The position numbers and the translations under genes were made by a program. From IMG/VR virus record IMGVR_UViG_3300031840_000546: a stretch of DNA of 57,186 nt, one strand, 5' to 3'. Of the stretch, positions 1-57,186 are shown one piece after another. Each line of letters opens with the position of its first letter. The stretch's first letter is position 1. Below the pieces are notes generated by a model that was given only the letters and a program-made list of their open reading frames with translations, made no database searches and was not told the origin of the DNA. This DNA is from an uncultured virus (IMG/VR IMGVR_UViG_3300031840_000546). Its lineage: Duplodnaviria > Heunggongvirae > Uroviricota > Caudoviricetes.

Positions 1-2
1 TC

Positions 3-1163
3 ATGATTGAGCGGTTCTCCACATTTAAAACCCAAAACTTCCGAGAGGGTAACGCAAACATAGTCTCAACAGATTATCCTTTGGGTACACGTTTTATAAT
101 TGTAAACGAACAATCTAAGTTTGAACACGAAACAGAATTTACTCTTACGGACTTAAGCGAAGATGCTGAAGTTATAAAATTTGGCAAGAGTGAACATTCT
201 TTGTCATCTGTAAATTTAATAAGTAATGTCGGAAAACGATACACGTTTTATGGAAATGCGACAACTCTTAATTGTATGTTTGATGTTGTCAAAGAAGAAG
301 TTGTCGAAGAAGAAATTGTTGAACAAGTTAATGATCAAGTTATAGTCGAAGGTAAAAAAGGTGAGCGTGGTCTTCGTGGTTTGATTGGTGAACAGGGTCC
401 AGCAGGTCCGATGGGTTTGATGGGACCGAAAGGTGATCGCGGTGAACAGGGCATACAAGGTATTCAAGGCGAACAAGGTATACAAGGTGAACGTGGACTC
501 ATTGGTGAACAAGGTGAACAAGGATTACAAGGTGTTCAGGGTGAGCGTGGTGAACAAGGAGAGAAAGGCGACATCGGTGAACAAGGTATTCAGGGTTTCC
601 GTGGAGAGCAAGGACCAAAAGGCGATAAAGGCGAAAAGGGAGATCGTGGAGAGCAGGGTATTCAAGGTGAAAGAGGTTTAATTGGTGAACAGGGAATACA
701 GGGCATCCAAGGCGAACGCGGAACAGACGGAATACAAGGAGTAAAAGGTGATCAGGGTGAGCGAGGTGAGCAAGGTCAGATCGGTCCACAAGGTTTGCAG
801 GGTCCACAAGGTCCGAAAGGTGACAGAGGAGAGAGAGGCGAAAAAGGAGAGCGGGGTGAAAAGGGAGATCCTGCACCACCATTCAGGATTCGTGAGGGTA
901 ACGGCTTAAAATTAAATGAGCAAAGAAACGAACTATGGTTAGATCCAAAAACTTTCCCACCAATTCCACTCGGTCAACTTGGTGGTGCTGTCATCGGTGG
1001 TGGTGGTAGTAATACTGGTGTGAAACAAAACAATAAAAAGATTATGGATACCGCAAGATTCATAAACTTCGATAGCGGATTCACTGCTGAGAGAAGAGGT
1101 GGTGAAGGAAAAGGAACCGCTACAATTTCGATAAATAACATAGACGGTGGTACTTTCGTTTAA
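3..1163 (+). CDS. Collagen-like (Gly-X-Y) fibre protein, possibly 5'-truncated by the window edge
   Basis: 58 uninterrupted G-X-Y triplets (GKK...GDP); C-terminal IDGGTF ending typical of T4-like fibre proteins. Confidence 0.85.
   Translation: MIERFSTFKTQNFREGNANIVSTDYPLGTRFIIVNEQSKFEHETEFTLTDLSEDAEVIKFGKSEHSLSSVNLISNVGKRYTFYGNATTLNCMFDVVKEEVVEEEIVEQVNDQVIVEGKKGERGLRGLIGEQGPAGPMGLMGPKGDRGEQGIQGIQGEQGIQGERGLIGEQGEQGLQGVQGERGEQGEKGDIGEQGIQGFRGEQGPKGDKGEKGDRGEQGIQGERGLIGEQGIQGIQGERGTDGIQGVKGDQGERGEQGQIGPQGLQGPQGPKGDRGERGEKGERGEKGDPAPPFRIREGNGLKLNEQRNELWLDPKTFPPIPLGQLGGAVIGGGGSNTGVKQNNKKIMDTARFINFDSGFTAERRGGEGKGTATISINNIDGGTFV
351..872 (+). repeat. Collagen triplet-encoding 9-bp periodic repeat
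   Basis: Degenerate ggNgaRcaR/ggNatNcaR units giving 58 G-X-Y triplets. Confidence 0.9.
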
Positions 1164-1172
1164 GGATAATAT

Positions 1173-2924
1173 ATGGCAACTCATATTCAAATTCATAGAT
1201 CAGCAATAGCAGGAGCAACCCCAAGTGTCGAAACGATGCTTGAGGGTGAAGTTGCTGTTAACTTGACCGATAAGAAGTTATTCGTAAAAGGTGCGACGGG
1301 AGAACTTATAACTCTTGTTGAACCACAGACCCACGGTCAAACAGATCACGTTACTCTGCTCGGTGGTGCATCTGGGTCTATAACTTTATCTGGTGATCTA
1401 TCTGTCACAAATAATGTGTTGGGTGTTGATGAATCAAAACTTCAAGCGGTAACAACATTCAATGGTGCTACGGGTGACGTTCAAGGTATGTCATCATTCA
1501 ACGGACTAACTGGAGATGTGACATCGGGTATATCATTTAGCATTCATGGAATCACATTCTCTGATAACACATTCCAAAGATCCGCATCTCAAAATGGATT
1601 TAGATATAAGACAGACACAGAGAGTGGCGCTCAAAATGACGCTGGACGTTTAAATGTTAACATGGATACTTTAGGTGAAATTGATTTTGTCAGCATCAAT
1701 ACAACAGACCTTAACGGTACGAATCTTACACCGCTTTTTACTTTGATTCAACAAAGAGGCGGAATTATCAACGTGTTCGATGGTGACTATAGTAATAAAT
1801 TCATTGTTATAGTCAATCCTGATCCCGACTTCGATGGATCTTTTTCTTCGGGTGAGAATGAAACAAACATAACCTCAACAGTATTCCAGCACTCTACTTC
1901 ATCCACTGCTCCACCAAACGTATCAACGGGAGCGGTTATAGACAATGGTTCTACAGACTTTAACAATAATTTAGGTAAAGATGCGTATGTGCAAATTATT
2001 CCGAATACAAATACATTCATTACACAATTCAATGGATCGACTGGTGAACTCATCGGAGAAGGTACTCAAAATGCTAGAATGAGTATCGTGACCCATACAT
2101 CACAGTTCCCTGTGGGTGGACTGTCCGCAGACGGAATGATTGAAGTTTACAATCTCGGTATCTCTGGACCTGATGGTATCACATTCGACAATGGATTGAG
2201 ACTAGATCCCACAGGAATCGAAAGACTTACTATCGTTCCAAAAACTGGTAATGCGATATTAGAGTTAGGAACAGCGACAGGATTCATAAGATCTCTGAAC
2301 CAAGAACCAGCGATTAAGATTGAGGCTAATAATAAAGTAACTCTGGGTGATCCAGAGGAGGCTGGAAATGCATCGACTCTAATTATAGATGATTCCACTA
2401 CATCGATCACCGCAAATGTTGATGTGTCCGCACCCAATGTAAATGTAGCAGGTAATATTGTTCATACTGGGGACACTGATACAAAGATTGAGTTTACTTC
2501 CAATACAATCAAAGTCGTTCAAGGTGGTGATCGTCATCAACTCCAAAGACAAAAAGATACCGCTCAGTTTTCAGTTGTTTCGAGCAGTGCGGTTGACTCA
2601 GGGAACACTCTTGGACACAAGGTTCAAGGACTGAAACACATTCCTTACGATGCTACGTTTACAAATGTATTTGTTCGTGGTTCCACACTCGGTGGTCTAG
2701 AACTCGCAATCAATAAAGCAGGTAGTGATCCACTTGGACACGCAGCGAACGGTGCGACAGAATTAATCACCGCAAACATACCTGTTGGTTCACAGGGTGT
2801 TTCGTTCAGCAGTGGTTTCACTGCGTCGGGTGTGTCTGCGAACGACTTTATTTACTTGAGAGTGAAAAGCAACAACGCTGGAGCGACAGCAATCCAAGCG
2901 TTAGTTACTTATACGAGGGACTGA
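1173..2924 (+). CDS. Tail fibre-like structural protein
   Basis: N-terminal IQIHRS..GATP...EGEVAVNLTDKKLF motif typical of phage fibre anchor domains; G/T/S-rich repeats (FNGATGDV, FNGLTGDV, FNGSTGEL). Confidence 0.7.
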   Translation: MATHIQIHRSAIAGATPSVETMLEGEVAVNLTDKKLFVKGATGELITLVEPQTHGQTDHVTLLGGASGSITLSGDLSVTNNVLGVDESKLQAVTTFNGATGDVQGMSSFNGLTGDVTSGISFSIHGITFSDNTFQRSASQNGFRYKTDTESGAQNDAGRLNVNMDTLGEIDFVSINTTDLNGTNLTPLFTLIQQRGGIINVFDGDYSNKFIVIVNPDPDFDGSFSSGENETNITSTVFQHSTSSTAPPNVSTGAVIDNGSTDFNNNLGKDAYVQIIPNTNTFITQFNGSTGELIGEGTQNARMSIVTHTSQFPVGGLSADGMIEVYNLGISGPDGITFDNGLRLDPTGIERLTIVPKTGNAILELGTATGFIRSLNQEPAIKIEANNKVTLGDPEEAGNASTLIIDDSTTSITANVDVSAPNVNVAGNIVHTGDTDTKIEFTSNTIKVVQGGDRHQLQRQKDTAQFSVVSSSAVDSGNTLGHKVQGLKHIPYDATFTNVFVRGSTLGGLELAINKAGSDPLGHAANGATELITANIPVGSQGVSFSSGFTASGVSANDFIYLRVKSNNAGATAIQALVTYTRD

Positions 2925-2925
2925 T

Positions 2926-4068
2926 ATGGCATTAACTGATGTTTTTATTTCACCATCAGGAGCAGGTGATAACTCAGGTAGTTCTGTCGCAAACGCTCTT
3001 CCCGCCGTTAGTGGTGGAGACTGGTCAACGAACATTGAGGGTCTAACCAGAGCAAATCGTCGCTTTATTTTTCTTGAAGGCACTTACAATGTGTCCTCAG
3101 AATTAGTCTTTACAACAAGTGATCCGACTATAACAGATCCGAACATATGGGTTGGTGCAAAGAGTGACGGAACACTTCTTGAACCACAGTTTGACGAAAC
3201 AGGTATGCACCTCGTCACAGACAACTATCCAAAAATAATTAACTCTGCTAACACTAATCTCATCGACACTTCTGCGACTGAAGTATTCAAGTGCATCTAC
3301 TTTGAAAATACGAATGCCAGTAGAAATGGTTTTCTCATTAATAATGTTTTTAGCGAAGCAAAGAATCTCTCATTCATAGGGTGCTATGGAAAGATAACAC
3401 CCAACGGAACGAGTTCGACTATTTTTCAAGTTTGGGGTGGGACTGCACTGATGTGTGAAGCAGTGATGAATGGCACCAACTACAGAAACATCATCAATGC
3501 AGGAGGAACAAATCAATCTGCTGTTATTAATTGTCGTGTGTATGGTGGAGGTAAAAGTGGAACCAATCAGGGTCGAGGAATTGAGTTGGACACACAAAAT
3601 GATTCTGTCGTTGAAACTTTGATTTATAATGTTCACGGTCCTGCACTTTATAATGGAACAAGTGATGATCGAAATTCAAACATGATAAATTGCACCGTCA
3701 TTTCTATTGGTGGTGATGGATATGACACTTCTGCTCAAACAGATGATCAGAGAGGAACTTCTATTCATGGAAATATATTCTTTGATGTAGATGGTGATGG
3801 TGTAAAAGCAAATGCAAATGATGATGATATTGTTATCGCATCCTTTAATGCTTTTGGTAGCATTGGTGGATCAAATTTTGTAAATCTAGATTCGTATGAA
3901 TCTATGGCAACACTCGGAAACAAAACTGTCTCGGAGAATGACTTTGTTGATTTTGCAAATCAAGATTTTAGAATAGCAAGATCTTCACCATTGTATAAGG
4001 GTATCGGTGGGACTCGAAACTTTGGTGCGATTCAAAACCAAGATTTTGAATTTACAGGAGCAGGATAA
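2926..4068 (+). CDS. Right-handed beta-helix (pectin-lyase-like) protein, paralogue 1
   Basis: VFISPSGAGDNSGSSVANALP start, FLEGTY, Asn-rich repeats, FVDFANQDFRI..SSP...NFGAIQ end. Confidence 0.65.
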   Translation: MALTDVFISPSGAGDNSGSSVANALPAVSGGDWSTNIEGLTRANRRFIFLEGTYNVSSELVFTTSDPTITDPNIWVGAKSDGTLLEPQFDETGMHLVTDNYPKIINSANTNLIDTSATEVFKCIYFENTNASRNGFLINNVFSEAKNLSFIGCYGKITPNGTSSTIFQVWGGTALMCEAVMNGTNYRNIINAGGTNQSAVINCRVYGGGKSGTNQGRGIELDTQNDSVVETLIYNVHGPALYNGTSDDRNSNMINCTVISIGGDGYDTSAQTDDQRGTSIHGNIFFDVDGDGVKANANDDDIVIASFNAFGSIGGSNFVNLDSYESMATLGNKTVSENDFVDFANQDFRIARSSPLYKGIGGTRNFGAIQNQDFEFTGAG

Positions 4069-5228
4069 TGTCGGTTACAGATTTGTTTTTTTCTCCAACA
4101 GGTGCAGGTGATAACTCAGGAGACTCTGTAGCGAATGCGATTCCAGCAACGAATGGTTCTGGAGACTGGTCTACTGAGATCAAAAGTCAAGATCGTCAAA
4201 ACAAAAGATGGATCTTCTTAGAGGGAACATACAATGTAAGTTCTGAACTTGTTTCAACGGGATCAGAGGCAACAGACACGCAACCAAACTTTTGGGTGGG
4301 TGCAAAATCAGATGGGACAATACTTGAACCATCTTTTGATGAAACTGGTATGCATCTTGACACCACACACTACCCGATGATTATCAATAGTGCTAATACA
4401 GCGATTTATGACAGCGACTCGCAAGGTCACTTTTATTGTATTGGTTTTGTAAATACAAATTCTTCGTATGGTCGTGATGGTGTTTTAAATAATGTTTTCA
4501 GTGAACTTCTTTATGTGTCTTATCTGGGATGCTTCTTCAAGGCAAAAGTAACAATCAACACAAACACATCTGTTGCTAAGGTTATAGGTGGTAATTTTAT
4601 CATGTGTGAAGTTGTAGCAGAACCAGACAGTGATAATTTAGGAGCAGTTTTGGATGCGAGTGGAACACATAATAATGTGATAGCAGATTGTCGAATATAT
4701 GGACCAGGCAAGACTCAATCTATCAGTGCTTCGACTGCTCATCACATCATATCTACAGCCAATGTCGTTGGAACACACATACTCTATACATTGATGGCAG
4801 ATGGAGCAGCGGACGGATTTCATTTTGATGCGACATCTACAAACAGAAATAGTGTAATTTATAAAAACACTTTTGTAAATCTTGCTGGTGATGCTATGGA
4901 TTTTCAAGAGTTAGATACATCCACACAAGGACATCGTGTTGACGGTAACATAGCATTTAATGTAGATGGTAATTTTGTAGAGTCTGATGCAGAGGGTAAA
5001 CTGTTGTCATCAAAAAATTCATACTCTGGTTCGGGAGCATACTTTAATGGCATCACAGAGTTTAGTGTATTGAATACTGAAATTACTACGGCTACAGGTG
5101 ACTTTTTTGACTATGCAAATGCAGACTATCGAGTAAAAAAGAACTCAAATGTTTTCAATAGATATAAGAGTGCTGGGAACTTAGGTGCTTTTCAAAACGA
5201 AGATTTCGAGTTTGTTTCCGTAAGTTAA
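4068..5228 (+). CDS. Right-handed beta-helix (pectin-lyase-like) protein, paralogue 2
   Basis: Clear paralogue of the upstream ORF (shared IFLEGTYNVSSELV, WVGAKSDGT.LEP.FDETGMHL, QN.DFEF). Confidence 0.65.
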   Translation: MSVTDLFFSPTGAGDNSGDSVANAIPATNGSGDWSTEIKSQDRQNKRWIFLEGTYNVSSELVSTGSEATDTQPNFWVGAKSDGTILEPSFDETGMHLDTTHYPMIINSANTAIYDSDSQGHFYCIGFVNTNSSYGRDGVLNNVFSELLYVSYLGCFFKAKVTINTNTSVAKVIGGNFIMCEVVAEPDSDNLGAVLDASGTHNNVIADCRIYGPGKTQSISASTAHHIISTANVVGTHILYTLMADGAADGFHFDATSTNRNSVIYKNTFVNLAGDAMDFQELDTSTQGHRVDGNIAFNVDGNFVESDAEGKLLSSKNSYSGSGAYFNGITEFSVLNTEITTATGDFFDYANADYRVKKNSNVFNRYKSAGNLGAFQNEDFEFVSVS

Positions 5229-5230
5229 CA

Positions 5231-5258
5231 TTGACATTCGATTGATCTATGCTACACT
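5231..5258 (+). promoter_or_regulatory. Sigma70-like promoter for the replication block
   Basis: TTGACA-16bp-TACACT with TGn extension, upstream of the dUTPase SD (AAGGAG). Confidence 0.6.
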
Positions 5259-5276
5259 TTGCGAAAAGGAGATAGC

Positions 5277-5759
5277 ATGATATCAACAGTGCCTAAATTA
5301 CAATACTATAAACTTCGTGACGGTGCATCAGCGCCTGAATTTGCTACAGAGGGATCTGCCTGTTTTGATCTTCGTGTTTGCTGGGAAACAGAAGAAGAGA
5401 TGTGGGGACCAATCAAAGGAAGAACCATCAAGAAAGGGAAAAAATTGCTTGTTCCCACAGGACTTGCATTCAACATTCCAGTAGGATACTCAATTCGTTG
5501 GCATCCAAAGTCGGGTCTTGCTTGTAAGCATGGTATTACATTAACAAACTGCGAGGGTATTATTGACTCAGATTATCATCAAGAGGTTTTTGTTTGCGTA
5601 TGGAATACAAGCGACGAAAATGATTACTATCTTCGACAAGGTGATAAAATCTGTCAAGCAGAGTTGGTTCGTAATGAACATTATCATATCGAGGAAACAT
5701 CAGAGCAACCACAAAAAACTACAACCAGAGATGGTGGATTCGGGAGTACGGGTAAATGA
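5277..5759 (+). CDS. dut: Trimeric dUTPase
   Basis: ATEGSACFDL, PKSGLA, GIIDSDY, GDKICQ, RDGGFGSTG motifs; ATG 5277 follows an SD. Confidence 0.95.
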   Translation: MISTVPKLQYYKLRDGASAPEFATEGSACFDLRVCWETEEEMWGPIKGRTIKKGKKLLVPTGLAFNIPVGYSIRWHPKSGLACKHGITLTNCEGIIDSDYHQEVFVCVWNTSDENDYYLRQGDKICQAELVRNEHYHIEETSEQPQKTTTRDGGFGSTGK

Positions 5760-6073
5760 CCAGAGATGAATTACTAAAGCACCATGAAACTCTTTGTAAT
5801 GAAGCAAGAGAACTGATGAAAAGTAAAAATCACGACTACGCAGGTGAGGGTGGTACGGAGCCTTTCGCAAACTTTACACGGACAGAAGCGATGGGTGTAT
5901 GTTCGACTGAGCAAGGTTTTCTTGTTCGTGTTGTTGATAAAGTTTCACGCTTGTCAACTTTCACAAGTGCTGGTAAACTAGAAGTCGAGGGTGAAGGTTT
6001 TCACGACTCGGTTGTTGACATTATTAATTATATGGTTTTGTTTAGCGGATACTTAAAAGATAAGAATGACTGA
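5756..6073 (+). CDS. Nucleotide-modification-associated domain protein (DUF1599/Nmad1-like, MazG-like helical)
   Basis: KNHDYA...FANF...RVVDKVSRL...DSVVDIINY motif pattern. Confidence 0.7.
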   Translation: MTRDELLKHHETLCNEARELMKSKNHDYAGEGGTEPFANFTRTEAMGVCSTEQGFLVRVVDKVSRLSTFTSAGKLEVEGEGFHDSVVDIINYMVLFSGYLKDKND

Positions 6074-8639
6074 CTTTTATACGAGTGTTGTCCCATACGG
6101 AGAGAAGATTCTTCTTCGTGGTTATAGAGATGGTAAACCGATCAAGGAGAAGCGAGAGTTTTTTCCTACGCTCTATGTTCCATCAAAACAGAGTAACACT
6201 GGATTCAGAACTCTTGAGGGTGAGTGGGTTGAACCTTTCAAACCAGGCACAATGAGTGACTGTAGATCATTCATCAACAAGTATAAGAGTGTGTCTGGTT
6301 TTGAAGTCTATGGAAACACAGACTACGTTTATCAGTTTATTGCAGACTCATACAAAGGTGAAATTGACTACGACATGTCTCTCATGAAAGTAGCATCAAT
6401 TGATATTGAAACCACATGTGAGAATGGTTTCCCCGATCCCGATGATCCAGTAGAACAACTGATTGCAATCACGGTGAAGTGTAAGGGTAAGTCATATGTG
6501 TTTGGTCTAGGTGAGTTTCATATTGACAAACCAGATGTTCACTGTTTCAAGTTTACCAAAGAGGAGGACTTAGTTGAGTCCTTTATGATTTTCTGGGAGA
6601 AACTGGAACCCGATGTTATTACTGGTTGGAACACACGATTCTTTGACATTCCCTACTTGGTCAATCGCATCATATCTCTGTTCGGTGATGCGTTTGCAAA
6701 GAGACTTTCTCCGTGGAGAAACATCAAGATCAAAGAGGTGACAAAGAGAGGTAGAACCCATCGAGTTTATGACTTGGTTGGTATCGTCTCTTATGATTAC
6801 TATGAACTCTATACTACGTTCACTTATGTTAATCAAGAGTCATATAAACTTGATCACATCGCATACGTTGAACTCGGAGAGCGTAAAGTTTCTCATGATG
6901 AGTTTGATAAGATGTCCGACTTCTATAAGAATGACTTTCAAAAGTTTATGGAATACAACCTCAAGGATGTGGAGTTGGTTGATCGTCTTGAGGACAAACT
7001 TAAGTTGATCGAACTTGCTGTTGCACTTGCGTATTCTGCGAAGGTGAATCTAATGGATGTGTATTCTCAAGTCAGAACTTGGGACTGCATCATTTATCAT
7101 TACCTGTTTGATCATGGTGTGGTGATTCCTCAGAAGAAAGTCTATGAGAAAGACACGCAGTATGCTGGTGCTTTTGTTAAAGAACCAATCACAGGGATGC
7201 ACGACTGGATTGTGTCGCTCGACTTGAACAGTCTGTATCCGCACTTGATCATGCAATACAACATTAGTCCCGAAACAAAAGTGGAGGTTGGTGACAGATT
7301 CGGAATCGGTGTGGATAATCTTCTCAAGAGCAGTCCAGAGATGTATAGCAAACCGTGTCACGAAAAGATCAAACAGTTTATATCTGAGGGTTACTCTGTT
7401 GCAGCAAACGGAACTTGTTATCGAAGAGATGTTCGTGGGTTTCTACCTACGCTCATGGAAAAGATGTATCAAGAACGAAGCATGTATAAGAAAAAGATGA
7501 TCGAAGCACAGAAAGAGTTGGAGGATCTTCCAAACAAAGATATGACAACGCTGGGTCGTGCAGGTTACACGGAGAAACTGAAGAAGGATATATCAAAGTA
7601 TCACAACTTCCAACTGGTTAGAAAGATTCAACTAAACTCCGCTTACGGTGCGATTGGTAATCAATACTTTCGATACTACGATGTCGATAAAGCAGAAGCG
7701 ATCACCATGTCAGGACAGTTAAGTATTCGATGGATTGCTGACAAACTAAACGAGTTTTTGAATGATAGGATCGGAACAGAGGACTATGATTTTGTTGTTG
7801 CATCCGACACAGACTCTGTATATCTTCGCCTCGGTAAACTCGTGGATAAACTTTGTGCTGACAAGTCTAAGGATGAGATCGTAGACTTCTTGGACAAGGC
7901 TTGCACTAAAATTATAGAACCGTTTATTGACAAGTCTTTCGAGGAACTCGCAAGTATGATGAATGCTTACGAAAACAAAATGGTCATGGGTCGTGAAGTT
8001 ATTGCAGACAAAGGTATCTGGACTGCGAAGAAGCGATACATGTTGAATGTGCATGACTCCGAAGGTGTTCGTTATGAAACTCCAAAGGTAAAGATCATGG
8101 GTATTGAAACCACAAGGTCTTCTACTCCAGAGATTGTTCGAAACGAACTCAAGGAAGTTATTCGTTTGATTCTAACCACCGATGAAGCGACAATTATAAA
8201 TCAAGTTGAAAAGGTCAGGAGTAAGTTTTTCAACTCTACACCAGAGGAGATCGCCTTTCCTCGAAGCGTTCGTGGTTTGAGAAAATATTCCGATAGAGAA
8301 TGTATTTACAAGAAATCTACTCCGATTGCAGTAAAAGGCGCACTGATCTATAATAACTATTTACGAGAGTTTGATCTCACGAAGAAGTATCCCCTAATCA
8401 CAGAGGGTGATAAAATTAAATTCTTGTATCTCAAGAAACCCAATCCACTCGGCGGTCAGATGGGAACTGATCAGGTTGTTTCGTTCGTAAATAATCTGCC
8501 TACTGAGTTTGGTCTTGATGGTTTCATCGACTACGAGAAACAGTTTGAAAAGTCATTTCTTGATCCATTGACAAACATCTTAAATATGATAGGATGGTCA
8601 CATGAAAAGAGAACAACATTGGAAGGACTATTTGTATGA
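6066..8639 (+). CDS. 43: T4-like family B DNA polymerase (gp43)
   Basis: Exo DIET; polymerase motifs DLNSLYPH, KIQLNSAYG, DTDS, KKRY; C-terminal clamp-binding LEGLF. Confidence 0.98.
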   Translation: MTDFYTSVVPYGEKILLRGYRDGKPIKEKREFFPTLYVPSKQSNTGFRTLEGEWVEPFKPGTMSDCRSFINKYKSVSGFEVYGNTDYVYQFIADSYKGEIDYDMSLMKVASIDIETTCENGFPDPDDPVEQLIAITVKCKGKSYVFGLGEFHIDKPDVHCFKFTKEEDLVESFMIFWEKLEPDVITGWNTRFFDIPYLVNRIISLFGDAFAKRLSPWRNIKIKEVTKRGRTHRVYDLVGIVSYDYYELYTTFTYVNQESYKLDHIAYVELGERKVSHDEFDKMSDFYKNDFQKFMEYNLKDVELVDRLEDKLKLIELAVALAYSAKVNLMDVYSQVRTWDCIIYHYLFDHGVVIPQKKVYEKDTQYAGAFVKEPITGMHDWIVSLDLNSLYPHLIMQYNISPETKVEVGDRFGIGVDNLLKSSPEMYSKPCHEKIKQFISEGYSVAANGTCYRRDVRGFLPTLMEKMYQERSMYKKKMIEAQKELEDLPNKDMTTLGRAGYTEKLKKDISKYHNFQLVRKIQLNSAYGAIGNQYFRYYDVDKAEAITMSGQLSIRWIADKLNEFLNDRIGTEDYDFVVASDTDSVYLRLGKLVDKLCADKSKDEIVDFLDKACTKIIEPFIDKSFEELASMMNAYENKMVMGREVIADKGIWTAKKRYMLNVHDSEGVRYETPKVKIMGIETTRSSTPEIVRNELKEVIRLILTTDEATIINQVEKVRSKFFNSTPEEIAFPRSVRGLRKYSDRECIYKKSTPIAVKGALIYNNYLREFDLTKKYPLITEGDKIKFLYLKKPNPLGGQMGTDQVVSFVNNLPTEFGLDGFIDYEKQFEKSFLDPLTNILNMIGWSHEKRTTLEGLFV

Positions 8640-8821
8640 CATTCACAGAGGAACAATTGAAAGTAATTAAATGGTTGCTTGAGCGTGAATCAAATCACAT
8701 CAAAGAAATATACAATGTGATGTTGAAAAGCGAATCATCTACAGTGGAACATATTGAAGATGTAACAAACAGGCTAGCAGAAGTAAATGATATATTAAAG
8801 ATGATTGAGAAGGAGCAATAA
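8636..8821 (+). CDS. Small hypothetical coiled-coil protein
   Basis: Overlapping start/stop with both neighbours. Confidence 0.6.
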   Translation: MTFTEEQLKVIKWLLERESNHIKEIYNVMLKSESSTVEHIEDVTNRLAEVNDILKMIEKEQ

Positions 8822-9900
8822 TGAGTAAATTTCTTCATGGGTTGGTTAAAGCGTCGGGTAATGAATATGCAAGCGTTTTGGATGACGGTATTGAGTCGGA
8901 TGTCAACGGTTTTGTTGACACTGGTTCCTACACGTTTAATGCACTTCTTAGTGGTAGTCTTTATGGTGGTATGCCTGATAATAAAATTCTTGCTCTTGCA
9001 GGAGAGTCAGCAACAGGTAAAACTTTCTTTGCTCTCGGAATGGTGAGTAAGTTTTTGGAAACCTATGAAGATGGTGTTGTAATCTACTTTGATTCAGAGC
9101 AAGCAGTGACATCAGACATGTTTGAGGAGCGTGGTGTTGATTCAAGTAGAATTGCTGTGTTCCCGATTGATACTGTTGAAAACTTTAGAACACAAGTTGT
9201 AAAACTCGTTGACAACTATCGTGAACTTTCTCCTGCGGATAAGAAACCAATGATGATTGTTCTCGACTCTCTTGGTATGCTTTCAACCGAGAAAGAAATG
9301 TCGGACACTGCTGAGGGTAAGAATGTTCGTGACATGACACGCGCCCAAGTCATTAAGGCTACTTTTAGAACACTTACACTTAAGTTGGGTCAAGCGGGTA
9401 TTCCGTTGATCATGACTAATCACACATACGATGTCGTTGGTTCTTATGTTCCAATGAAAGAAATGGGTGGTGGATCTGGTCTTAAGTATGCAGCATCTAC
9501 TATTGTTTACCTTTCAAAGAAAAAGGTTCGTGACGGAACAGATGTGGTCGGTAATATTATTAAGTGTAAATTGTATAAGTCACGACTGACAAAAGAAAAC
9601 TCTATGGTCGATGTGATGCTCAACTATGACAGTGGACTGAATCCTTATCACGGTCTTGTCGATCTTGGAATTGAATGTGGGGTATTGAAAAAGGTTTCAA
9701 ATCGTGTAGAATTCCCTGACGGTAGAAAAGCGTATGAGAAGTCAGTCTACAATGAGCCTGAAAAGTATTTCACGGATGAAGTCATGTGGTCGATTGAACA
9801 AGGCGTTGGTAAAATTTTTAAGTATGGATCTTCAGTGTCGGAGAATAAGGTAGAAGATGAACACAGAACAACTAATCCTGTCGAACCTGATCAACAATGA
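8821..9900 (+). CDS. uvsX: UvsX RecA-like recombinase
   Basis: Walker A GESATGKT, YFDSE, VLDSLG, MGGGSGLKYAAS. Confidence 0.95.
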   Translation: MSKFLHGLVKASGNEYASVLDDGIESDVNGFVDTGSYTFNALLSGSLYGGMPDNKILALAGESATGKTFFALGMVSKFLETYEDGVVIYFDSEQAVTSDMFEERGVDSSRIAVFPIDTVENFRTQVVKLVDNYRELSPADKKPMMIVLDSLGMLSTEKEMSDTAEGKNVRDMTRAQVIKATFRTLTLKLGQAGIPLIMTNHTYDVVGSYVPMKEMGGGSGLKYAASTIVYLSKKKVRDGTDVVGNIIKCKLYKSRLTKENSMVDVMLNYDSGLNPYHGLVDLGIECGVLKKVSNRVEFPDGRKAYEKSVYNEPEKYFTDEVMWSIEQGVGKIFKYGSSVSENKVEDEHRTTNPVEPDQQ

Positions 9901-11269
9901 TGAATACTCTCGCAGAGTTATTCCGTATCTAGAAGAAGAATATTTTCAATCCAGAGTCGATAGACTTGTCTTTACTGAGATCAAGAACTATACGTTAAAG
10001 TATAGAAGCACTCCGAGTAAAGAGGCGATCAAGATATCACTGGACTCTCACGACGAGTTGACTCAGACTGAGATTCATGACTCCAATGAACTTATCGACT
10101 CATTGAATCAATGCACAAAGACCGAAGAGTTTGAGTGGTTGTTAAATGAGACTGAATCGTTTTGTAAAGACAAAGCGGTTTATAATGCTATTCTAGAGTC
10201 GATTCATATCATTGATGGAAAGTCAAAGTCTAAAACCTCTGGTGCGATCCCTGAGATCTTATCTGATGCACTCGCTGTGTCTTTTGATACACACATCGGT
10301 CACGACTACATCGAAGATTCGAATGATCGATATGAGTTTTATCATCAAGTCGAGAAGAAGATTCCGTTTGATCTAGATTTTATGAATCGAATCACTAATG
10401 GTGGTACACCATCCAAGACTTTGAATATTGTCATGGCTGGAACTGGTGTTGGTAAGTCTTTGTTCATGTGTCACCACGCTGCAAACTGTTTGATGCAGAA
10501 CCTAAATGTTCTGTATATCACTTGTGAGATGGCGGAAGAAAGAATCGCAGAGAGAATCGATGCGAACATCATGAACATCACGCTTGATGATCTGAAAGAT
10601 TTACCTTTCAAGATGTATGAACAGAAACTAAATGCAGCAACGAATGGTGTTAGTGGTAAACTAATTATCAAAGAGTATCCCACAGCAACAGCAAACTGCA
10701 ATCACTTTAGAATCCTGCTCGATGAATTATCATTGAAGAAGAAGTTTAAACCTGATATTATCTTCATTGATTATCTAAACATCTGTGCATCCTCTAGACT
10801 GAAGCAAGGAAGCAACGTGAACTCTTACACATTTATTAAGTCAATCGCAGAGGAACTTCGTGGTCTTGCAGTCGAGAAGAATGTTCCGATCTTTAGTGCG
10901 ACTCAAGTTAATCGAACTGGTTACTCCAGTAGTGATGTTGGTCTTGAAGATACGTCAGAATCCTTTGGTCTTCCTGCGACTGCTGACTTCATGTTCGCAT
11001 TGATATCAACGGACGAGTTGGAGGAACACAACCAAGTCATGGTGAAACAGTTGAAGAATCGTTATAACGATACTGCTGTCAATCGAAAGTTTGTTCTGAG
11101 TATTGAAAGAGCAAAGATGAAACTGATCGATGTTCAAGCAGATGAGCAAGACCTTATTGGTTCGAATCAAACAGATGAGGACTCGTTTGGTTCTGGTTTT
11201 GACGGTAAGAAGTTTGACGATGAGTTTCAAGCACCAGAGTCTAAGAAATTTACTGATTGGAAAATGTAA
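9857..11269 (+). CDS. 41: Replicative DnaB-like helicase (gp41)
   Basis: AGTGVGKS, EMAEE, IDYLNIC, SATQ.NR, TSESFGLPATAD, KQLKNRY. Confidence 0.97.
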   Translation: MNTEQLILSNLINNDEYSRRVIPYLEEEYFQSRVDRLVFTEIKNYTLKYRSTPSKEAIKISLDSHDELTQTEIHDSNELIDSLNQCTKTEEFEWLLNETESFCKDKAVYNAILESIHIIDGKSKSKTSGAIPEILSDALAVSFDTHIGHDYIEDSNDRYEFYHQVEKKIPFDLDFMNRITNGGTPSKTLNIVMAGTGVGKSLFMCHHAANCLMQNLNVLYITCEMAEERIAERIDANIMNITLDDLKDLPFKMYEQKLNAATNGVSGKLIIKEYPTATANCNHFRILLDELSLKKKFKPDIIFIDYLNICASSRLKQGSNVNSYTFIKSIAEELRGLAVEKNVPIFSATQVNRTGYSSSDVGLEDTSESFGLPATADFMFALISTDELEEHNQVMVKQLKNRYNDTAVNRKFVLSIERAKMKLIDVQADEQDLIGSNQTDEDSFGSGFDGKKFDDEFQAPESKKFTDWKM

Positions 11270-12333
11270 TGAGTCTATTCATTGACAAAAAGTTTATAAA
11301 TATCGTGTCACCACAACTTGATAAGTTTGCATGGAAAAAGGACAATCTTGCAAACTGTCGTTGTCCTATTTGTGGTGATTCGACAACTAATAAAAACAAA
11401 GCGAGGGGATATTTTTTTGCAAACAAGAACAGTTACTTTTATAAGTGTCATAACTGCGGTTATGGAAGTAACGTATATAACTTCTTAAAAGAGGTTGCTC
11501 CAACTGTTGCAAAAGAATATTCTCTCGAAACCTTTTCAAGTAGAAATGAAAAGAAAAAGAATGATGTGATTGTTCCTAAGCAGGATGAGAAGATGTTTAA
11601 TTTATTTCAAAAACCAAAACCAAAGGATGATTCGCAATATCTAAAGAATTGCATTCGAGTTGATAAACTTGATTCGGATCACTTTTGCAGGCAGTTTTTG
11701 GAGTTGCGTAAGATTCCAAAGGACGCATATAAATTACTTTACTTCTCTGAGAACTTTGGAAGGTTTCTTAAGAAAATGGACCCCGAAACTACGATGCAGT
11801 GTGGTTGGGAACCACGATTGGTAATTCCATTTTATAATCAAGAGGGTGATGTTGTCGCTGCACAGGGTAGAGCGTTGAACATGCAAGATGAAAAGAATGC
11901 TAGGTCAACTGCAAAGTATCTAACCGTCAAGACTGATAAATCAGCGGATCGTTTGTGGTATGGTCAATGGAGAGTGAATCCAAAGAAACGAATTTATATC
12001 GTAGAGGGTCCGCTCGATAGTTTGTTCATACCTAATACTATCGCTATGGTTGGTGCTGGTGCGTTGGATCAAATACCAACACATTTATCCGAGAGTGAAG
12101 GAGTTTATGTTCTCGATAATGAACCAAGAAACGCACAGATTGTTCGATACAACGAACGTCTAATTGAACTTGGTAAGAGTGTTTGTATATGGCCCAATGA
12201 TATAAAGCAAAAAGATATAAATGATCTGATTACTTCGGGATACAATTCGTCTAGTATCAAAAGTATCATTGATGAAAATACAGTTTCGGGACTACAGGCT
12301 AATTTACGATTAACACACTGGAGAAAAGTATGA
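11269..12333 (+). CDS. 61: DNA primase (gp61)
   Basis: Zn finger CPICGD...CHNCG; TOPRIM VEGPLDSLF, DNEPRN, KDIND. Confidence 0.96.
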   Translation: MSLFIDKKFINIVSPQLDKFAWKKDNLANCRCPICGDSTTNKNKARGYFFANKNSYFYKCHNCGYGSNVYNFLKEVAPTVAKEYSLETFSSRNEKKKNDVIVPKQDEKMFNLFQKPKPKDDSQYLKNCIRVDKLDSDHFCRQFLELRKIPKDAYKLLYFSENFGRFLKKMDPETTMQCGWEPRLVIPFYNQEGDVVAAQGRALNMQDEKNARSTAKYLTVKTDKSADRLWYGQWRVNPKKRIYIVEGPLDSLFIPNTIAMVGAGALDQIPTHLSESEGVYVLDNEPRNAQIVRYNERLIELGKSVCIWPNDIKQKDINDLITSGYNSSSIKSIIDENTVSGLQANLRLTHWRKV

Positions 12334-13058
12334 GTCAAGTAGAGGTGTTAGATAAAGGTCACGTTGATTACGTTGATCATATGGGTAGCGACCTTACAGT
12401 ATGTAACGCTGCAAGAGTTTCGTTCAACAAAGAATCTGAGTGGGGACTTGACTTCGATGCAATCGAACGTTTGAAAAGTTGTCCTTACAACAAAGATGAT
12501 GTTCGAATGCTCAAAGAGAAAGACGAGAAACTTATTCGTTACCTTGCAAAACACAATCACTGGACTCCTTTCGCACACCCTCAAATTACAGTGCGAGTCA
12601 AAGCACCCGTTTCTATTCGTACACAATTCTTCAAGCACAAGCAAGGATTTGTGGAGAACGAGATCAGCCGTCGTTATGTTTCTTACGAGCCAGAGTTTTA
12701 CTCTCCTACATGGAGAGGAAAGCCAACTGATGGTGCAAAGCAAGGGAGTGAGGATTTTGTCACGGAGAAAGTCCGAACAAATTTGTATGACGCTATTTGT
12801 AGAGAGTCATACGAAAAGGCTCTTCAAGTTTATAACACACTGATCGAACAAGGAATCGCACCAGAGCAAGCACGTTTTGTTTTACCACAAGGAATGTATA
12901 CCGAGTGGTATTGGACGGGATCTCTCGCAGCGTTCGCAAGATTCTATAAGCAACGTAAAGACGATCATGCACAGTGGGAGATTCGTGAATACGCTAGTGC
13001 AGTCGGAAAAATCATTGAACCTTTCTTTCCAGTTTCGTGGAAATGTTTGACAAAATAA
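12330..13058 (+). CDS. thyX: Flavin-dependent thymidylate synthase
   Basis: NAARVSF, HWTPF, NEISRRY, EQARFVLP, HAQWEIR. Confidence 0.96.
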   Translation: MSQVEVLDKGHVDYVDHMGSDLTVCNAARVSFNKESEWGLDFDAIERLKSCPYNKDDVRMLKEKDEKLIRYLAKHNHWTPFAHPQITVRVKAPVSIRTQFFKHKQGFVENEISRRYVSYEPEFYSPTWRGKPTDGAKQGSEDFVTEKVRTNLYDAICRESYEKALQVYNTLIEQGIAPEQARFVLPQGMYTEWYWTGSLAAFARFYKQRKDDHAQWEIREYASAVGKIIEPFFPVSWKCLTK

Positions 13059-13087
13059 AATAAATAAAGGACAACTGGAGATTAATT

Positions 13088-15040
13088 ATGAGCGAACATT
13101 TACCAACACAATATCAAAACTTTATTCACCTTTCTCGTTACTCTCGATGGGTTCCCGAACAGGGACGAAGAGAAACATGGAACGAAACTGTAGCAAGATA
13201 TTTTGACTTCTTTGTTGAACACTTAGAAGAAAAATGTAACTACATTGTTCCCGCTGATGAAAGAAAAGAGTTAGAGAATGCAGTTTTAAATCTTGAGATC
13301 ATGCCTTCGATGAGAGCATTGATGACAGCAGGAGAAGCACTCAAGAGAGACAACGTTGCTGGTTATAACTGTTCATATGTTGCTGTGAATCGTCTACGTT
13401 CTTTTGATGAGATCTTATACATTCTCATGTGCGGAACAGGTGTTGGTTTCTCTGTTGAGCGTGGTGAAGTCGATCAACTTCCAATCATCGCAGAAGAGTT
13501 TCATGATACCGATACAACAATCGTAGTCGCAGACTCGAAGATCGGTTGGGCGAAGTCGTTCAAGGAATTGATTTCACTGTTGTCTATGGGTCAAGTTCCT
13601 GCATGGGACGTATCCAGAGTTCGTGCTGCTGGTGCAAGACTCAAAACTTTTGGTGGTAGATCTTCGGGACCAGAACCATTGGTTGACTTGTTTAACTTCA
13701 CAGTAGAAACATTCAAAAAGGCTGCTGGTCGTAGACTTACGACTATTGAGTGTCACGATATTGTATGCAAGATCGCTGAGATCGTCGTGGTTGGTGGTGT
13801 TCGTAGATCAGCACTTATCTCTCTCTCGTCGTTACAAGACGATAGAATGCGTGATGCAAAGTCTGGACAATGGTGGGTAACTGAACCACAAAGAGCCTTA
13901 GCAAACAACTCTGCAACATACGATGGTCCTGTTGAGGTTGGACAGTTTATGGAAGAATGGCTTGCATTGTATAAGTCAAAGAGTGGGGAACGTGGTATCT
14001 TCAACAGACAGGCTGCTAGATCCGCTTGTGATCGCATGTCAGAGTGGAGAAAGGGTGAAAATATTCTCCGTGACTCAAACCACAAGTTTGGTACAAATCC
14101 ATGCTCAGAGATCGTCCTACGCGACTGTGAGTTCTGTAATCTCACTGAAATTGTTGTGCGTGAAGGTGATACAAAAGCATCTCTGATGCGTAAAGCGAGA
14201 CTCGCTACCATTCTCGGAACATGGCAGTCTACTCTTACTGATTTTAGATACTTAGCCTCTTCGTGGAAAAAGAATTGCGAAGAAGAAAGGCTTCTCGGTG
14301 TTTCAATGACAGGAATCATGGACTGCAAACTTACGAATGGAAAAGGCGGTAATCGTCTTGATCAACTCTTGTCTGGTCTGAGAGATGAAGTTGTAAATGT
14401 AAACCGTGACTATGCGAACACTTTGGGTATACCACAGTCTGCTGCAACCACATGCGTAAAACCATCGGGAACCGTGTCTCAACTCGTAGACGCTGCGTCT
14501 GGTATTCATGCTCGTCACAACCCGTATTACATTCGCACAGTGAGAGCAGACAACAAAGATCCGCTGTGTCAGTTTATGAAAGACAAAGGTTTCCCCCACG
14601 AAGCATGTGTTATGAAACCTGATAACGTGACCGTGTTCTCTTTCCCAGTGAAAGCACCAGATAACTCTATCTTCAGAACAGACATGACTGCGATAGAACA
14701 GTTAGAGTTATGGTTGGTTTATCAAAAACAATGGTGCGAACACAAACCATCCGTAACGATTACAGTCAAGGAAAACGAGTGGCCTGAGGTTGGAAGTTGG
14801 GTTTGGAACAATCTAGACTACATTTCTGGTATTTCGTTCTTACCTCACTCTGACCATACTTATAAGCAAGCACCGTATCAAGACTGTGATGTGAAAGAAT
14901 ATAAAGAGTTATTGAAACAATTACCAACTGATGTTGATTGGACAGAGTTAAAAACATACGAGGAACAAGACAATACAGCAGGATCACAGACAATGGCCTG
15001 TTCTGGAGATTCGTGTGAAGTTGTAGATTTAACCACTTGA
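13088..15040 (+). CDS. nrdJ: Class II (adenosylcobalamin-dependent) ribonucleotide reductase, monomeric type
   Basis: MPSMRA, NCSY, GGVRRSA, NPCSE, TCVKPSGT, C-terminal CSGDSCE; no adjacent nrdB. Confidence 0.92.
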   Translation: MSEHLPTQYQNFIHLSRYSRWVPEQGRRETWNETVARYFDFFVEHLEEKCNYIVPADERKELENAVLNLEIMPSMRALMTAGEALKRDNVAGYNCSYVAVNRLRSFDEILYILMCGTGVGFSVERGEVDQLPIIAEEFHDTDTTIVVADSKIGWAKSFKELISLLSMGQVPAWDVSRVRAAGARLKTFGGRSSGPEPLVDLFNFTVETFKKAAGRRLTTIECHDIVCKIAEIVVVGGVRRSALISLSSLQDDRMRDAKSGQWWVTEPQRALANNSATYDGPVEVGQFMEEWLALYKSKSGERGIFNRQAARSACDRMSEWRKGENILRDSNHKFGTNPCSEIVLRDCEFCNLTEIVVREGDTKASLMRKARLATILGTWQSTLTDFRYLASSWKKNCEEERLLGVSMTGIMDCKLTNGKGGNRLDQLLSGLRDEVVNVNRDYANTLGIPQSAATTCVKPSGTVSQLVDAASGIHARHNPYYIRTVRADNKDPLCQFMKDKGFPHEACVMKPDNVTVFSFPVKAPDNSIFRTDMTAIEQLELWLVYQKQWCEHKPSVTITVKENEWPEVGSWVWNNLDYISGISFLPHSDHTYKQAPYQDCDVKEYKELLKQLPTDVDWTELKTYEEQDNTAGSQTMACSGDSCEVVDLTT

Positions 15041-15065
15041 CATCCATGTGAATCATATATATACT
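15037..15065 (+). promoter_or_regulatory. Sigma70-like promoter for the porin operon
   Basis: TTGACA-17bp-TATACT. Confidence 0.7.
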
Positions 15066-15129
15066 TTATCAACTCAAAGTTGAGTAAGGGGGGAGTTCAT
15101 CCCCCCTCAGTCTTAGAAAGGAGAAATTT

Positions 15130-15324
15130 ATGACTAAGACAAATACTACTGGTTGTTCCACGGAGTGTGGACAAGATTGCTTGAGCAAATTCCTTGCTCG
15201 TATCGGCTTCTGCCGTTCTACCCTTATTACCCTTGCTCTCGTTCCATTCGCTTGGGACGGTGTGACTTGGGCGATTGACGCTGTTAAGTCAGTGTTCGAT
15301 CTTGTTTCGGGGGTTGCTAACTAA
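15130..15324 (+). CDS. Small Cys-rich membrane-associated protein
   Basis: Strong SD (AAGGAG); CxxxCxxxC followed by a hydrophobic/amphipathic helix. Confidence 0.7.
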   Translation: MTKTNTTGCSTECGQDCLSKFLARIGFCRSTLITLALVPFAWDGVTWAIDAVKSVFDLVSGVAN

Positions 15325-16094
15325 TGAGTGTTCTTGCAACCACATTGTGTCTCTCTGCATTAACCGCTGCGGGAGACATCGAGTTTAGCGGTGTTGGTCA
15401 AACTGTCGTAACTTCCATTGATGGTGTTGAGACTTTGGATACCCGTCTGGTGCTTGGTGCATACGGCGAATCTAAAGGTGCTGTTTATGGTTTCTCTTTT
15501 GAAACCATCAACAATCTTGATGACACACAATTATGGGAAGCATATGTCGGTGCTGACTTCGGTGGTGTTGATGTCACCGTTGGTCGTTTCCAACGCAACT
15601 TTAGTGCTGAACTCGCATCGTCCGCATACACCTATGGTTTTGGTTTGACCAACTCCAGTGTGTTCGGGTTGGGCGGCGTCGTCGTTGACGGCGTTTCGTT
15701 CGGAGGTAACGTCGGTGACGCTTCCTTCTCTTTCGACATCGTGGGAGATGATGTCTTTGGTGACTCCGTTACTTACGGTGGTCGTGTTGAACTCGGAGCA
15801 TTAGGTTTCGGTTTCATCGGTGAGGAATTTGATGTTTGGACTGTTGACATTTCTGATGACAGTGGATTTATTTCCTACACTGACGACAACGGTGATTGGA
15901 CCGCTGTTGCACAGGGTGTGATTTTTACGGTAGAAGATACTTTCTCTGGCTACGGTCGGGTAGAGTATGATTATCTGGATGAAACCACATTTGCCGTTGG
16001 TGGTAAGTGTGAATTCCAAGATGGTGTTTCTGCCCTTGTTGAGTATGATGATCGTGACGAGGCAGTTCGTGCTGGTCTTAGATTCACATTCTAA
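15324..16094 (+). CDS. Outer-membrane beta-barrel porin-like protein
   Basis: Signal-peptide-like N-terminus, alternating beta strands, LWEAYV...VTVGRFQ motif seen in OprO/P-like porins, terminal GLRFTF beta-signal. Confidence 0.7.
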   Translation: MSVLATTLCLSALTAAGDIEFSGVGQTVVTSIDGVETLDTRLVLGAYGESKGAVYGFSFETINNLDDTQLWEAYVGADFGGVDVTVGRFQRNFSAELASSAYTYGFGLTNSSVFGLGGVVVDGVSFGGNVGDASFSFDIVGDDVFGDSVTYGGRVELGALGFGFIGEEFDVWTVDISDDSGFISYTDDNGDWTAVAQGVIFTVEDTFSGYGRVEYDYLDETTFAVGGKCEFQDGVSALVEYDDRDEAVRAGLRFTF

Positions 16095-16119
16095 CTGATC
16101 CTTGAGGATCACCTCTTCC

Positions 16120-16150
16120 AACACCCCCAAGAAATTGGGGGTGTTTTTTT
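16120..16150 (+). terminator. Rho-independent terminator
   Basis: AACACCCCCAA-GAAA-TTGGGGGTGTT followed by a T run. Confidence 0.9.
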
Positions 16151-16160
16151 ATGCTATTTA

Positions 16161-16204
16161 CTTATCAAACGCTAACCATCCCATAACGGTTTCTTTACAG
16201 CCTG
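16161..16204 (+). promoter_or_regulatory. Candidate Pho-box-like / OmpR-family direct repeat array
   Basis: cTTATCA, cTAACCA, aTAACGG, tTTACAG at exact 11-bp period, upstream of a gene with no obvious TTGACA. Confidence 0.4.
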
Positions 16205-16243
16205 ATGAATAAGTATTAAGTAAATGTAAAATAGGATATCAAT

Positions 16244-17845
16244 ATGACAAATCTTCTTATCGCTTTTGTTCTCTCAGCAAACATCGATGTCACTGAAGAC
16301 ATCGCAACATCGACAACTTGGACTGCTGACAATACTTATAACCTAACAAAACAAATCTATGTTTTGCCAGGTGCGTCTTTAACAATTGAAGCAGGAACAA
16401 TCATCGCATCCGAAGCAACTGCGAATGGTGCAGGTGGTTTATGTGTGACTAACGGCGCACAAATCTTTGTAAATGGAGAGCGACACGCACCAGTCGTGAT
16501 GACCTCAACCCTAGACGATGGAACTTGGAGAGCATCTGCAAACGAGTGGGGTAATCTTACACTTTGCGGTGATGCGTATATCGGATTCGATGGTGTGACA
16601 AACTCTGGAGGTTTTCCATCAAACACTCTGACACCAAGTGCATCCAATCAAGCAAATATGGAAGGTCTAGTCGAAACAGCAGGTAATCCATCTCTAAATA
16701 ATTATGGAGGTGGTGATGACGATTATGATGCAGGTAATCTATCTTATCTGTCTATTCGCTATGCGGGTAGAGTTGTCGGACTATCTAACGAACTCAATGG
16801 TTTGTCTCTTGGTGCTATTGGTCGGGATACGAAAATTCACCACATCGAGGTGATGAATAATGTCGATGACGGTATCGAGATTTGGGGTGGTACGGTTGAC
16901 CTAAAATATGTTTCCATTTGGAATGTCGGCGATGACTCGTTTGATGTTGATCAAGGTTGGAGAGGTCGGGCGCAGTTTGGTTTGATTGTGCAAGGTTACT
17001 CACGAAACGCTTCGCAAGGTTCTGGTCTTGGTGATAATATTTTTGAGTTTGATGGTGCAGAAAACTCTGACGCACAACCAAGAACTCGTGCAGCAATTTA
17101 TAACTTTACCACGATTGCCAACACTGAGTCAGGCGATGGTACAACAACTTGGAGAGACAACGCATCGGTTCAATTCCGAAACAACATCTTCATCGGAAAG
17201 GGCGACAAACTCGTTCGTGCTGATGGGGATGACGGAGATGGTTCTTCGGGGTATGGTCATAACGGGACTCTGACGCTCGCTGAACGCTTTGAGACTGATG
17301 CAGTGGGATCAAACGGGATTGCTTACATTGATCCTGTAAACTCTGGTGCTTCGTCCATGATGGACAGCCTGTATCAAGCACAAACCGATGGCAAACTTGC
17401 AGAATTGTCAAACAACATCATCTCTGGTTTTGGTGATATTTCCGATGACCCATACTACGACATCGTGCCTGCGTCAATGCGTGTTACAAATATTGAAACC
17501 GAAGAACTTCCGATTCGCTCACTGGTTCGTGCGCCAAGTGTTGTTGTCGGTGGTAAGTTTGTGAATGCTGTTGTGTCAATTGACCCGACACCGATTGACT
17601 CTGACATTATCACGACACCTGCTCCTGCACCTGCGAATGGTTTTTACTCACCCGTCACCTATCGTGGTGGTTTTGCTCCCGATGAAAACTGGTTGACTGG
17701 TTGGAGTGCCGCTGATGAGTTTGGTTTCTTGACAGGAACAGACGATAGCGATTGTGGAACTTGTAAGGGTGATGCAAATGCCGATGGTGTGGTTGGTTTC
17801 CTTGACCTGACTACCATTCTTGGAAACTGGGGATGCGAAGGCTAA
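16244..17845 (+). CDS. Secreted beta-helix surface protein with C-terminal dockerin-like domain
   Basis: TTWTADNTY.L...LTIEAGT, ELNGLSLG..G..T.IHHIEV.NN.DDGIE.WGG, DDSFDVDQGW, YRGGF....NWLTGW; tail CKGDANADGVVGFLDLTTILGNWG. Confidence 0.75.
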   Translation: MTNLLIAFVLSANIDVTEDIATSTTWTADNTYNLTKQIYVLPGASLTIEAGTIIASEATANGAGGLCVTNGAQIFVNGERHAPVVMTSTLDDGTWRASANEWGNLTLCGDAYIGFDGVTNSGGFPSNTLTPSASNQANMEGLVETAGNPSLNNYGGGDDDYDAGNLSYLSIRYAGRVVGLSNELNGLSLGAIGRDTKIHHIEVMNNVDDGIEIWGGTVDLKYVSIWNVGDDSFDVDQGWRGRAQFGLIVQGYSRNASQGSGLGDNIFEFDGAENSDAQPRTRAAIYNFTTIANTESGDGTTTWRDNASVQFRNNIFIGKGDKLVRADGDDGDGSSGYGHNGTLTLAERFETDAVGSNGIAYIDPVNSGASSMMDSLYQAQTDGKLAELSNNIISGFGDISDDPYYDIVPASMRVTNIETEELPIRSLVRAPSVVVGGKFVNAVVSIDPTPIDSDIITTPAPAPANGFYSPVTYRGGFAPDENWLTGWSAADEFGFLTGTDDSDCGTCKGDANADGVVGFLDLTTILGNWGCEG

Positions 17846-18471
17846 TCAGAACATTTGTTGCTTTCGTTCTTGGATTGGGATGCACAGCATTCTTCTTTAT
17901 GCTATTGCCTTTGCTTCAAGCAATCAACTCTCCGTTCCAAGGTGATTCCGTGGCACGAACGATGGAAATCGTCAGCGTTCCACCACCTCCACCGCCTCCG
18001 ATGGATGAACCCGATGACCCTGAACCAGAACCTGAACCAGATCCACCAAAAATGGATTCTACTCCTGAACCACTTGATATAAGTCAGTTAGAAGTTATGC
18101 TAAATCCTGGCTTTGGAGATTTTTTGAGTGGTGATTTCGGTGTCCAGTTGCAAAGTGCTATGTCCAGTAGTGAGGAAATGAATGAAATCTTCTCTTCGTC
18201 AGAACTTGATCAGAAGGCTCGTCGGTTGAGCGTAGTGCAGCCTCGTCTAACTTCTACCTTGTTACGTCAAGCACCTGCAACCGTGGTCGTAATCTTTATT
18301 GTTGATGAAAGTGGTCGGGTGCAAGATCCGAAAGTCCAACGCACCACGAATCCATCTTTCGACCGCTCTGCTCTTGCTGCAATCAAGCAGTGGAAGTTTG
18401 AGCCTGCTAAGGTTCAAGGTCGCTCTGTTTCAAGTCGTCTACGACAATCGTTCTCTTTCGAGAAAGGATAA
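17833..18471 (+). CDS. tonB: TonB-family energy transducer
   Basis: N-terminal TM helix, Pro-rich linker (PPPPPPP, EPEPEP), C-terminal VVVIFIVDESGRV..PKV...FDRSALAAIKQWKFEPA domain. Confidence 0.9.
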   Translation: MRRLIRTFVAFVLGLGCTAFFFMLLPLLQAINSPFQGDSVARTMEIVSVPPPPPPPMDEPDDPEPEPEPDPPKMDSTPEPLDISQLEVMLNPGFGDFLSGDFGVQLQSAMSSSEEMNEIFSSSELDQKARRLSVVQPRLTSTLLRQAPATVVVIFIVDESGRVQDPKVQRTTNPSFDRSALAAIKQWKFEPAKVQGRSVSSRLRQSFSFEKG

Positions 18472-18495
18472 CCATCCTTCGCATAAATAATTTAT

Positions 18496-19086
18496 ATGAT
18501 GAACCTTGCAGGAATAGATTATAGTCTCCGTGGTCCAGCGATTTGTATTTTCGCGGGTGACTATAATAAAACTTTTAGTTTCCAACAGTGTATGTTTTAC
18601 TTTTTGACCAACACAAAGAAACACGCACGGATGTATGGAGCAAACATCGCAGGGGATAGTTTTCAAATATTCATGGACGACTCAGAGAGATATGATTCTA
18701 TATCAGACTGGGCTATGGAAAAGATTCTACCAGTAGATCATGTATGTCTGGAGGGTTACGCTTACTCATCAAATAGTAATCGATTATTTCAGATCGCTGA
18801 GAATACTGGTGTGTTGAAGTTTAAAATATGGCAGAAGAGGTTACCGTTAAGCGTGACACCACCAAGTCAAATCAAAAAGTTTGCGACTGGTAAGGGTAAC
18901 GCGAATAAAGATGCGATGTATGAGGCGTTTAAAAAAGAAACTGACGTTGACTTGATGTCTCTTATAACACCATCGTCTAAGTCAGTCTCTAATCCTGTTT
19001 CAGATATTGTAGATTCTTATTATATCTGTAAGTATCTTTATACTACTTTGTCTCACGCGAACGCGCCCGACGCATCTGATACTTAA
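18496..19086 (+). CDS. RuvC-like Holliday junction resolvase (phage type)
   Basis: GIDYS, LEGYAY, ENTGVLK, KKFATGKGNA.KDAM, DIVDSYY. Confidence 0.8.
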   Translation: MMNLAGIDYSLRGPAICIFAGDYNKTFSFQQCMFYFLTNTKKHARMYGANIAGDSFQIFMDDSERYDSISDWAMEKILPVDHVCLEGYAYSSNSNRLFQIAENTGVLKFKIWQKRLPLSVTPPSQIKKFATGKGNANKDAMYEAFKKETDVDLMSLITPSSKSVSNPVSDIVDSYYICKYLYTTLSHANAPDASDT

Positions 19087-19113
19087 ACTCGTAATAATAC
19101 ATTCCCCCTGCTA

Positions 19114-19362
19114 TTAATACTGCGAGTATAACATAGTAGGGGTTAACCCTTTTTTTAACGCATCTTCCTCCATGCGATACATTGTGTCAACACCAAGAGC
19201 ATCACCAGCACCAATAAGGTCAGGTGTTTCTACTTGACTTGCAGATTCGAGTGTGTGAACTATTCGTGGTTGTCCGTCAATATCAATGTCAATGAAGGGT
19301 TCATCCCTCACACTCTTGACGCCTGCACAACCCACCAACAACATAACGAAAAGATATCTCAT
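19114..19362 (-). CDS. Small putative lipoprotein
   Basis: MRYLFVMLLVGC lipobox-like N-terminus. Confidence 0.55.
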   Translation of the reverse strand: MRYLFVMLLVGCAGVKSVRDEPFIDIDIDGQPRIVHTLESASQVETPDLIGAGDALGVDTMYRMEEDALKKGLTPTMLYSQY

Positions 19363-19571
19363 CGGGGGACACGCTGTTTCTTTTCAAAGAAAGTTTTACC
19401 CCGTGGTTCTGGTACTCTATTTCGTTGCACAGGCTTTTCTGCTTTCTTCATCACTCTATTATGGAAACGTTCTTTCATTTCAGAGACACCGTGTTTATGT
19501 CCTGCGACTAAACCGATTCCTAAACCCAAAAAGAAGATACAAATTCTTTTTAAAACTACATTGTTGTTCAT
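19359..19571 (-). CDS. Small membrane-anchored basic protein
   Basis: One N-terminal TM helix, basic tail, coupled to the downstream gene. Confidence 0.55.
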   Translation of the reverse strand: MNNNVVLKRICIFFLGLGIGLVAGHKHGVSEMKERFHNRVMKKAEKPVQRNRVPEPRGKTFFEKKQRVPR

Positions 19572-19598
19572 AAAATGCCTTTCAATTCTTTAATATTT

Positions 19599-20045
19599 TT
19601 ATTTACCTCTGACTGCGGTTCCGAAGTAGAATCCAACAATCGTAACAAGAATCTGCCTATTCTCTTCAGTGTATAGGTAGCCTTCTACAGGAGTGTATGT
19701 TCTTACTTTCTCTTCACCGAACAAACCGAGCAAGTCCCATGGCTTATAGACTGTGGACTCATGCTCAACCACGGTGGTAACACCGTCGCTGTAAGCGATG
19801 ATGAATGGTGCAAGGATTGTACCAAACATGATACAAAGCACAATAAACCGACGAACCAGTTTACCTGCGTCAATTGAGACACGACTCACGGCAGCATCAG
19901 CATGTTCGTTTTCTTTTTCTGCGACTCCCATCGCCATCTTGAATCGTTCTTGATCCTGCGCACGACGTTCAGCCATCGCTTTAAATAAGAAACCAGTCGC
20001 GGAACCAGTCAGTAGTGATAAAAAATCAGGTGATAAAAAATCCAT
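19599..20045 (-). CDS. Membrane protein, holin-like (3TM type)
   Basis: Hydrophobic segments and C-terminal IVGFYFG motif; SD GGGAG. Confidence 0.5.
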   Translation of the reverse strand: MDFLSPDFLSLLTGSATGFLFKAMAERRAQDQERFKMAMGVAEKENEHADAAVSRVSIDAGKLVRRFIVLCIMFGTILAPFIIAYSDGVTTVVEHESTVYKPWDLLGLFGEEKVRTYTPVEGYLYTEENRQILVTIVGFYFGTAVRGK

Positions 20046-20057
20046 TGTGTTCTCCCA

Positions 20058-20288
20058 TTAGTACCCTAATAGTACGTTATATTTCTTCTTAAGTTCTTTT
20101 ACTTGTCTCGCTCGTCTTTGCTTTTCTAGTTGTTTTACTTTTTCTTTAAACTCTCTTGACCTACCATCAAGTTTTTTCTTTTTCTTACGAACCACAGGAA
20201 AGTCATCGGGCGGAGATCCAAGACCAGCGATTGCACCGCTTGATGCGGTGTTACCAATCTCTTCTTTTTTCTCTCTCCACGATTTCAT
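20058..20288 (-). CDS. Small basic hypothetical protein (T4-like conserved type)
   Basis: EEIGN.A.SG.IAGL....P.V.KKKK..LDGRS motif. Confidence 0.65.
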   Translation of the reverse strand: MKSWREKKEEIGNTASSGAIAGLGSPPDDFPVVRKKKKKLDGRSREFKEKVKQLEKQRRARQVKELKKKYNVLLGY

Positions 20289-20458
20289 TTACGTCTCCTC
20301 GAAACTTCCATTTTTCTTCTTCTTAGTTCTTCCATGAAGGTATCTCTACCATTTTTACGAGTAGTAGTAGGATTACTAGTCCTAATAGTTCGTCTAGGAG
20401 CAGGAGATCTACTTGGATTTACTCGTCTACCTTTATTTCCTCCGCAACCACAACCCAT
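20285..20458 (-). CDS. 57-aa Arg-rich peptide MGCGCGGNKGRR... (not in ORF track)
   Basis: Manually translated; SD AAGGAG upstream; stop overlaps the next ATG. Confidence 0.65.
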   Translation of the reverse strand: MGCGCGGNKGRRVNPSRSPAPRRTIRTSNPTTTRKNGRDTFMEELRRRKMEVSRRRK

Positions 20459-20846
20459 CTTTACTCTCCTTGTATTCTAACAATTCTTCCTTAATATCTA
20501 GGTTATGATGCTCTTTGACATAATCATGAAAAGCCTCTTCTACTAAATCACCGTCTGCACCAATCTTTTCAACTTCTTCACGAATCAATGCAAGACCAGC
20601 AGCGAACGTTGCTATTTGAGAACTACCGCCTGGAACCTTTGCTAATAATTTTTTAAGATTAAATACCAGTCGAGTAAATATGTTACTCGCTAATTTTTCT
20701 TCTCTTGTCTCAAGGTCTTTTTGTTTTTTAAGATAATTACCCTTAGCATCAATGATACCCAATTTAAACGCATCAGTTTTGTTGAAGGGAGTAACGAGAA
20801 GTTTGATAAATTTATAGATTACAAATGCATTTACTAATCTATTCAT
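20433..20846 (-). CDS. Conserved marine T4-like hypothetical protein
   Basis: YKFIKLLVTPF..TDAFKLGIID.KG...RLVFNLKKL motif. Confidence 0.75.
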   Translation of the reverse strand: MNRLVNAFVIYKFIKLLVTPFNKTDAFKLGIIDAKGNYLKKQKDLETREEKLASNIFTRLVFNLKKLLAKVPGGSSQIATFAAGLALIREEVEKIGADGDLVEEAFHDYVKEHHNLDIKEELLEYKESKDGLWLRRK

Positions 20847-21231
20847 TTCTCAATCCCCCTAACTTTTTAACTATGCTTAAATCGATTGGTATATCATCAA
20901 TGTCTACCTCTGGTATATCATACTTTAAATCAGGTATGTAATTTAAATACATCAAAAATGTTTTTAGATAGGAATGTAGTTCTACATCTATTTTGAAAAA
21001 CAATATTCTTGATGCATTCACTGGTCCAAAAATGTTACCCAATATTATTATATGATTTAATATGAGTCTTTCTTTGAGTGTGCCTTTTTGGTGATACCTA
21101 CCAAAAAGTCTTTTCAAATATTTGATACGATTTAGATCCTCGTTAAAATCTTCTATGCTACTACACTGTGGATTAGTGTAGTGTTTCATAGCATAAAGTA
21201 AAAAGGTCTGATCGTTCAATTTTTGACTCAT
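20839..21231 (-). CDS. Conserved marine T4-like hypothetical protein
   Basis: FLLYAMKHY.NPQC...EDLNRIKYLKRL...LKERLILNHII motif. Confidence 0.8.
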   Translation of the reverse strand: MSQKLNDQTFLLYAMKHYTNPQCSSIEDFNEDLNRIKYLKRLFGRYHQKGTLKERLILNHIIILGNIFGPVNASRILFFKIDVELHSYLKTFLMYLNYIPDLKYDIPEVDIDDIPIDLSIVKKLGGLRNE

Positions 21232-21737
21232 TATTCATTATCACGTTCCACTGGTGCAGGTCTTTCAAAGTCTGTATCTTTTGCTGGAACAGACTCTAAT
21301 CGCACGCTTAAAGCATAACCAGTGTCATTCTTTTGAACCTCTCCACGAAGAGACATTGAAAGACCACGAATACCGTCGTCTTTATAGAAACCCTGATTTA
21401 AATCATGGGTAGGCGTTGTACCGAACGATCCACCGTGTCTTGTGACAGGAAACTCAAATGTTCCTTCTGTCTGCACAAGATTATTATCAACTTGGAAGTC
21501 CAGTCCAACGATATTTAACTTCGCTCTCAGTTGATTAAACTTTTGAACAGGATCAAGACAACCCTCTTTGAAGTAGTTGTTCAAAAACACATTTACCCGA
21601 TATACCTCGGATTCCCTTTCGACGTTGTGGGTGCCTACATCTTGACTAATCGCACTCATGCTATCTCCACCGACAGCATTAGTGCCTAAAGCACCGTAGT
21701 CTTCCATGATTTGCTTAATGTCCTTAAATGATTTCAT
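21231..21737 (-). CDS. Hypothetical protein with capsid-targeting-like N-terminus
   Basis: Starts MKSFKDIKQIME. Confidence 0.65.
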   Translation of the reverse strand: MKSFKDIKQIMEDYGALGTNAVGGDSMSAISQDVGTHNVERESEVYRVNVFLNNYFKEGCLDPVQKFNQLRAKLNIVGLDFQVDNNLVQTEGTFEFPVTRHGGSFGTTPTHDLNQGFYKDDGIRGLSMSLRGEVQKNDTGYALSVRLESVPAKDTDFERPAPVERDNE

Positions 21738-21934
21738 TACTTAGCCTTTCTTGTGCTAGGCTTCTTGGGTTTACTTTTGGTGACGGTGGTTCCATCATCC
21801 CATACCCAGCCTTTAACGGTGTTTAAAAAGTTACCACCATTTTCTAAAGCAAAACGCTTTCTCCAGATTTTTCCAATTCTACCTTTTCTTTGGAAAACTT
21901 CGTTGGTGATGTCTGTTGATTTAAAGTTTGGCAT
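21737..21934 (-). CDS. Small basic hypothetical protein
   Basis: SD AAGGAG and a late promoter immediately upstream. Confidence 0.6.
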   Translation of the reverse strand: MPNFKSTDITNEVFQRKGRIGKIWRKRFALENGGNFLNTVKGWVWDDGTTVTKSKPKKPSTRKAK

Positions 21935-21950
21935 ATTCTTCTCCTTACTC

Positions 21951-21958
21951 TATTTATA
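21951..21958 (-). promoter_or_regulatory. T4-type late promoter
   Basis: TATAAATA on the minus strand just upstream of the SD of 21934. Confidence 0.7.
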
Positions 21959-22592
21959 CTTTTTTGTTCTGTCTGTTCAAGTGGACTTCGATTTGATCAC
22001 GAATTGACTCTAAACTATCGAGAACTTTCTTCTCTTGAATGTCATCGACTTTACTCATACTACACCACTGCACCGTAACGTATCCAATTATCCATGCACT
22101 ATTTCGCAGTGGTAATACACTAAAAGCCATTACGCTTGATGATTCAGCGAATTGTTTACAGTAAGACTCTGGACATTCACCGACCATATAAATTTTAGGA
22201 TCATTGTCTTTCACTTTGTTTATAAGTGGTAAGAACATAGTGATCATCTGATCTTTGAGTAGACCACCCTGACCAGATACACCAGAGTTAAGAGATTCGT
22301 GGGTACAAGTGAGTTTTTTCATGGATATTCCATCGACAAACTCACCCGTATTATGAAACTGAACGATCTGTGCGCGTGCTGAGTCTGTGTTGATGCGCAA
22401 CTCAGTCAATAATTCATGAACGTTGGAGTGTATGTCCCAGTTAAAAGACTTTGGTAAATCCTTATCGCCTACCACCTCACCTGATAATTTACCTCTTATA
22501 GATGGAAAGAAATAGGTTACAATTCCACCAATTAAGGCAGCGATCAACGCACCAAGTTCGTAGAAGTCTTGCACCTCAATAGCCCTCTTCAC
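21954..22592 (-). CDS. T4 holin T-like protein (single TM plus GAF-like domain)
   Basis: 212 aa, one N-terminal TM; C-terminal PL.N...IIGYVTVQW...LESIRDQI pattern resembles T4 T. Confidence 0.5.
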   Translation of the reverse strand: MKRAIEVQDFYELGALIAALIGGIVTYFFPSIRGKLSGEVVGDKDLPKSFNWDIHSNVHELLTELRINTDSARAQIVQFHNTGEFVDGISMKKLTCTHESLNSGVSGQGGLLKDQMITMFLPLINKVKDNDPKIYMVGECPESYCKQFAESSSVMAFSVLPLRNSAWIIGYVTVQWCSMSKVDDIQEKKVLDSLESIRDQIEVHLNRQNKKV

Positions 22593-25089
22593 CCACAGTA
22601 TTTTGACCTGGCGTGTCCTTGCGATACTTCTTCAATAAAGCATTTGTTCCTTCATCACCTGCACCATGCTCTTCGTTTTTATTATTATTACGACCACGAT
22701 TTGCATTTACTGACATCATTCGAAGATTCGATGGTGAATTGTTTTGTGGGTTTCCATCTTTATGATCAACATCTTTACCATCACCCTTAGCAGCACGACC
22801 GTTCTTGATCATCTCACGACGAGCAAGAACTCTTTTGGATCGGTTTGCACGTTGCTCAGGTTTACTGTGATAATTTTCATACTCTTTTTTGTAATCACGA
22901 TCATCTTTTAATTGTTTTCTCAGTGCTGCAATACGAGCCTTTGATGCTGCGAGTTTTTTCTCCATCTCAGCCTTATGTGCTAAGTTTGCTGCTTGTTTTT
23001 TCTTAATATCATCTAACTGTGACTGTCCTGACTGACGCTGTTTGAGTGCATCAATCCTTTTCTGGATCATATCTATTTTTTGTTGCGATGCTGCTCTCGC
23101 TGTGTCAACTGCTTTTTTTTTAAAAGTTTGCTCGCAGATGCCTTCTTTGATTCCTTGGTGTAAGAGTTTCTGGAAACTGGTTCGCTTTCGTGCAGTTGCA
23201 AAGTGAAGTGTAATTGTACCGTCTTTTTGTGTTTCTGATTTTTGCACCAGTTTTGACATCTTGCGACGATACGATGCATCCTTTTTCATGATCTGTTGCA
23301 TCTGTTTTTTCATCTTACCAGTCGGTGGAAGATTCATACGAAAGTTTGACGATGGAGCATTCAGACTACCAAGAGACGGTGTGCTAACGACTTTACGATC
23401 AGCCATCGCTTCTTCGACTGATTCCTTTTTCACCCCACTCAATGCTTTAATTTGACTGAGGTTTACTGTTTGACGGTAGTGCTTCTCTTGACCAGGCGTA
23501 AGTTTACGACTAGACTTGTCTCCACGAAGTGCAGCGACTCTTCTCTGTTTCTTTTTATAGAGATCAAAGTTATCCTTCTCTTTTCGCTTACGCTTTTGAG
23601 CAGGAGTTTCTCTCGGTCCAGACATCGCCTGTCTTAGTCCCTCATCTTTTTTTAGATTTTTGAGGTCTTGACGCAATCCTTCTTCGACCGAATCCATCAC
23701 ATCCCTAACATCAAGGTACATGTCGGATTGTGGATCATAGTATTTACCAGCCTTCTTGTCGTAATAGTAGATCAAGGAGGTCTTACGATTTCTGAATGGT
23801 CCCTCAAGACCTTCACGCTCACGATTTGGGAAACGATTACGATCAATGGGTGTCACGACTCGACCACCACGACCGATTTTTCCTTGTGCCTTCATTTTGT
23901 TGTAGTGTTGCTTTGCAGACATCTCGTCGATTTGAACGTCATCCTTGAGATTCATTTCATCCCAACCCTTCAACCATTGTTTCATTACATCATTCTTACC
24001 TTTACCTGATGCGAAACCTCTCAGTTTCTTAAGGTTTGGATCTTTAATAGGCTCTCGCTTTTTGCCTGCTTTGAATGCATTTTTTCCAAGCACCAATGCC
24101 TGTCTCAGCAATCTAGCGTCGTAGGCTGGAAGCGAGGATTCATCTAGTTCTGGATCATATGATGCCATTACATAGACCTTCTTATGACCTTTCTCCTTCG
24201 CAATCCTTTCTGCTTCTTTCTTTGCGTCTTTATATTTCATCTTGTTAGGAGACTGATACATAATATCATCGGGGTGAGTGGTGAAACCAAAGTACCAACC
24301 ACCTGTCTCATTTGGATTTGGTTTCTTATTGTGTGATGCCCGATACAGTTTATCGGAAACGATGCCTTCATCGAGTTCAACAGCCTCACCTAAAACCTTT
24401 AGGATTTTCTTACCAAGTTTCTTACCTTCGGGAGTCAATGAAGACATGTTCTTACGAAGGAAAGTCATAGCAGGAATAATCACACCGTCATTAAACCTAT
24501 CCAGATTCGCTCTGTTTGCCATCGGAGCGCCAGCAGATCCACCAGACATATTGATTGCAGATGCGAGTAAGTCTCTTTCTTTATCTGCTAACTTGGTAAC
24601 TTTTTTACTCACGATACTCATTCTAGGATCTTTTTTCTCTTCGAGTTTAACGGACTCTGCGAGTTTTCTACTTTTTGCCATCTTCATCGCACCATCTTTG
24701 GATGGGTGTGTTCCATGATACGAGAACATTTTGATGCGACCTCTTTTCGGATCGCTGATTGTTGCCATCATAAACTGGTCTTGACCTGCTCTACCCATAG
24801 CGGTAGGTCTTTTCATCACGACAAACTTCGAGTTACCACCCAATGTTGAGTTTGCAGACGCTACGATACCTTTACCTTGTTCGATGTATTTACGAATCAT
24901 GGGTGATGCATCCACATCAAATTCACTTCTGCTTTCTTTGAGTTGAGTTGCAGCCTTTTTAGGATCAACACCCTTATAATACATTTTTAATGCATCTACA
25001 GGATCTACAGTTTTATATGATCCACCTCGTTTTTTGAGTTCTTTCTCGAACGAGTCCATCCATTTCATTAGAGGTTTTCTATCTGACAT
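22576..25089 (-). CDS. Large modular basic protein with C-terminal HNH nuclease domain; candidate head-internal polyprotein
   Basis: RDYKKEY..YH..PEQ..NRS.R..ARR...GDGKDVDHKDGNP.NN..SNLR HNH; modules separated by LEE/LDE/VEE/IDE linkers. Confidence 0.7.
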   Translation of the reverse strand: MSDRKPLMKWMDSFEKELKKRGGSYKTVDPVDALKMYYKGVDPKKAATQLKESRSEFDVDASPMIRKYIEQGKGIVASANSTLGGNSKFVVMKRPTAMGRAGQDQFMMATISDPKRGRIKMFSYHGTHPSKDGAMKMAKSRKLAESVKLEEKKDPRMSIVSKKVTKLADKERDLLASAINMSGGSAGAPMANRANLDRFNDGVIIPAMTFLRKNMSSLTPEGKKLGKKILKVLGEAVELDEGIVSDKLYRASHNKKPNPNETGGWYFGFTTHPDDIMYQSPNKMKYKDAKKEAERIAKEKGHKKVYVMASYDPELDESSLPAYDARLLRQALVLGKNAFKAGKKREPIKDPNLKKLRGFASGKGKNDVMKQWLKGWDEMNLKDDVQIDEMSAKQHYNKMKAQGKIGRGGRVVTPIDRNRFPNREREGLEGPFRNRKTSLIYYYDKKAGKYYDPQSDMYLDVRDVMDSVEEGLRQDLKNLKKDEGLRQAMSGPRETPAQKRKRKEKDNFDLYKKKQRRVAALRGDKSSRKLTPGQEKHYRQTVNLSQIKALSGVKKESVEEAMADRKVVSTPSLGSLNAPSSNFRMNLPPTGKMKKQMQQIMKKDASYRRKMSKLVQKSETQKDGTITLHFATARKRTSFQKLLHQGIKEGICEQTFKKKAVDTARAASQQKIDMIQKRIDALKQRQSGQSQLDDIKKKQAANLAHKAEMEKKLAASKARIAALRKQLKDDRDYKKEYENYHSKPEQRANRSKRVLARREMIKNGRAAKGDGKDVDHKDGNPQNNSPSNLRMMSVNANRGRNNNKNEEHGAGDEGTNALLKKYRKDTPGQNTVGEEGY

Positions 25090-26408
25090 TACTTATCCTT
25101 TAAGGTTGCTATGTTTGTTCGGTTATTATATTTATAATCAGATACTCGTTTACCTGATCTTTTAGCCGCTCTGTCTTTCGCTCTTTCAGCCGCTGACATG
25201 CTATTTCTACCTTCACCCTTACTGGTGAGTTGTTGAGTTCCCTTTTTCAAAACGCCTCTTTTTTGTAGTGAACTTGTGGCGATAGCATATGCTTTATTCT
25301 TGTCCATACCTTTGTCCATCAGTTGCTTTACAAGTCTATCGAGAATCTCTGGTTCACGAAGAAATTGTTTACCTTCGTTTCGTGGAACACAGTTTGGGAC
25401 ACGCTTTCCACCCTTCATTTTGTAACCTCTTTGCACATGTGTTTTCCAACACTCACCAATAAACTCTTCATCCTGCTGAGAACTTTGGGGAGCAGGATTA
25501 CGAAGTTTTTGCAGTCGCTCTCTTTCCGCTACCTTTACCTTAGGCAGTAACTTCTTGGATAATTTATCAACCGCTGCTGATCTTTTAGCAAGTTGTTTAT
25601 CAAGTGCCACTCTTGCACCGATTGATAAGTCTTGGAACCTTTTACCACCCAACAGTTTTTGACGAAGTGTAAGTTTTGCTTTTTTACGAGCAATTTTTTC
25701 TAACTTACCTGTATCTTTGCGAAATCTTGCTTTACGTTTACGAATTCTTGCAAGTTTTGGTGCAAGTCTTTTCATCCTACGACCAATAGCACGACGTTGT
25801 GCAAGACTTACAACACGCTCACAGAACATCTCAAACTCACCATAATCAAACCAGTTTTCTTCGAGTGCTTCTTTTACATTCATAACTTTTTTTAGTTCCT
25901 TAAACATCTGTAAACAGTCTTTCTTTGATAACGACTTAGGACATCCGAGACGAAATGCATCATAATCATCTCTCGCTGCTGCTGCACGCATTTTAGATGC
26001 AGACATTCCTTTTGCTCCCTCTGCATCGGGATCTCTTGCTCCTGCACTTACCACCTTTAGATTGATTCCCATTCTCTTCGCTGATGCAGGGACAGATCTT
26101 TTTATAGACGCTAAACGATCACCACCAACAACCATCACGACCTCATCATGTTTCTTACCAAGCATTTCAATCGCATCAAACATGTTCTTTATTTTTGGTG
26201 AGTCTACAACCGTCACACCCTGAAACGCCTTTTTCATATACTTTGTCTTGGTTTTATAATCAAAAGGGTTTCTACTGGGGTCATTCGACTGACTTGCAAA
26301 CACAAAGACAGCATCACCACCAGCGATAGACTTGAGTTTATTAATCAATACATCGTGTCCCATAGTGGGTGGATTGAATCTACCATATGTAAATATTGCT
26401 CTGGACAT
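25089..26408 (-). CDS. Cytidylyltransferase-like (HIGH-superfamily) nucleotidyltransferase with basic C-terminal modules
   Basis: FTYGRFNPPTMGH, VVGGDR, SAGARDPDAEG..GMSASKMR. Confidence 0.85.
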   Translation of the reverse strand: MSRAIFTYGRFNPPTMGHDVLINKLKSIAGGDAVFVFASQSNDPSRNPFDYKTKTKYMKKAFQGVTVVDSPKIKNMFDAIEMLGKKHDEVVMVVGGDRLASIKRSVPASAKRMGINLKVVSAGARDPDAEGAKGMSASKMRAAAARDDYDAFRLGCPKSLSKKDCLQMFKELKKVMNVKEALEENWFDYGEFEMFCERVVSLAQRRAIGRRMKRLAPKLARIRKRKARFRKDTGKLEKIARKKAKLTLRQKLLGGKRFQDLSIGARVALDKQLAKRSAAVDKLSKKLLPKVKVAERERLQKLRNPAPQSSQQDEEFIGECWKTHVQRGYKMKGGKRVPNCVPRNEGKQFLREPEILDRLVKQLMDKGMDKNKAYAIATSSLQKRGVLKKGTQQLTSKGEGRNSMSAAERAKDRAAKRSGKRVSDYKYNNRTNIATLKDK

Positions 26409-26423
26409 ATTGACTCCTAATTG

Positions 26424-26431
26424 TATTTATA
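26424..26431 (-). promoter_or_regulatory. T4-type late promoter
   Basis: TATAAATA upstream of the SD AGGAG of the nucleotidyltransferase. Confidence 0.75.
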
Positions 26432-26458
26432 AAGAAAGAGGGCCCCGAAGGGCCCTCT
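26431..26458 (-). terminator. Rho-independent terminator (UUCG loop)
   Basis: AGAGGGCCC-TTCG-GGGCCCTCT-TTCTTT on the minus strand. Confidence 0.85.
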
Positions 26459-26463
26459 GAGCG

Positions 26464-26521
26464 TCTGCTCTCTCGTCTGTAAAAGAATCACCTCCTCCGA
26501 CTGTCTCCTACAGAGAGCAGA
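26464..26521 (-). ncRNA. Candidate hairpin RNA displaying an extended Shine-Dalgarno sequence in its loop
   Basis: Stem UCUGCUCU/AGAGCAGA plus CUGUAGGAGA/UCUUUUACAG (G-U pairs form only on the minus strand); loop CAGUCGGAGGAGGUGAU. Confidence 0.45.
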
Positions 26522-26531
26522 AGGATTAGGT

Positions 26532-26672
26532 TCACTTATTCCACGGAAATTGACCTTTGAGATACTCCCATAAAGGTTTACCGAACAACGCGCCTGCAAC
26601 GAACGTTAGAATAGGGAACCATAATCCGTCTAAATTTGGGATGGTTTGTACGTTAGTTGCTATGTCGTTCAT
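26532..26672 (-). CDS. 46-aa membrane peptide (not in ORF track)
   Basis: MNDIATNVQTIPNLDGLWFPILTFVAGALFGKPLWEYLKGQFPWNK; SD AAGGAG. Confidence 0.7.
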   Translation of the reverse strand: MNDIATNVQTIPNLDGLWFPILTFVAGALFGKPLWEYLKGQFPWNK

Positions 26673-26674
26673 GG

Positions 26675-27004
26675 TTATTCTCCTTTAATAGTGTAACCTT
26701 TGTATTGAGATCGTTTACCTTTCAGAACTTCATACATGGCTGCTCTGTTCAGTTCCCGATCTCTACAGTATTTAGAAAAGTTTTCTACCAGATCCTCTTC
26801 TCCGTTTGGATTTATTATAGAAATAATACGAGTCGCTGGTTCTTCTACTACCTCTGACTCTTTCCATTCTACATATCTTCCGTGTTTTATAAACTCACCA
26901 CCGAAGTGTTCTAAGAATATTCTTCTCCACTTCTTTTGCTTAGAGTCATTATTAAGTTTCTCCCACGTTCGTGTATGTTTTTTATTTACTTCTTCTTTTT
27001 TCAT
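26675..27004 (-). CDS. Small protein with a homing-endonuclease-type DNA-binding module (NUMOD/IENR-like)
   Basis: I.NPNGE...VEN.SKYCR...LN...MYEVLKGKR.QYKGY C-terminus; no nuclease domain visible. Confidence 0.6.
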   Translation of the reverse strand: MKKEEVNKKHTRTWEKLNNDSKQKKWRRIFLEHFGGEFIKHGRYVEWKESEVVEEPATRIISIINPNGEEDLVENFSKYCRDRELNRAAMYEVLKGKRSQYKGYTIKGE

Positions 27005-27006
27005 AA

Positions 27007-28200
27007 TTATCCTTTCACCCAATTCTTTGCTACTGTAAAGTTTGCTCTAGAAAATTCAAGTCGATTTACAAGTTTAACCACAGATCCCGAAGAACTTGCA
27101 ACAAATCCCTCATCACTTGTGACTTTGTAACCATCACTTGTACGAACGAACGTACGAAGTGTTTTTATATCATCTAGTTTTTTTAATATATGCAATACCA
27201 CGTTTTGAATATCCATGTTGCAACGAAATACATTTTGCAAATCACGACTCATAGATTTTATATTGTTCAGTATGATATCATTTGCGTCTTTTCTTTTTTG
27301 TTTACCACGCTCTGACTTCAGTTTACTAACCTCCGCATCGAGTTTTGCTTTTACGAATTTATAGAATTCACCTGATGATAAAACATATTTACCTTGTTTA
27401 ACTTTTGCGTTAACGTATATGTTGATCAGCGAGAATAATTTAGCGTTTTTCGCAAGTGCGTTCGATCCCTTTCTCGCTTTAGATGCAGATACTTTCGCCT
27501 TATTAAGTAACTTGACCGCCGTTTCATATTCCTTTGCAGTGAAGTTTGCCTTACCTGTTACGTCACGAAAGTTTGCATCATCAGCATATACGGAAGACGA
27601 CTTACCAAAGTCTGCACGACTCACATCAAATGATGCTTTCATATTTTGTAGATTATCACCTGTGTATTTTGTATGAAAGATTATACCAATCTTTGCTCTC
27701 TTGATTTGTTTTTGTAGGTCACCCTCACCAACAGCGTATGTAATTGTGTTGGGAGTAAATGTAAGAAATGATTTACCATCGATCTCTTTCGTTTCTGTGT
27801 CACCTGCACCAAAAAGAAAGTCACCCTGCAATACACCCTTGATACCGAGTGACGGTAAATGTTTCAGTGCCTCTTTGAGTTTATCAGCAAGACCACCACC
27901 ATGATTCCTGTCTATGTCTGCATTCGTATAGTTTATCTTAGGAGTTTTATTAAATACACTCTTCGTACCAACAAAGAACTTACCGTTCTCAGGATTGATA
28001 CCACAAAAGATTGCAGGCGCTCCGTCCCACTTACGAGTAAAATTTACTTTTGACTTTGCTTTACCCTTAAACATTTGTATGAGTGATGATAAAAATGCAA
28101 TCGATTCTGTGGTGCGTTTACCACCCTCGAATGCAAAGTCCGCTGCGTGCGTAAGGTGTGTATTCTTTTGCTCAGTAATATAGGTTTGAAACGTCATCAT
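27007..28200 (-). CDS. Conserved marine T4-like protein (DUF6267-like) with ligase-type nucleotidyltransferase motifs
   Basis: KNTHL.H, KWDGAPAI.CG..P..GKFFVGTKSVF, LQGDFL, DEGFV, VKLVNRLEFS; MTFQTYITE N-terminus. Confidence 0.8.
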   Translation of the reverse strand: MMTFQTYITEQKNTHLTHAADFAFEGGKRTTESIAFLSSLIQMFKGKAKSKVNFTRKWDGAPAIFCGINPENGKFFVGTKSVFNKTPKINYTNADIDRNHGGGLADKLKEALKHLPSLGIKGVLQGDFLFGAGDTETKEIDGKSFLTFTPNTITYAVGEGDLQKQIKRAKIGIIFHTKYTGDNLQNMKASFDVSRADFGKSSSVYADDANFRDVTGKANFTAKEYETAVKLLNKAKVSASKARKGSNALAKNAKLFSLINIYVNAKVKQGKYVLSSGEFYKFVKAKLDAEVSKLKSERGKQKRKDANDIILNNIKSMSRDLQNVFRCNMDIQNVVLHILKKLDDIKTLRTFVRTSDGYKVTSDEGFVASSSGSVVKLVNRLEFSRANFTVAKNWVKG

Positions 28201-28988
28201 CTAAACATCGCCATAGTACGACCAATCTCGGTCTGCTTGTCTCCACGCTTACGTCCCTTGACAATATTAACAATTTGTTGAGTTCCCAGTTTATCGTAAG
28301 GCGTCACTTTCACACGATTGTCTGACTTTTTCTTATGAGTCTGCAAACCAATTTCGACATTCCTCATATTTGTAACGTCGGTTTCCGTATCGATCAACTG
28401 GAGAATTTTACGCAACTCCTTACTCGACGCAGAATACTTCTTTGCACCAGTAATTTCACCATAATCACCCACGACAATACGAACCCAACCTTTTTCTATA
28501 ACCAAAGACTCAACCATTATGGAAACATCTTGCTGTCCACTCTTGAGACTCTCTAACTCTTTTGTGGCAGCAGCGTCCGCAAATGTTTCATCAGGAGCAT
28601 TGTTAGCAAGTGCCTCCTTCGTAAGAACATCATGGATATCCGATTCCTTTATACCATAATACTTCGGATCTTGTACGATCATTTGAACGTGGTATGGTTG
28701 CATTCTTGTATGTAATCTGACTTTACCAGACCGTGGGTTTATCCATCCTTTATAAACAGCCTGATTGTATTCTAAGATTGCAGACTTCAGAGTGTTTGCG
28801 ATGATATTCGCTTTGTTGATATTCGATGGGTCACTAAAGAATGTTTCTATTGCAGGAACAGACAACAACGCAAGCATCAGTTTTTCTCCTGATGAGTTTG
28901 CGTGCTTACGAACAACGCGAACGACTGCGTTGTTTTTCGCTAAGTCTTTAATCTTTGACTCGAATAGAAACTGCTTGAAAGATTTCAT
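28197..28988 (-). CDS. Hypothetical protein with capsid-targeting N-terminus
   Basis: Starts MKSFKQFLFE. Confidence 0.7.
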   Translation of the reverse strand: MKSFKQFLFESKIKDLAKNNAVVRVVRKHANSSGEKLMLALLSVPAIETFFSDPSNINKANIIANTLKSAILEYNQAVYKGWINPRSGKVRLHTRMQPYHVQMIVQDPKYYGIKESDIHDVLTKEALANNAPDETFADAAATKELESLKSGQQDVSIMVESLVIEKGWVRIVVGDYGEITGAKKYSASSKELRKILQLIDTETDVTNMRNVEIGLQTHKKKSDNRVKVTPYDKLGTQQIVNIVKGRKRGDKQTEIGRTMAMFR

Positions 28989-29315
28989 TTAGCAATCCCA
29001 TTTACGAAGTGCGAGCGCCTTTCGTGTTGGTTTACCAGTCTTGGGATCTTTCATAGGTCCAGGCATACCACTCATTCTAGCACAGAATGACTTACGACGT
29101 TTCGCTGCTTTACCGTCAGGATTCTTCTTTGCGGTCTTTGCGGACACAGGAGCCTTCAAGTCACTGCCTGGGTTCTCTCGTTCGTATGATCTACGACCCT
29201 TAGCATTCAAACCACCAGACGGACTCTTACCAGCCTTACGCGCCCATGCAGGAGACTTCTTCTCATCCATCTCACCACAACCACAGTTTTCTAAGAAACT
29301 CTTGAAGGACTTCAT
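28989..29315 (-). CDS. Basic conserved phage protein (DUF6321-like) with capsid-targeting N-terminus
   Basis: MKSFKSFLE; KSPAW.RK.GK.PSGGLNAKGR.SY..ENPGSDLK.P...RRKSFCARM.G...ALRKWDC. Confidence 0.75.
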   Translation of the reverse strand: MKSFKSFLENCGCGEMDEKKSPAWARKAGKSPSGGLNAKGRRSYERENPGSDLKAPVSAKTAKKNPDGKAAKRRKSFCARMSGMPGPMKDPKTGKPTRKALALRKWDC

Positions 29316-29791
29316 GCTTTTCTCCAAGTACCACCCATTGATTTATATTTTTTAGATGCCCATGCGTTAGCATATGCGGATGGATACACATCGAACTTGG
29401 CTCTCGCTGCTGCTTTCGCTGCTGCCCACTTCTTAGGGTCATTTGGTTTATTCTTTTCGCTTACGAATTGCTTGAAAGATTTCATGGTGGTCCCTTCGTT
29501 CTTTTGTTTGGTTTTCTTTTTCATACTATTTATGAATTTACGATATACGGCTGCTTCTGATGTCTTACCCATCACTCTCGCACGTTGCTCCATAGCAATT
29601 GCAGCCTGTATTTGGTGTGCGTGTGATCTACCTGAATTACGAATCTTTGATACTGATGCTTGTGCGGTAGCAACATCTTTGAATCCAAGACCGTGTATCG
29701 TACCCTTTGGATCTTCATCAGTGTAAAGATCAGAGTGCTTCTTAGACTTTGCTGGTTGTCCCTTCTTACGGGGTATACGAGGATTTGTCAC
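29312..29791 (-). CDS. Basic two-module phage protein with an internal capsid-targeting sequence
   Basis: PRIPRKKGQP..SKKHSDLYTDE.PKGTIHGLGF module plus MKSFKQFVSE...KFDVYPSAYANAW..K.YK..GG.W module. Confidence 0.75.
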   Translation of the reverse strand: MTNPRIPRKKGQPAKSKKHSDLYTDEDPKGTIHGLGFKDVATAQASVSKIRNSGRSHAHQIQAAIAMEQRARVMGKTSEAAVYRKFINSMKKKTKQKNEGTTMKSFKQFVSEKNKPNDPKKWAAAKAAARAKFDVYPSAYANAWASKKYKSMGGTWRKA

Positions 29792-30257
29792 GACGTTCTC
29801 TCACTCTATCGATATAGGTATTAACGCTTTCGCTCTTCTTAATGCGATTCGATACGTTGATTGGTTTGTTACCAGTGCCTGGTCTATCGACTTGTGGATC
29901 TTGTGCTTTCTTACGACGAACAGCGTTTGCGATTGCTTTCTTACCACCCTGCGCACGAAGTTTTGCTGCTTTCGCTTTTGACAAACACTTTGGTTTACCT
30001 TCGCTCTCTTTACCATCACCACACTTACCAATTCTTTCTCCCTTGGTGTTGTAGCGATCCCAACCACCACCACCTGCACCACCTTTACCACCAGACCCGA
30101 ACCACTTACCGAGTCCTGAGTCTGCATAGACTTTTTCGTTTACATCTTCTCTCTTCTTACGACCTGCACAATGAGCCTTCTGTGAGAAACCCTTGGGGTT
30201 GCTACAGTCAATCGACTTTTTATATTTGTCTGTCCATGCATCGATGATGTGCTTCAT
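29766..30257 (-). CDS. Basic two-module phage protein
   Basis: WT.KYKKSIDC.NPKGFSQKAHCAGRKK and GL.KWF...GGWDR...KCG....GKPKCL modules joined by EDVNE. Confidence 0.75.
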   Translation of the reverse strand: MKHIIDAWTDKYKKSIDCSNPKGFSQKAHCAGRKKREDVNEKVYADSGLGKWFGSGGKGGAGGGGWDRYNTKGERIGKCGDGKESEGKPKCLSKAKAAKLRAQGGKKAIANAVRRKKAQDPQVDRPGTGNKPINVSNRIKKSESVNTYIDRVRERRDKSSYTP

Positions 30258-30279
30258 GTTTACTCCTGAAATTATATAT

Positions 30280-30396
30280 CTACACCTGCCATTTTCTGGT
30301 CTTATTCGTTCTCGGTTTCAACTTCTTTACAGAAGATCCGATCTTTTTTGGTTTGTGACTAGAAACTATTCTACGGGGTGTAAATATTTTTTTCAT
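30280..30396 (-). CDS. 38-aa basic peptide (not in ORF track)
   Basis: MKKIFTPRRIVSSHKPKKIGSSVKKLKPRTNKTRKWQV; SD AGGAG. Confidence 0.5.
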   Translation of the reverse strand: MKKIFTPRRIVSSHKPKKIGSSVKKLKPRTNKTRKWQV

Positions 30397-30403
30397 TGTT
30401 CTC

Positions 30404-30769
30404 CTATGATCGTGTGATGTTAATTAACTTTTGCATTTGCAATTCGCACTGAGTCTTTCTCTGTGATCCAGGCCAGTGCAAGTAGTCTTTACCACTATTT
30501 TTCTTGAGATTGACAAGCAGGGGTAATATTAATTTTTCAATCTCACTCATTTTTGCTTTAAGCAGATCATCATATTGTGCCTTCACTTGCAACGCACCAT
30601 CACAAGTGGAGTTGATCTCTAGTATTTGATCGAGTTTATCTTTCAGTTCTTGAACCTCGTCGCTAGTGATGGTATCACCACTCAAGAGATCATTCAATTC
30701 GTCTGCATCAGCAGCAGTAAAACCAAAATCAAAGTCAGCATAATCCTCTGGGATTTCTTCTGTCATCAT
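30404..30769 (-). CDS. Conserved T4-like hypothetical protein
   Basis: DFDFGFTA...LILPLL.NLKKN..KDYLHWP..R motif. Confidence 0.75.
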   Translation of the reverse strand: MMTEEIPEDYADFDFGFTAADADELNDLLSGDTITSDEVQELKDKLDQILEINSTCDGALQVKAQYDDLLKAKMSEIEKLILPLLVNLKKNSGKDYLHWPGSQRKTQCELQMQKLINITRS

Positions 30770-30787
30770 AACCTCCTACTCTATATG

Positions 30788-30795
30788 TATAAATA
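30788..30795 (+). promoter_or_regulatory. T4-type late promoter
   Basis: TATAAATA upstream of the SD GGAGG of 30810. Confidence 0.7.
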
Positions 30796-30809
30796 TAGCG
30801 GAGGAAACT

Positions 30810-32102
30810 ATGGCAACAACAGGTCGAGCGGCTTATGCGAAGTATTTTAACTTCGGTAAAGAAATAGAGACTACGTTAAAAAAAGACTCTCCTAAATATC
30901 ACCCCGAAAACATGCAAAACATTGGTAATGTTAGAAAGGGTACTGCTGTTACGTTTATCAATGAAGGTGTATATCAATCAAAAGCCTTAGTTCGTAGTGA
31001 TAATGGAGTCTATCGTATCAAGTTTGATACGATGTCAAAGCCTGGTAGTGCTGCGTCCAGTAGAGTTGATCTAAAACCACAAGCGTTCGGTGTGAAAGAA
31101 AAAGAATATAGTTTTGATGATTTATATCAAACATCAATCGATACACTCGAAGAGAGGACTGACTTAACAGGACCAGTAAAAGGCTATCTCAACTTGTTAT
31201 TACAGTACCATGCAGAGGGTGAAGCGGTAACTCTCAATGAACTTTCCGAGGCTTATAAAGCAGCGGGTGTAAACGCACAAATTCAAAAAGCAATCATAAA
31301 CGATTTTGGTGAGTTACTTGGTCCTTTTGCAGTTTATCGTGATGGACTGATTGACCGAGCAACAGATAATAAAGTAAAAGTTCCGATTAATGCTAAGTCA
31401 TATTTCCCTTCACGACCGAATGAACCACTAATGGATTATGGATTGTATGTGGGGTCTGGTAAAAACAAAAAGTTATTGACCGTATCGGCAAAGGCGTTAT
31501 CAAAAACAACAAACGTGGTGAAACCACCTGACATCCTCATGCTGCTACAAAGAAAAGAAAATGGAACAGATGGAGCGATATTTAAAAAGCATAAAGGTTC
31601 TATACAATATAAGGTATTACAGAAACTCGCAGACAATAGTATTAAGAATGGTCCTATACTCGCTGCTGCTGAGTATGTAAACTCTAAATCATCATTACAG
31701 AAAAAGTATCCAGGCTTGACTGTAAGTGCTGCGGAAAACATCGCAGCAAAAGGTGACCAGTATGATGTTACTAAGTTCGCAACATTCTTTGAACATAACG
31801 AGACAATAAAGAAACGTCCTACTGCTAACTCTGGTAAAAAACCAACACACATTGAGGTGATGTATGCTTGTGAGAAAATACTCACAGCAGAGAGCAAGAA
31901 CCGAGGTCCGCTGACAATGCATGAAGTGTTTGCAGATGCTATCGCCCAGAAAGTTTACTATGTAAAGTTTACCATATCGTCCACGGGTATACCACAATGG
32001 GATATACAAATCGATAGAGATTTTAGACAGTCATCAAATGTATTCTTGCGGTCGAAGAATGGTTACACCAGAGCCTCCGACCGTATGGGTGTTCAACCCT
32101 GA
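30810..32102 (+). CDS. Putative PD-(D/E)XK restriction-endonuclease-like protein
   Basis: NDFGELLGP...YFP.RPNEPLMDY...VSAK pattern; C-terminal LRSKN. Confidence 0.5.
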   Translation: MATTGRAAYAKYFNFGKEIETTLKKDSPKYHPENMQNIGNVRKGTAVTFINEGVYQSKALVRSDNGVYRIKFDTMSKPGSAASSRVDLKPQAFGVKEKEYSFDDLYQTSIDTLEERTDLTGPVKGYLNLLLQYHAEGEAVTLNELSEAYKAAGVNAQIQKAIINDFGELLGPFAVYRDGLIDRATDNKVKVPINAKSYFPSRPNEPLMDYGLYVGSGKNKKLLTVSAKALSKTTNVVKPPDILMLLQRKENGTDGAIFKKHKGSIQYKVLQKLADNSIKNGPILAAAEYVNSKSSLQKKYPGLTVSAAENIAAKGDQYDVTKFATFFEHNETIKKRPTANSGKKPTHIEVMYACEKILTAESKNRGPLTMHEVFADAIAQKVYYVKFTISSTGIPQWDIQIDRDFRQSSNVFLRSKNGYTRASDRMGVQP

Positions 32103-32749
32103 TCCGCATGATACTTTTCGATAGCACCTAATAATGATTTCGCATAGTCTTTGGGATGACCCTCAAATACTTGTGTGATACCGTCCTCTGATGTCATGAG
32201 AATTGCAAAGTTATCAATTGGTGTCCCTGTTCGCTCCTCGAAAGCGATAGCATATGCTGTTGCTTGTAAGAAGTAACTAAAACATTGATTACGACTTTTC
32301 GCTGATGTGCTACCCTTGAAGTCAATGATGGATAACTTACCATTGTATTCTGCGATGCAGTCAACACGACCAGCGAGCATTGTAGTCTCACTCCATAGTG
32401 GTGCTTCCAACGCATGGATGTTATCGATCTTGTCGAGTTCTGGTCTAAGTTGATTAAACAACTCTAACGTAAGATCATCAACCTTTTCGCCTGTTTCGGG
32501 TGTCCACTCGTTGTCAAGGTAATGTTCGATCTTCTCATGTAAGACATTACCACGTTGACACACACGCTTGCTCTCGAATGGATTCTCTTTTCTCCACGCA
32601 GCAAAAAACTTACGCTTCTCCCAACCAACAACCGTGGTCACAGATGGTAGATCACCAATTGGTGTTCTATACTTACGACCTGTATCAGATGTCTCTGCTT
32701 CCATCGACTCGGACAAGTCCACCTTCATGTGTGTAAACACTTTACTCAT
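32093..32749 (-). CDS. Cas4/RecB-like PD-(D/E)XK exonuclease
   Basis: PSVTTV, RGN.LH..IE.YL, LE.PLWS, AGRVDCIAEY.G.LSIIDFK, YFLQ.TAYA. Confidence 0.88.
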   Translation of the reverse strand: MSKVFTHMKVDLSESMEAETSDTGRKYRTPIGDLPSVTTVVGWEKRKFFAAWRKENPFESKRVCQRGNVLHEKIEHYLDNEWTPETGEKVDDLTLELFNQLRPELDKIDNIHALEAPLWSETTMLAGRVDCIAEYNGKLSIIDFKGSTSAKSRNQCFSYFLQATAYAIAFEERTGTPIDNFAILMTSEDGITQVFEGHPKDYAKSLLGAIEKYHADQG

Positions 32750-32755
32750 AATATA

Positions 32756-32783
32756 ATCCTATCACTTAATAAATGAATTGCAA
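32756..32783 (-). promoter_or_regulatory. Sigma70-like promoter, probably leaderless transcript
   Basis: TTGCAA-16bp-TAGGAT-6bp-ATG(32749). Confidence 0.5.
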
Positions 32784-32791
32784 GTTAAAAA

Positions 32792-34504
32792 TCAATAGCC
32801 GTGCATGATGTCATCACGGTAAAAGTTCGAGAGTTTCTTCGCCACTTCTTGTCGATCAGACTTCGATACTTTCATACGCTCACCTACACTAAACTCTTTC
32901 GCGTAGGCTTTAATACCAGCGTTTACAACATTCATGAAACCTTTGATTGCAAGTTCTTCGTCATACGAACCCTTCTGAAGTTTTTTACGATAGTTCTTAA
33001 TTAATGACTGTATCATCTGTCGATTAAGATTTGAATCGTTTGTTATAAACAAGTATAACTCAGTGACCATATGAGGATCATTTGCTTCTTTCATCGTAGA
33101 TTTATTCATCGCTTTAGGAACATGGTCATATCCCATTCGACTCATTCGCATATGATCTTGACGGTTCTTTGCCACATAACGTTTTCCAGTCTTGGGGTCG
33201 TACATGTTATGTGGATATTTGACTGCTTCCTCTACGCCCTCTCTCTTACTTTTCATTGGTTGCTCAGGCATCTTGTCATTGATTTCGAGATCCACTTTTG
33301 GGAACCTCTTCAGAGCCTGTCTTGCTTTCTTTTCAAACTTGGGATGCACTCTGAATTTATTACGCTCTCGATTCATAGAACCGATAGCACGCTGACCCAT
33401 GTGTGGAATACCAGCCTTTCTCAACGCATCCCTCGCATCATCAAACTCTTTGTCGATCTTTGCGGTTGGATTCTTAGATGGATCGAATCTTCTTTCGTTC
33501 ACATCTTCATTCTTGTCAAACACACCCTTGTATGATTTATTCAAAGTACCATCGATACGAACACCCTCTTTATCAACTTTGAGTCTCTTACCGATACCTT
33601 GTGCTTTTCTCAAGTCGCCTTTTTCAACTTCCACTTTTCCTAAACTGCGATGATACTTCGCTTTGATCCCTGCCTTTTTCAATGCATCCATAAACTTTTT
33701 TGCAGCGAAATCACGATCTTGCGATGCAGCCTGTCTGTCGAGATAGTCGAAACGATCTCGACTCTCGGTGTGGACAACCTTACCACCCTTTGCTTCGACA
33801 GAAATCTTTGCACCTTTCTTGTCTGTCTTCATGAATTTGATTGCATCTTTTACATCACTGAGTTCGACGCTATTCATTTGGTCTAAGACCTTGCCCCCTT
33901 TGATGGCAACAACTGTGAAGGGGGCATCAGATTTTTTTAGGCTGCTCACCTTCTCGTCGAGTTCTTCACCATCGTGATGGTCATGATCCTCATGCATCTC
34001 GCTGATCAGAATGTCAAGTTCGTCCGTAGACACTTGCTTTTCAAGTCCATGCTCGAACATAACATCGTACCATGCGATGTTTCCTTCCGCGTCTGGTGCA
34101 GCGTGCTGCTCTCGTATACACGAACCAACACCCCACTCAGCGTGTTCGACTTTGGATGCACAATCGTGCTTACCTTTACCTGCCTTGAGCATCTTTTTTC
34201 CAAGACCACTCTGACGAGTTACACCCAGACCTCTTGAGTCAAGTTTTTGATCTTTCGCCTTTCGAGTTTGCTTCTTCTTCTGTATACGAGTAGGAGTTCT
34301 CATAAGTTTGATCGACTCGTCCAGTTTAGATTCGAATTGCGCCTTGGACTGTTCGTCACGGAATGACACTTGTAGTGTGTCCTTTGAATCTCGGACGGGT
34401 TCAATGCGTGTGATGAAAGGGTTAGCCTTGTTCGCGTTGATGAATTTGTTCATCGTTTGACGATCTTCGAACGTGACGTTAGAGTGTGGTTGATACTGGT
34501 TCAT
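32792..34504 (-). CDS. Modular protein, candidate head-internal polyprotein
   Basis: HDCA.KVEH.EWG.G.C....H..PD.EG.IAWYDVMFEHG.E module, YPH.MYDPKTG module, ELYLFI.ND..L.RQ module; Glu linkers (LDE, VNE, VEE). Confidence 0.7.
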   Translation of the reverse strand: MNQYQPHSNVTFEDRQTMNKFINANKANPFITRIEPVRDSKDTLQVSFRDEQSKAQFESKLDESIKLMRTPTRIQKKKQTRKAKDQKLDSRGLGVTRQSGLGKKMLKAGKGKHDCASKVEHAEWGVGSCIREQHAAPDAEGNIAWYDVMFEHGLEKQVSTDELDILISEMHEDHDHHDGEELDEKVSSLKKSDAPFTVVAIKGGKVLDQMNSVELSDVKDAIKFMKTDKKGAKISVEAKGGKVVHTESRDRFDYLDRQAASQDRDFAAKKFMDALKKAGIKAKYHRSLGKVEVEKGDLRKAQGIGKRLKVDKEGVRIDGTLNKSYKGVFDKNEDVNERRFDPSKNPTAKIDKEFDDARDALRKAGIPHMGQRAIGSMNRERNKFRVHPKFEKKARQALKRFPKVDLEINDKMPEQPMKSKREGVEEAVKYPHNMYDPKTGKRYVAKNRQDHMRMSRMGYDHVPKAMNKSTMKEANDPHMVTELYLFITNDSNLNRQMIQSLIKNYRKKLQKGSYDEELAIKGFMNVVNAGIKAYAKEFSVGERMKVSKSDRQEVAKKLSNFYRDDIMHGY

Positions 34505-34548
34505 GTTATCTCCTGTTTATATACATATATAGGTAAAAGGAGATTCAC

Positions 34549-34872
34549 ATGGCAGACGGCGGAAATTTCTATTCCAAGATTCGTAAACTCAACGCAGGCG
34601 ATGGTGTTGGTGCAAGGGGTGTCGATGCACACAGAGCGATCATGCTTGTACCACTTCACGCAGGTGGATCGGATGCAGTGAAAGCAGAATTCACAACATA
34701 CAATCCGATTGAGCAACGTGATGTTGGTGGTCGTTACCTTCCTTCGGGAGCAACTGGTTCGGACGTTGTTCGTATCTTTGGTGCTACCGCAAGTGAGGGT
34801 GTTCAAGTCCTGCCGATTCAGATTCGTGGATTGACCTTTAGTAACGCATTCGATGTATTCATCTTAAACTAA
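34549..34872 (+). CDS. Hypothetical (possibly structural) protein
   Basis: SD AAGGAG; GATG motif shared with fibre proteins. Confidence 0.65.
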   Translation: MADGGNFYSKIRKLNAGDGVGARGVDAHRAIMLVPLHAGGSDAVKAEFTTYNPIEQRDVGGRYLPSGATGSDVVRIFGATASEGVQVLPIQIRGLTFSNAFDVFILN

Positions 34873-34884
34873 AAGGAACCACAC

Positions 34885-36012
34885 ATGGTAGACGAAGATA
34901 AACCATGTGACTGTGGTGATTATGAAATAGATTTACAACGATGTCGTGAGGACTCGGAGGGTTGTGCAAAGAAACTCGCTGAGTGTAGAGAACGTCTTAC
35001 ATCGTTGCGTGAACAAAAGTATATGCAGTGCGAAGAGGCGCTGGAGCAACAACAAAACAAAGGTGCGAAACTTCAACAACAAATTACCAAACTCACGATT
35101 GGTGGTTCTGTCGCTGGTGCTGTTGTTGGTAAGGAAGTTCTCGACGAAGTATACAGCACGATTGCTGGTGTAGAAGAAACTATAAACTCAATTGCGCCTG
35201 GTACAATACCGCCTGGTTTCGTTCCTGCTCCACCCGATGGTACAACATCCACGGGTGCAGATGGACAATCATATCGATACGATGCATCCAAAGGTGAATG
35301 GTTTGCTGTAGGTGACTTCGGTGGTGGCGGTTTCGGTGGAGGTGGTGCTGGTGCAGGTAGTCTTGCAGGATCGCAAGCGAGAGCAAATGCAGAAGAAGAA
35401 TCAGCAAAAGATAAAGAAGAGGAAGAAGAAGAGAAAGAAAAAGAAAAGGGTAAGAAAGAGGAAGAGGAAGAGGAAGCCGAGGAGGAGGAAGAAGAAGAGG
35501 AAGAAGAGGAAGAAGAAAAAGAGGAACCCGAACCAGAAGAAGAGGACGAAGAGGACGAATCCGATGAAGAGTCCGAGGACGAAGAATCCGAATCAGAATC
35601 GCCACCTGCAACTCCACAACCAACGCAAGAGATGACGTTCGATGTGCCAGTGACCACAGACCCAGAACTCTTAGCAGAACAACTTGCACAAACCGCAGCA
35701 ATCGCAGCAGAAGATTGGATCATCGCAGAAACGCCTAACTTACTCGAAGCATTACCAGAGATACTGAACGCAAGACAACCCGATGCAGGTGAAATCATCG
35801 TGGGTGATTATCAAACAAACGATCCATTACCACCTGCTGTTATGGAAGAACCCGATGTTATAATCGAAGCAGGTATAGAGATACCCGATGTTATGGAAGA
35901 CGTATTAACGCCACTTGAACCGATTATGATTCCGTCTACAAATGTGCTTGCAACCGTGTTGGTTTACTTTGTTGTACGTCATGTATGGAACGCAAGAAAG
36001 CGTCAAAGATAA
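34885..36012 (+). CDS. Low-complexity acidic protein with poly-Glu tract and PEP-CTERM-like C-terminus
   Basis: Cys-containing coiled coil, Gly-rich linker, long E/D/S tract, IPST + hydrophobic helix + RKRQR end. Confidence 0.7.
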   Translation: MVDEDKPCDCGDYEIDLQRCREDSEGCAKKLAECRERLTSLREQKYMQCEEALEQQQNKGAKLQQQITKLTIGGSVAGAVVGKEVLDEVYSTIAGVEETINSIAPGTIPPGFVPAPPDGTTSTGADGQSYRYDASKGEWFAVGDFGGGGFGGGGAGAGSLAGSQARANAEEESAKDKEEEEEEKEKEKGKKEEEEEEAEEEEEEEEEEEEEKEEPEPEEEDEEDESDEESEDEESESESPPATPQPTQEMTFDVPVTTDPELLAEQLAQTAAIAAEDWIIAETPNLLEALPEILNARQPDAGEIIVGDYQTNDPLPPAVMEEPDVIIEAGIEIPDVMEDVLTPLEPIMIPSTNVLATVLVYFVVRHVWNARKRQR

Positions 36013-36054
36013 CGATTTTTGTAGACGAATAAACGCCATAATATAAACACATAT

Positions 36055-36087
36055 ACACCGATAGCGATACTGCCATCGGTGTTTTTT
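36055..36087 (+). terminator. Rho-independent terminator
   Basis: ACACCGAT...ATCGGTGT stem followed by a T run. Confidence 0.65.
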
Positions 36088-36192
36088 ATATTGAACGGTA
36101 TAGAGTAAGGGTATGAATGCGTGTTCAAATCAATTTATAACGCAATCGCCTAAATGATTAATTAAATAGAGTTATTCGAGGCATAACGGAGG

Positions 36193-36486
36193 TTACTGCG
36201 GTCCAAGTTTACCTGCGTTGCGATTACCTGCTTGATCGAATTGACCGTGTAAACGCTTCGGTGTGCCGTGTTTCATTTTATCCATAAGTCGTGAGAAGTC
36301 TCCGCCAGTCTTTTTGTCTGGGGTTACGTTCATATCGACACCCATTGAGGTTTCATATACACCACTACGGGACACACACTTCTTTTTGCCACACTCTGGA
36401 CATTTCATCGAGTCTCTCCGTGCAACTGAAGTTACTTCAGTGAAGTCCAAGTCACACTCACTACATCTATAATCATATAACGGCAT
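36193..36486 (-). CDS. FmdB-family zinc-ribbon protein
   Basis: MPLYDYRCSEC...CPECG. Confidence 0.85.
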   Translation of the reverse strand: MPLYDYRCSECDLDFTEVTSVARRDSMKCPECGKKKCVSRSGVYETSMGVDMNVTPDKKTGGDFSRLMDKMKHGTPKRLHGQFDQAGNRNAGKLGPQ

Positions 36487-36487
36487 T

Positions 36488-36748
36488 CTATTTCCTCTTT
36501 CTATAAGTCAAATCTCGAACTTCTGTAACGAAGCCCAGGGGAATCTTTTCAATGGTACTGATCTGTTCTTTACCTATACATCTTGCCAGAGCGATGTGAT
36601 GTTCATTCTCGTGAACGACATATCCTATACTGTGCATGGTAGGACATGGTGTCTTGGCATATTCAATCATATCGTCGAGGTCATTCCAACCGACTGTACC
36701 TTGTTCTTCAGCATCTCTCCATATCACCTCGACCAGTCTATATTCCAT
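36488..36748 (-). CDS. Conserved small phage protein
   Basis: VEV.W.DA......GW......SIGY......IP.G.V motif; late promoter TATAAATA at 36766-36773. Confidence 0.7.
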   Translation of the reverse strand: MEYRLVEVIWRDAEEQGTVGWNDLDDMIEYAKTPCPTMHSIGYVVHENEHHIALARCIGKEQISTIEKIPLGFVTEVRDLTYRKRK

Positions 36749-36797
36749 ACTCTACTCCTACCCTATATTTATAGCATAGATCAACTGCGTTGATAGC

Positions 36798-36830
36798 GAA
36801 AAACGAAAAACCCCACACTAGGTGGGGTCT
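36798..36830 (-). terminator. Terminator of the vWA gene
   Basis: ACCCCAC/GTGGGGT stem followed by T runs on the minus strand. Confidence 0.7.
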
Positions 36831-36854
36831 TCGCATGACTATATTCTTTTGGGT

Positions 36855-39029
36855 TTAGGCTGCGGAGATCGTATCGATCACTCGGTTGATCAGGTTGCGA
36901 CTCGCAGACTTCTTCGCGGCACCCTTCATGAATGCGTTGCGAACTTTGGTGAGTGAGTCACTAGCAGTCACCTTGTCGAATGCTTCGTCTGCATTCACGA
37001 CGGGCTGTGCTTTGATGTCGATCCACTCGGAGAATCCACGGGTCCAAGTCCGAGCAGCCCAACCTTCTTTTTTCCATTGGTCTTGCAGATCGACCATGTT
37101 GCACTGCTTGGATTCGGTCAAGAAGAGGTTGATGACCTTACCGCTGATCTTCTGAGTGAGCATCTTGGCGAGGGTATCTTGGACACCGCGATATGAATCT
37201 TCGACCACGACTTGAGTTTTGTTCGCATCGTCAGCGATGATGCAGTCACCACTACCGTAGAACGAACCGTGACCGTCACCATCGGTGACGAAGATGCTGT
37301 GGGCGATTTGTGATCGCGTAGCGGCTTGGAACTCGTTGACCAGCGAAGCGGCGGAAACCAAAGCACTGTGGAGAGGAGTACCACCAAGTCCAAGTTGACG
37401 ATGGGCTTGCATATCTTCCCACATTGGGGCAACACCGTTGTATTCGCAGTGATGACCAGCGTTGCATGCCATCATCCAGAGGTTGAGCAGACCACGCTCG
37501 AAGGCACGCTTGTTCATGCGGCTGTCAACGAATTCGAGAAGAGCGAAACCATCATGGCAGCATGCTTCTTCGCCAGCATTCCATTCGGGCTTGTTATCAG
37601 CATCCCAGTTGAATCGGTCGGAGAAGGCGACAACGCGGAAGTCGATACCAGCCTTTTTGCAGAAATCGACTTGGTTCACAACCTGTTGCATGGAAGGCAT
37701 GAGAATCTCACGCATCGAAGCGGACCAGTCCAAGAAGAACACGATGCAGTGTGACTTACCATCGGCGACTTCGGTTTGGGAAAGGAAGATGTCATCATTG
37801 AACTTGTAGGAGTGAACTTTGTTGATGTCCAACCGACCAGTCTTCGAAGTTTCGGTACGCTTCCATTCGTCAGCAGCACACTTACGTTGGAACTGTTGAA
37901 CCATTTGGTTCACGATCTTCTTGGAGTCGTTACGGAATTGCGTGAGGTTTGCACGGCAGGCGTCTTCGTTCTTGGTCACTCCGATGATCTTGGTGAGATC
38001 AGCAGAAGAAACCACGAACTTCTCAGCAGACTCTTGGGGGAACACTTTGTATTGAGTGTCGTTTTCCTGCATAGGTCGCTTGGCGGAACGAGTTTGGGCA
38101 GCGAGATTGTCGTTCATCGCATCGCTGGTGGAACCGATGGTCGTACCCTTACCACCTTCGCCTTGCTGGCTACCAGCGCCAGGAGCGTCACCCTCTTCGC
38201 CTTCGGCAGAAGTACCATCGTCTTCGCCGTCTTCGGCGGATTCCATAGTACCTTCACCTTTGGATTCACCAGCGTTGTCACCTTCGGCATCGTCACCTTC
38301 GGATTCGCCTTGACCGTTACCAGCATCACCAGACTCGCCGTCCTGTTCACCGTCTTGGTCCATAGACTGACCAGCAGCATCGCTGTTGATAGTTTCACCT
38401 TCACCTTCACCTTCACCTTGTTCGGCTTCGCCTTGATCGTCGTTCTGCATATCCTCTTGGGCAGCATCGTACAATTCACGGGCGAGGGCGATCACATCAT
38501 CGAACGATTTGTTCGCGGTGAATCGGTCGAGGATCGCACGCTCTTCGGCAGAGAAAGGCACATCCATGAATGGACCGATCTTGAAGTGGATGTTTGCACG
38601 ATCCATAAAATGCAATTCGGAAACGTCTTTACCAGCGATGTTGAAAAGATCGTTCTCGGCGAATCGTTCGTAACCAACGTGGAAGTCTCGTCGCAAGCCA
38701 GGAAACTTTGCCTTGATCATGCGTTCGATACGCTCGTCTTCGATGATGTTCACCACACGTTGGAACAAAGCCTTGTCACCATCGAACGCATCGATGGTAG
38801 CACCCCAAACGTCGGCAGGAGTGTAGAGGGCGTGGGCGACTTCGTGACCGATCAACATGTCGTATTGATTACGATTCATGTTTTCCCAAACGGGCAAAGT
38901 AAGAACACGCGATTCCAAATCGAACGATGCGGTTTGGGCGGACGAATCTTGACGAACGATAATGTTCTCAGTCGCAAGGCAGCGAGAGAGAACCGAGAGA
39001 GAATCCAACGATGATTTAGCAATAGTCAT
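36855..39029 (-). CDS. CobT-like protein: N-terminal HEXXH metallopeptidase-like domain, acidic linker, vWA domain
   Basis: LATENI, TASFD...RVL.LP.W, GHEVAHALYT, ED.RIER; vWA MIDAS DWSASM, GGTPL, FVTDGDG. Confidence 0.85.
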   Translation of the reverse strand: MTIAKSSLDSLSVLSRCLATENIIVRQDSSAQTASFDLESRVLTLPVWENMNRNQYDMLIGHEVAHALYTPADVWGATIDAFDGDKALFQRVVNIIEDERIERMIKAKFPGLRRDFHVGYERFAENDLFNIAGKDVSELHFMDRANIHFKIGPFMDVPFSAEERAILDRFTANKSFDDVIALARELYDAAQEDMQNDDQGEAEQGEGEGEGETINSDAAGQSMDQDGEQDGESGDAGNGQGESEGDDAEGDNAGESKGEGTMESAEDGEDDGTSAEGEEGDAPGAGSQQGEGGKGTTIGSTSDAMNDNLAAQTRSAKRPMQENDTQYKVFPQESAEKFVVSSADLTKIIGVTKNEDACRANLTQFRNDSKKIVNQMVQQFQRKCAADEWKRTETSKTGRLDINKVHSYKFNDDIFLSQTEVADGKSHCIVFFLDWSASMREILMPSMQQVVNQVDFCKKAGIDFRVVAFSDRFNWDADNKPEWNAGEEACCHDGFALLEFVDSRMNKRAFERGLLNLWMMACNAGHHCEYNGVAPMWEDMQAHRQLGLGGTPLHSALVSAASLVNEFQAATRSQIAHSIFVTDGDGHGSFYGSGDCIIADDANKTQVVVEDSYRGVQDTLAKMLTQKISGKVINLFLTESKQCNMVDLQDQWKKEGWAARTWTRGFSEWIDIKAQPVVNADEAFDKVTASDSLTKVRNAFMKGAAKKSASRNLINRVIDTISAA

Positions 39030-39035
39030 GCTTTT

Positions 39036-39062
39036 ATTTTAACATAACTACCTGTATTGCAA
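39036..39062 (-). promoter_or_regulatory. Promoter, probably leaderless, for the vWA gene
   Basis: TTGCAA-15bp-TAAAAT (TGn extended)-6bp-ATG; no SD. Confidence 0.55.
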
Positions 39063-39079
39063 GGGTTTTCTGGGCGAAA

Positions 39080-39096
39080 CTGACACAATCTGTCAG
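39080..39096. promoter_or_regulatory. Palindromic operator-like site, copy 1
   Basis: CTGACA-caatc-TGTCAG. Confidence 0.65.
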
Positions 39097-39220
39097 GATT
39101 GCGGGATCTGAGGGGTCCATGTCGCAAAACAACACGCTATCAACTATCAACTTTTTGTTCGGGTTCTGTTAGGGTGCTGAGAAACCGCGTTTACAGCCTG
39201 CCAGAGGGGTTTTTGGGAGA

Positions 39221-39237
39221 CTGACAGAATGTGTCAG
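39221..39237. promoter_or_regulatory. Palindromic operator-like site, copy 2
   Basis: CTGACA-gaatg-TGTCAG; its reverse complement matches copy 1 at 16 of 17 bases. Confidence 0.65.
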
Positions 39238-39266
39238 TTTGGGGGTGATTTTTTCGAAGATTAGCC

Positions 39267-39294
39267 TTGAGGTCTATTTGGGGTTTATTAAACT
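39267..39294 (+). promoter_or_regulatory. Promoter, probably leaderless, for the AAA+ gene
   Basis: TTGAGG-16bp-TAAACT-6bp-ATG; no SD. Confidence 0.55.
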
Positions 39295-39300
39295 AGACGT

Positions 39301-40599
39301 ATGACTACTTTTAAACTTCGTAACTTGTCCGCCCGTCAATCCAAATTCGTCCGCGCCCTCGCCGCTCACGGTGTGCGTGGTCCTGTCGTTTCCCGTCAGG
39401 AATTGAAGTCCGTTTGTGATGCTTCGGGCATCTACGCTTGCCCCCCGTCTTGGATCACTCAAGATTCTGGTCGTGCTTTGGACATGCGTGGCGAATATGA
39501 TCTTCCCGAACTGGTTGAATTGATCTCCGCCGAAGGTGTTCCCCAATTGGTCCGTGACACTGACGAAGAACTTGCCCCCTTGCCCGCTCCCCCATCCACC
39601 ATCGGTTTGCAGGGTGGTGCAAATGCACCTACCCCCGCCGCTATCAACGCGCCTGCTGCCGCTTCCGCGAATCTCGCTGCGAGCATTATGGGTGCTACTG
39701 GTGGTGATCGTGCTACCCTCATTCCCGACAAAATCAAAACCTACGTGCCTTGGGGTCACTTCGATTCGATCAAGAAAATTATCGATTCGAACATGTTCTA
39801 CCCTGTGTTCGTTACTGGTCTTTCTGGTAACGGTAAGACCACTGGTATCGAGCAAGCGTGTGCCGCTGCTGGTCGTGAGTGTTTCCGCGTGAACATCACC
39901 AAAGCCACTGACGAAGATGATCTGCTCGGTGGTTTCCGTTTGATCGATGGTGAAACCAAGTTTGTTTACGGTCCCGTGGTCGAAGCCATGAAGCGTGGTG
40001 CCGTTCTTCTTCTCGATGAAATCGACCTCGCTGGTCTGGGTATCATGTGCCTTCAATCTGTTCTCGAAGGTAAGGGTGTGTTCCTTAAGAAAACCAACGA
40101 ATGGATTACCCCCGCTGCTGGTTTCACCGTGTTCGCCACTGCCAACACCAAGGGTAAAGGTAGCGACGATGGACGATTCATCGGTACTGGTGCGATGAAC
40201 GAAGCCTTCTTGGACCGATTCCCCGTGACGATGGAACAGGAGTACGCTCCGCGATCCACCGAGAAGAAGATCGTTCGCAAGGCGATGAAATCTCTGGGAT
40301 GCGATGACGAAGCGTTCGCTATCAACCTCACCAAGTGGGCTGATACCATTCGCAAATCATTCTACGAAGGTGCGGTTGACGAAATCATCACCACCCGACG
40401 TTTGATCGACATCGTGAAAGCGAACGCGATCTTCGGAGACAAAATGACCGCGATCAACATGGCGGTTTCCCGATTCGATGACGAAACCAAAGAGGGTTTC
40501 ATCTCACTCTACACTAAGATCGATGCCGAAGTAGTCATGGCAGACGAGAGTGAAACCCCATCGGAAGGTGGTGCGTCTTCGGACTGCCCTTTCGAATGA
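39301..40599 (+). CDS. cobS: CobS-like MoxR-type AAA+ ATPase
   Basis: GLSGNGKT, RVNIT..TDEDDLLGGFRL, LLDEID, ATANTKGKGSDDGRF.G...NEAFLDRF, matching the T4-like phage 'CobS' family. Confidence 0.92.
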   Translation: MTTFKLRNLSARQSKFVRALAAHGVRGPVVSRQELKSVCDASGIYACPPSWITQDSGRALDMRGEYDLPELVELISAEGVPQLVRDTDEELAPLPAPPSTIGLQGGANAPTPAAINAPAAASANLAASIMGATGGDRATLIPDKIKTYVPWGHFDSIKKIIDSNMFYPVFVTGLSGNGKTTGIEQACAAAGRECFRVNITKATDEDDLLGGFRLIDGETKFVYGPVVEAMKRGAVLLLDEIDLAGLGIMCLQSVLEGKGVFLKKTNEWITPAAGFTVFATANTKGKGSDDGRFIGTGAMNEAFLDRFPVTMEQEYAPRSTEKKIVRKAMKSLGCDDEAFAINLTKWADTIRKSFYEGAVDEIITTRRLIDIVKANAIFGDKMTAINMAVSRFDDETKEGFISLYTKIDAEVVMADESETPSEGGASSDCPFE

Positions 40600-40838
40600 T
40601 GCTGGATTCTCTCCAGCCAGGAGAGAAACCAGCGTTTGAAGTCGTCATTGGCTATAAGGATAAGAATGGCGTCGAGCAGCATTGTGGTAAACGAATCGCC
40701 TCTTTCGCTCGATGGAATACCCAACGCCGATCGTGGATGTTCACCGACCCACAATCGCTCGAAGATTTCAGCCACCTTGTGAATGGTTTGAACTACACTT
40801 GGATCAACCCACCACAAATTTCCAAAATTGCATGTTGA
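40596..40838 (+). CDS. Hypothetical protein
   Basis: ATGA overlap with the AAA+ stop. Confidence 0.55.
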   Translation: MMLDSLQPGEKPAFEVVIGYKDKNGVEQHCGKRIASFARWNTQRRSWMFTDPQSLEDFSHLVNGLNYTWINPPQISKIAC

Positions 40839-40862
40839 CAGCCCTAGCCCGAAAGGTAAAAT
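40835..40862 (+). promoter_or_regulatory. Sigma70-like promoter, probably leaderless
   Basis: TTGACA-16bp-TAAAAT-6bp-ATG(40869). Confidence 0.7.
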
Positions 40863-40868
40863 AAACAC

Positions 40869-41150
40869 ATGACTTACGCAGAACGCTGTGACTGGGAGGA
40901 CGGGATTCACCAAGACGATCCCACCATCCTCGAAACCCTCTCCGAAATCGCTATCAACGACGATCCCGACGATGAGGATCTCGATGCCATCGAACTGGAC
41001 GATGACGAATACTTCGATCTCGAAGCCGATGTTCACGACGAACACTGGGATCCGTACGATCTGGAAGATCGCCTCATGGACGAACACGGAGTGACCGCAG
41101 AAGGATTCGCTTATCTTGCGGACGAAGACCGAGCGGGGAACTTCGTATGA
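40869..41150 (+). CDS. Very acidic small protein
   Basis: About 35 D/E versus 3 R and no K in 93 aa. Confidence 0.75.
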   Translation: MTYAERCDWEDGIHQDDPTILETLSEIAINDDPDDEDLDAIELDDDEYFDLEADVHDEHWDPYDLEDRLMDEHGVTAEGFAYLADEDRAGNFV

Positions 41151-41437
41151 GTACCACCTATACATCCGACGCCATCAACGAACTGGTGATCGAAGAGGAA
41201 GGTATTCAATCGACCATCAATCAGATTTTCAACGAGATGCTCACGAGCGAAGATGTCCCGCTGGAACTGATTAAAAAGTATGCCATGCAAATCCACGGAT
41301 TTACGGCAAAACTTCGTCTGGTCGGAGCAGACCAAGACATGCTCACAGACGAAGAACAAGACTGGATGCGAGTAGTATCCGAAACCCATCAAGAATTTAT
41401 CAAGGCACTTATGCCAGGAGAAAACCATGCTGAGTAA
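41147..41437 (+). CDS. Hypothetical acidic protein
   Basis: Coupled to both neighbours. Confidence 0.65.
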   Translation: MSTTYTSDAINELVIEEEGIQSTINQIFNEMLTSEDVPLELIKKYAMQIHGFTAKLRLVGADQDMLTDEEQDWMRVVSETHQEFIKALMPGENHAE

Positions 41438-41720
41438 GCAACAACAACGTTACGTCGATGCGATCATCGCTGCTGCACCTACTGTCGGACTTGACTGCAC
41501 AACCCCTGTGTTTACGCGGGAGCAACTTCGTGCAGTGTCAATGATTCATAAGGGTAAGAAGTGGATTCCGAACTGGATCACCCACGACCAATCCCGTAGA
41601 GCAGGTCGAGGTGTGTTCAACATTCCCGAAGTCGTAACTGCCCATGCAGAGTTTATGAGTCGGAGTGCAGACGACACACCTGTAACCGAAGCACACACGG
41701 ACGTACCTGTTACGGCGTGA
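41427..41720 (+). CDS. Stand-alone paralogue of the AAA+ N-terminal domain
   Basis: LSKQQQRYVDAI/PVFTREQLRAV/PNWITHD/RGVFNIPEV align with LSARQSKFVRAL/PVVSRQELKSV/PSWITQD/RGEYDLPEL; SD AGGAG. Confidence 0.75.
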   Translation: MLSKQQQRYVDAIIAAAPTVGLDCTTPVFTREQLRAVSMIHKGKKWIPNWITHDQSRRAGRGVFNIPEVVTAHAEFMSRSADDTPVTEAHTDVPVTA

Positions 41721-41801
41721 CAAACAGTGCCACGGGTCTGGGACTCCTAGCCGAGCCTGGGCCTAGCAAATTGGAACCAAAAACTTTATAAGGAATCCCT
41801 T

Positions 41802-41972
41802 ATGGAAAATTATCTCCCAACACTCATGTATATCATCAGCGGAATCATGCTTGGTTATACCGCTCTCTCGATCTATACAATTTCGCAACACATTAAGAAT
41901 CAAGCGAGAGATATTGAAAATCGTTATCAAAACAAGATCCAGAGCAAAATCGAAAAAGGAGAAATGAAATGA
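41802..41972 (+). CDS. 56-aa membrane-anchored peptide (not in ORF track)
   Basis: MENYLPTLMYIISGIMLGYTALSIYTI...; SD AAGGA. Confidence 0.55.
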   Translation: MENYLPTLMYIISGIMLGYTALSIYTISQHIKNQARDIENRYQNKIQSKIEKGEMK

Positions 41973-42076
41973 CTGGAAACGAATACGACTTTATTGAACT
42001 GGTGGACGTTCTTCGTTGGTACTGGCATCCTGCTGGATTTATGATGCTTCTGAAACTTCTTAGTAGTTGGGGGTAA
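41969..42076 (+). CDS. 35-aa peptide (not in ORF track)
   Basis: MTGNEYDFIELVDVLRWYWHPAGFMMLLKLLSSWG; ATGA overlap and SD AAGGAG. Confidence 0.45.
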   Translation: MTGNEYDFIELVDVLRWYWHPAGFMMLLKLLSSWG

Positions 42077-42086
42077 GGAATCCATT

Positions 42087-42269
42087 ATGAAAAGTAATAT
42101 ACTACTTATCGCCATTATGCTGGGACTCCTAGTTGGGACTCCTCTTCTCACCATCGCCAGTTTGAATACACTGTTCGCCACGAACATTTCATATGGCGTA
42201 CCACAATGGTTCGCAATCGTATGGCTGCAAATTCTCTTACTTGCACCATTGACAAGATCGAAGAATTGA
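42087..42269 (+). CDS. Small two-TM membrane protein
   Basis: P..TI.SLNTLF..NI.Y....W pattern; SD AAGGA. Confidence 0.6.
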   Translation: MKSNILLIAIMLGLLVGTPLLTIASLNTLFATNISYGVPQWFAIVWLQILLLAPLTRSKN

Positions 42270-42282
42270 GTAAACTAAACGC

Positions 42283-42696
42283 ATGAACGAAGAAAACAAT
42301 GTGACTTTGCTCGACTCCGCTATCAACACGATTTCAGAAATGGAGAAAATCTTGGACGATATGACAGAGAACTTTACACAACCACCATACAGACAAATCG
42401 AACCAGAACCAAAGAGTTACACTCTGGAACTGGTCAGTAATCCAAACCGATACTATAACTTTCGTATCGTGGAGGCAACTGAACACTACCCTGCACACGC
42501 ATTCGTTCGATTGTATGACAATGGACACAACCATGAGTGGCACGATGATGTGACTCCTACGAATGTTCACGAACACGTTGATTACAATGATCTTCCATCC
42601 GTGACTGCCGTGGAGAGCGTAGCATTCTCCAAAGAGAGTGCAGTGCAACTCTGGAAGGTTCTCGTCGATAAGTATGGGTTTGTGGAGAAGAAATAA
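42283..42696 (+). CDS. Hypothetical protein
   Basis: ORF within a co-directional gene run. Confidence 0.6.
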   Translation: MNEENNVTLLDSAINTISEMEKILDDMTENFTQPPYRQIEPEPKSYTLELVSNPNRYYNFRIVEATEHYPAHAFVRLYDNGHNHEWHDDVTPTNVHEHVDYNDLPSVTAVESVAFSKESAVQLWKVLVDKYGFVEKK

Positions 42697-43019
42697 TGGA
42701 ACCAGAAGTAACTTTCGTTGGTGTTGTCACTGACACGATTGAACTGAATGCGATGGGTGATCGTATTGATGAGCGTCACTATAAAACACTGTGGCGATTT
42801 CAGGATCAATACTTCATCGCAAGTGCAGCGTACTTCGCACAAGATCCGCAGTGGGGAGGAATCAGTGTGAATGAAACTTTCATTTACGAATCAGATCGAA
42901 ATGGCGATATCACTTCCGCTGGTATTCCTCTCGCAGAATATGAATGGTTCAGTGCGAGTCATTCAAATCATCGACATTGGATCGAAGAAGCAGTAATGGT
43001 GAAGGAGACTGCACGATGA
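42696..43019 (+). CDS. Hypothetical protein
   Basis: TAATG coupling; NETFIYESD.NG.I motif. Confidence 0.6.
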   Translation: MEPEVTFVGVVTDTIELNAMGDRIDERHYKTLWRFQDQYFIASAAYFAQDPQWGGISVNETFIYESDRNGDITSAGIPLAEYEWFSASHSNHRHWIEEAVMVKETAR

Positions 43020-43309
43020 ATCTCAAGAAGCACACACAAACCTACAAGAAAAATGGCATCTATGAAACTTGGAATTTCATTGATCTTTCAGAATCAAAAG
43101 AACATCAACTCGATGTCGATTTCTTCGTTGTTTCCCCTACGGGAGTCACGAACTATATGACGAAGAGCGATGCGGTTTCATTGTGGAAGCACAATGCGAT
43201 GCATTACGAAGCGAGATCGACTGGAGACACGAAAGTGGGAATGGACTACGTTCTGAAAATGGAAGAGAAGTACCAAGATCAGGTTACGAGTATGGGTTCT
43301 CGTTCATAA
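43016..43309 (+). CDS. Hypothetical protein
   Basis: SD AAGGAG and ATGA overlap support a start at 43016. Confidence 0.55.
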   Translation: MNLKKHTQTYKKNGIYETWNFIDLSESKEHQLDVDFFVVSPTGVTNYMTKSDAVSLWKHNAMHYEARSTGDTKVGMDYVLKMEEKYQDQVTSMGSRS

Positions 43310-43329
43310 AAAAATCGCGGAGAAATGCA

Positions 43330-43686
43330 GTGGACTTTTATAAGGGTTGTAAAACACGAAAAGATTTTATGAATGATATGACGAAGTGGTTTATTCGTGA
43401 GAATAAACTCGGCAAGGTCAAGATCATTTGTGAATACGACAATCGTATGGATTGTTGGGGTGACTGCACAAATCTCGGTAAGAACAGATTTCATATTCGG
43501 GTTCACCCCGAACAGAGTTTGCAATCGTTCGCAGAGACTCTCGCTCACGAACTCGTACATGTTCGTCAGTGGGTACGAAACAAATGGCGTGGGGATGGGG
43601 AGCAAGAAGCAGAAGGCGCACAAGGCGCAATCGCTCTGGATTACCTCAGATGGAAACAACGTGAAAGGTTGAAAAATGAAAGTTGA
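43330..43686 (+). CDS. Small zincin-like metallopeptidase
   Basis: ETLAHELVHVRQW...EQEA; probable GTG start after GGAG. Confidence 0.7.
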   Translation: MDFYKGCKTRKDFMNDMTKWFIRENKLGKVKIICEYDNRMDCWGDCTNLGKNRFHIRVHPEQSLQSFAETLAHELVHVRQWVRNKWRGDGEQEAEGAQGAIALDYLRWKQRERLKNES

Positions 43687-44230
43687 TTGGTCGAATTTAT
43701 TTTTGATTGGTTCCCTCACAATGTGTGGAACCTATATGGTGATGGATGTGGTTGACAATGTTTCCAGAAACTTGGGATCACAACCCGTTGCGGAGACTAC
43801 GACTCCACCTAAACCGCTTGCGGGTGTAGTTTTTACAAGAAACGACACGTTAGATTCATACATAGAAAAAGTGGATGAAGTGACGCTGGAGGACTTGTAT
43901 GCTGCTATACGGATTGTTGAGTCTAATGGTAATCCTGATGCTGTTGGCGATCACGGGCAGGCGATTGGATGCTACCAGATCTGGAGAGATTACTGGCAGG
44001 ATGCTACAGAATTTAGCAATATTGGTGGGAGTTATAATGATTGTTTCAACTGCGATTATGCTCACGAAATCGTTATCGCTTATATGAATCGATATGCTAC
44101 AGAGAATCGATTGAAGCGACCTGTAACTTTTGAAGATATCGCACGCATTCATAATGGCGGTCCTAATGGATATCGTAAAGAGTCAACGAAAAAGTATTGG
44201 ACGAAGGTTGCAAATATTCTGTATAAATAA
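43676..44230 (+). CDS. Membrane-anchored lysozyme-like enzyme resembling i-type (destabilase) lysozyme
   Basis: AI..VES.G...AVGD.G.AIG.YQI...YW.DA and ARIHNGGPNG motifs; N-terminal hydrophobic anchor. Confidence 0.8.
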   Translation: MKVDWSNLFLIGSLTMCGTYMVMDVVDNVSRNLGSQPVAETTTPPKPLAGVVFTRNDTLDSYIEKVDEVTLEDLYAAIRIVESNGNPDAVGDHGQAIGCYQIWRDYWQDATEFSNIGGSYNDCFNCDYAHEIVIAYMNRYATENRLKRPVTFEDIARIHNGGPNGYRKESTKKYWTKVANILYK

Positions 44231-44339
44231 TACTGATGATTTTAGCAGATGCATTTGAAATTGGTGTTTTGGTATATGTTGCAATCGGAGCAATATACAT
44301 CTACGTCACTGACAAAAAAGATAATGAGGGATCTTAATC

Positions 44340-44738
44340 ATGGAATTCAGAAAAAGAGAAATCAAACGCGAAGAACCCAAGCGGGAAGAGCCGAAAAAAC
44401 CAGAAGCGGTCAAAGAGGTCGCTCGCGGTAATCCCCCTCCACCACCACCCCAACAAAAATTGTCGGACGAGAGATTCTTACTTGTGCTTGTAGATTCTGA
44501 AATGTTTGATTACGGAGATCTTCGTGGTGTTGAGGCGAACGGTCCTGCAAGGTGTGTTGACAAAAATTATAATCAAAGATCCCGCGAAGCGGTTTTTGCA
44601 TACCAACTTACACAACTCGAAAATCCAAGAGATGTAATTGCATATTGGAATGAAGAAGTTGAAAAAAGAAATAAAACAGTTAAGTTTACGATGAAGACTG
44701 TCAAAGTAAACAAAACGGAGAAAGAGCAAGAAGTCTAA
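44340..44738 (+). CDS. Hypothetical protein
   Basis: KREEP repeats and a Pro tract; TATAAATA at 44222-44229 upstream. Confidence 0.6.
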   Translation: MEFRKREIKREEPKREEPKKPEAVKEVARGNPPPPPPQQKLSDERFLLVLVDSEMFDYGDLRGVEANGPARCVDKNYNQRSREAVFAYQLTQLENPRDVIAYWNEEVEKRNKTVKFTMKTVKVNKTEKEQEV

Positions 44739-45094
44739 TGGGATGCGGTTGTGGTCAAACAAATCATACGCCTAGGCAAAATAAAATTGTCGAGGATCGT
44801 CGTAGGATTATAGATGAACTCGAAAAGGGACTCGTATCATTTACCGTAAGATCGAAGTGTCCTTATAAAGAAAAGTTTGTAAAGTTTGTAGGAACACTTT
44901 CGAAAAACGCCTTACCATCGTCTGAGTCACGACAATACTCTAGAGTTGGAGTCACACAAAAATCTGATGACATCATCTTGTGGGCGTTGAACAAAAACTA
45001 TGACAATAATCTTGACAATAAATCTGGATGGGTTAAAATATCTCGCAAGGATATAATCGAACACAAATTCATATCAGATATTCCAAAGGTTTAA
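44738..45094 (+). CDS. MGCGCG-led protein with an SH3/WYL-like C-terminal region
   Basis: L.KG.V.FT.......GTL...W......GW pattern. Confidence 0.55.
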   Translation: MGCGCGQTNHTPRQNKIVEDRRRIIDELEKGLVSFTVRSKCPYKEKFVKFVGTLSKNALPSSESRQYSRVGVTQKSDDIILWALNKNYDNNLDNKSGWVKISRKDIIEHKFISDIPKV

Positions 45095-45095
45095 C

Positions 45096-45365
45096 ATGAC
45101 ACAATACAGACTACACATTGACATTCCACTTGGAGCAAACGAAAACGAAGCGATCCAAGAGGCTAAAAAAGTTATTCGTGATATTGAAGTCCGTTGGACA
45201 CATCCACGTTCAAGACCTGTCGATCAGGACATGAGTGTAGACCAAGTGAACTATCGATTGGGTTTTGATGATGATCGTGCGAAAACAAATTATCTCGACA
45301 TCAATGAGGAAGGACATTGTAGCACCAAAAAGTCTCGTATGACCTTTCATAATGAGAGTGTTTAA
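45096..45365 (+). CDS. Hypothetical protein
   Basis: YRLHIDIPL...NYRLG.DDDR..TNYL. Confidence 0.6.
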   Translation: MTQYRLHIDIPLGANENEAIQEAKKVIRDIEVRWTHPRSRPVDQDMSVDQVNYRLGFDDDRAKTNYLDINEEGHCSTKKSRMTFHNESV

Positions 45366-45827
45366 GTGACCGTTTTAGTTGACACAGAAGTTAGTCAGTT
45401 GAACTCTACGGTGGTTGATTCACTACAAAGACTTGCAGAGATTCAATTGGAAAAAAAATGGCACGAATCACAACCGATAGTGAATTCTATCGGAAAGCAA
45501 TATGTTGGGATGTATAAGATTTTTCATCATGACCAAGTAATGTATATCGGTATGGGTAATCTCAATGCTAGAAGAGCAAGACATGTTTCTGTATTTCAAA
45601 ATAAGGGAGAAGCATTGATGTCAGAGAATAAAAGGTCATCAGATTCTCCCGTTGCTAGAAAGATGTACGAATGTGACGAAGATATCAATAATTGGAATAT
45701 CAATTTCATGACCATTGACCGTGAGATTGACCGCTTTGTTGCTGATGCTGTCATGAAGAAGATGGAATGTATTCTTATTCAAGAACATAGTCCCGTTTTT
45801 TGCACAGAACATATGGTAGGTAAGTAA
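45366..45827 (+). CDS. GIY-YIG-like nuclease
   Basis: GMYKI......MYIGMG.L.AR..RH...E..LIQ...P. Confidence 0.65.
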   Translation: MTVLVDTEVSQLNSTVVDSLQRLAEIQLEKKWHESQPIVNSIGKQYVGMYKIFHHDQVMYIGMGNLNARRARHVSVFQNKGEALMSENKRSSDSPVARKMYECDEDINNWNINFMTIDREIDRFVADAVMKKMECILIQEHSPVFCTEHMVGK

Positions 45828-45840
45828 AGAGATTATTTAA

Positions 45841-46341
45841 ATGCTTGAGTTTGATTATACACTTGATTATGACAAAATCGATTTTTCGAATCAACCTGAA
45901 CTATATAGAATCGGTAGAGGAGAACAGGGGGTACTTTTAGTTGAACCATACAAATCAAAAATCTGTAAACACTGGAGATTCCGTACACCAGAAATTGCAT
46001 ATAAATCAGCGAATACTATTACTGCTATGTTCAATGGGTATTTGGATGTGGGTGATTTTGTTGGGGCTGACATGTCTCGCAAGTTTCTTATGATGGGATG
46101 GACGCGAGCAAGACGCTATGCAAATCATCGAAGCGGAAAGAAGTATGACAATCAGGGTAGAATCAAACCTCAAGAGTTAGATCACATGACTTGTGATAAA
46201 GCGGAGTCTGCACGAATCTTCAAACGTGCTTACGATGCTGCACGAACAGATAAAAGATATCGAACGATGGTTCGTGAATGGAGACAGTTAGAAGAACAAC
46301 GCGCCGTGGGAGGAACTGGCATTTCTCAGTACGACTTATAA
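45841..46341 (+). CDS. DUF4385-family protein
   Basis: YRIGRGEQGVL.VEPYKS.I..HWRF.TP..A..S...DM.RKFL.MG.TRARRYANH. Confidence 0.85.
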   Translation: MLEFDYTLDYDKIDFSNQPELYRIGRGEQGVLLVEPYKSKICKHWRFRTPEIAYKSANTITAMFNGYLDVGDFVGADMSRKFLMMGWTRARRYANHRSGKKYDNQGRIKPQELDHMTCDKAESARIFKRAYDAARTDKRYRTMVREWRQLEEQRAVGGTGISQYDL

Positions 46342-46386
46342 TCGTGTAAACTTGGTTCGATTCCAAGACGGCGTACTAGGAGTTTT

Positions 46387-46758
46387 ATGATGAATAGAAA
46401 ACCAACAATTTATGTTGCAGGACCAATGCGTGGTCACCACGATTATAACTATCCTGCATTTGACCGACAGACGCGGGTGCTTCGCGCCCAAGGTTGGGAT
46501 GTAGTAAATCCCGCAGATATGGATCGAACGCAGTTTCAACCAGACAGCGATCCGAATGACTTCAATCCAGATATTAATTATGAGGATCAGGAGTTTATGC
46601 GAGATGCATTGAAACGAGACATGGTGGCGATTTGTGATAAATGCACTGCCATTTATATGATGGCAGGATGGGAATCCTCAAAGGGTGCAAAAGCCGAACA
46701 CGCACTTGCAAAGGCACTTGCACTGGAAGTCTTCTACGAAGCGCCACTTCCAAAATAA
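46387..46758 (+). CDS. DUF4406 / nucleoside-deoxyribosyltransferase-like protein
   Basis: IYVAGPM.G...YN.PAF...V.NPA...C.AIYM..GWE.S.GA.AE. Confidence 0.85.
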   Translation: MMNRKPTIYVAGPMRGHHDYNYPAFDRQTRVLRAQGWDVVNPADMDRTQFQPDSDPNDFNPDINYEDQEFMRDALKRDMVAICDKCTAIYMMAGWESSKGAKAEHALAKALALEVFYEAPLPK

Positions 46759-46761
46759 GTC

Positions 46762-46789
46762 TTGACATACAATCTCGCAAGACTACAAT
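46762..46789 (+). promoter_or_regulatory. Sigma70-like promoter upstream of tRNA-Lys
   Basis: TTGACA-16bp-TACAAT. Confidence 0.65.
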
Positions 46790-46907
46790 ACATGGAACTA
46801 ATGATTAAAGGTATGGTTCGGGCACGACAAAAAACATGCTGATTTGACAACGTTTCAATAAATGTTGTTAAGGTAGCAGGGAGGACACTTCCTGACTACC
46901 AATTCTG

Positions 46908-46980
46908 GATCTCGTAACTCAGTTGGTAGAGTAACGGACTTTTAATCCGTGAGTCGTGGGTTCGAGCCCCACCGAGATCA
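46908..46980 (+). tRNA. tRNA-Lys(UUU)
   Basis: Cloverleaf: GATCTCG/CGAGATC acceptor, ACGGA-CTTTTAA-TCCGT anticodon arm, GTTCGAG T-loop; no encoded CCA. Confidence 0.95.
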
Positions 46981-47004
46981 TAGTCGTTCATAAGGAGAAC
47001 TATA

Positions 47005-47250
47005 ATGGAAATTACTATCCCTCTGGAAACTGTTGTCGTTGTATGCGGAAGTATCGGTTTGGTTTCATATCTCATTCGTAGATGTGAACGCCGAATCAAA
47101 AGTTATGTTGATGATCAGGTTACTACGGCGTATGATAATCTTTATGGCACTGATGATGAAATCAATCGCCGTATTGATGAAGAAATTCACAGCCTTCGCA
47201 TTCAAATCGCAAAAGAAGAAAATTCAAAAGTTTCTCAACTTAATGGTTGA
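47005..47250 (+). CDS. Membrane-anchored coiled-coil protein
   Basis: SD TAAGGAG; N-terminal TM. Confidence 0.65.
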   Translation: MEITIPLETVVVVCGSIGLVSYLIRRCERRIKSYVDDQVTTAYDNLYGTDDEINRRIDEEIHSLRIQIAKEENSKVSQLNG

Positions 47251-47274
47251 CACTTTTTTTAAACTTGTTAAACT
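47247..47274 (+). promoter_or_regulatory. Sigma70-like promoter
   Basis: TTGACA-16bp-TAAACT-6bp-ATG(47281). Confidence 0.7.
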
Positions 47275-47280
47275 AAACAC

Positions 47281-47634
47281 ATGTCAGCGACAAAGACTAA
47301 CGGTGGGTCGAGTCGCTCAATGTTGAAAACACCGAAAAGGATTTTGATTATGTCCAACAATCTCTCTAAGAAGCGTCGTTTGATCAACTACCTCTACAGC
47401 GGTGGTGGTAAGAACAAGGGTATCACTACTAACGAAGCACGTGCCAAGTTTGGTATTGCAAACCTTCGTGCTACCATTAGCGATGTGAAGTCGATGGTCG
47501 AAGCGTTCGGAAACTGGGAAATCGTTTCCGAAGAAACTTCAACGGGTAAGACTCGTTACTTCATGGTGGACACCCACCCAGGCAACCGTACCTACGGTTA
47601 CGCCCAAGACGGTTCCCGTTTTATGATGGCTTGA
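47281..47634 (+). CDS. Winged-helix DNA-binding protein (alternative start 47350)
   Basis: LINYL..G...IT..EARAKFGI.NLRATISD...GKTRY pattern. Confidence 0.7.
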   Translation: MSATKTNGGSSRSMLKTPKRILIMSNNLSKKRRLINYLYSGGGKNKGITTNEARAKFGIANLRATISDVKSMVEAFGNWEIVSEETSTGKTRYFMVDTHPGNRTYGYAQDGSRFMMA

Positions 47635-47740
47635 GTTAGTCATCGATATCACAGAAGTGGGTTGAAAGACCCACCTCTGTTCTAGCCCTCGGGCGACAAT
47701 CGAATATGAATCATGGAGTGAGTTTGATCACTTCGCTCCA

Positions 47741-47894
47741 GCCTGGTGACTGAAAATGTTTTCGTCATGCGGACAAAGGTACTCGTTCCCGCGTCAACGG
47801 TCAAGTGACTGAGATAGGATAGACGAGGTTCTAGTAGGGATATAGCAGCAGTGTGATCCCGAACGATGGTGGTAAACTGAACTCCACCCCAGGC
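47741..47894 (+). ncRNA. Structured ncRNA candidate (manA-like?)
   Basis: Closing stem GCCTGG/CCAGGC enclosing several hairpins in a gene-free gap; GTGACTGAA and GGTGGTAAACTGAACTCCACC segments reminiscent of phage manA RNAs. Confidence 0.45.
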
Positions 47895-47945
47895 ACGAAT
47901 CACTGAATAGGGTCGAAGTAGGGGATGCCTTCGGCCCTATTCTCA

Positions 47946-47953
47946 TATAAATA
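47946..47953 (+). promoter_or_regulatory. T4-type late promoter upstream of hsp20
   Basis: TATAAATA directly after a long hairpin (47905-47942). Confidence 0.65.
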
Positions 47954-48010
47954 ATGTGAGTTGCTGATGTTCAGGACTCAAGTATTACTCGCTTAGAAAA
48001 GGAGAAAAGA

Positions 48011-48433
48011 ATGATTAATACACAACATTTTGTCGGTCTGTCGGAAAAATTTTGGGAAGACATCAATTGGTTTGAATCCCTGTCACGAAGCACACAAACA
48101 TTTCCGCCGTATGACCTTTTACGAATTGATGAAGATAACGCAGTCTTGGAGTTTGCTCTTGCTGGATATGATAAAGAAACAATTGATATTACTGTTAAGC
48201 CTACTGAAACAAATGTTCGCATTCTCGAAGTTTGTGGAGGAGCAAGTGATGATGAGAACGCTGAGGAATCATATGAGCATCGAGGAATCGCACGCAGAAA
48301 GTTTACTGCAAGAATCCCACTCTCACAATACTGGGAAGTTTCTGATGCAAAAATGAGTAATGGAATCTTGTCTGTGAATCTTCATAGAAATGTTCCAGAA
48401 GAAAAGAAACCAGTTACAATTTCAATCAAATAA
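48011..48433 (+). CDS. hsp20: Small heat-shock protein
   Basis: FPPYD, LEFALAGY, HRGIARRKF, A.M.NGILSV.L.R.VPEEKKP..I.I. Confidence 0.95.
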   Translation: MINTQHFVGLSEKFWEDINWFESLSRSTQTFPPYDLLRIDEDNAVLEFALAGYDKETIDITVKPTETNVRILEVCGGASDDENAEESYEHRGIARRKFTARIPLSQYWEVSDAKMSNGILSVNLHRNVPEEKKPVTISIK

Positions 48434-48498
48434 CACTTGGGACTGATGAGAGAAATCTTATCAGTTCTTTTATTGACAACACTCTGAAAGAAGGTACA

Positions 48499-48663
48499 AT
48501 GAGCGCAGGTAAAGGTGATACATATCGAAAAGTAAACCAGAGTAAATGGGATGAAAATTGGGAGAAGGTTTTCGGTGATAAGCACAGGAAAAGACACACA
48601 CAATCAAATGCAAAAAGCGTACCTCAAGGGAAAAAGAAATCCACTTCCCGTGGTAAGCGTTGA
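48499..48663 (+). CDS. 54-aa basic peptide (not in ORF track)
   Basis: MSAGKGDTYRKVNQSKWDENWEKVFG..., a GKG..R....ENW..IFG pattern common in T4-like phages. Confidence 0.6.
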   Translation: MSAGKGDTYRKVNQSKWDENWEKVFGDKHRKRHTQSNAKSVPQGKKKSTSRGKR

Positions 48664-48705
48664 TACTAAGAAGTGGATTCAAGAGTTGAAGAAAAAGGAT
48701 TCAAA

Positions 48706-49035
48706 ATGAGTGAAGTAAAAATTGTTCGTGTTCACAGTGGTGAAGAGTTGATCGGTCAAGTTACAGAAACCGATACAGGTATTCATATTGATAAGCCTGC
48801 AATTATTTTACCTGCTGGTGAAGGTCGTATTGGTCTTGCTCCATACCTTCCTTATGGTGATGCAGAAGAGAATGGTGTAGACTTCAAGGATATTCATGTC
48901 GTGTTCATGATGAATCCTGTCGAAGAGTTTCGTAATCAATACACACAATCATTCGTAAATGGTTTGACGATTCCAACTGCTGCTGAGTCTGCCGCTATCA
49001 ACGCTGCTGACGGTTTGAAGTTGACGACTGACTAA
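48706..49035 (+). CDS. Conserved T4-like small Sm-like protein
   Basis: VKIVR..SGEELIG...P......IGLAPYLPY. Confidence 0.75.
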   Translation: MSEVKIVRVHSGEELIGQVTETDTGIHIDKPAIILPAGEGRIGLAPYLPYGDAEENGVDFKDIHVVFMMNPVEEFRNQYTQSFVNGLTIPTAAESAAINAADGLKLTTD

Positions 49036-49175
49036 TGGCTAGGTTAACTAATTCACAACAGGCGCATGTCCAACGTCTTCTTAAAGGTGGAAAGACACGC
49101 AAGAGTAAAGTCAAAGCAAAAGCATCTCGTTCAAGAACATCACGTTCTGGTAATGGTTCGAGACTGAAGTATTAA
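49035..49175 (+). CDS. 46-aa basic peptide (not in ORF track)
   Basis: MARLTNSQQAHVQRLLKGGKTRKSKVKAKASRSRTSRSGNGSRLKY; TAATG coupling. Confidence 0.5.
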   Translation: MARLTNSQQAHVQRLLKGGKTRKSKVKAKASRSRTSRSGNGSRLKY

Positions 49176-49181
49176 TCTTCG

Positions 49182-49254
49182 GCTCTCGTAGCATAACGGA
49201 TAATGCAACTGACTTCTAATCAGTAGATTGCAGGTTCGAATCCTGCCGAGAGCG
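49182..49254 (+). tRNA. tRNA-Arg(UCU)
   Basis: GCTCTCG/CGAGAGC acceptor; ACTGA-CTTCTAA-TCAGT; GGTTCGAATCC. Confidence 0.95.
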
Positions 49255-49271
49255 TTCCTTCGGAGGGCAGA

Positions 49272-49344
49272 TCCCCAATAGTTCAGTTGGTAGAACAATC
49301 GGCTGTTAACCGATATGTCGCAGGTTCGAGTCCTGCTTGGGGAG
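49272..49344 (+). tRNA. tRNA-Asn(GUU)
   Basis: TCCCCAA/TTGGGGA acceptor; ATCGG-CTGTTAA-CCGAT; GGTTCGAGTCC. Confidence 0.95.
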
Positions 49345-49357
49345 TTTAAAAAATGAC

Positions 49358-49386
49358 TTGACATGTAACGTTCAACTCGTTACACT
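49358..49386 (+). promoter_or_regulatory. Sigma70-like promoter
   Basis: TTGACA-17bp-TACACT followed by SD AAGGAG. Confidence 0.65.
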
Positions 49387-49404
49387 TTTGAAAAGGAGAT
49401 TATT

Positions 49405-49569
49405 ATGAAAGATACACTCGCAAAAATTTGTTACGGTCTTGGTTTTGGATCTATCGCCTTCTCAGTTTTCGCCTATTCCGCATGGGGTATTGATGAAGCC
49501 ACTTACGTTGGTCTGTGGGTTCCTTCATTCTTCCTTGTTGGTTTTTTCTTTGAGCGTTCTGATGCCTAA
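49405..49569 (+). CDS. 54-aa two-TM membrane protein (not in ORF track)
   Basis: MKDTLAKICYGLGFGSIAFSVFAYSAWGIDEATYVGLWVPSFFLVGFFFERSDA; SD AAGGAG. Confidence 0.65.
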   Translation: MKDTLAKICYGLGFGSIAFSVFAYSAWGIDEATYVGLWVPSFFLVGFFFERSDA

Positions 49570-49723
49570 TAGTAAGCAGATTGATGTAAAAGCAAAACAT
49601 CGTAAGCGTAAGAATCGACGTAAACAAAAGAGCATCGAACAATTAGGTAACGCAAAGAAAAAGACAATGCGTGAATTAAAAGCAATCGGTTCTCTTCCCA
49701 ACATCTATAAGGATCGTATCTAA
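49562..49723 (+). CDS. Small basic protein MPNSKQ...
   Basis: Probable true start inside ORF 49439..49723; K/R rich. Confidence 0.55.
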   Translation: MPNSKQIDVKAKHRKRKNRRKQKSIEQLGNAKKKTMRELKAIGSLPNIYKDRI

Positions 49724-49950
49724 TGGAATTCAACGAATCAATCAATGTTAAGTATACCATTACAAATGACTGTGATGCTAACCCTGCACTCTACCTATAC
49801 AACGTAGACGCAACTGATCAAGGTGGTGGTTTTGATCTTGACACACTCGATGAATTTATTAAACTGTTACGAGAGCAGCGTGATATCATTGAGTCCCGTA
49901 TGAACGCAGAAACCACAGCGGAGTTATTTGATGGCGAAAAGAGTGATTGA
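49723..49950 (+). CDS. Hypothetical acidic protein
   Basis: TAATG coupling. Confidence 0.55.
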   Translation: MEFNESINVKYTITNDCDANPALYLYNVDATDQGGGFDLDTLDEFIKLLREQRDIIESRMNAETTAELFDGEKSD

Positions 49951-50116
49951 TCAATTTGACCTTGAAGCAGAGCGTGAAGGATCAGCGGTGAAGCGTCACA
50001 CCGTGGTCCGCTCTGCTTGGGGTAAAGGTACAATAAAGTCTCGTCGCGGACGTAAAGATGCAGAAGCAGCAATCGAGCGTCGGACAGTCAAAGGTCACTA
50101 TTCGAGGAGTGTCTAA
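49931..50116 (+). CDS. Small basic hypothetical protein
   Basis: SD GGAG; coupled to the downstream gene. Confidence 0.55.
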   Translation: MAKRVIDQFDLEAEREGSAVKRHTVVRSAWGKGTIKSRRGRKDAEAAIERRTVKGHYSRSV

Positions 50117-50325
50117 TGAAGTGTATCGAATGTGGAAATGATATTCCTGCTATGCGTCTTGAAGCAGCACCAGGCACACATCACTGTGTAAAGTGTGTCG
50201 ATAAACATATTCCTGAACGTAAGGGTTATATGATCTATGGTCATAAGACTGCTGGTGAAATTGTCATGGCGGAGGGAAGTGAGAACATTCGTCGTCTTGA
50301 GCGTGAGTATTTTAGGAGTCGGTAA
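50116..50325 (+). CDS. DksA/TraR-type C4 zinc-finger protein
   Basis: CIECG..IP..RLEA.P....CVKC. Confidence 0.85.
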   Translation: MKCIECGNDIPAMRLEAAPGTHHCVKCVDKHIPERKGYMIYGHKTAGEIVMAEGSENIRRLEREYFRSR

Positions 50326-50543
50326 TGAGTGAATTTTTAGTTGGTGAAAAAGTTATTATGAAAAGCAGCCTTTCGCATGGTTTGATCATCGAAAAAAAAG
50401 ATGATCAGATCTTAGTGCAAACTGAGGATGGATTAAAGCAGTGGGTTTCATCAGAAGGTGTTTTTCGTATGCTGTTAGAAACTGAACCTGAACCAAAGTC
50501 AATGGATCACCTCAGTGAATTATGGGATATTGATAAGTTTTAG
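50325..50543 (+). CDS. Small SH3-like hypothetical protein
   Basis: F.VGEKV......G.I......ILV....G..W pattern. Confidence 0.55.
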   Translation: MSEFLVGEKVIMKSSLSHGLIIEKKDDQILVQTEDGLKQWVSSEGVFRMLLETEPEPKSMDHLSELWDIDKF

Positions 50544-50605
50544 TCTGCTGATATGGAATCGACTGGATGTAGCAACTGATACACCAAAGATTTTATACGC
50601 TTTTA

Positions 50606-50677
50606 GCCAACGTAGCACAACGGTAGTGCAGTTCACTTGTAATGAACAGGTTGCTGGTTCGAATCCAGTCGTTGGCT
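50606..50677 (+). tRNA. tRNA-Thr(UGU)
   Basis: GCCAACG/CGTTGGC acceptor; GTTCA-CTTGTAA-TGAAC; GGTTCGAATCC. Confidence 0.95.
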
Positions 50678-50681
50678 TTCA

Positions 50682-50754
50682 GGCGACATAGCCCAACGGC
50701 AGAGGCAGTGGACTTAAAATCCATCCAGTGCGGGTTCGAATCCCGCTGTCGCTA
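50682..50754 (+). tRNA. tRNA-Leu(UAA), short variable region
   Basis: GGCGACA/TGTCGCT acceptor; GTGGA-CTTAAAA-TCCAT; GGTTCGAATCC. Confidence 0.92.
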
Positions 50755-51696
50755 CTAATAAGAAGAACCACCACCTCCACCACCGCTCCCGCGAGTAGAT
50801 CGTGATCGAGTCGGTGGTCTTTCATTTCTGTTTGTAGTTTGTCTTCGTATATTTCTACCTATCTCCGCTGGTTCCGTCACACTTGCTGGTGTTCTACGGT
50901 TGATCACGTTATTTCCCCGTAGGGGTTGTGAAATATTTGCATTTGCTGTAACACCTTGTGGAGATTTTTTATTCACCGTTAAGAGATTTATTTTAGTCTC
51001 CATACCAATACGATCTTCATCGATGCTGATCTGCGGAGTAACTACCATCTCCTCTAAACCATCTACACTATTCATTTGTAATATAGTAAACTGTGAGTTG
51101 TTTCCCTGTGACCCTTCAATTTTTATAACCGATCCAACATCCAGTCCCATAGTTGTAAAACTCGGTGCGTTGACATAATTTAGTATTTTGCTCAACGTTT
51201 TATTACTATTTAAATTACGATCCTTTGAAAATTGTAATGGTCGTAAAAAATGTCTACCCAACAAAACTTTTTGATACATCTCACCAGAGAATGGTTTATC
51301 TTTCTCTGCAATTATAAAACTACTGTTTTTATATTTTCTAAATTTATATGTCCCAGCGAGTATGTCTGACTTCTTTTGTGTTCCGTCTGTCCACTCACCA
51401 AGTCCTTTTGGAATCTCAAAAGAGTCACCACTTTTTAAATTAGAGAAAAAACCTGATATGCTATCGGAGTCATGATCACTCAGACTGTCATACTCAAACA
51501 TGACTAAGTTTCTTTGATTAGAAAATCCTACGATCACTCGATTCGGGAATCCTTTGAGATCGGTTTGAGTTATTTTTCTTAAATTAACAGATCTCTGAAA
51601 TACCATACCCAACGATACAAATGTTTTTTGTACGACATATGATTGTTCAACAGATTGCTTCTTCGCTTTTCTCTTTCGTTGAGAAGAAGGTTTCAT
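50755..51696 (-). CDS. Hypothetical (probably virion-associated) protein
   Basis: Long ORF; ends SGGGGGGSSY as seen in some T4-like baseplate-region proteins. Confidence 0.65.
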   Translation of the reverse strand: MKPSSQRKRKAKKQSVEQSYVVQKTFVSLGMVFQRSVNLRKITQTDLKGFPNRVIVGFSNQRNLVMFEYDSLSDHDSDSISGFFSNLKSGDSFEIPKGLGEWTDGTQKKSDILAGTYKFRKYKNSSFIIAEKDKPFSGEMYQKVLLGRHFLRPLQFSKDRNLNSNKTLSKILNYVNAPSFTTMGLDVGSVIKIEGSQGNNSQFTILQMNSVDGLEEMVVTPQISIDEDRIGMETKINLLTVNKKSPQGVTANANISQPLRGNNVINRRTPASVTEPAEIGRNIRRQTTNRNERPPTRSRSTRGSGGGGGGSSY

Positions 51697-51698
51697 AT

Positions 51699-53405
51699 TT
51701 ACGACCCGATGAAGTTTATAGTTTGCTGTAATCTATTTTTACTCGATGCAAAAATTTGATTCGTATTACTAATCTCTAAGAAGATACTCTCTCCAGGCTC
51801 AATTGTAAAACCAGTGTTTGCATTGGTGACTGTGCTTCTACCACCGATTACAATCGAACCTGTATTAGATGGATCAGCCTGAATATGAACACCCGATGTA
51901 ATTACATTATTACCCAAGTTACGAGGGTTGTTCGAAACTACAACAGATCCAGAGACGAGTGCTGGTGGTTGTTTGTTTTCTGTAACTACAACATTAAATG
52001 CAGTTTGCTGACCAGCAGTGAAACCTGTGGATGCTGTACGCAAGAACGTATCAATATCATTTTTAACATCTCTAACATCACTTCTAATATTGAACGTATC
52101 GGATCTCATACCAAGTTCAGAGAAGAAGTTTGTGAAAAGATTATTCAAAGATGTTTTGAGTTCTTGAACATTTTCTGATATCGCACCACCAACACTAACT
52201 GTGTCGGTCGCTGATGTTAACGCTCTCGTGTTTAAACCAGATGGACTTGCAACTTCTATAGCACCTCCACCAAGCGGTCCCTTGACCACAACTTCGCTAC
52301 CTGTGATACCTCTAATCTTAAGACCATCTCCTGTAGCATTCTTCACATGCACGTTTGTGCTGAGGGTGACGTTACCTGTGAATGTTCCGTTATCAATCGC
52401 AACTTTCAACGCTCCGTTACCAGACACACCAAGAGGATTACCACTTGAATCAAAGATCTTAACATGAGCAGCAGTAGATCCGTCGAAACCACCAACTGCA
52501 ACGTTGTCTCTTCCATACTCAAGACTTCTTACTTCAAAACTACCACCAGCAGGCATGTGAGATAATCGCACACCACCAGTGACTTCAACTGCGGTAGCAC
52601 CCTTGATACCGATGATACCAACACGGTCACCATCTGTGTTACCTTGGAAAGCAGTTTCTAACGATGACGGAACACCGTTTGATGGATATTGTAATTTACG
52701 AATTTGTAAACCACCCGTTGTCCCTGTAATTCCAACAGGAGTGCCGTGTCGCATACCTTGAACTGCAACGGTATCAATATCTTTTTCGAGTGTTCGTCTG
52801 TTTTCGGTTGTTAATTTATAACCAGTTGCTCCCGTGTAACCCAGAGGACCAGCGTACAGACTACGAATCTCTGGTTTTGCAGACTTCGAACCAAAGGTGA
52901 TGCTAAACGGAACCATGTCTGCTCCCACACTTTGAACGCTACCAGTAACTTTCACTGGAGCAAAGTGCGTTTCACTGATTCTGCCAGGACCGTAAGCGGT
53001 AGGACCGCTCTTACCAAACGTAGGACCAACAACTTGAATTATAGATGTAACCGTAACGTTTGTTCTGGCGTTATGATTACCCATATCACCGATCTTGATT
53101 CTTTCGTTCTCAAGACGAACACCACCAGTTACTTTTAGAGCCTCGGATGCTGCATCGATAATCGCACCCGTATATCCTGTGTGGGAGTTTGAAGATCCCA
53201 TGATTTGAACGGGGAGTGGTTTGATCCTAGATACACGATTAACTGTATCAGTATCACCCCAAGCAGGTTTCACGATTTGAACGTGTGCGCCTGTAAAACC
53301 TGTTCCACCACCTGCACCAAAGTCAGTTGCGATTGTATAAGTAGCACCACCAATAATAACATTATCACCTGTTTGACCTGACGCTAGGTATGGTTCGAAT
53401 CCCAT
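51699..53405 (-). CDS. Gly/Thr-rich structural (fibre/baseplate-like) protein
   Basis: Repeated GxTG motifs, IATD...HVQIVK..WG N-terminus, beta-rich C-terminal domain; SD AGGAG before ATG 53405. Confidence 0.65.
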   Translation of the reverse strand: MGFEPYLASGQTGDNVIIGGATYTIATDFGAGGGTGFTGAHVQIVKPAWGDTDTVNRVSRIKPLPVQIMGSSNSHTGYTGAIIDAASEALKVTGGVRLENERIKIGDMGNHNARTNVTVTSIIQVVGPTFGKSGPTAYGPGRISETHFAPVKVTGSVQSVGADMVPFSITFGSKSAKPEIRSLYAGPLGYTGATGYKLTTENRRTLEKDIDTVAVQGMRHGTPVGITGTTGGLQIRKLQYPSNGVPSSLETAFQGNTDGDRVGIIGIKGATAVEVTGGVRLSHMPAGGSFEVRSLEYGRDNVAVGGFDGSTAAHVKIFDSSGNPLGVSGNGALKVAIDNGTFTGNVTLSTNVHVKNATGDGLKIRGITGSEVVVKGPLGGGAIEVASPSGLNTRALTSATDTVSVGGAISENVQELKTSLNNLFTNFFSELGMRSDTFNIRSDVRDVKNDIDTFLRTASTGFTAGQQTAFNVVVTENKQPPALVSGSVVVSNNPRNLGNNVITSGVHIQADPSNTGSIVIGGRSTVTNANTGFTIEPGESIFLEISNTNQIFASSKNRLQQTINFIGS

Positions 53406-53447
53406 TTGATATCTCCTGTAAGTAACATAAATATATAGGAAAAATAG

Positions 53448-53475
53448 TTGACCTGAATCTGACACACCTTATAAT
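53448..53475 (+). promoter_or_regulatory. Sigma70-like promoter for gene 33
   Basis: TTGACC-16bp-TATAAT. Confidence 0.65.
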
Positions 53476-53493
53476 TCAACAAAAGGAGTTGAT

Positions 53494-53715
53494 ATGGGTA
53501 TACCAGAATTAAAAGACGTATCGGAAAAAGTCGAGAGTCATGCAAGAAACTTCAAGACATCTTATATAGACGCTGTTGTTAAAGTGGCGGAAGAGAACGA
53601 GATTGACATCGAGGTAATAGGTAAGTTTCTTACAAAGCCTATTAAAGAAAAACTTGAAATAGAAGGCAGAGACTTAAACTTAATCCGTTCAAAGAAACCA
53701 AAACTACCTTTTTAA
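53494..53715 (+). CDS. 33: Late-transcription coactivator gp33
   Basis: SYIDAVV...EENEIDIE...K.L.KPIKEKLE.E...LNL......LP. Confidence 0.9.
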   Translation: MGIPELKDVSEKVESHARNFKTSYIDAVVKVAEENEIDIEVIGKFLTKPIKEKLEIEGRDLNLIRSKKPKLPF

Positions 53716-53716
53716 G

Positions 53717-53796
53717 TTGACATCGTTTTTCGTTTATGGTATAAATACATCGAAGCGGGGAGTTCCCGCGAAGTTTAGTGCGGGGGAGTTCCTCGC
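53717..53796 (+). promoter_or_regulatory. Gene 32 control region: overlapping sigma70 and late promoters plus twin leader hairpins
   Basis: TTGACA-17bp-TATAAA(TA); hairpins GCGGG-GAGTT-CCCGC and GCGGGG-GAGTT-CCTCGC. Confidence 0.7.
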
Positions 53797-53811
53797 GGAA
53801 AGGATAAAAAT

Positions 53812-54699
53812 ATGGGTTCATTTTCTGATTTTAAAAAGCGTTCAAAGAGTAGCATCGGGGATCTAACTGCGAAGTTAGAACAAATGAATAAGAAGGAGTC
53901 CTACAAGGATGATCGCTTCTGGATGCCTCAACGAGATCAATCTGGTAACGGATACGCAGTGATTCGTTTTCTTCCTGCTTGTGAGGGAGAGGAACTTCCG
54001 TGGGCTAAGTATTACGAGCATACTTTCCAAGGTCCAGGCGGTTGGTACATCGAAAAGTCTCGCACGACACTGAATGAAAAAGATCCTGTTTCTGAAATGA
54101 ACAGTCGTCTTTGGAACAGCGGTGTTGAGTCTGACAAAGATATCGCTCGCGCCCGTAAGCGTCAAACACGGTATGTGTCTAACATCATGGTTGTCTCTGA
54201 TCCTGCAAACCCTGATAACGAGGGTAAAGTTTTCCTCTATCGTTTTGGTCCAAAGATCTTCAATAAGATCCAAGAAGCGATGCAACCTGAGTTTCAAGAT
54301 GAAGAACCGCTCAACCCATTCGACTTCTGGGGTGGTGCGGACTTCAAATTGAAGATTCGTAAAGTTGGTGGTTATGTAAACTACGACAAGTCTGAGTTTG
54401 CTCCATCGACAGAATTGTTTGAGGGTGATGACTCCGCTTTGGAGCGTGTCTGGAATCAACAACACAAACTCGGAGAGTTTGTTAATCCTGAAACTTTCAA
54501 GTCATATGATGAATTGAAAGAAAAACTTGATGCAGTCGTTGGTACTGATATCCGCGCCTCTGCTCCTGTAAAGGAGAAAACGATTGAGGATGTTCAACCC
54601 ACACCTTCCGAGAGTGTGAGTGATTCAACAGAGAGCGGTTCAAGTGATAAGCAATCCACTATGGATTATTTTGAGGATTTGATGAACGAGAATAGTTGA
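53812..54699 (+). CDS. 32: Single-stranded DNA-binding protein gp32
   Basis: DDRFW, GNGYAVIRFLP, GGWYIE.S.TTL...DPVSE.N, NPFDFW.GADFKLK, NYDKSEF; acidic tail. Confidence 0.97.
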   Translation: MGSFSDFKKRSKSSIGDLTAKLEQMNKKESYKDDRFWMPQRDQSGNGYAVIRFLPACEGEELPWAKYYEHTFQGPGGWYIEKSRTTLNEKDPVSEMNSRLWNSGVESDKDIARARKRQTRYVSNIMVVSDPANPDNEGKVFLYRFGPKIFNKIQEAMQPEFQDEEPLNPFDFWGGADFKLKIRKVGGYVNYDKSEFAPSTELFEGDDSALERVWNQQHKLGEFVNPETFKSYDELKEKLDAVVGTDIRASAPVKEKTIEDVQPTPSESVSDSTESGSSDKQSTMDYFEDLMNENS

Positions 54700-54721
54700 T
54701 ACTACGCTATTCTTCTCTCTC

Positions 54722-54748
54722 AGAGGGCCCTTCGGGGCCCTCTTTTTT
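54722..54748 (+). terminator. Rho-independent terminator (UUCG loop)
   Basis: AGAGGGCCC-TTCG-GGGCCCTCT-TTTTT. Confidence 0.9.
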
Positions 54749-54749
54749 A

Positions 54750-56807
54750 TTACGCAAGCAGTTGTCCTCGCATCGACTCAGATGCAGATGCTCTAAATGA
54801 TCCGTTTTGTGTCTGAGTGGACGCTCCAGAAACAGTCGTATTTTGAACTGAGTTTATACTAGACTGAGTATTATTTACCATACCTACACTATTATTTTGT
54901 GTCGTTTCAGATCCTCTAGCATTTTCAACATCATTATTCGCATTTATAACAGTGGTTGTTAATGACCCCCCAGTATTTGCGCCTAAACTAGTGGTTGTAT
55001 CATCAACACCAACGACATTACCCGAAGCGATTTCTTGAAGCGCCTCATGAAAACTACCGAAACCCATACGAGGAGATAATGATGCTCCAAGACCAAGAAA
55101 CCCACCTGTCATCTTATCACCCATTTTATAAAACATGGTTGATTTTAAATTTTCAAGTTCTTGATTGAATCTATCTGGTCCTAAGTCTCTCTTAATTAGA
55201 GAATCATCTTCTAATTGTTCGACCTTAGTATAATACTCTTTTGCAAGATCCCTAAAAGTTTCTTTGAGTTGTGTTTTCTTTCCCTCGTCCGACTCATTTA
55301 CAATTTGATCTGCAATCGCTGCCATTCTTCCCTCTAAAATACGAAGAGGAGTAATGTATCTCGCTGATAATGCTCTTGCTGCTGGATCTTCTGCTTGAAC
55401 CTGTTCTGCTACGGATGGTCCTACATCACCAGTTTGAACAGTTTCACCGAATGCACCGCCTATTCTTTGACCCGTATTAGGATCAGTAAAGAACGTAGCG
55501 GCTCGCGCCTCACCAGACTCAATCATTTCATCAGTGACTTCGCTACGACCCACTATTCTTTCTTTACCAGTTTCATCAGTTATTATAAATGCATCTTCGC
55601 CTGTCTCTGTTTGTGCAACACCCATGCTTCTTGCTGATGATCTGTTCATCCGAGCAAGATCCCTTTCAAATTTTTTATCCATCGCAGGACTGATTACATT
55701 ATCAAATATTGCTGTGCCTAAAATATAGCCTATTCCTGCTCCAGCGAGAACGGTTCCAGCAACAGTAGCGATTGATGCAGCACCAACAGAGGTTCCCATC
55801 AAAGTCATGAATGACGTTAAACCTGCTCTGACTGCCGCGCCTGCTGCTCTGGCTCTTGATCCAGCAGCAGCACCACCAGCCGCAGATGCCGCAGTACCAG
55901 CCGCACTTCCAGCAGCACTTCCAGCAGCACCAGCAGCGACAGCACCAGCACCTCTAGCAGCAGCACCCCTAGCAGCAGCACCAGCAGCACCCCTACCAAG
56001 TCCACGTTGAGCGATTCTAGCAGCAATCGCTTCATCAACAAGAGTTCCCTCCAGTATACTTCCTGCTGCGTCTCCTAATGCCTCAACGAGTGTGTTACTA
56101 TCACCATCGCCTGCGCCTGCAAGTCCCATCGCTGCCGTTAATTCATCCTCTCTATCGTCACTTTCTTTTTTCGATAATCTTTTAGCCTCTCTTCTCTCTT
56201 CTGCTTCCTCTGCTGATGTGGGTAATCCCGCAAAGTAGTCAGTTAATAGTTCATCAATGTGAACAATTGGAGGAAGTATCTCATCTATCATCGCATCAAG
56301 TGTAGTTGAAAATCCATCTTGTAGAATATTAGAAATTTCACCTATATTCCCTACGGCTCCACCTCCAACACCATCAGCGTCTGCTTCACCCTCATCATCG
56401 GGTGTACGGGGCTTGAATTTTTCTTCTTCTGCTCTTTGTTTTTTTGCCTCAAGAAAAGAAGATACGCCTGGTATTGCTCTAAACTGACCAACAATACTTT
56501 CTTTCACACCTTTTCTAATAATATCTCTTGTTCTTTTTAATACAGAATCTTTTGTGTCAACGATTTTTTCAATCTCTATGACATCACCCGCATCAAGAAA
56601 ACGTTGAGCGATTTCGTCAACTTGTTTTCTTGACATTGGTTTGGTTGTTTTAAAAATAACCTTACTTTTTTCCTCATCAAAACGTCTTACGCTATCAACA
56701 ACAAGTAAGTCATCAAACAAACCAGCGTTTTCAGCACTGATACGTCCCTCACCTAGTTCTACAAAGGCGTGTATTTTAAATGTAGACTTTTTTACCTTTT
56801 TTGCCAT
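54750..56807 (-). CDS. Tape-measure / baseplate hub-like protein
   Basis: Long helical Ala/Gly-rich core with a hydrophobic stretch and N/T/S-rich C-terminus; lies directly after gp26/gp51. Confidence 0.6.
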   Translation of the reverse strand: MAKKVKKSTFKIHAFVELGEGRISAENAGLFDDLLVVDSVRRFDEEKSKVIFKTTKPMSRKQVDEIAQRFLDAGDVIEIEKIVDTKDSVLKRTRDIIRKGVKESIVGQFRAIPGVSSFLEAKKQRAEEEKFKPRTPDDEGEADADGVGGGAVGNIGEISNILQDGFSTTLDAMIDEILPPIVHIDELLTDYFAGLPTSAEEAEERREAKRLSKKESDDREDELTAAMGLAGAGDGDSNTLVEALGDAAGSILEGTLVDEAIAARIAQRGLGRGAAGAAARGAAARGAGAVAAGAAGSAAGSAAGTAASAAGGAAAGSRARAAGAAVRAGLTSFMTLMGTSVGAASIATVAGTVLAGAGIGYILGTAIFDNVISPAMDKKFERDLARMNRSSARSMGVAQTETGEDAFIITDETGKERIVGRSEVTDEMIESGEARAATFFTDPNTGQRIGGAFGETVQTGDVGPSVAEQVQAEDPAARALSARYITPLRILEGRMAAIADQIVNESDEGKKTQLKETFRDLAKEYYTKVEQLEDDSLIKRDLGPDRFNQELENLKSTMFYKMGDKMTGGFLGLGASLSPRMGFGSFHEALQEIASGNVVGVDDTTTSLGANTGGSLTTTVINANNDVENARGSETTQNNSVGMVNNTQSSINSVQNTTVSGASTQTQNGSFRASASESMRGQLLA

Positions 56808-57004
56808 TATCGTTTCATACGAGAGTTTCTTGCTTCAATTCTTTTCTTTTCATCTTCTAACCATTTTTGCAATTGAAGAATATAAACTTCCCTTTCCCAT
56901 GGCATCATAGATTCTATTTCTTCAAGTGACCAGTTATGATGCTGCATCAGTTGAAAGTTGAGAACGTAATGAGTTCTCAGAGATGCGTGAGAAAGGGTTA
57001 ACTG
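56807..57004 (-). CDS. 51: gp51-like baseplate hub assembly protein (first Met at 56947; conserved sequence starts earlier)
   Basis: LSHASL..HY..NFQLMQHHNWSLEEIESMMPWEREVY (not in ORF track). Confidence 0.85.
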   Translation of the reverse strand, partial: QLTLSHASLRTHYVLNFQLMQHHNWSLEEIESMMPWEREVYILQLQKWLEDEKKRIEARNSRMKR

Positions 57005-57186
57005 AAAAAATCTTTCAGTCCGCGTAGCGTAATCTCGTATTCCTCCTTTGTATGTTTTTCCTCATCTATGATGAAGTATTTTACGGTGTGAGTTAGGGAC
57101 GGTACTGATTCACAAAATTCCATAATTTGTGTTAAGTCTTCGGTGGACATCTCTTCTACAAATTCAACAATGTCCTCAAGAGAATG
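56998..57186 (-). CDS. 26: gp26-like baseplate hub protein, C-terminal part (runs off the window)
   Basis: EDIVEFVEEMS...IMEF.ESVPSL.H...ITLRGLKDFFS*. Confidence 0.8.
   Translation of the reverse strand, partial: HSLEDIVEFVEEMSTEDLTQIMEFCESVPSLTHTVKYFIIDEEKHTKEEYEITLRGLKDFFS

Follow-up and report, generated by a model that had tools for sequence, protein, structure and literature searches.

Two units of different origin between nrdJ and a RuvC-like gene of an uncultured phage: a conserved porin pair and an insertion with beta-helix and TonB genes

Do the envelope genes that lie between nrdJ and a RuvC-like gene of an uncultured phage form a single outer-membrane uptake cassette? The window, the whole stretch of 57,186 nucleotides analysed here (IMG/VR record IMGVR_UViG_3300031840_000546), carries the phage genes PolB, a RecA/UvsX-like protein, a DnaB-like helicase, primase, gp32, dUTPase, ThyX and NrdJ. 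The original prediction described the interval as one module of a porin, a dockerin-tailed secreted protein and TonB under one promoter. All four open reading frames that it placed there (small64, barrel, bh533 and TonB) are real, as are the promoter-like site and the terminator (Table 1); the genes belong to the phage and their products are directed to the envelope. The single cassette, however, gives way to two units of different origin within 15037–18481: a core pair of small64 and porin genes closed by a terminator, and then a separate, variable insertion.

Table 1. Features of the nrdJ–ruvC interval (positions in the window)
Feature	Position	Strand	Description
nrdJ	13088-15040		5' flank of the region; PHROG ribonucleotide reductase, 2e-188
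Sigma-70-like promoter	15037..15065	+	Upstream of small64; two hexamers, 17-nt spacer, 11/12 positions match
small64	15130..15324	+	64 aa; 4 Cys in the N-terminal part, one hydrophobic helix
barrel	15324..16094	+	256-aa outer-membrane beta-barrel; N-terminal signal-like helix, C-terminal Phe
Intrinsic terminator	16120..16152	+	Hairpin 16120-16145 (11-bp stem, 4-nt loop), T-run; closes the small64–barrel unit
Insertion	16153..18481	+	2,329 bp relative to the close cargo-less sibling L034; 91-nt leader, bh533, TonB
bh533	16244..17845	+	533-aa secreted right-handed beta-helix protein; Pfam Beta_helix_4 (PF28492), short signal peptide
TonB	17833..18471	+	Full-length; membrane anchor, Pro-rich spacer, TonB_C domain; 13-nt overlap with bh533
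RuvC-like gene	18496-19086		3' flank of the region

The small64–barrel unit

The promoter-like site at the head of unit A (15037–16152) is the best of nine such sites in 14800–19400; because this count is at the level of shuffled sequences (8.5 ± 3.4), only the quality of the site stands out. A strong AGGAG ribosome site precedes small64, which overlaps the barrel start by 1 nt. Terminator-like hairpins number 12 in the region versus 3.6 ± 2.2 expected, and the one that follows the barrel is kept in sibling phages (the cargo-less L034), with one compensatory A-T to G-C pair. All related phage loci that span the nrdJ–ruvC interval contain unit A there, and the small64–barrel pair is present in 28 of 28 barrel-bearing viral contigs, with small64 directly 5' of the barrel in all related loci covering that position. 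Unit A would represent a conserved early-type transcription unit of a T4-like marine phage group. The small64 family consists of 15 clusters; small64 itself, with no match in Pfam, PHROG or NCBIfam profile searches, is a putative small inner-membrane protein.

The AlphaFold2 model of the barrel (pLDDT 88, pTM 0.80) adopts the general-porin fold with 16 strands, as well as a long β5–β6 loop containing a short helix. A Foldseek search of the PDB gives 184 matches at E ≤ 1e-3, with the R. blastica porin at the top (8e-11, TMq 0.67) and OmpU and OmpF/C among the further leading matches. The protein is strongly acidic (pI 4.05; 42 D/E versus 10 K/R), and this compact acidic 16-strand porin is predicted to enter the host outer membrane. 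Its family, under an omega of ~0.15, is tiny and so far virus-only (23 clusters; 18 representatives among 1.84e9), with no cellular sequence relatives detectable in the cluster and 1.84e9-sequence searches. Of 20 family members, 3 give a Porin_O_P signal, which stays below threshold (best E 1.3e-3). We note that other uncharacterised phage porin-fold proteins are present in BFVD.

The bh533–TonB insertion

The sequence of L034 is contiguous across the insertion site, so unit B (16153–18481) is a clean insertion directly after the barrel terminator. Among the 24 contigs in which the barrel-to-ruvC interval is visible, the slot contains bh533 and TonB in three, bh533 only in two, a PiT-like permease in seven and neither in 12. 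Unit B is an accessory two-gene insertion, acquired separately and variably present. The permease of the sibling phages matches PHO4 below the cut-off (E 5e-3) and a phosphate transporter in the PDB (6l85, E 2.3e-4). A phosphate theme is thus seen in those siblings, where the permease occupies the slot of unit B.

The bh533–TonB pair travels between phage backbones as one unit. Apart from the clean insertion, this follows from the dS of the pair, which is 0.3–1.0 in phage comparisons where nrdJ and ruvC have reached saturation, and from a second context, L008, in which the same overlapping junction stands in an unrelated gene neighbourhood and the segment in common with the window is exactly 16244–18464. 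The GC3 of the pair (0.36–0.37) is that of the phage backbone (0.32–0.42) rather than the host (0.53–0.66), which points to long residence in phages and amelioration to phage composition. The cassette is dispensable and decaying in some phage lineages: L005 retains bh533 and only about 30 nt of tonB, L003 retains bh533 without any tonB, and a ~240-nt deletion in L002 takes out the bh533 tail together with the TonB anchor.

Such truncated variants, and a GC content of 0.46 in the cassette versus about 0.40 in the flanking phage genes, could be taken as signs of a chimeric assembly or of functionless, decaying host DNA. This explanation is refuted, and we leave it a negligible probability. The same junctions recur in several IMG/VR contigs and the pair in independent assemblies; 10 DNA runs of 6 other studies contain 86% or more of the words sampled from the stretch; and contigs from two of these runs, which come from two other studies, span every junction with 0–2 differences, which excludes a chimeric assembly. 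The phage-like GC3, the intact frames, an omega of 0.05–0.11 (far below 1) and the full set of invariant bh533 positions are those of maintained genes, and the homologues are not virion-structural. RNA-library contigs cover barrel and bh533, a weak hint of expression that may be DNA carry-over.

The predicted beta-helix fold of bh533 is borne out by its AlphaFold2 model (pLDDT 82). Homologues number 1871, and PF28492, whose family name Beta_helix_4 is taken from Atlas, is found in 120 of 120 of the matches listed. The model matches PL6 alginate lyase, tailspikes, AlgE4 and NosD with a Z of ~20 (VIA), whereas a search for sequence relatives in the PDB found none. The fold is common to lyases, hydrolases, epimerases, adhesins and tailspikes, and does not name the substrate. 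What had been called a dockerin tail is a single dockerin/EF-hand-like loop at the C terminus; the loop stands, but Pfam Dockerin_1 finds nothing in the phage tail with the limit relaxed to E ≤ 10, and in the tail of the host homologue it reaches only 14.1 bits (cut-off 22.9). The bh533 of the window keeps its signal peptide and carries all 120+ invariant positions of family alignment A2, and omega is ~0.11 between phages.

TonB is full-length, as had been proposed. The TonB_C domain is recognised by Pfam (4.9e-13; 49.8 bits, cut-off 24.6) and TIGR01352 (3.1e-12), and the hydrophobic N-terminal transmembrane anchor and Pro-rich spacer are retained, the cytoplasmic N-terminus being ~10 residues shorter than in the host ORF. 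Its omega between phages (~0.05) is the lowest of the genes compared. Both phage proteins match all invariant columns of their family alignments, and their function appears to be retained under purifying selection.

Host operon and possible role during infection

Marine Phycisphaera/Phycisphaerae MAGs encode proteins with 73–77% identity to bh533, and the one TonB that marine Phycisphaerae MAGs carry shares 84% identity with the phage TonB. In the bh533 tree, the phage copies group together (SH-aLRT 100) and are nested with five MAG sequences in a larger clade, also supported at 100; the TonB tree unites the phage proteins with those of the cellular loci L049 and L050 at a support of 100. Judged by these sequence relationships, both genes are host-derived, from a marine Phycisphaerae (Planctomycetota) lineage, and a marine Phycisphaerae planctomycete is likely the host of the phage.

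The host operon in L049 reads Beta_helix_4, TPR-like protein, TBDT, TtpB (DUF3450), TtpC-like, ExbB, ExbD, TonB and TPR protein. At least one Ton gene lies in the fetched flank of the beta-helix gene in 42 of 45 cellular loci, and tpr403, TBDT, DUF3450, large ExbB, ExbB, ExbD and TonB are all present in 31 of 45, which places the cellular homologues of bh533 and TonB in a TBDT–ExbBD–TonB locus. The two counterparts sit towards opposite ends of the nine-gene operon, non-adjacent and about 8 kb apart or in reverse order. The four closest MAGs, which are incomplete, have exactly one TonB_C gene each, inside this operon. None of the other seven operon genes has a match in the window and the phage loci, 454 kb together; the phage, without TBDT and ExbBD, must rely on host copies, in agreement with the original prediction. 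Between closely related MAGs, dS is 0.09–0.32 for TBDT, DUF3450, ExbB and ExbD, but is saturated, at about 2.4, for both TonB and the terminal TPR gene; in one MAG comparison it is 0.59 for the beta-helix gene and 1.31 for the TPR-like gene.

The suggested specificity for phosphate or B12 finds no direct support: the operon TBDT is closest to a Xanthomonas/Caulobacter-type subfamily, below the cut-off, the Porin_O_P signal is likewise weak, and the barrel is acidic. The host's second TBDT adjoins a metal-type ABC transporter, its BtuB similarity is only sub-threshold, and no cobalamin riboswitch was found there.

These findings suggest that the phage tunes the host uptake machinery during infection. 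Our main reading, to which we give about an even chance, is that it supplements the host's sole Ton uptake system by topping up two of its components. The bh533 protein would be a surface or secreted protein that captures (or depolymerises) substrate, and phage TonB would replenish the energy transducer, working with host TBDT, ExbB/ExbD and Ttp proteins, so that import of a nutrient, most likely a glycan-derived substrate, would be kept running; the phage porin may raise passive outer-membrane permeability. By analogy with cyanophage psbA, labile parts of a host machine would be supplied by the phage. TonB is limiting and unstable in model bacteria; in E. coli, surplus TonB without surplus ExbB/ExbD could be inert or even inhibitory.

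The phage-carried genes correspond to the fast-evolving ends of the host operon, which an arms race over parts that are exposed, or that phages exploit, would also produce. The host TBDT complex could be a receptor for this phage or its competitors with TonB-powered entry (T1 and phi80 require TonB), the beta-helix masking or remodelling the receptor and the phage TonB variant competing for ExbB/ExbD, so that later phages are blocked. The shortened cytoplasmic N-terminus of phage TonB and the patchiness of the cassette among sibling phages, typical of exclusion genes, agree with such superinfection exclusion. We nevertheless hold it to be a serious but less likely rival: the invariant positions and strong purifying selection along the whole length indicate working copies, not decoys, TonB-dependent entry would not be stopped by a phage TonB alone, and a permease-like transporter in the same slot of sibling phages fits uptake better.

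Many tailspike depolymerases and polysaccharide lyases are among the fold matches of bh533 (Z 15–20), and two phages keep bh533 after losing TonB. The beta-helix could accordingly be a secreted depolymerase that clears host capsule or holdfast glycans for release or against re-adsorption, with TonB as a passenger. This we judge improbable. The two genes are not neighbours in the host, which means that accidental co-capture would require either an exact deletion or two events; no gene of the set has a lower omega than TonB; the pair moved together into the L008 context; and in cellular genomes the family accompanies TBDT/Ton operons, not capsule loci.

Comparison with known systems

The literature searched gave no description of a phage porin/TonB/surface-protein module, in line with the expectation that it is undescribed. 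Cyanophages carry psbA and pstS, auxiliary genes of host origin whose products become components of a machine of the host. As with these, the genes here are host-derived, lie among phage replication genes, are under purifying selection with phage-like composition, and supply some subunits only, the host providing the rest. Unlike in cyanophages, the machine is outer-membrane TonB-dependent uptake, the presumed host is a planctomycete, and two non-adjacent operon genes are juxtaposed as an overlapping pair.

Enterobacterial prophages encode general porins such as Lc (phage PA-2) and NmpC, which are closely related to OmpC and belong to temperate phages; the literature searched yielded no paper on porins of this type. 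The barrel is likewise a phage-encoded 16-strand porin-fold protein predicted for the host outer membrane, but it has no detectable cellular sequence relative, only 256 residues and a very acidic composition, and belongs to the core genes of a T4-like phage, within its replication module. Cor and Llp, which block FhuA, are phage early genes acting on a TBDT-type receptor, a likeness that holds only under the rival reading of blocking; they are small lipoproteins, unrelated to TonB or beta-helix proteins.

The Vibrio TonB2/TonB3 systems, as given in the available text of PMC6957404, have the order TtpB(DUF3450)–TtpC–ExbB–ExbD–TonB–TtpD. The host operon shares this six-gene energising core and its order, with the receptor gene at the head as in the TonB3 type; the planctomycetal operon differs from the systems described there by an extra Beta_helix_4 gene and a TPR-like gene. 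Among phages, two single components of TonB uptake have been reported as putative AMGs and read as boosting carbohydrate uptake: ExbB, from Lentisphaerae phages (PMC11361711), and, from marine megaphages, a SusC-like TBDT (PMC9723777). The available text of both reports gives annotations only, with no phage TonB, operon of origin or paired surface protein, whereas the origin, selection and mobility of the bh533–TonB pair are documented here.

Two units between nrdJ and ruvC

The four open reading frames of the original prediction, namely small64, the barrel gene, bh533 and the TonB gene, are all found where they had been placed, flanked by the genes for a B12-type ribonucleotide reductase (nrdJ; PHROG match at 2e-188) and a RuvC-like resolvase (ruvC). 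The replication module of the window is T4-type, comprising family B polymerase, RecA/UvsX-like protein, DnaB-like helicase, primase, gp32, dUTPase, ThyX and NrdJ, and six tRNA genes are clustered at 46301-50755. The nearest record (G001) is an overlapping fragment 100% identical to the window, and a phage DNA search returns similarity to known phages for the ribonucleotide reductase only. We note that the window begins with a gene for a collagen-repeat protein (3-1163), and that a GC-rich region at 37000-41000 (0.51, versus ~0.40 elsewhere) encodes an AAA_5 ATPase and a 724-aa ORF, the latter having no Pfam match and no match in the four candidate host MAGs (marine Phycisphaerae).

Features of the two units in the window
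Feature	Position	Description
Promoter-like site	15037-15065	11 of 12 matches
small64	15130-15324	
Barrel	15324-16094	256 aa, final residue Phe
Terminator-like hairpin	16120-16145	strong; above shuffle expectation as a class
bh533	16244-17845	533 aa
TonB	17833-18471	212 aa; 13-nt overlap with the bh533 gene

The predicted promoter and internal terminator are both seen. Terminator-like sites are the sole site type enriched (12, against 3.6 expected from shuffles), and sibling phages keep the hairpin, in which one base pair has changed in a compensatory manner. A G6/C6 hairpin with a 7-nt loop (15088-15106) separates the promoter-like site from the ribosome-binding site of small64; when read by eye, it is not followed by a T-run.

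The four genes had been described as a single cassette; the genes are real, but they fall into two units, Unit A (small64 and the barrel) and Unit B (bh533 and TonB). Scans of IMG/VR gave 26 loci for the barrel, ten for TonB and nine for bh533. In every barrel-bearing contig (28, including two with divergent barrels reached via bh533), small64 and the barrel are located between nrdJ and ruvC. The interval from the barrel to ruvC, visible in 24 contigs, holds bh533 and TonB in three, bh533 only in two, a ~315-aa multipass membrane protein in seven and neither cargo in twelve. Relative to a close cargo-less sibling (L034; 94.5% identical in nrdJ and 96% in ruvC), Unit B is a clean 2,329-bp insertion (16153-18481), immediately 3' of the terminator T-run. 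Close to each end of the insertion lies a copy of one 9-nt word (16173-16181 and 18469-18477, the right copy overlapping the TonB stop codon), which may be chance.

At least 86% of the sampled words of the 3.8-kb stretch are present in ten DNA runs from six studies besides the possible source, and contigs of two such runs span every junction with 0-2 differences. Assembly chimerism and gene decay had been named as fatal to the original prediction, and neither holds for the window. An assembly chimera or junk, to which we give next to no weight, is refuted by these junction-spanning contigs and by dN/dS ratios (omega) of 0.05-0.11, well below 1. Contigs from two RNA libraries contain parts of the barrel and, in one of them, also parts of bh533 and the bh533/TonB junction (6 of 30 bins covered in X16 and 16 of 30 in X17, bins without cover carrying no inference), which is a hint only of barrel and bh533 expression.

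A phage family of porin-fold proteins

Small64, whose family numbers 15 clusters, contains four cysteines and a single hydrophobic helix; it is invariably upstream of the barrel, the stop codon of the one overlapping the start codon of the other. Neither small64, the barrel nor bh533 has a match in PHROGs, NCBIfam or a Pfam set that lacks PF28492 (none at E<=0.1 for the barrel). The barrel family comprises 23 clusters among 5.8 billion proteins, and an exhaustive profile search of 1.84 billion returns 18 representatives, mostly fragments. Every member comes from a contig that is short or of viral size, and the Atlas clusters nearest to the family are 100% viral. In the four candidate host MAGs the barrel profile has no match; as these assemblies are incomplete, absence from the hosts is not proven.

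The AlphaFold2 model of the barrel (pLDDT 88, pTM 0.80) consists of 16 strands preceded by an N-terminal helix (residues 2-13). A long loop between beta5 and beta6 (residues 91-119), carrying a short helix, is located where the L3 constriction loop is expected. Foldseek against the PDB returns 184 chains at E<=1e-3, led by the Rhodobacter blastica porin (8e-11, TMq 0.67) and followed by OmpU, Omp-Pst, OmpF/C and Omp32; the top matches are all 16-strand general porins with probability 1.0. All of the 20 family members compared end in Phe. As judged from the model, the barrel is predicted to be a general bacterial porin of the 16-strand class, having the strands, the signal peptide and the C-terminal aromatic residue of that class. 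By sequence it does not belong to any Pfam porin family, Porin_O_P being below threshold. A faint link to OprO/P comes from Porin_O_P matches in three of 20 family members at E<=10 (best 1.3e-3), from the presence of this domain on 27% of members in the Atlas neighbours, and from the best BFVD match, a phage protein labelled Porin O/P.

Phosphate-selective OprO/OprP porins are marked by a basic (Arg/Lys) channel that binds anions; the predicted porin is highly acidic in composition, with a pI of 4.05 and 42 Asp/Glu versus 10 Lys/Arg. Its omega is ~0.15, and sequence comparison suggests that it evolves much faster than its neighbours. Two relatives are recorded here as separate observations. 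The barrel of a related phage (L003:5017-5868) is 33-35% identical to that of the window and has a longer signal peptide and extra loops, the nrdJ genes being 79% identical. A predicted protein of 403 aa (P0133), encoded on a contig of 2 kb, has 78% identity over 84% of the barrel length together with a PF28492 annotation, and may represent either a fusion or an error of gene calling.

The ~315-aa multipass protein occupies the slot behind the barrel in seven sibling phages (L022:4453-5400, L023, L028, L029, L031, L033 and L036), and is 94-99% identical among them despite differing backbones. It is PiT-like, with a PHO4 match at E 5e-3 (below cut-off) and a match to the phosphate transporter 6l85 in the PDB at E 2.3e-4, and each candidate host MAG encodes a homologue of 42-43% identity. 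An orphan phage porin family is hereby defined, and the recombination hot spot behind it gathers envelope-transport genes, with the TonB pair as cargo in the window and the PiT-like permease in sibling phages.

The bh533-TonB pair and its operon of origin

The bh533 protein has 1871 homologues at E<=1e-3. A precomputed PF28492.1 annotation is present on 120 of 120 homologues among the matches listed, including one 91% identical, and Beta_helix_4, the Atlas name for PF28492, is present on 100% of the members of the nearest Atlas clusters; by sequence, bh533 is thus very likely a member of this family. Its AlphaFold2 model (pLDDT 82, pTM 0.86) has a right-handed parallel beta-helix core, which VIA-align superimposes on PL6 alginate lyase 7dmk with a Z of 20.4 (rmsd 3.9, 290 aligned), with 132 chains at Z>=8. 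The model clearly points to the pectate-lyase-like right-handed beta-helix class. The neighbours at Z ~20 are PL6 alginate lyase, phage tailspikes, alginate epimerases and NosD alike, so that the fold class is settled and the activity is not. Foldseek finds no PDB match for bh533 at E<=1e-3, and the family profile finds no relative among PDB sequences at E<=1. A protein search returns three weak (~30%) N-terminal matches to bh533 in uncultured phages. In the 635-kb record of an uncultured marine megaphage (LR745206.1), positions 80368-81072 weakly resemble the N-terminal half of bh533 (31%), and this record is reported to encode a SusC-like TonB-dependent transporter (TBDT; PMC9723777).

The C-terminal tail of bh533, labelled a dockerin in the original prediction, retains that label in part: it contains a single EF-hand/dockerin-like loop, and membership of Dockerin_1 with its two Ca-binding repeats does not stand. 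The tail fails Pfam Dockerin_1 and matches no family even at E<=10. In the nearest Atlas cluster, 21% of members carry Dockerin_1; the host beta-helix tail scores 14.1 bits (cut-off 22.9), over profile positions 2-17 of 57 only. The tail alone matches two to four other ORFs per candidate host genome, and seems to be a C-terminal module common to several host proteins. In four of four MAGs, an ORF with such a tail (G002:C12:58906-60138 and its equivalents in G003-G005) directly adjoins the gene for the PiT-like homologue of 42-43% identity.

The 212-aa product is a full-length TonB, as predicted. Residues 149-210 match TonB_C (PF03544, 4.9e-13, 49.8 bits, cut-off 24.6), TIGR01352 is matched at 46.7 bits (cut-off 27.1), and direct reading of the sequence reveals a hydrophobic stretch at ~7-28, the membrane anchor, and a Pro/Glu/Asp run at ~50-72, the Pro-rich periplasmic spacer, both of which align with the host TonB. 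The predicted lack of a TBDT and ExbBD in the window is borne out, and in the window together with 46 phage loci (454 kb) there is no match to ExbB, ExbD, TtpB/C/D or a TBDT. Judged by sequence, a full Ton system is not phage-encoded, and the phage protein is still a TonB.

The closest cellular relatives of the pair are in marine Phycisphaera/Phycisphaerae MAGs, with identities of 73-77% for bh533 and 84% for TonB. The six distinct bh533 sequences from phages group together as a single clade (SH-aLRT 100), nested in a 100-supported clade with five MAG sequences, and a 100-supported clade unites the phage TonBs with the TonBs of the same MAGs. Gene similarity to these incomplete MAGs suggests that the phage group is tied to a Phycisphaerae host lineage. 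In one such MAG (locus L049), Pfam and NCBIfam annotation defines an operon of nine genes, in the order Beta_helix_4 protein, 403-aa TPR-like protein, 1028-aa TBDT (CarboxypepD_reg, Plug and barrel), DUF3450 (TtpB), large MotA/ExbB-like protein, ExbB, ExbD, TonB and TPR protein. Of the 45 cellular loci that carry the beta-helix gene, 42 include one or more Ton genes in the flank retrieved, and 31 have the first eight operon genes; in these 31, which have all parts, the order of the Ton genes is conserved. Two arrangements occur among the cellular loci. The phage carries genes 1 and 8 only, the other seven having no match in the 454 kb of window and phage loci. The four closest MAGs, 2.0-2.4 Mb in size, have exactly one TonB_C gene apiece, that of the operon; two TBDTs are present in three of them, and three PF00593 matches in the fourth, whose assembly is fragmented.

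The pair is maintained by selection. Between phages, omega is 0.11 for bh533 and 0.05 for TonB, and both proteins retain every invariant column of their own family alignments; the short signal peptide of bh533 aligns with equally short host ones, and the phage TonB retains anchor, spacer and C-domain. The pair has a GC3 (0.36-0.37) like that of the phage backbone, host values being 0.53-0.66. The pair is also mobile: even where nrdJ and ruvC are saturated between phages, the pair has a dS of 0.3-1.0, and in the phage locus L008 the overlapping pair lies among unrelated genes, the match covering exactly 16244-18464. Elsewhere the cassette decays, with ~30 nt of tonB left in L005 and none in L003, and a ~240-nt deletion over the junction in L002. 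By the usual marks of a host-derived auxiliary gene, bh533 and TonB qualify: they came from cells, phage genes adjoin them on the same contig, and selection on them is purifying. A different account, in which bh533 is a depolymerase serving the phage and TonB is its passenger, would fit the resemblance to tailspikes no less than to lyases, but is weakened by the low omega of TonB and by the joint movement of the pair, and we regard it as quite improbable.

Possible roles and known systems

The bh533-TonB pair is a host-derived, putative uptake AMG. We give an even chance to the reading that the phage supplements the sole Ton uptake system of its host. The phage would supply a secreted beta-helix component and a TonB, which would cooperate with the host TBDT and ExbBD/Ttp proteins, and the modelled porin may add passive permeability. 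The operon TBDT is nearest to a Xanthomonas/Caulobacter-type subfamily (211 bits, cut-off 310), a group associated with carbohydrate uptake, and this is consistent with a pectate-lyase-like partner. Of the nutrients proposed originally, phosphate finds no support for the pair, although the protein that takes its slot in sibling phages is PiT-like. Vitamin B12 is unsupported as a substrate because the second host TBDT adjoins a metal-type ABC transporter, has no cobalamin riboswitch in the surrounding 10 kb at the Rfam gathering threshold, and scores far below cut-off on BtuB models.

The host operon is a mosaic between near-clonal MAGs (loci L049, L050 and L047). The dS is 0.09-0.32 for TBDT, DUF3450, ExbB and ExbD, and ~2.4 (saturated) for TonB and the terminal TPR gene; one comparison gives 0.59 for the beta-helix gene and 1.31 for the TPR-like gene. 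The large ExbB of L049 and L050 (98% identical by tblastn) was left out as a frame artefact. The two phage genes come one from each fast-evolving end, and the distance between phage and host TonB alleles is comparable to that between host alleles. Superinfection exclusion or receptor interference, although unlikely, stays live as an explanation on account of this mosaic pattern and of the uneven occurrence of the cassette.

There is also a broader reading, tentative and doubtful. The beta-helix protein and TonB may be the exchangeable, fast-evolving "specificity ends" of the only TonB-dependent uptake machine of streamlined marine Phycisphaerae, drawn from a single allele pool common to phages and hosts. 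A phage carrying the mobile pair would re-programme the passage of substrates, or of rival phages, through the host TBDT, and phage-host recombination would drive the saturated divergence at the operon ends of near-clonal hosts. Were TonB to touch the beta-helix protein directly, by way of the conserved N-terminal strand of its mature form, this would be a new kind of TonB client.

Full-length phage TonB is now documented together with its operon of origin. The carriage of two of nine genes of a conserved planctomycetal TBDT operon marks limiting or specificity-determining components for experiments. On the basis of its genes, the pair also connects a widespread group of marine T4-like phages with Phycisphaerae of the Planctomycetota, a phylum for which, to our knowledge, very few phages are known. 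If the phage does supplement host uptake, viral control of marine organic-matter uptake would extend to active transport across the outer membrane.

Prophage porins of enterobacteria are known. In our literature search, neither a phage TonB accompanied by its operon partner, nor the planctomycetal operon, nor the porin family of the barrel turned up as previously described. By sequence, the host operon corresponds to the TonB2/TonB3-type (Ttp) systems, with TtpB, TtpC-like protein, ExbB, ExbD, TonB and TPR/TtpD in order; its energising core matches that of the Vibrio systems that define this type (PMC6957404). Phage-borne ExbB and a phage SusC-like TBDT have been listed as putative AMGs (PMC11361711 and PMC9723777, respectively). 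The phage of the window carries a TonB and its operon partner.
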